IMG/VR virus record: IMGVR_UViG_2837005551_000004
Reading direction: 5' to 3' (one strand)
DNA: 20,000 nucleotides
Source: an uncultured virus (IMG/VR IMGVR_UViG_2837005551_000004)
Taxonomy: Duplodnaviria; Heunggongvirae; Uroviricota; Caudoviricetes
This document shows, one piece after another, positions 1 to 20,000 of the stretch; positions within the stretch are counted from its first letter, which is position 1, and the number at the start of each line of letters is the position of its first letter. The position numbers and the translations under genes are program-made. Below the pieces are notes generated by a model that ran no database searches, was not told the DNA's origin, and saw nothing but the letters and a program-made list of their open reading frames with translations.

Positions 1-1
1 T

Positions 2-166
2 GATCAGATCGAAAAACTCACTGCATCTTTCCAGAGAGATGCCTGCTCTCAGCTCGACAAGGGCAACAAGGCCGCGGGACTCCGCGCACGTCGCGCATCC
101 CTTGAACTGGAGCCGTTGCTAAAACGCTTCCGCAAACTCTCGCTGGATGCCGCCAATACAAAATGA
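2..166 (+). CDS. Histone H1-like protein Hc1 family (5'-truncated by the window edge)
   Basis: Manual translation from nt 2: DQIEKLTASFQRDACSQLDKGNKAAGLRARRASLELEPLLKRFRKLSLDAANTK*. GNKAAGxRARxASLE...FRKxS is the Bacteroidetes Hc1 signature. Absent from the ORF track. Confidence 0.85.
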   Translation, partial: DQIEKLTASFQRDACSQLDKGNKAAGLRARRASLELEPLLKRFRKLSLDAANTK

Positions 167-173
167 TGCAAAT

Positions 174-821
174 ATGAAACATACCCCTTTTCAGGAAATT
201 GTAATACGGATTAACAAATCACTTCCACAAAAAGATAACGAGATTGCACATATGGCTATGAGCAGAACTCGGCCATTACTTGCTGTCCGTCAAAGAAATG
301 GCATTACAACATGTCTCTTTTGTGGGAACACAATGGTTTATCGAGAAACAAATCGTTATGCCAAGTGTCATGAATGTGAAAAAAACGTTGAGATTATCGA
401 AGAAGATGATTGGTTGGCTTATAAAAGATGTGTTCCGCTATACTTTGCCTCCCTTGAAGTGATCGATAATATCCAGTTGATGCGAACCTATGAGACCATT
501 TTTCGTTACTCAGTTATCAATCAACTGAACGATGTTTCAGTCCATGAACTTTGTCGGCATTGGATGACTTCTGAAGGATACTGTGAAGTAACGTCTTTGC
601 GTCGCTTTTGTGGAGCTTATTTAACACCGTTCAGGTCTATGGTATTACGTAATTCTTCAACCGATAATGAGGATTATATCGCAAACCATGCCATTGTGCT
701 TCCGAATATGACATTATTATCGGAACTTGATGGCAAACTTGATATGTACGAAAAACTGATACAGGGTAATATACTTGCTACAATAAAGAAGATACTTAAA
801 CCTAACAATTCACATATATAG
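174..821 (+). CDS. Protein homologous to the N-terminal half of the PcfJ-domain protein (CxxC...CxxC zinc ribbon), lacking the PcfJ C-terminal domain
   Basis: ATG 174 preferred because it avoids overlap with Hc1. Aligns by eye to 9384..10658: GITTCLFCG/GRTTCGDCG, KCHEC/VCPKC, YFASLEVIDNIQL/YFAILDTIDGLQV, ELCRHW/EVCRLW. Confidence 0.75.
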   Translation: MKHTPFQEIVIRINKSLPQKDNEIAHMAMSRTRPLLAVRQRNGITTCLFCGNTMVYRETNRYAKCHECEKNVEIIEEDDWLAYKRCVPLYFASLEVIDNIQLMRTYETIFRYSVINQLNDVSVHELCRHWMTSEGYCEVTSLRRFCGAYLTPFRSMVLRNSSTDNEDYIANHAIVLPNMTLLSELDGKLDMYEKLIQGNILATIKKILKPNNSHI

Positions 822-862
822 ATTCTGCGTCCTTAAAGTATCATTTAGGACGATTCATGGTC

Positions 863-894
863 ATCAACCTCGACTCGTGAGAGCCGAGGTTGAT
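863..894 (+). terminator. Probable intrinsic terminator hairpin
   Basis: atcaacctcg-actc-gtga-gagc-cgaggttgat followed by an AT-rich tract, downstream of the 174..821 stop. Confidence 0.55.
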
Positions 895-976
895 TATATT
901 ATCTTGACATTGTGTGGAGATGTACTTTACATGCTTGGTTCCAAGACATAAAAATTTCCGTTTATAATGTTCACCA

Positions 977-1220
977 TGGCTTCTGCGGCCGTTGGTTTTT
1001 CGCTACGAAGTAACGGCGGCCGGTGACGCCGGCAAGCGACCGCCTCCGGCTTGGCTGTATGAAAAAATCCGGCAGCCTTCCACGATTTGTGCCAAATCGG
1101 GTATTCCGTATTTTTTCACTTGCCACACTTGCCTTGCGCCACCTGTGCCCTCCGTCTTGATTGTATCGAAAAAATCCCCCGGACGCGAGAAGCCACAAGG
1201 CTTCAAACAAAAGGGAAAAA
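977..1220. promoter_or_regulatory. Long-hairpin element, diverged copy A, upstream of parB (candidate ssDNA promoter)
   Basis: tggcttctgcggccgttggtttttcgctac (from 977) pairs with gtatcgaaaaaatcccccggacgcgagaagcca (to 1195). Shares cgaagt(a/t)ac, caag(c/t)gac, cacacttgcctt, gagaagc and gcttcaaacaaaaggga with copies B-D. Confidence 0.65.
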
Positions 1221-1253
1221 ACAAAAAACTCAAACATCTAAAACCCTCAAATT

Positions 1254-3095
1254 ATGGAAGCAACAGCAATTCAGACCAACACCGCAAACGTACAGGAAGC
1301 CACAATCTCCCTCGCTCTCATTCAGCCGAGCAACTACACCCCCCGTAAGAATTTCGACGAGCAGAGCCTCACCGAACTCGCTGACTCTATCAGCCGTCAA
1401 GGTATTCTCCACGCGATAGGTGTGCGACCAATCGCCGGCACCGACCGCTACGAAATCGTGTATGGCGAGCGAAGATACCGCGCCTCCCTCATTGCAGGGA
1501 AAGAGGACATCAAGGCAACTGTCTATACTGACCTTTCTGATGATGAAGCCGAACAAAAGGCTATTGCGGAGAACCTGCACCGCCAGGACATCACGCCTAT
1601 GGAAGAAGCCGAGACGTTAAAGGCTGCAATCGCCAGCGGACGCTACGACTATGCCACACTCGCCACGCAGATAGGCAAGAGCGAGAACTATATCCGCACC
1701 CGAATAAAGCTCACAACCCTCATACCCGAAATCGCACGGCTGATTGACACCGAAGAAATCACGGTAGCAGTGGCAACCGAAATAAGCCGTTACGGAAAGG
1801 ACGTACAGACTGATGTTTACAACTCTCACCTCAAAGACGGTGTGGTACACAATAATTGGCGAACTATGAACGCCTCAAATGTGGCACGGCTCATTGAGCG
1901 GAACTACACAACTGACTTAAGCCGTTACAAATTCGACAAATCGGCATGTGCCTCATGCCCCCACAACACCCGAAACCTCCTGCTGTTCTGCGAGGGCAGT
2001 TGCGATGGCAACTGCGCCAATACCGCTTGCCTCAGAGAAAAGCAGACCACTTATCTTCTTGACAAAGCTTTTTACGGCTCTGAGTTATTTCCGATGGCAA
2101 AATTTGGCCAGACAGAGTACGATTCCAACGATATGGTTGTTGAACGTCTTGTAAACTTCGGCTATGACGTTGAAAAAATAGGGAATAATTCAATCCCATT
2201 TCCAATGTGGCCAATGCAACCGGAACAAGACTGCTTCAGTTCCGATGTTGAATATTCCATAGCCGTTGAAGAATACGAACAGAATAAAGAAAAATGCAAA
2301 AATGATCGAGCGACAATCGAGAATATGGCAAGAGAGGGGAAAGCATCGCTTTATGTATGTATTGGCCGATACGATATTACATTATGCTACATTCCCACTG
2401 CTGAGGGTAATTTGGGGGATGTTGATAGCGAGATCGCCAATTTGGAGGCAAAGGACAAACGCAATAAAGAGATAGCCGTGGAGCGTACTATCGAGGACAC
2501 AAAGAAGATAATTCTCGAAGCCGACATCACCGAGACAAAGTTCTCGCAGGACGAGGACAAGATGATATATTTCTTCCTGCTCTCATCGCTCCGCAAAGAG
2601 CATTACGAGGCCGTCGGACTTACAGACCGCAAATCTCAATTCGCACTCAGCGACAGCGAGAAAATGACAATCATCGCCAATCTTAACGCCAAAACAAAGG
2701 CGATAATCTGCAGGGATTTTCTGATTGACAATTTCAAGGGCGCTTATCGTGACAATGCGATCGCCGACCTACTGCTCTCATTTGCCAAGAAGCACATGCC
2801 GGAAGAACTCGCTAACATCGAAACCAAGTACAAGGATGTTTATGAGAAGCGACACCAACGCATAGAGGAACGCAAGGCTCTACTAGCCAAAGATGCCGAA
2901 CCCAAAGCAACCAAGCCGGAAGCCATGGACGCACCCCAAGAAGAACCTATGCCGGAAGCTGAACCAACCACGGAAGATACCACTCCCGACACTTCCGAGG
3001 CAGAGACCGAGGCTATCCAATACGAGCCAACGGAAGAAGAAGCCGAAGCGATACTGACCGAAGAAGAAAGGTACTGCGAAGAAGCTGTTGCATAA
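1254..3095 (+). CDS. parB: ParB/RepB/Spo0J family protein (long form with a Cys cluster and an acidic tail)
   Basis: PRKNFDE, GILHAIGVR, YEIVYGERRYRAS (ParB CTPase box), ENLHRQDITPMEEA, an HTH, and CASCPHNT...C...CANTAC. Confidence 0.92.
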   Translation: MEATAIQTNTANVQEATISLALIQPSNYTPRKNFDEQSLTELADSISRQGILHAIGVRPIAGTDRYEIVYGERRYRASLIAGKEDIKATVYTDLSDDEAEQKAIAENLHRQDITPMEEAETLKAAIASGRYDYATLATQIGKSENYIRTRIKLTTLIPEIARLIDTEEITVAVATEISRYGKDVQTDVYNSHLKDGVVHNNWRTMNASNVARLIERNYTTDLSRYKFDKSACASCPHNTRNLLLFCEGSCDGNCANTACLREKQTTYLLDKAFYGSELFPMAKFGQTEYDSNDMVVERLVNFGYDVEKIGNNSIPFPMWPMQPEQDCFSSDVEYSIAVEEYEQNKEKCKNDRATIENMAREGKASLYVCIGRYDITLCYIPTAEGNLGDVDSEIANLEAKDKRNKEIAVERTIEDTKKIILEADITETKFSQDEDKMIYFFLLSSLRKEHYEAVGLTDRKSQFALSDSEKMTIIANLNAKTKAIICRDFLIDNFKGAYRDNAIADLLLSFAKKHMPEELANIETKYKDVYEKRHQRIEERKALLAKDAEPKATKPEAMDAPQEEPMPEAEPTTEDTTPDTSEAETEAIQYEPTEEEAEAILTEEERYCEEAVA

Positions 3096-3106
3096 AGCGA
3101 CAAGCC

Positions 3107-3162
3107 CCTATGTTTGAGCAAGCCACCCCATACCGAAGCGTGGGGTGGCTTATACTCATAGG
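3107..3162 (+). terminator. Hairpin after parB
   Basis: aagccacccca-N10-tggggtggctt (3120-3151), extended by cctatg/catagg. Confidence 0.6.
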
Positions 3163-3210
3163 TTCCCAAAGTATCTTCTTCAGGAAACCCTATATATCGA
3201 ACGCGATACT

Positions 3211-3840
3211 TGGAAAATTAAGGGCTTGTCGCCACCGCTTGCTTCCAAATCATATGAAAAATTAGGCGATAAGCCGTGTCAGTGGCTCGCGGATCCACAG
3301 GCACGGCACATCGCCTTGTGGTGTTTACCGTTTGCCCGACTGATTCCATGTCTCACACCGAGTCAGCTTCGGGCAGTTCTGATTTTGGATGTGATGTCCG
3401 GCTGAAGCCGGAGGCGGCGACAACGCCAGAGCAAAGCGAGGGCAGGCCTTCGCCCGACTCTCGCGTTGTCGCCTTTCTTTGGAATACCAATCTGCAAACG
3501 ATGACTTCGGCCGCTTCAAGGCTGGCACATTGAAACGGCAAGAGTCAAAGGTAGCCGGTTCTTTCCCTTGAAGATTTTGAGCCTCGGCAGGGACAGGCGT
3601 TTGGGCGTGCGAAGTTACTGCGTCCGGGAGGAACGTCAAGTGACGCTGCGCTTGTGGTCGGCGTCCGCACTCGTGAGCCTCCACAAATTCTTCTCGTGCC
3701 TCGAACAATTTGGGTATCCCTCGCTTGCCGCTGACTACACACTTGCCTTATCCTACCTTTTGGCCGCAGTTGTGGAACTGCACGAAAAACGGCCAGCCCT
3801 GCCGGAGAAGCTCAAAGAGCTTCAAACAAAAAGGGAGAAA
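3211..3840 (+). repeat. Long direct repeat copy B (branched block 3229-3556 plus rod hairpin ~3559-3838)
   Basis: Matches 8241-8930 with about 19 substitutions by eye, almost all in the upstream block, and one 60-nt indel. 3577-3835 also matches 13430-13690. Confidence 0.95.
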
Positions 3841-3863
3841 ATTAACTTAAACATCAAAAAACA

Positions 3864-4079
3864 ATGGCAAAATTCAGAGTCAGAACAAAGTACATATTCA
3901 GTGGCTTCTTCGACATAGAGGCTGAAAACGAGGCACAGGCAAAGGAGTATGTTGAAAAACACTGCGGATTGGTTATAGGCAGTGACATACATTCCTCTCT
4001 ACCTGATGATGAAGTGAACTGGGAGTTCCCAGTTCACCCTGACACAAAAATTGGCAAGACCACAAGAATTAAACCGTAG
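3864..4079 (+). CDS. Small hypothetical protein (71 aa), first gene after repeat B
   Basis: ATG after an A-rich leader; tight operon spacing. Confidence 0.8.
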   Translation: MAKFRVRTKYIFSGFFDIEAENEAQAKEYVEKHCGLVIGSDIHSSLPDDEVNWEFPVHPDTKIGKTTRIKP

Positions 4080-4114
4080 TATAAAATACACAACCGCTCA
4101 AACCCCAAAAGACT

Positions 4115-4600
4115 ATGCACAGCACTATTTATCAAATCAGCACCGAGCCGATAGCCGAGAACGACTATCTGAACAGCGACCGTATAGTGGCAGGAGAAAA
4201 CGCCTCTATATCCTATTTGTACGAAAACTCCGAGGACGGACGCAAGTTCGACATCCGTTTTCTTCTTGAACATATACTGCCGAAAGGTATGTTTACGCCC
4301 ATCGAAGAAAGCACCCTTACCTACAATGGTGGCTTCGCAATATGGCGAAAATCCCATTTCGACAACATCAAGGCTATCTCTGCCGAACTTACCCCTGCAA
4401 ACGTGATGAAATGGAACGGACCAATAGGGCAACTGAAAAAAGCCATTATCAATCCGCTTGGCGTTGACGCTCTTTTCGTGACCGAGTTCTATGGTGGTGC
4501 AGGCACGGCTGAACGCTCCGCTGACCTAATGGATATTATCGCGCGACTGAAAAAGGGCGATAGACTATACATCGGAGCAATATTAGGGTATCACAACTAA
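4115..4600 (+). CDS. Hypothetical protein (161 aa)
   Basis: Operon context; leader ctcaaaccccaaaagactATG. Confidence 0.8.
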   Translation: MHSTIYQISTEPIAENDYLNSDRIVAGENASISYLYENSEDGRKFDIRFLLEHILPKGMFTPIEESTLTYNGGFAIWRKSHFDNIKAISAELTPANVMKWNGPIGQLKKAIINPLGVDALFVTEFYGGAGTAERSADLMDIIARLKKGDRLYIGAILGYHN

Positions 4601-4612
4601 AAACATTTAGTC

Positions 4613-4849
4613 ATGGAGTTCTTTATCGAGCCTATCCCTACATGGGCGTTATGCTATCTAATCAACGGAGACCCGACAGGGTTGACAGACGATGAAATTG
4701 CGATGATTGACAGGTGGTATGCCGACAACAAAGTGCAGACCGTCACCACTGCTTCCGAAGCCGAGGTAGAGTGCCACTCATATTTCTCCCATTTCCCTGC
4801 TTTCGGACTACCTGCCGAGGTCACTGACTGCCATGTGATGACCTTGTAA
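4613..4849 (+). CDS. Small acidic hypothetical protein (78 aa; IPTWALCYLINGDPTGL motif seen in Bacteroidales mobile elements)
   Basis: Starts 12 nt after the previous stop; about 13 D/E versus 2 K/R. Confidence 0.8.
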   Translation: MEFFIEPIPTWALCYLINGDPTGLTDDEIAMIDRWYADNKVQTVTTASEAEVECHSYFSHFPAFGLPAEVTDCHVMTL

Positions 4850-4893
4850 CCATTATCTCACGAAAGTCAAACGATAATCCAAATCACACGGAT

Positions 4894-5523
4894 ATGAAAT
4901 ACGAAGATGTGTCAGCGATATTATATCGCAATCATGGTGTTTTCGACATCACAACACCCATTGGCACTCAACGCCGACGTTTGTTCCTCTCCACTGAAAG
5001 TAAGGTATGTGAGTTTGCTAAACGCTCTCGCAGGAGAGGCTATCCGATACAGCCAAACGAAATCAAATGTTGGCTGTCTATCTCCAAAGTGACAAAACCG
5101 ACAACGAATATAGTAGCCAAATTCCAACGCTATGCCTCGCGTGCAACTTTTCCGTCTGCATTTGTACGCAAGTGTCTTGAAGCTGACCCGACAAAGGACT
5201 GTTACGAGAACCGCCTTACCACCGGTACTCGCATCGACGGAGAGATTATATCCCTTGACGCTATCTCCAGATATAGCTATTGGGCGGTGGAACAGTTCAG
5301 AAAGGCTCTCAAAGAACGACGCAACTTTAATTCCGGAACATTCACTTTCCGTGGTTATGACGGTTCCCTATGGATTGAGGTCAAGCAAAAGGACGATAAC
5401 TATAACTACTATAAAGCCGGAGATATTGCCGCAGGCGTCAGTAAAGAGTATCGTGGCTGTGCCAACGGATATTACTATGCCCTTATTGATGATGAACATT
5501 TTATCGGAATTGATATAGACTGA
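4894..5523 (+). CDS. Hypothetical protein (209 aa)
   Basis: Long ORF in the operon; C-terminal SKEYRGCANGYYYALID motif. Confidence 0.8.
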   Translation: MKYEDVSAILYRNHGVFDITTPIGTQRRRLFLSTESKVCEFAKRSRRRGYPIQPNEIKCWLSISKVTKPTTNIVAKFQRYASRATFPSAFVRKCLEADPTKDCYENRLTTGTRIDGEIISLDAISRYSYWAVEQFRKALKERRNFNSGTFTFRGYDGSLWIEVKQKDDNYNYYKAGDIAAGVSKEYRGCANGYYYALIDDEHFIGIDID

Positions 5524-5533
5524 ATTATAAACA

Positions 5534-5565
5534 GCACCCTGCAATCCTCATGGAGAGCAGGGTGC
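5534..5565 (+). other. Intergenic hairpin (terminator or RNA-stabilising)
   Basis: gcaccctgc-N14-gcagggtgc, no U-tract. Confidence 0.5.
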
Positions 5566-5580
5566 ATAAAACCGAAAGAT

Positions 5581-5853
5581 ATGACTACAACCGAAATCAA
5601 CTACAAAGGCACGGACTATACCTGCCGTATCGTTACAAGCAACGAGGGCGAGAGCCTTATCATCGGTGGGCTGGAATTGCTTGACGCACTTATGCCTTAT
5701 CCAATCACCGACAAATGCAACGGCTTCGCCGACAAGGAAGCGGAGCGTGTCGATGAAGAAATCTTCTACTATACCTCCGAAAGTGATTTGAAGCTGCCCG
5801 ACAACGAACTTGTCGCAATACTTAGCGATAGCAACCCCGATTGGTTTGACTGA
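5581..5853 (+). CDS. Small acidic hypothetical protein (90 aa)
   Basis: ATG with an A-rich leader; about 20 D/E versus 6 K/R. Confidence 0.78.
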   Translation: MTTTEINYKGTDYTCRIVTSNEGESLIIGGLELLDALMPYPITDKCNGFADKEAERVDEEIFYYTSESDLKLPDNELVAILSDSNPDWFD

Positions 5854-6115
5854 AACCCAATCAACTCCCAATCCGGAATGTCATAACGACCGCCAAGCCG
5901 TGTATGGAAAACGAACCTATAAATTTGTTTTGATGAAAGTTTCTATCGTTATTTTGAGATTAATATAAACTTTATAGTTATCACGATCGGAATATAGATT
6001 AAATAATAAATCTCTATGGTTATCTGTCGAACCCACTCCTTTTTTGAGTTCATTTAAATTTTTTAATTTGCGAATCTTATTCAAACTCCGGTACGTTTGA
6101 GAAAATCAATTTTTG

Positions 6116-6772
6116 TTAGGCAATATGGACAATGTTCCCTTTCCAAATAGTGAAGTCTAATTTGTTTAGAGAGGGGATTTTAATTTCACAAGGGTTCGGT
6201 ATAAATTTATATGGTCGGCTAAATCCTGCTGCAATTCCACGAGGAGATGGTTTTATATCATCACATCCTCTAGCTGAGACAATGCATTTTTTTATAGTGC
6301 ATCCGTCAATATATTCCTTTGCCTCCGGAATCTTCATAAGGAAATTAATTGTACCGATAAATTGACTTTTTGCGTCAGATCTCTTGCTTTTTATATTTCC
6401 AATTGATAGTTCATGTATAATGAAACATTCATTATTCACAGATAAACTTACTATATAGTCTGCACGTTTTAAATCTTTTGACCAATCCACACTTGAGCTC
6501 TTTCTGAATTGGTTAATGAATTCCTCATACTTTATGAACAACAGGTCATGTGGAGCTGATGATGTACCGTTTATATATGTGGCAGCACGATCTGGTGAGT
6601 TTCTATCACATAGGATGGATCTATCAGGTTTACAGTCATGAATATCAAATTCATGTAGTGATATTAATTCATAATCAACTGTAACTTCATCCGGGAAACT
6701 GCCTAAACTTTCTTTTCTGCGTCTCACCACAGCTTGAGCAACATTATCTTTCAGTATTTCAACGAGCCTCAT
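6116..6772 (-). CDS. Hypothetical protein partnered with the ATPase; possible PD-(D/E)xK-like fold
   Basis: Starts 12 nt after the ATPase stop; AT-rich; KRADYIV...FIIHELS resembles a degenerate D...ExK nuclease motif. Confidence 0.7.
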   Translation of the reverse strand: MRLVEILKDNVAQAVVRRRKESLGSFPDEVTVDYELISLHEFDIHDCKPDRSILCDRNSPDRAATYINGTSSAPHDLLFIKYEEFINQFRKSSSVDWSKDLKRADYIVSLSVNNECFIIHELSIGNIKSKRSDAKSQFIGTINFLMKIPEAKEYIDGCTIKKCIVSARGCDDIKPSPRGIAAGFSRPYKFIPNPCEIKIPSLNKLDFTIWKGNIVHIA

Positions 6773-6784
6773 ATCGACATTGTT

Positions 6785-7930
6785 TTATCGTGAAAATTTA
6801 TCGTATTCATCATAGATGTCAGATATGGGATCAGACAATAGTGTGGCCTCAATAAGAGGCATACCTTTATAATCTTGCACCTTGAGATCTATCAGCGTTC
6901 CTTCCTCAATTAAATAAACACCTACCATATCTGGATTAATTGATGTCTCTTTGTCATTACCTCTATAGCGGGCTATCAGAAGGTTCAAATAGTTGACTAT
7001 ATATGGGCTATGGGTTGCCAACATCAGCGTCATATCATACTGATGCTTGGTTGAAAAGCAACGGTTCACTAGAAAGTCAACCATTTCAATTTGATTGTTC
7101 GGGTAGAGGCTCAGTTCAGGTTCTTCAATAAATATATTAACTCGACGGTTTGGAAACTCTCCAACGTTCATGCCTGCACGGAAATTCTTCAAATCGTCAT
7201 TGTCGGCAAAATAACTGAACAAGGCTCTGTTTAGAGAGTCTTCAAGATTGTATCTGGTTGAGTAATAGTCAGTTATAAGTCCTACTGATGTCGCAGTCTG
7301 AATTCCGGATGAAGCATCCGATAATTTAATGGAATAGTTTCCATTTGCACCGTTTCCTGAAATCCTGAAATCATTAATGCCATTTTTCTGTTTCTGCACA
7401 CTGAATTTAACTCCTAAAAAGTCAAGGCTCAGTTCTGAGATATACCTATAAGCTGTACGGAAATTCTCTAACGTGTCTTGCAGATAGAAATTATCTTTAT
7501 GTCGATCCACTGAACTGTCCAGGAGATCGGGAATTATAGATCGTTTGTCGCTTATAAATACTATTTTATCAAGACTTAAATCTTCACGCACCACTACAAA
7601 TTTTGCACTTGTGGCACCATTTTTCATAATTATTTCGTATGGGCCATTTCTATAAATTATCTGAGATGTAGGTCTGAGATATTCAAGAAGTCCTGATGTT
7701 CGAAGCAAAGGCTTGGTTTTGAATCCTATCTTTGTATTTTTGATTTTTGAATGTTTTATAAATGAGCGCAAATTCACACGTTTATACATCCATCTGAACA
7801 AGGATAGTACTTTCATAATGGTACTTTTACCACTGCCGGATTTGCCTATGAAAACGGTTAGCGGGGATATATTGTTGAGTTCAATTTCAGAAATCGGTCC
7901 AAAATCAACTATTTTGAGGTATTCTTTCAT
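6785..7930 (-). CDS. ABC-type AAA ATPase (AAA_15/AAA_21-like, defence-associated)
   Basis: N-terminal DFGPI, Walker A GKSGSGKS, signature ASSGIQ, Walker B/D-loop IFIEEPELSLYP, H-loop ATHSPY. Confidence 0.9.
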   Translation of the reverse strand: MKEYLKIVDFGPISEIELNNISPLTVFIGKSGSGKSTIMKVLSLFRWMYKRVNLRSFIKHSKIKNTKIGFKTKPLLRTSGLLEYLRPTSQIIYRNGPYEIIMKNGATSAKFVVVREDLSLDKIVFISDKRSIIPDLLDSSVDRHKDNFYLQDTLENFRTAYRYISELSLDFLGVKFSVQKQKNGINDFRISGNGANGNYSIKLSDASSGIQTATSVGLITDYYSTRYNLEDSLNRALFSYFADNDDLKNFRAGMNVGEFPNRRVNIFIEEPELSLYPNNQIEMVDFLVNRCFSTKHQYDMTLMLATHSPYIVNYLNLLIARYRGNDKETSINPDMVGVYLIEEGTLIDLKVQDYKGMPLIEATLLSDPISDIYDEYDKFSR

Positions 7931-7987
7931 ATCTTTGAGAATCCGTTAATCTTCCTTGTAACAGTTTGTTTATTTCCATTAAAAACA

Positions 7988-8019
7988 CAAAGTTAAACAA
8001 TGTCGTTTGAATATCCAAG
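7988..8019 (-). promoter_or_regulatory. Bacteroidota sigma-A promoter for the ATPase operon
   Basis: -7 box TAacTTTG (7995-7988) with CTTG 20 nt upstream (8019-8016). Confidence 0.6.
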
Positions 8020-8240
8020 TATTTGTGTCACTGAATATGTTTTTTTGTTTTTTTGTTGCTTGCAAAAATGCCTATAAAAATGATGGGCGGATTTATTTGC
8101 AGTTCTGAATTAATAAATTACAAGATGTCAATGCAATCTGTATCGGGATTTTTACTGTCATTCAAAACAAAGATTTATCCGAATATCATAGGACAAATGT
8201 CACATTGAAGGAAGATAATTGATGCTGCCACTGCGGTTTA

Positions 8241-8930
8241 TGGAAAACTAAGGGCTTGCAAGCCGTGGCGACAGGAGCGTGAGGCAGTGCGCCGGGCGTA
8301 TTACCTCACACAACCTTATCACCACCGCTTGCTTCCAAATGATGTGAGTATTTAGGCGATAAGCCGTGTCAGTGGCCCGCGGATCCACAGGCACGGCACA
8401 TCGCCTTGTGGTGTTTACCGTTTGCCCGACTGATTCCGTGTCTCACACCGATTCAGCTTCGGGCAGTTCTGATTTTGGATATGATGTCCGGCAGAAGCCG
8501 GAGGCGGCGACAACGCCAGAGCAAAGCGAGGGCAAGCCTTCGCCCGACTCTCGCGTTGTCGCCTTTCTTTGGAATACCAGTCTGCAAACGATGACTTCGG
8601 CCGCTTCAAGGCTGGCACTTTGAAACGGCAAAGGTCAACGGTGGCCGGTTCTTTCCCTTGAAGATTTTGAGCCTCGGCAGGGACAGGCGTTTGGGCGTGC
8701 GAAGTTACTGCGTCCGGGAGGAACGTCAAGTGACGCTGCGCTTGTGGTCGGCGTCCGCACTCGTGAGCCTCCACAAATTCTTCTCGTGCCTCGAACAATT
8801 TGGGTATCCCTCGCTTGCCGCTGACTACACACTTGCCTTATCCTACCTTTTGGCCGCAGTTGTGGAACTGCACGAAAAACGGCCAGCCCTGCCGGAGAAG
8901 CTCAAAGAGCTTCAAACAAAAGGGAAAAGA
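8241..8930 (+). repeat. Long direct repeat copy C (most complete copy, with 60 extra nt at ~8259-8318)
   Basis: Offset to copy B is 5030 before the indel and 5090 after it. 8651-8920 is identical to 3561-3830 by eye. Confidence 0.95.
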
Positions 8931-8955
8931 ATTAGAACTCAACCATTTCTGAATT

Positions 8956-9381
8956 ATGCAAGGAACAGAAAAATTCAAGGTCGCTATCAAGACCTATCTT
9001 GACAAGAGAGCACAAGAGGATACACTATTTCGTGCAAAGTACGAAACCACCAGTCGCACTATTGATGATGTTGTGACCTACATTCTCAATGAGGTCAAGG
9101 CTTCGGGGTGTAATGGCTTTGCCGATGCTGAAATCTACTCTATGGCTGTCCACGTCATAGACGAGCCGACACTTGAAATCGGCAAGCCTATCAAGTGCAA
9201 CGTAGTGGTTAATCACCATATCGAACTCACAGAGGAAGAAAAGACACAACAGAGGGAACTCACCCTCAAACGCTTCCAAGAGGAGGAACTCCGTAAGTTG
9301 CAGACACGTAACTCCAAGCCCAAGACGGTAAAGCCACAAGAAACCAAACAACCCGAACTCTCACTCTTTGATGATTTTTAA
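8956..9381 (+). CDS. PcfK-like family protein
   Basis: FKVAIKTYLDKRAQEDTLF...YILNEVKASGCNGFADAEIYSMAVH...C-terminal LSLFD; directly upstream of the PcfJ gene. Confidence 0.85.
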   Translation: MQGTEKFKVAIKTYLDKRAQEDTLFRAKYETTSRTIDDVVTYILNEVKASGCNGFADAEIYSMAVHVIDEPTLEIGKPIKCNVVVNHHIELTEEEKTQQRELTLKRFQEEELRKLQTRNSKPKTVKPQETKQPELSLFDDF

Positions 9382-9383
9382 TA

Positions 9384-10658
9384 ATGAAAGCGAGAACCAA
9401 GTTTGAAAAGCAGGTAGCAACCTCTAATGTGAGGCTGACCGCCGTAGCCCCCAAAGTTTTTGAGTGGGGAGTGAGAAATCTAATAACGCACCCGGCTTTC
9501 CGGGTTCCGAGCGGTAGAACCACTTGCGGAGATTGCGGTCATAAGTTCATACATAAGGGAAAAGGCAAATATGTAGTTTGCCCTAAATGTGGACACGAAC
9601 TTGAAATCAAGGACACTTTCAAACGCTCCCATAAGGAGGGTACTTACTTTGCCATTCTTGACACCATTGACGGACTGCAAGTAGAGAGAGTATTTCTATT
9701 GTCGGCATACTTCAAAAAGGGAAATAGTATAAGTGTAGGCCATAATGAGGTGTGCCGTCTTTGGCTCAATGCCAAAGGACAGACCGCACTGACATCTAAG
9801 GTACGGACACTCGGATGTTATCGGGATTGCTTTAATTGGGGTTCTACCATTGAACTGAGAAATATGACCGAAGTTCATCACATAATCGCCAATACTTGGC
9901 ACTATCCCAAATATAAGGCCATTCCGAAACTGAAGAGAAACGGGATGAAAGGTACATTACCCGATTGTCACCCATTTGACCTTATGAAAGGACTACTGAA
10001 CGACGCAAGGATTGAGACGCTGATGAAAGCCCGAAACCAAAAGGCGGTTAAGTATTTTATTGACAATCCACGTATGCTTGACAAGTGCTGGAACACCCAC
10101 AAAATTGCAACACGTCACGGCTACAAGATTGAAGATTATAGTCTATGGTGCGACCTCATAACCCTGCTTGAAAAGTGCGGACGTGACACGCGAAGCCCCA
10201 AATATATATGCCCTACCAATCTTAGAGCCGAACACGATTTTTGGCTTGACAAGTCAACCGCCGATGAAGAAAGACGCAGAAAAGCCGAGCAGTTGCTCAA
10301 AGCAAAGAAAAAGGAGGAGGATTTTTTCAAGAATAAGTCTTGTTTCTTCGGTATCGTCATCAAGGATAATGATATTGAAATCTCAGTGCTTGACTCCATT
10401 GAGGCATATAAAGCCGAGGGAGAGGCTATGCACCATTGCGTATTCAAGTGTGAGTATTATGACAAGGAGAACTCAGTAATTCTGTCGGCACACGATAAGA
10501 ACGGCAACCGCATTGAGACTATTGAGTTTTCACTGACAGAATATAAAGTGGTACAGAGCCGAGGTGTATGTAACAAAAACACCGAATATCACGACCGCAT
10601 TGTAAATCTTGTAAATGCCAATGCTCATCGCTTTATCAAAGCAAGGGCAACCGCATAA
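9384..10658 (+). CDS. PcfJ domain-containing protein
   Basis: N-terminal zinc ribbon; C-terminal EGEAMHHCV...ILSA...RIETIE...VVQSRGVCN PcfJ motif. Confidence 0.9.
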   Translation: MKARTKFEKQVATSNVRLTAVAPKVFEWGVRNLITHPAFRVPSGRTTCGDCGHKFIHKGKGKYVVCPKCGHELEIKDTFKRSHKEGTYFAILDTIDGLQVERVFLLSAYFKKGNSISVGHNEVCRLWLNAKGQTALTSKVRTLGCYRDCFNWGSTIELRNMTEVHHIIANTWHYPKYKAIPKLKRNGMKGTLPDCHPFDLMKGLLNDARIETLMKARNQKAVKYFIDNPRMLDKCWNTHKIATRHGYKIEDYSLWCDLITLLEKCGRDTRSPKYICPTNLRAEHDFWLDKSTADEERRRKAEQLLKAKKKEEDFFKNKSCFFGIVIKDNDIEISVLDSIEAYKAEGEAMHHCVFKCEYYDKENSVILSAHDKNGNRIETIEFSLTEYKVVQSRGVCNKNTEYHDRIVNLVNANAHRFIKARATA

Positions 10659-10675
10659 TTCAGAAATGTTAGATT

Positions 10676-10734
10676 AACCGCACTCTGCCCGTGAGGGTCG
10701 GGCGGTTTTGCTTCGTACCCTCAGCAAAACCGCC
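10676..10734. terminator. Overlapping hairpins between convergent genes (probable terminator)
   Basis: aaccgc...ccc-gtga-ggg...gcggtt followed by tt, overlapping a perfect 12-bp inverted repeat ggcggttttgct/agcaaaaccgcc (10701-10734). Confidence 0.6.
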
Positions 10735-10755
10735 TGCTTGGAAATTATTTATATT

Positions 10756-11313
10756 CTATAAATTAAAGAACGAGACCTCTTCCTCTAACCTTTTCCATAA
10801 GTCTGTTATTTCGTTTTCTTTGTCAATAGCGTATTCTAATATAGAACAATTATCTTGAAAAAATTGTGTTTCGTGCGGGAAACAATAAAGAATCAAATTC
10901 TTTAAGAACCCAGGGAATGATGTCTTTCCTGAAGCTATCACCTCATCAATGTCTTCAATGTGAGGAAAAACTCGAATAGAGAAACTCTCTTGCCGAAAGT
11001 TTGGCAAAATTCTTTTATAATGATCCAATTCTGTATTAAACAAAAGTAATGACGTCCTGACATGTACCTCAGAGTAGACCTTTTTAACACCCTCTAAGAT
11101 CAGATCATCAATTATATCCGAGGGATATCGTTCTTCTTTATTCCCAAAATACAGACCTTCATCAGGATTAGAAGCCGGTTTCATTTTATAATTAGGCATA
11201 GGCCTTCTTAAATATATCATTTCGGCTCTATGCGGCACACCTCCAATTTCTTGTACGACAGAAATCGTCTTCACGAATCTTATTTCATCTTGCGGTAAAA
11301 TTGTAATAACCAT
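10756..11313 (-). CDS. AT-rich hypothetical protein (185 aa)
   Basis: Long ORF in AT-rich DNA, co-oriented with and downstream of abiE; no motif recognised. Confidence 0.7.
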   Translation of the reverse strand: MVITILPQDEIRFVKTISVVQEIGGVPHRAEMIYLRRPMPNYKMKPASNPDEGLYFGNKEERYPSDIIDDLILEGVKKVYSEVHVRTSLLLFNTELDHYKRILPNFRQESFSIRVFPHIEDIDEVIASGKTSFPGFLKNLILYCFPHETQFFQDNCSILEYAIDKENEITDLWKRLEEEVSFFNL

Positions 11314-11514
11314 ATACTATAAGAACCATAAATTTATTATTTCAACAATCTATCTGCATAATAGTTCATTCAATTTACATATTTTGTATACATTAAACAA
11401 TCGGTGGTGATATTTCTTATGTTTTGAAGCTATGTTAGCAAGGAGAATCGGCAAGACTAAATGACGGCAGAACCTGCGAAAATTTGCCATTGTTTAGTCG
11501 ATGGAATATTATAC

Positions 11515-12576
11515 TTACATCAGATTATCTATGAGATACCAATAATAGAAGGCTTCCGGGCGGCTCTTTTTGAGTTTGTTCAACTTTGCCGGGAGAACCG
11601 TACATATACTCATTTCTTGAGTGACAGATTCGAGACTATATTTTTGAATATTGGTGATGCCTTTCTCTATACAGGTTGCTATATAGGCAGCTTTTGCAGA
11701 ATCTACTATCGCATCCTCTATGAAGTATCTGTTCTCAAAAATGAATGATCCGAGTCGTTTTATTCCATCTTGCAGGAGTGAAAAATCTCCGGTGCCAAAT
11801 AATCCTCTTGTGGCAATCAGCAAGGCTGTCTGGCGTATATCATCGAAAATTATTGATACATCGCTACCAAGGTTACGATAACCAAGTTCCACAAGTGCTA
11901 TACGATGAAAAGATTTCGTTGTTATCTCCAGATTATCAACCGCATCAAACAGACGGCCTATGTCGTATGCCTGTTTCATGATTTCGGTTGAATGAGGATT
12001 GCCGTTTTTGTAATAAGGAATACCGGTTGTATTCGGAGCAAATGCGGTAAGTTTATCGCCAAGTATATCTCCTATGGACGGTACTTTTACGGTAGATGGT
12101 GCGTCATCAAGTTCTATAAATTGATTTATCACATCAACCACATTCACCTGGTTGTAATGCGTATCCTCATAGAGAACATCAAGCAGTATATAGGACTCTT
12201 GATTAGACCTGTCATTGTAGGCTATCTGGTAAAAGAACTTGGAGTGTGTCTTGGATATGTCTTTGCCTGCCTGTCTGCGCTCTTTAAGCTCAGTTCTTGT
12301 GAAACCGAAGTCATTAATCTTATCGAGATATTCCTCAACATTTGTACCCGGAGGACAAATTATATCAATGTCTATTGACAGTCGCTTTGTGCCATCCCCG
12401 AGAATCAGCCCCACACAAGTACCTCCCTTGAAGATGAAAGGACAGCCTGAACGTGCAAGCATATCAAGCAGGGCGTATGCCCTTACCACCTTCTCGATTA
12501 TACCGAGATCGTTGTATCTATATTTACGAGACATGGACTGAAACCAGTCTTTTGTGAAGCATTGTTCCTTAATCAT
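11515..12576 (-). CDS. abiEii: AbiEii/AbiGii-family nucleotidyltransferase toxin (type IV TA)
   Basis: IEKVVRA...LL, FIFKGGT, RLSIDIDI, ILGDKLTAF and KQAYDI motifs. Confidence 0.9.
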   Translation of the reverse strand: MIKEQCFTKDWFQSMSRKYRYNDLGIIEKVVRAYALLDMLARSGCPFIFKGGTCVGLILGDGTKRLSIDIDIICPPGTNVEEYLDKINDFGFTRTELKERRQAGKDISKTHSKFFYQIAYNDRSNQESYILLDVLYEDTHYNQVNVVDVINQFIELDDAPSTVKVPSIGDILGDKLTAFAPNTTGIPYYKNGNPHSTEIMKQAYDIGRLFDAVDNLEITTKSFHRIALVELGYRNLGSDVSIIFDDIRQTALLIATRGLFGTGDFSLLQDGIKRLGSFIFENRYFIEDAIVDSAKAAYIATCIEKGITNIQKYSLESVTQEMSICTVLPAKLNKLKKSRPEAFYYWYLIDNLM

Positions 12577-13297
12577 GGGTGTTCAGATTTTCGAGGGCTT
12601 TCCCGACTTTATCCTTTGCATTGCGCCTGGAAGCATAGCGCATGAGGGTTGAACGGTTTACGGAATATGTATTCATGACATGATCGAGGATGTAATGCCA
12701 TTCCGAGCCATGGAGATAATCCATATCATCATCACACAAAATGTCTACAAGAATTTTCTCTATCCTTGGGGTTGATATTCCCCGTATCTCAGTAAGTGGA
12801 GATTCTGATATGAGGGGCTTGACGATAACAGCTTCTTTGGAAATATCAATGTTGTCATATACAAACTCCTTATTTGGATTAAGATAGGCTATATATCTTT
12901 CACTTTTCAGCCAATGGAAGACTGACTCCATCGCTTCGCGTTCAACCTCAATGTAAATGAGATTATTCGATGAAAGATGATGCTGGAAATCGGCAAGCAC
13001 CTGCCCGTCAAAGACACTAACTTTTATAAACGGAAATGTTCCGCCAATGCGTTTTCCTAATTTTAGCGCTTTCTCTCGCAACTGGGGAGTATAGCACGTT
13101 GACTGATGTTGCCGACTTGTATAAATACCGCGTCCAAGCTTGAACAGGATATCATCTTTCACCATCTCCCTGAGATACCAGGAAAGCGTGACTTTTGATA
13201 TGTTGATAATACCGTTTAGATATGAAAATAGATCGGCAAACCGGAAAGATTCCCGATTTTCCGCATACGTCAATATGGCTGCTCTCGTCTCAATCAT
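12569..13297 (-). CDS. abiEi: AbiEi-type antitoxin / winged-helix regulator (DUF6577-like)
   Basis: N-terminal wHTH ending KLGRGIY, PRIEKILVD, RYASRRN; 8-nt overlap with the toxin gene. Confidence 0.82.
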   Translation of the reverse strand: MIETRAAILTYAENRESFRFADLFSYLNGIINISKVTLSWYLREMVKDDILFKLGRGIYTSRQHQSTCYTPQLREKALKLGKRIGGTFPFIKVSVFDGQVLADFQHHLSSNNLIYIEVEREAMESVFHWLKSERYIAYLNPNKEFVYDNIDISKEAVIVKPLISESPLTEIRGISTPRIEKILVDILCDDDMDYLHGSEWHYILDHVMNTYSVNRSTLMRYASRRNAKDKVGKALENLNTHD

Positions 13298-13319
13298 TGA
13301 TTGTATTCATTTTCTGATG

Positions 13320-13368
13320 CAAAGATAACTATATAACGGCAAATATTCAAATATTTGCCGTTATATAG
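13320..13368 (-). promoter_or_regulatory. abiE promoter with an overlapping 19-bp perfect inverted-repeat operator
   Basis: -7 TAtcTTTG (13327-13320); -33 TTTG (13351-13348), 20-nt spacer; inverted repeat ctatataacggcaaatatt-ca-aatatttgccgttatatag (13329-13368). Confidence 0.85.
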
Positions 13369-13429
13369 CGCTGTCAAGTCTTATGAGTCAATACATCAGT
13401 TCAAGATTGTCTCTATTCTCTTGTGTGCA

Positions 13430-13690
13430 TTGAGCCTCGGCAGGGACAGGCGTTTTGACGTGCGAAGTTACTGCGTCCGGGAGGAACGTCAAGTGACGCT
13501 GCGCTTGTGGTCGGCGTCCGCACTCGTGAGCCTCCACAAGTTCTTCTCGTGCCTCAAACAATTTGGGTATCCCTCGTTTGCCGCTGACTCCACACTTGCC
13601 TTATCCTCCCTTATGGCCGCAGTTGTGGAACTGCACGAAAAACGGCCAGCCCTGCCGGAGAAGCTCAAAGAGCTTCAAACAAAAGGGAAA
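13430..13690 (+). repeat. Repeat copy D: rod hairpin only
   Basis: Matches 3577-3835 with about 8 substitutions and begins exactly at ttgagc, the arm that pairs with gctcaa. Confidence 0.95.
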
Positions 13691-13723
13691 ATATTAACTC
13701 AAACGCTCAAACATCAAAGGACT

Positions 13724-13918
13724 ATGCGAGTAAAACGAATGAAAGTAGCGGAGGGCAGACGGCTAAATATCGGGCAGTTCCCCAATTTCCACCGCTCCGG
13801 CTCCATTAGGGGCATGAAAAAACTGTACTATGGCGAGGACTGCCTTTTGGTACGCTGTGGCAACTACATCTACAACGTGACCTCCGAACCCTCAATCTAC
13901 AATCAGGCAACAATCTAA
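13724..13918 (+). CDS. Small basic hypothetical protein (64 aa)
   Basis: ATG 13724 follows the leader ctcaaacatcaaaggact; the upstream part of track ORF 13355..13918 is repeat DNA. Confidence 0.75.
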   Translation: MRVKRMKVAEGRRLNIGQFPNFHRSGSIRGMKKLYYGEDCLLVRCGNYIYNVTSEPSIYNQATI

Positions 13919-13930
13919 AACAAATACACT

Positions 13931-14251
13931 ATGGAAGATTATAACGGAATAGCAATATCCAAGAACGACAAGGGATTTGTCGTGGCGTTTGACAACTTTG
14001 TCAACGGCAAAATGCAATCCGCAACCAACACAGGAAAGGCACTCGCCACAATACACCGCTATTTGCAGTCGCAGGCTTTCAAGGTGTGCGTGGCTTATAT
14101 CCGTCAGCTCGCTGTTAACTACCGCACCGGCTATTATGACGAGCGGAACGAGACGGCAGCCCGGAGAGCGGTAATGATGTACGACACGCTGATGAACGGC
14201 GATGAAATCTATGACCCCGAATATAAGGAACTAAAGGATAAAAGCGTATGA
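13931..14251 (+). CDS. Hypothetical protein (106 aa)
   Basis: Operon spacing and an A-rich leader. Confidence 0.8.
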   Translation: MEDYNGIAISKNDKGFVVAFDNFVNGKMQSATNTGKALATIHRYLQSQAFKVCVAYIRQLAVNYRTGYYDERNETAARRAVMMYDTLMNGDEIYDPEYKELKDKSV

Positions 14252-14415
14252 ACGATACCGATTTTCCCGAATACGGACGCCAGTGCGAGTTGCTGACACC
14301 GTGGCGAGGCTACCACCGTGGCACAATCGTAGGACTGAACGGCTACCGCTTCATCATCGAGGTAAGCAGTGGCGCGAGGATTGAACTTTACGAAGATGAA
14401 ATTGAATTTGACTGA
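14248..14415 (+). CDS. Small hypothetical protein (55 aa), absent from the ORF track
   Basis: ATGA overlap with the upstream stop; MNDTDFPEYGRQCELLTPWRGYHRGTIVGLNGYRFIIEVSSGARIELYEDEIEFD*; ends 2 nt before the next ATG. Confidence 0.75.
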   Translation: MNDTDFPEYGRQCELLTPWRGYHRGTIVGLNGYRFIIEVSSGARIELYEDEIEFD

Positions 14416-14417
14416 CT

Positions 14418-14780
14418 ATGAACAGACTTTTGACACCGAAATTTGAGGAAGCCATAAAGGACTATCCTCTGTATTCGCAGGACGGCAAGGAGAGAAATGC
14501 CGTGTGTGTGGCGATATTCACTATCGGAAATGTCCGTTGGTTTGTGCTTGAAGGAGGCAAAGAGGGAGACGATACAATCCTTTACTGCATAGTGGTCGGG
14601 CTCGGCGAAGATGAATACGGCTATGTGTCGCTCAACGAACTTGCCGATGTCGAACTCGACTACCGCAAACAAGGCTTCGGCATTATCCGAGTGATACAAA
14701 TGCCGTATTTCACCCCATGCCCCATAGGGCAGATAAGCGACAAGAGGCTTCAAGACTTCTTGAACCGCCTCTACGATTGA
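14418..14780 (+). CDS. DUF2958-like protein
   Basis: PLYSQDG, WFVLEG and EYGYVSLNEL motifs. Confidence 0.78.
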   Translation: MNRLLTPKFEEAIKDYPLYSQDGKERNAVCVAIFTIGNVRWFVLEGGKEGDDTILYCIVVGLGEDEYGYVSLNELADVELDYRKQGFGIIRVIQMPYFTPCPIGQISDKRLQDFLNRLYD

Positions 14781-14789
14781 CCGAACACA

Positions 14790-14817
14790 TCAGCCGTGGC
14801 ACAACCGCCACGGCTGA
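14790..14817 (+). other. Intergenic 11-bp perfect hairpin
   Basis: tcagccgtggc-acaacc-gccacggctga. Confidence 0.6.
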
Positions 14818-14834
14818 CATTACACCGTAAGAAT

Positions 14835-15215
14835 ATGGATATACAAGATATAATCGACATGATAACCGAATGTGCCGAAGCTAACGGCTGGCACGTCCAT
14901 ACTGAAAAATACCTCGACGCTGATTTATGGCTGTTTGAGTTCTCGCAATACACAAAGGCAGGGCAGGATTTTAATTTCTCGGCAGAAATGAGATATGCCG
15001 ACCCCGATACTTTGATAAAGTCAGTGAGAGAATATTACGAGAACTATGACCCCGATGAGGAGGCATATCTCTGGATTGGCGATGACGGACACGGCAAGAA
15101 CGGTGCGCCATACCGTATCTCGGATATTGTAGCCGACATGGAGGACGCGGAGTCCATTGTCGGCACTCTGCTTGAAGCCTTTGAGGGACTTGACTTTGCC
15201 CCATGCGGTGAATAG
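14835..15215 (+). CDS. Acidic hypothetical protein (126 aa)
   Basis: ATG 14835 preferred because the GTG at 14796 lies inside the hairpin; about 30 D/E versus 7 K/R. Confidence 0.78.
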   Translation: MDIQDIIDMITECAEANGWHVHTEKYLDADLWLFEFSQYTKAGQDFNFSAEMRYADPDTLIKSVREYYENYDPDEEAYLWIGDDGHGKNGAPYRISDIVADMEDAESIVGTLLEAFEGLDFAPCGE

Positions 15216-15283
15216 AGCCTTACTTTTCAAAATTCGGCCTGCCACCTCCATGCCGGACGTGGCAGACATAAACGTGTAATGAC

Positions 15284-15655
15284 ATGATTTTACAAACCAT
15301 AATCCAAGTTGCCGCACAATGCGACTGGAGCGTGACCGCCAACGTGAGAGACGGAAACATCACCTCTTTCGATTTCCGGCGGAATACCGAGAGCGGAGTG
15401 CCGTTCTGCTTCTCAGCCGACATGACCGGTAGCAAACCGGCTTCGCTGGTGGACGACATACTGTCGTTCATCGACGCTTTCCAACCAGACATCTTCGCGC
15501 GTCAGTGGTGTCTGATTTCGGGTGCCGGAGAGAGCCGTTATGCGCAGACACTCTCCGACATGGACGGCATACGCAGCCAGGCATGGCTACTCGCCATCGA
15601 CCTATCCGAAGCCTTCGCCGCTCCGCGCCCCTCACAGTGGTATCTCTGGAACTGA
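15284..15655 (+). CDS. Hypothetical protein (123 aa), distant paralog of 14835..15215
   Basis: FDFRRNTESGVPFCFSADM versus FEFSQYTKAGQDFNFSAEM; AFQPD versus NYDPD; LSDMD versus VADME. Confidence 0.72.
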   Translation: MILQTIIQVAAQCDWSVTANVRDGNITSFDFRRNTESGVPFCFSADMTGSKPASLVDDILSFIDAFQPDIFARQWCLISGAGESRYAQTLSDMDGIRSQAWLLAIDLSEAFAAPRPSQWYLWN

Positions 15656-15665
15656 CAGTGCCGAT

Positions 15666-15914
15666 TTATCGGTTCTTCCGTTTTCTTCCCCGCTTGACCT
15701 GCGGGTGGTCGAGCAGGAAGATTATGTCGCTTCCGAGTATCAGCCTGTGCCAGCCGTTTTCCGAGCGGCGGTATGGGAGTACCGGGGGCGATTGCCTCAT
15801 GTATTCGTAAATGGTCGTATGGCTTATGCCGAGCAGTTTTCTCGCCGCCATCACCGAATACAGCAAATCAGGGACTATCCTGTGGAAATCAGGGCGCATG
15901 GCTTTTCTCCCCAC
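15666..15914 (-). CDS. Small helix-turn-helix DNA-binding protein (excisionase/MerR-like)
   Basis: LYSVMAARKLLGISHTTIYEY...RRSENGWHRLILGSDI. Confidence 0.65.
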   Translation of the reverse strand: MGRKAMRPDFHRIVPDLLYSVMAARKLLGISHTTIYEYMRQSPPVLPYRRSENGWHRLILGSDIIFLLDHPQVKRGRKRKNR

Positions 15915-16131
15915 TTTCCATCACCGCCTGCCGGCGGTATTCGTTTATGAAAACTTCGGCGGCTTCCACTGCCATCTCTGCGGAGAGGCTGATATGCGCT
16001 GGCCACCGTGCAAGACGGTTCTCCGGAGTCACTACATCCGACAGCCGTATGTCGTGATAATACAGCGCGACTGCAAGGTCATATTTCCGCTGTTCCCAAT
16101 CTATGGGTGTAGGTTGTACGTTGTCTTTCAT
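15889..16131 (-). CDS. Hypothetical protein (80 aa)
   Basis: ATGA overlap with the ATPase stop; IDWEQRKYDLA...AEMAVEAAEVFI pattern typical of phage small proteins. Confidence 0.7.
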   Translation of the reverse strand: MKDNVQPTPIDWEQRKYDLAVALYYHDIRLSDVVTPENRLARWPAHISLSAEMAVEAAEVFINEYRRQAVMESGEKSHAP

Positions 16132-16835
16132 TTTTTCATGTTCTTTTGAGTGTTTATCCTGAATGTCTTTCCCCGCAGGGCGACGAAATTGAACATCTCC
16201 TTGAAGCGGTCATATATCCTCTCGCCATAGACATCCTGTATCTGGTCGATCGTGAAATTGGTGGTGGCATGGGTGAACTGGTGGTAGCGGTTGTCGTAGC
16301 GTGACTGGAAGATGTACTGCATCACATTTTCGAAGTTCCCGTATCTTCCTGTCGGCACTGTCTCGCTGCCAAGTTCGTCAAACGCAACTCTCGGGCTGTC
16401 GATATACTGCCTGATGCCCCGGTAGCCTCCGTGTATGGACTCGTCGGCATAATCCGCACATACATCAATCACGTTGTTTATCCGGAAATTATACCGGTTT
16501 CCGTCGACGATCGGCCTCACAAGGTAGCAGAACTCCCTGATGATTTCCAGCATGGTGGATTTGCCCGTACCTATGTCGCCCCATATAAGCAGCCCCTTGT
16601 CCGGATCAAGGTTCCCATCATAATCCATCACCGCCCAATGCACGATGTCGTTGTAGGCAGGTTTCATTTCTTCCCTCACTATGAAGCCGGGGCAGACAGC
16701 AACTGCGCACTGCATGAAAAGCGTCTTGTATCCGCTAATCCTCGATAAGTCCACAGTTCGGTTTGACCGGCGTTCTGCAGCTTCTCTGATTTCCCTGACG
16801 GCTTCCGCCGGGTTTATTTTCCTTGGGTATGCCAT
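16128..16835 (-). CDS. DnaC/IstB-like P-loop ATPase (helicase-loader-like)
   Basis: GLLIWGDIGTGKS, AFDELGSE, THATTNF, YGERIYDRFKEM. Confidence 0.85.
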   Translation of the reverse strand: MAYPRKINPAEAVREIREAAERRSNRTVDLSRISGYKTLFMQCAVAVCPGFIVREEMKPAYNDIVHWAVMDYDGNLDPDKGLLIWGDIGTGKSTMLEIIREFCYLVRPIVDGNRYNFRINNVIDVCADYADESIHGGYRGIRQYIDSPRVAFDELGSETVPTGRYGNFENVMQYIFQSRYDNRYHQFTHATTNFTIDQIQDVYGERIYDRFKEMFNFVALRGKTFRINTQKNMKK

Positions 16836-17544
16836 TGTTCCGTTCTCGTTCTAATCGGGCGCGGGCCCAGTTGAAAAAATGATCCTTGCACTCCTGTACG
16901 GTCGGATGGTTCTTTTTCTTGATCCTGCACTCCTGAAAAAAGTCAGGCAGCATATCTTCAAGTATTTTCCTTTCGCTGTGCAAGGCTCCGGCTATTTCGT
17001 CTAGCGAAGCCGTATCCTTTGAAAAAAATTCAAAAATTTCTCCTTCACGCGCGGGAGAGAGAGAATTTTTATTTATTTTTTTATTTATATTATTATCTAT
17101 ATAATATATGTCCCCAAAGGTGTCCCCAACAGTGTCGGAAGAAGTGTCCCCATTTGTGGGGGATTGAGCTTCTAAAGATGGCCCAATAGCCGTTGTATCC
17201 TGTGGAGCCATGATTGAAAAGCCGGGTATCTGATCCATGACAAGCACCGTGTATAAAGTCGCGTTGCCTATTTCAAGTCGCCGTATCCACTTCTGCGCTT
17301 CAAAAATCCTCATGTATCTTCCTACTGTATCTTTGTCCGCTCCGATCGAGGCGGCCAGTTTTCGTGTCGAGGCCACGAACTGACCGGGCAGGATGTCTAT
17401 TGTCGTGCCTTTTATGGGGTATGTGCCTTTGGATCTCTGCACGCGGAAAAGTATCTCCAGCCAGAGATGTACCATCCGGCTCTCGGAGTAGAGCCATTCC
17501 ACGTCGCGGAGATAGTGCATTACGGGTATCCATGAACGGTTCAT
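16735..17544 (-). CDS. Phage-type replication initiator (N-terminal wHTH, lambda O-like layout)
   Basis: HLWLEIL...PGQFVASTRKLA HTH; low-complexity repeat linker; C-terminal HFFNW; directly upstream of the DnaC-like gene. Confidence 0.75.
   Translation of the reverse strand: MNRSWIPVMHYLRDVEWLYSESRMVHLWLEILFRVQRSKGTYPIKGTTIDILPGQFVASTRKLAASIGADKDTVGRYMRIFEAQKWIRRLEIGNATLYTVLVMDQIPGFSIMAPQDTTAIGPSLEAQSPTNGDTSSDTVGDTFGDIYYIDNNINKKINKNSLSPAREGEIFEFFSKDTASLDEIAGALHSERKILEDMLPDFFQECRIKKKNHPTVQECKDHFFNWARARLERERNNGIPKENKPGGSRQGNQRSCRTPVKPNCGLIED
17065..17156. repeat. Four 12-bp iteron-like repeats next to an AT-rich tract (candidate origin)
   Basis: tgtccccaaagg, tgtccccaacag, tgtcggaagaag, tgtccccatttg at 17109-17156, adjoining ~44 nt of nearly pure A/T. 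Confidence 0.65.
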
Positions 17545-17597
17545 TTCGGCTGTTTATATTCTTGGGGTACATATATATGGAAGTTGGCACGTATGCC

Positions 17598-17873
17598 TCA
17601 GGCTTTTCCGCTTGGAGTGTCAACATCGCGGTTTGTCACATAGAGTTCCTTCGGGAACACCACACATCCGGCGATCCTCTCTATCTCTTTCTTGCAGAAG
17701 GATGGTATACAGCAGCATCCGGCTTTCCAGTTGTAGAATGTCTTGCGTTTGATACCTTCTCCGCAGGCTCTTACTACCGCCGTCACGAAAAAACGGTGGT
17801 CAGTATGGGGTAGCGTGGCGAGATAGTCGTTAAGGCACTTGGAGTCAATCTCCTTGATCTGTTGTGTAGTCAT
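17598..17873 (-). CDS. Hypothetical protein, probable Cro-like DNA-binding (91 aa)
   Basis: ATG 17873; ACGEGIKRKTFYNWKAG...KEIERIAG resembles an HTH. Confidence 0.65.
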   Translation of the reverse strand: MTTQQIKEIDSKCLNDYLATLPHTDHRFFVTAVVRACGEGIKRKTFYNWKAGCCCIPSFCKKEIERIAGCVVFPKELYVTNRDVDTPSGKA

Positions 17874-18174
17874 AATTTCGTCCTTTAAGATTAAATGAAT
17901 CAGGTCTGCCGTTTTTTTCAAGTGTTGCGTAACCGGCACGCGCCCTCACATCGTAAAGAGAGAGGAAAAAACGCCGTCCGTTACGTTCCGCTTTCAGGGA
18001 GCCGTCATGTATCGCGTCGCGTACACGCTGGTCTGAACAGTGCATTATCTCCGCCGCCTCACGCACGGTTATCTTCCTGTCGGGAGGCACCGGTGCGGTG
18101 ATGTTCCGCTTTATCTCTTCAAGGGTGTTCTCAATCCTCGTGAGCCTCATTGTTATGCGTCGGTCTTCACTCAT
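17845..18174 (-). CDS. Excisionase-like HTH_17 protein
   Basis: ITVREAAEIMHCSDQRVRDAIHDGSLKAERNGRRFF; divergent from the repressor. Confidence 0.8.
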   Translation of the reverse strand: MSEDRRITMRLTRIENTLEEIKRNITAPVPPDRKITVREAAEIMHCSDQRVRDAIHDGSLKAERNGRRFFLSLYDVRARAGYATLEKNGRPDSFNLKGRNYDYTTDQGD

Positions 18175-18245
18175 AGTCGTATCCGTTTATAAGCTGTTTG
18201 ACATTTTTTCTGTTAGCAACCATTAGCTATATTTAGAAAAATGAT

Positions 18246-18253
18246 TATCTTTG
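18246..18253 (+). promoter_or_regulatory. -7 promoter box for the repressor gene
   Basis: TAtcTTTG followed by CA, in the AT-rich divergent intergenic region. Confidence 0.6.
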
Positions 18254-18384
18254 CAATTAGAAATAATTAATCTAAATTAGGTAGTTGCAATAACACTAAC
18301 AAACTAATCGTGCTAAATGATTGTTTGAAGTATTATTATTGGAAATACCTAATCAAATTTATTATAAAATATAAACGCAAGTTT

Positions 18385-18849
18385 ATGGACAGCATAAGAA
18401 ATAGGGTGAGACAGGCGATGGAATGGCTGAAGGACAACAGGCTGTTCAACTCCAACCGCGCCATAGCGGAAAAGATGGGCTATAATCCCAGCGTCGTGTC
18501 GCAGGTGATAACCGGCAAATCCAAAGTGACGGAACGCTTTGTCAAAAGCCTGTGCAGCATATACCAGCCCCTGAGTTTCGATTGGATATGGAACGGGAAT
18601 GGGAACATGATACAGGAGGTAGCTCCACGACAGCCGGAAGCGGATCCGGAGCCACCGCAGATGGACCGCTTCTCATATATCCTCGCTGACATGGCGGAGA
18701 TCATAAAGAACATGACAGCCTTCATGGGGCCGATGAATAACCGGCTTGAACGTCTGGAAAAACGGATTGATGAACAGGCAAAGGAGATTGAGCGGCTACG
18801 CTCTGAACTGTCGGCAAAAGAGAAAGCCGCCACCTCCCGGAAGAAGTGA
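18385..18849 (+). CDS. XRE/CI-like HTH repressor with a C-terminal coiled coil
   Basis: SNRAIAEKMGYNPSVVSQVITG HTH; SFDWIWNGNGNM; LERLEKRIDEQAKEIERLRSEL. ATG 18385 preferred. Confidence 0.82.
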   Translation: MDSIRNRVRQAMEWLKDNRLFNSNRAIAEKMGYNPSVVSQVITGKSKVTERFVKSLCSIYQPLSFDWIWNGNGNMIQEVAPRQPEADPEPPQMDRFSYILADMAEIIKNMTAFMGPMNNRLERLEKRIDEQAKEIERLRSELSAKEKAATSRKK

Positions 18850-18875
18850 CGGCTGTGCCGGCGTTACAATAGAAA

Positions 18876-20000
18876 TTATTTCAGTTTACCGAAGCCTTGT
18901 ATGACACTCGTCTGAAGCACCTGGGCGTATTTCTCGGTCATTGCCACGTTGGAGTGGGCGAGCATCTTGCTCACAGTCTCGATACCCACGCCCTTTGTCA
19001 ACGCCCACGTCGCAAACGTGTGGCGGCCGACGTGCATTGTCAGGTTGATGTGCAGTTTGGCAAGGTTGGCGATTATCTTCAGCTGATCGTTGCATTTCTG
19101 GTTGCTCATCAGATTGAGGTTGTAGTTGTACTTTTTCAGTATGGCTATCGCCTTAGGCAACAGCACAATCGTATAGGGCATACCGGTTTTCATACGCTTG
19201 TCTCGTATGCAGTAGTCCTCGCCCTGCCTGAACACGTCCGACTTCTTGATCTTCACAAGGTCGGAGTACGCCAGCCCCGTGTAGCATGAGAAGATAAACA
19301 TATCGCGCACTTTCTCGGTCATGCCGTAGAGTTCGAGGGCTTCCACACGGTCACGTTCCTCTTCGGTAAGGAATTTTATCCCCTCCGATTTTCCACGGGA
19401 AATCCTCATGCCGTCGTAGGGGTTGGACTCCAGTTTTTCAAACTGCATCGCCTCCACGATATAAGGTTTGAGTCGTTTGTGATAGCCATGAACCGAGGCC
19501 TGGGCCGTCACGCGCTTGCGTATGAAATCGTCCCATAGTCTGATGTTCTTTGGGGTGAGGTCGCTGAAGAAGCGTATAAGCCCGAAGTCGCGCAGGCATT
19601 TGAGCATCACCTTGTGCTGCCTGCGTGTTGACTCCGTGACCGGGCGCATGTCGATACGTTCCTCCAGCCAGTCGAGAAAACTTGCCGACGAACCCTGCAA
19701 CTTCGTTTTCTTGACCTTTTTGAGTAGCGACAGGTCGTATTCGCCCTTTGTCGAGGCTATGGACGACATCTTCTCATGCAGACCGTCATAGACACGGCGT
19801 ATCTGCTCGTTCAGATGGTCGGCCTGAGGGTGGTTGACCACCTCCTTGCCGTTCCACTGCTGCTTGAGTACAGCCACTCCGGTGGAGAGACGGACGCGCT
19901 CACGGTTGTACGACACCTCGATCTCCACGGTGCCGGGGTTGACGGCCGATGCCTTCTTGCGGCGGTCGAAAACAATCTTGATCTGTGGTATTCCTGCCAT
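18876..20000 (-). CDS. int: Tyrosine recombinase/integrase (Bacteroidetes arm-binding + SAM + catalytic domains)
   Basis: VFDRR...RLSTGV arm domain; FSCYTGLAYSD; HVGRHTFAT; LAHSNVAMTEKYA. Confidence 0.95.
   Translation of the reverse strand: MAGIPQIKIVFDRRKKASAVNPGTVEIEVSYNRERVRLSTGVAVLKQQWNGKEVVNHPQADHLNEQIRRVYDGLHEKMSSIASTKGEYDLSLLKKVKKTKLQGSSASFLDWLEERIDMRPVTESTRRQHKVMLKCLRDFGLIRFFSDLTPKNIRLWDDFIRKRVTAQASVHGYHKRLKPYIVEAMQFEKLESNPYDGMRISRGKSEGIKFLTEEERDRVEALELYGMTEKVRDMFIFSCYTGLAYSDLVKIKKSDVFRQGEDYCIRDKRMKTGMPYTIVLLPKAIAILKKYNYNLNLMSNQKCNDQLKIIANLAKLHINLTMHVGRHTFATWALTKGVGIETVSKMLAHSNVAMTEKYAQVLQTSVIQGFGKLK

What the first reader, a model, noticed from the sequence alone, without database searches (positions are those of the whole stretch)
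977..13690. Four long-hairpin elements, one before each + strand gene block: candidate Bacteroidota single-stranded-DNA promoters
Seen: copies at 977-1220, ~3559-3838, ~8649-8930 and 13430-13690 each end 23-33 nt before an ATG and fold into an imperfect rod (copy B: ttgagc/gctcaa, cggcaggg/ccctgccg, cgttt/aaacg, cgtgc/gcacg, actgcg/cgcagt, caagtg/cacttg). Copy A differs greatly in sequence yet pairs in the same register. The minus strand of the gene-distal arm reads CTTG-N19-TAacTTCG (3640-3610, 8730-8700, 13493-13463); copy A reads CTTG-N19-TtacTTCG (1036-1006). The -33-like box is paired and the -7-like box faces non-complementary bases (e.g. 3770-3779) in all four. I saw no canonical + strand TAnnTTTG before these blocks. 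Established: the Bacteroidota consensus is TTTG-N19-21-TAnnTTTG, and Frpo (F plasmid) and ssi3 (ColIb-P9) hairpins drive leading-region genes from incoming ssDNA. Inference: if the minus strand folds as ssDNA, this pre-melted promoter fires through the other arm into the downstream genes. I know of no description of such a promoter for the Bacteroidota sigma factor.
Basis: partly seen in the sequence, partly recalled or inferred. Interest (0 to 1): 0.92.

Follow-up and report, generated by a model that had tools for sequence, protein, structure and literature searches.

The report
Hairpin promoters for incoming single-stranded DNA
Four long DNA hairpins in a gut Bacteroidales conjugative element carry a conserved Bacteroides-type promoter on the strand that would serve as template for the genes behind them, so they look like switches that turn on early genes while the transferred DNA is still single-stranded.

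Summary
Four ~240-nt imperfect hairpins (A 977-1204, B 3578-3823, C 8668-8913, D 13431-13676) each end 25-33 nt before a + strand ATG. They lie in a Bacteroidales integrative conjugative element (ICE).

An nhmmer search anchored on PcfK, not on the motif, found 61 homologues in 41 of 81 sources. All 61 have the orientation of pcfK. All are followed by an ORF within 5-107 nt.

The rod covaries: 84.7% of cells are paired against 36-45% in slid controls, and 50 of 72 pairs show double changes.

On the minus strand, MAFFT gives invariant T..TT.G and T.G columns. They read TTG-N19-TAnnTT(T/C)G, the sigma-ABfr -33/-7 promoter, with variable 'nn' and a variable spacer.

In predicted ssDNA folds the -33 is paired (0.97). 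The -7 core sits in an internal loop (0.28-0.39).

The geometry sends RNA polymerase through the other arm into the downstream genes, with a predicted +1 at 3785-3789.

Best reading (about 0.65): a Frpo-like single-stranded-DNA promoter, without sequence homology, adapted to the Bacteroidota sigma factor.

Not shown: which strand is transferred, and any activity. As dsDNA the same boxes would fire leftward.

I found no published description of this in the library searched.

The parts
977..1204 (-). Element A: long imperfect hairpin plus small basal hairpin (GAAGCC 1189-1194 / GGCTTC 1199-1204). It precedes the ParB-like gene (ATG 1254).
   Evidence: Fold at -61.9 kcal/mol on the minus strand; nhmmer E 7.6e-60; sequence.
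1006..1036 (-). A: -33-like CTTG (1036-1033), 19-nt spacer, -7-like TTACTTCG (1013-1006). Box positions 1012-1007 are unpaired opposite 1156-1162.
1167..1174 (+). A: predicted RNA start zone (A-run), opposite the bases 4-9 nt past the box G.
   Evidence: Inference from the pair table and the sequence.
3578..3823 (-). Element B: long hairpin plus small hairpin (GAAGCTC 3807-3813 / GAGCTTC 3817-3823). It precedes a 71-aa ORF (ATG 3864) and four further + strand ORFs up to 5853.
3610..3640 (-). B: CTTG (3640-3637, paired with 3742-3745), 19-nt spacer, TAACTTCG (3617-3610). The template arm has a bulge at 3771-3775.
3785..3789 (+). B: predicted RNA start (A-run), giving a leader of about 79 nt.
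   Evidence: Inference. The AA/TT columns here are invariant across the family.
8668..8913 (-). Element C (B + 5090). It precedes pcfK (ATG 8956) and pcfJ. -33 at 8730-8727, -7 at 8707-8700, predicted start at 8875-8879.
13431..13676 (-). Element D. It precedes a 64-aa ORF (ATG 13724) and the + strand block up to 16149. -33 at 13493-13490, -7 at 13470-13463, predicted start at 13638-13642.
1254..3095 (+). Block A gene: 613-aa protein with ParB_N and HTH_ParB domains.
   Evidence: Pfam hits at 1.7e-22 and 1.2e-08.
3864..5853 (+). Block B: five small ORFs (71, 161, 78 [DUF6926], 209 and 90 aa).
8956..10658 (+). Block C: PcfK-like (141 aa) and PcfJ-like (424 aa).
   Evidence: Pfam hits at 4.9e-52 and 1.4e-42.
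13724..16149 (+). Block D: seven small ORFs. One has a weak DUF2958 hit; the others have no Pfam family.
6116..7930 (-). Cargo between B and C on the opposite strand: an AAA_15/AAA_21 ATPase plus a 218-aa ORF. It has its own TAACTTTG box at 7995.
10756..13297 (-). Cargo between C and D on the opposite strand: a 185-aa ORF, AbiEii and DUF6577. It has its own TATCTTTG box at 13327.

Best explanation
Each element is a single-stranded-DNA promoter of the Frpo type, built for the Bacteroidota housekeeping sigma factor (sigma-ABfr).

Proposed steps, all inferred:
1. During conjugation the minus strand of this ICE enters the recipient as ssDNA.
2. Each ~240-nt inverted repeat snaps into a rod.
3. In the rod, the gene-distal arm supplies the non-template sequence TTG-N19-TAnnTT(T/C)G. 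The -33 lies in a perfect helix and the spacer is base-paired. The -7 core lies in a pre-opened internal loop.
4. The gene-proximal arm is the template.
5. RNA polymerase initiates at the conserved A/T run 4-9 nt past the box, at + strand 3785-3789 in copy B.
6. It runs out of the base of the rod and along the ssDNA into the gene block that starts about 80 nt further on.
7. Complementary-strand synthesis destroys the rod and shuts the promoter off in that direction.

The four elements thus drive four cassettes: the ParB-like gene, five small ORFs, PcfK-PcfJ, and seven small ORFs. The cassettes would be expressed in a burst on entry, as F and ColIb-P9 do with their leading genes.

Shown here: the hairpin with covariation, the conserved boxes and their spacing, the loop at the -7, and the orientation and distance to the genes.

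Inferred: that the minus strand is the transferred strand, that the holoenzyme uses the rod, the start site, and the timing.
For: 1. Homologues. An nhmmer search from the four copies, run over the window plus 80 loci chosen by PcfK protein and not by the motif, found 61 elements in 41 of the 81 sources, 55 of them distinct. All 61 are on the pcfK strand.

2. Covariation on alignment A3 (55 sequences, 72 pairs). 84.7% of cells are paired, against 72.5% in shuffles and 36-45% in slid controls. 50 of 72 pairs change on both sides, in 505 cells. 0 of 500 shuffles reach any of the five measures. RNAalifold on its own found 22 of 35 pairs with compensatory changes.

3. Boxes. MAFFT gives invariant T..TT.G and T.G columns in the minus-strand arm.
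- 55 of 55 read T[A/T]nnTT[T/C]G.
- 32 of 55 read exactly TAnnTTTG.
- TTG lies 19 nt upstream in 43 of 55. It is 18 nt in 6, 20 in 2, 21 in 2, 16 in 1 and absent in 1.
- 'nn' and the spacer vary.
- The published sigma-ABfr consensus is TAnnTTTG at -7 and TTTG near -33 (PMC7366714, passages read).

4. Predicted minus-strand ssDNA ensembles of the 55. Pairing probability is 0.97 for CTTG, 0.7-0.97 for most of the spacer (three positions just 3' of the TTG are lower, 0.32-0.61), 0.28-0.39 for box positions 2-7, and 0.91-0.94 for the three bases after them.

5. Gene link. 61 of 61 elements are followed by an ATG ORF of at least 40 aa within 5-107 nt, median 27. The left neighbour is mixed: 32 minus and 29 plus.

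6. Specificity. 45 of 536 motif sites in the loci and the window sit in a long hairpin, and all 45 are family members on the minus strand. 0 of 472 sites do so in 1.28 Mb of the same genome.

7. Context. Own element, G404 and G401 all share relaxase, then T4SS, coupling protein, ArdC and the element before PcfK, all on one strand; a Toprim primase between ArdC and the element was found in the own element and G401, not in G404. With the relaxase entering last (PMC11541004, passages read), the minus strand is the T-strand and the template for these genes.

8. Parallels with F. F has Frpo1 and Frpo2, 92% alike and 5 kb apart, with a toxin-antitoxin locus between them (PMC9849209, passages read). 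Here B, C and D are 92-97% alike and about 5 kb apart, with AbiEii/DUF6577 and an ATPase between them.

9. Strand stability. The minus strand is the more stable in 47 of 55 elements, by 4.1 kcal/mol on average.
Against: - No experiment of any kind stands behind the reading.
- The transferred strand is inferred from gene order. No oriT or nic site was found, and a BLAST of the regions upstream of two relaxase genes gave nothing.
- In dsDNA the same boxes, perfect in 32 of 55 elements, should form an ordinary promoter that fires leftward, away from the genes. In 32 of 61 cases a minus-strand ORF lies to the left.
- The spacer is G+C-rich, whereas normal sigma-ABfr promoters have an A+T-rich spacer (PMC7366714).
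- In copies B-D the minimum-energy fold pairs four of the eight box bases.
- G·T and A·C cells are nearly equal (187 against 156), so wobble pairs do not name the folding strand.
- The window's own ICE lacks a detectable VirB4/TraG, TraJ and other T4SS genes. It may no longer transfer by itself.
- The fourth context examined (G402) is rearranged by IS elements.
- The 40 loci with more distant PcfK have no such element within 10 kb.
Confidence: 0.65

Rival explanations
1. Single-strand origin (sso/ssi-like). The hairpin recruits RNA polymerase on the incoming strand mainly to make a primer for complementary-strand synthesis. The link to genes is secondary. This does not exclude the promoter reading: Frpo is reported to do both.
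For: - Orientation-specific ssDNA hairpins serve as single-strand origins in rolling-circle plasmids and in ICEBs1 (PMC4595007, passages read).
- The title of Masai & Arai 1997, seen only in the reference lists, says that Frpo also makes primer RNA.
- The apical block GGAATACCC...GGAAGGCTGCC is strongly conserved in sequence (invariant ATACC). The promoter reading does not explain this.
Against: - 61 of 61 elements sit 5-107 nt before an ORF.
- There are up to four copies per element, each before its own gene block.
- No U-tract terminator follows the predicted start. The small hairpin is followed by AAACAAAA, so the RNA should run into the genes.
- These ICEs carry their own Toprim primase.
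Confidence: 0.12
2. An ordinary dsDNA promoter that fires leftward, making antisense RNA or driving cargo genes, and that happens to lie within a structured + strand RNA leader or processing site.
For: - The boxes are a good sigma-ABfr promoter as dsDNA.
- 32 of 61 left neighbours are minus-strand ORFs.
- Contigs from one mouse gut metatranscriptome sample (runs X9 and X13) cover 8271-8844/8899, which spans both arms of copy C, at about 95% identity. Their strand is unknown, and DNA carry-over is not excluded.
Against: - A leftward RNA from this promoter would hold only the basal ~30 nt of one arm, so it cannot explain the covariation between the arms.
- Sequence to the left of the rod is not conserved.
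- The 300-nt repeat left of B and C occurs in none of the 80 loci.
- The window's minus-strand cargo operons have their own TAnnTTTG boxes directly upstream, at 7995 and 13327.
- G·U does not outnumber A·C as it would in a selected RNA helix: 187 against 156 cells.
- Rfam has no match.
Confidence: 0.12
3. A recombination or mobile-repeat element, such as an attC-like folded site, a MITE or a cassette boundary, whose promoter-like boxes arose by chance.
For: - The elements flank variable gene cassettes, and cargo is inserted beside them.
- B, C and D are 92-97% alike within one ICE while A is divergent, which suggests exchange between copies.
Against: - The only recombinase found in the window is the ICE's tyrosine integrase at its end.
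- There are only four copies in the genome, all inside the ICE.
- Orientation is strict: 61 of 61.
- The boxes are the most conserved columns, at a fixed 19-nt spacing.
Confidence: 0.04

Closest known systems
Frpo1/Frpo2 of the F plasmid and ssi3 of ColIb-P9 (single-stranded-DNA promoters of leading regions)
   Same: - A long imperfect hairpin in one strand.
- The stem rebuilds the two promoter boxes of the host's main sigma factor.
- It sits just upstream of genes whose template is that same strand.
- There are several near-identical copies a few kb apart, with toxin-antitoxin genes in between.
- The genes behind it are small, mostly unknown, and typical of establishment or anti-defence functions.
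(PMC9849209 and PMC11541004, passages read.)
   Different: - No sequence similarity: it is not in Rfam and has no BLAST match in 72,556 plasmids.
- The boxes are TTG/TAnnTTTG (sigma-ABfr) rather than TTGACA/TATAAT.
- It sits on integrative conjugative elements of Bacteroidales, not on enterobacterial plasmids.
- The published large-scale search used BLAST to five known Frpo/ssi sequences and the sigma-70 consensus (PMC11541004 methods passage), so it could not have found these.
- Activity is untested here.
Single-strand origins (ssoA/ssoU/ssoT types; sso1 of ICEBs1)
   Same: An orientation-specific folded ssDNA element on a conjugative element, acting on the strand that is single-stranded after transfer (PMC4595007).
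   Different: - sso1 is a single non-coding site just downstream of the relaxase gene (nicK), upstream of ydcS, and serves second-strand synthesis (PMC4595007 passages).
- The elements here come in up to four copies per ICE. Each abuts a gene start, and the promoter points into the genes.
Canonical sigma-ABfr promoter of Bacteroides (TTTG at -33, TAnnTTTG at -7)
   Same: The same two boxes are present, with a fixed spacing of 19 nt (18-21 in 53 of 55). The expected start zone is purine-rich.
   Different: - The boxes lie on the strand opposite to the genes they would serve.
- They are embedded in a G+C-rich paired stem instead of an A+T-rich spacer.
- The -7 core is held in an internal loop.

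Membership tests
Frpo/ssi-type ssDNA promoter (functional class) | The single strand folds into a long, stable, imperfect hairpin. | tested here: met
   DNA minimum free energies of -53 to -64 kcal/mol; z-score -4.8. Covariation in 50 of 72 pairs.
Frpo/ssi-type ssDNA promoter (functional class) | The stem rebuilds both boxes of the host's primary sigma factor at working spacing. | tested here: met
   TTG-N19-TAnnTT(T/C)G in 55 of 55 elements. Spacing is 18-21 nt in 53 of 55. The consensus comes from PMC7366714.
Frpo/ssi-type ssDNA promoter (functional class) | The promoter is oriented so that the other arm and the downstream genes are the template. | tested here: met
   Geometry from the pair table. 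61 of 61 elements have an ORF 5-107 nt downstream on the opposite strand.
Frpo/ssi-type ssDNA promoter (functional class) | It lies on the transferred strand, in the region that enters the recipient early. | tested here: inconclusive
   Co-oriented with the relaxase, T4SS and coupling-protein genes in 3 of 4 contexts (the fourth is rearranged). This fits only if the relaxase gene enters last. No oriT or nic site was found.
Frpo/ssi-type ssDNA promoter (functional class) | It is transcribed by the holoenzyme from ssDNA and switched off by conversion to dsDNA. | not testable with these tools
   This needs in vitro transcription or start-site mapping in transconjugants.
Frpo/ssi sequence family (homology) | Sequence similarity to the known Frpo/ssi sequences. 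| tested here: inconclusive
   I did not compare directly with Frpo sequences, because none was fetched. Indirect evidence only: no BLAST match of copies A and B in 72,556 plasmid records, a collection expected to include F-like plasmids.
Single-strand origin (sso) | A non-coding folded site that primes second-strand synthesis, not tied to gene starts. | tested here: inconclusive
   Folding and orientation specificity fit. The tie to gene starts (61 of 61) and the multiple copies do not fit. Priming is not testable here.
Known structured RNA (Rfam 15) | A match to a curated covariance model. | tested here: not met
   Only three sub-threshold miRNA-model hits, all on the palindrome at 13326-13371. 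Nothing on the elements.
MITE or other dispersed repeat | Many copies dispersed in the genome in either orientation. | tested here: not met
   Four copies, all in the ICE, all in one orientation. 61 of 61 are co-oriented in other genomes.

The most novel reading that the evidence does not exclude
Gut Bacteroidales ICEs carry their own class of single-stranded-DNA promoters, with no sequence similarity to Frpo detected here. The unusual -33/-7 promoter of sigma-ABfr is rebuilt inside a covarying hairpin with a pre-melted -7 element. Repeated copies act as modular 'entry switches' for cassettes of small establishment or anti-defence genes. A folded downstream copy may also act as a roadblock or insulator between cassettes, and the RNA may act as a primer for second-strand synthesis. 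If so, zygotic induction from ssDNA would be a convergent, phylum-spanning solution. The conserved hairpins would also flag unknown anti-defence genes in the most abundant gut phylum.
Probability: 0.55. Interest if true: 0.88.

Novelty: new variant of a known kind. Interest (0 to 1): 0.82.

Why it matters
In the papers read here, single-stranded-DNA promoters are described for F and ColIb-P9 and traced by similarity to five known Frpo/ssi sequences. The one large survey looked for them by similarity to those sequences and by the sigma-70 consensus (PMC11541004).

A working counterpart for sigma-ABfr would have four consequences:
- It would show that early expression from the incoming strand evolved independently in Bacteroidota, whose promoters are built differently.
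- It would give a sequence and structure signature (hairpin, TTG-N19-TAnnTTTG, A-run) for finding leading regions and early genes in Bacteroidales ICEs, where oriT sites are mostly unmapped.
- It would point to dozens of small unknown ORF families as candidate anti-defence or establishment factors in the gut microbiome.
- It would offer a natural substrate for studying how sigma-ABfr recognises the -7 element, since that element is presented here partly unpaired.

Tried and rejected
- Rfam scan at E up to 1: nothing on the elements.
I used iterated nhmmer and a motif-plus-fold scan instead. No R-scape-type test and no search of whole collections with a structure model was done.
- BLAST of copy B against 400 other genomes of the order: 3 with weak or partial matches, of which only one is a convincing homologue (G359, 70% identity over 240 nt).
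- Pattern scan with the apical block (GGAATACCC...GGAAGGCTG) in 400 other genomes of the phylum, only 7 of them from the same order: one match (G418). By eye it lacks the hairpin and the boxes, so I read it as chance.
- BLAST of copies A and B against the plasmid collection: no match.
- The own relaxase protein searched in five genomes that hold loci: it lies near the locus only in G404. The relaxases of these ICEs differ.
- Search for a shared oriT by BLAST of the regions upstream of two relaxase genes: nothing.
- The 400 nt upstream of pcfK in the loci with distant PcfK: no motif in a hairpin.
- Wobble-pair asymmetry to name the folding strand: 187 G·T against 156 A·C cells, not decisive. 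The structure used was itself derived from minus-strand folds.
- RNA evidence. Four metatranscriptome runs from one sample and one study, available as contigs only.
  - They give no strand and no starts.
  - The bin 3336-4002 (copy B) had no cover in any run.
  - The bins 13341-14674, holding copy D and the start of its block, had low cover in two runs and little or none in the other two.
  - Contigs span 8271-8844/8899.
  - None of this decides anything.
- Context of G402: broken up by IS21 and ISL3 copies, so not interpretable.
- Earlier notes of this scan: three look-ups, nothing found.
- One literature search was badly framed, because taxon synonyms satisfied it. It gave nothing usable.

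Full report
WHAT IS THERE

The window is G000:C4:60383-80382.

It lies in the right-hand part of an integrative conjugative element (ICE) of the Bacteroidales type. The left end of the ICE was not mapped.
- The first mobility gene found is an HTH_17 ORF at about C4:39.4 kb.
- A relaxase follows at 41527-42723, then TraM and TraN at 44258-46351.
- The coupling protein lies at 47436-49745, ArdC at 55982-57304 and a Toprim primase at 57309-58499.
- All of these are on the + strand.

The window itself adds, in order:
- a ParB-like gene at 1254-3095;
- PcfK at 8956-9381 and PcfJ at 9384-10658;
- many small ORFs without a Pfam family;
- a tyrosine integrase at 18876-20000 on the minus strand.

groES and groEL follow outside the element.

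- B, C and D form a 291-nt repeat family. They are 94-97% identical by BLAST.
- A is so divergent that BLAST aligns only 57 nt, yet nhmmer recognises it at E 7.6e-60.
- The genome holds no further copy.

Each element folds into an imperfect rod of about 240 nt.
- DNA minimum free energies are -53 to -64 kcal/mol.
- For copy B the z-scores are -4.8 and -4.1 against dinucleotide shuffles.

Each rod is followed by a small conserved hairpin (GAAGCTC-AAA-GAGCTTC), then an A-rich stretch (AAACAAAAGGGAAAA), then an ATG 25-33 nt after the element.

COMPARATIVE EVIDENCE

I wanted relatives chosen without reference to the motif.
- I aligned 14 PcfK homologues.
- I used that alignment to fetch 80 loci from one genome per species.
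- The loci come from Muribaculaceae, Bacteroides, Phocaeicola, Prevotella, Parabacteroides and others.

nhmmer, started from the four window copies and iterated to convergence, found 61 elements in 41 of the 81 sources: the window and 40 of the 80 loci.
- All 61 are on the strand of pcfK.
- 55 are distinct.
- Several loci have two or three copies.
- The 40 loci without a hit are mostly those whose PcfK is 60% identical or less.

All 61 elements are followed by an ATG ORF of at least 40 aa within 5-107 nt, median 27. The 61 downstream ORFs fall into 11 groups:
- PcfK: 19.
- Six groups of 2 to 16 members each: five without a Pfam family, one with a DUF6926 hit.
- Four singletons, one of them the window's ParB-like gene.

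The left neighbour, by contrast, is a minus-strand ORF in 32 cases and a plus-strand ORF in 29 (the ORF calls are crude).

STRUCTURE

I projected the minus-strand minimum-energy folds of the 55 sequences onto the MAFFT alignment A3. This gave a 72-pair structure. The tool count on it shows:
- 84.7% of 3855 cells form a standard pair. The figure is 72.5% in column shuffles and 36-45% when partners are slid by 1-3 columns.
- 50 of 72 pairs have changes on both sides, in 505 cells.
- 0 of 500 shuffles reach the observed value on any of the five measures.

Examples of covarying pairs:
- Columns 151/317: GC 23, UA 22, AU 4.
- Columns 171/304: CG 22, GC 20, AU 6.

Caveats:
- The structure was derived from these same sequences.
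- Relatedness inflates the shuffle control.
- The slid control and the many pair types argue that the effect is real.
- RNAalifold, run independently, found 22 of 35 pairs with compensatory changes.

So a single strand that contains both arms is under selection to fold.

THE PROMOTER BOXES

In the minus-strand orientation the MAFFT alignment has invariant columns T..TT.G. Upstream of them are invariant T and G columns with a nearly invariant T between.

Read out per sequence:
- 55 of 55 carry T[A/T]nnTT[T/C]G.
- 48 have TA at the first two positions.
- 38 end in TTTG and 17 in TTCG. All four window copies have TTCG.
- 32 match TAnnTTTG exactly.
- The two 'n' positions take AC, CC, AT, TT, TC, GC and AA.
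- TTG lies 19 nt upstream in 43 of 55. The spacing is 18 nt in 6, 20 in 2, 21 in 2 and 16 in 1. One sequence has TTCG in place of TTG.

The spacer sequence varies and covaries with the other arm.

The published consensus for the primary sigma factor of Bacteroides, sigma-ABfr, is TAnnTTTG at -7 and TTTG at about -33, with an A+T-rich spacer of variable length (PMC7366714, passages read). So the boxes and their spacing fit. The G+C-rich paired spacer does not.

WHERE THE BOXES SIT IN THE FOLD

Mean pairing probabilities in the predicted minus-strand ssDNA ensembles of the 55 sequences:
- 0.97 for CACTTG, the -33 region.
- 0.7-0.97 for most of the spacer. Three positions just 3' of the TTG are lower (0.32-0.61).
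- 0.84 for the first T of the -7 box.
- Only 0.28-0.39 for box positions 2-7.
- 0.91-0.94 for the last G and the next bases.

The template arm opposite the box is longer and variable.

In copy A the six core bases face seven unpaired bases. In B-D the minimum-energy fold pairs AACT with 3776-3779 and leaves a 5-nt bulge plus an unpaired TC.

Past the box come five paired bases. Then comes an A-run on this arm opposite a T-run on the template arm. Both runs are invariant.

GEOMETRY

- The boxes read 5' to 3' on the gene-distal arm, which is the 3' arm of the minus strand. They run from the tip of the rod towards its base.
- The paired gene-proximal arm is therefore the template.
- Beyond the base of the rod, the template continues along the minus strand under the + strand genes.
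- A start 4-9 nt past the box G falls opposite + strand 3784-3789 in B, 8875-8879 in C, 13638-13642 in D and 1167-1174 in A.
- This gives + sense RNA with a leader of about 80 nt.

This is how Frpo is described to work (PMC9849209 and PMC11541004, passages read).

SPECIFICITY

A scan for the loose motif TTG-N17-21-T[AT]NNTT[TC]G was combined with a fold test. The test required long-range pairing of the TTG and at most -17 kcal/mol per 100 nt.
- It flagged 45 of 536 sites in the loci and the window. All 45 are family members on the minus strand.
- It flagged 0 of 472 sites in 1.28 Mb of the other contigs of the same genome.

WHICH STRAND ENTERS THE RECIPIENT?

I could not find an oriT.

Gene order is shared by the own ICE, the Prevotella MAG chromosome behind L021 (G404) and the B. 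finegoldii chromosome behind L029 (G401).
- The order is relaxase, T4SS genes, coupling protein, DUF4099/DUF3945, MutS_I, ArdC, the element, then PcfK-PcfJ, all on one strand. A Toprim primase between ArdC and the element was found in the own ICE and in G401, not in G404.
- In G401 the T4SS looks complete. A NikA-like gene precedes the relaxase, and an integrase-like ORF lies to its left.
- The fourth context (G402) is scrambled by IS elements.

If, as is usual, the relaxase gene lies in the lagging region and enters last (PMC11541004, passages read), two things follow:
- The transferred strand is the minus strand.
- In the circular form, the end of the element opposite the relaxase enters first, followed by these cassettes.

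Each hairpin would then enter just after the genes it drives, as in F. This step is inference.

In G401 and G404 an ImpB/MucB/SamB-family gene lies next to PcfJ on the opposite strand. [quoted passage not shown] The two observations resemble each other.

RIVALS

(a) Priming site (sso-like).
- Such sites are folded and orientation-specific, and one is known in ICEBs1 (PMC4595007).
- The conserved apical block GGAATACCC...GGAAGGCTGCC is unexplained by a promoter.
- But the tie to gene starts, the several copies and the lack of a terminator after the start favour mRNA synthesis. Both functions may coexist.

(b) Leftward dsDNA promoter.
- The boxes would work as dsDNA. This remains an open issue for the integrated state.
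- But a leftward RNA would hold only one arm's base, and nothing to the left is conserved.
- The window's cargo operons have their own boxes at 7995 and 13327.

(c) Structured + strand RNA.
- G·T cells (187) and A·C cells (156) are nearly equal. This is not what selection on an RNA helix of either strand would leave. The test is weak.
- The minus strand is the more stable in 47 of 55 elements.

(d) Recombination site or MITE.
- Copy number, orientation and the conserved boxes all speak against it.

RNA DATA

Four metatranscriptome runs from one mouse gut sample hold parts of the window as contigs.
- The opposite-strand ATPase cargo region (5727-8300) is covered at the highest depth.
- Two contigs at about 95% identity span 8271-8844 and 8271-8899, which covers both arms of copy C.
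- Contigs give neither strand nor ends, and DNA carry-over is possible. I draw no conclusion.

COMPARISON AND NOVELTY

The elements work like Frpo/ssi on every structural criterion I could test.

They show no sign of sequence homology to that family.
- There is no match in 72,556 plasmid records, a collection expected to include F-like plasmids.
- I did not compare directly with Frpo sequences.

The large survey of leading regions looked for Frpo in two ways (PMC11541004, methods passage):
- BLAST to five known sequences;
- the TTGACA/TATAAT consensus.

Its main text has no word beginning 'bacteroid'.

Full-text searches gave the following:
- 'ssDNA promoter' with 'Bacteroid*': 0 papers.
- 'single-stranded promoter' with 'Bacteroid*': 7 papers, 6 listed.
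- I opened the one listed paper with a term in its abstract. It mentions B. fragilis ArdA and the ColIb-P9 promoter only in general terms.
- The other five I judged from their listing only.
- Earlier searches found nothing either.

So in the library searched I found no description of such a promoter for Bacteroidota. Subscription-only papers and the supplements of PMC11541004 were not seen.

VERDICT

I rate it a new variant of a known kind.
- Confidence in the ssDNA-promoter reading: 0.65.
- Interest: 0.82.

Noticed in passing
window 3225-3524 and 8315-8614: A second 300-nt direct repeat (95% identical) lies just left of elements B and C. It holds a hairpin with 28-nt arms (3416-3473 and 8506-8563). 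It occurs in none of the 80 related loci, so it looks like a local duplication together with the element. Its nature is unknown.
   Followed up: partly
window 13326-13371: A perfect 20-bp-arm A+T-rich palindrome lies between element D and the minus-strand DUF6577/AbiEii operon, directly upstream of a TATCTTTG box at 13327. It may be an operator or a two-way terminator. It gave the only (sub-threshold, miRNA-model) Rfam hits.
   Followed up: no
window 6116-7930 (-) and 10756-13297 (-): Opposite-strand cargo lies between the cassettes. One group is an AAA_15/AAA_21 ATPase with a 218-aa partner. The other is AbiEii with DUF6577 and a 185-aa ORF. The ATPase region had the highest contig depth in the metatranscriptome runs that were laid.
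   Followed up: partly
G000:C4:36000-50000 (left of the window): The window's own ICE shows TraM, TraN, a coupling protein and a relaxase. My ORF and Pfam scan found no VirB4-type TraG, no TraJ and no other T4SS genes. The transfer apparatus may be partly deleted.
   Followed up: partly
G000:C4:8000-35300: A Mu-like prophage lies a few kb left of the ICE. It has a Mu-type portal, Mu F, GemA, DUF3164, a MuB-like ATPase, a tail tape measure and an amidase.
   Followed up: no
G000:C4:84000-89000: A separate small mobilisable element lies just beyond groES/groEL, to the right of the ICE. It has DUF3853, DUF3987, MobC/NikA-like and relaxase genes.
   Followed up: no
L021 13578-15062 (-) and L029 12258-13714 (-): ImpB/MucB/SamB-family (UmuC-like) genes sit right after PcfJ on the opposite strand in two other ICEs. 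This resembles the umu-like operons reported at the borders of plasmid anti-defence islands.
   Followed up: no
loci L012, L017, L026, L030, L052, L066, L069: Contigs with Bacteroidales-type pcfK loci, some of them with the hairpin elements, are labelled Clostridia, Lachnospiraceae, Oscillospiraceae, Eisenbergiella or Selenomonas in their MAG records. Binning errors seem more likely than transfer across phyla.
   Followed up: no
alignment A3, apical block (window 1076-1120 in copy A): The tip of the rod (GGAATACCC-AATTT...AAATT-GTGGAAGGCTGCC) is the most sequence-conserved part of the element, with invariant ATACC. None of the readings explains it. It may be a protein-binding site or a site that nucleates folding.
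   Followed up: no
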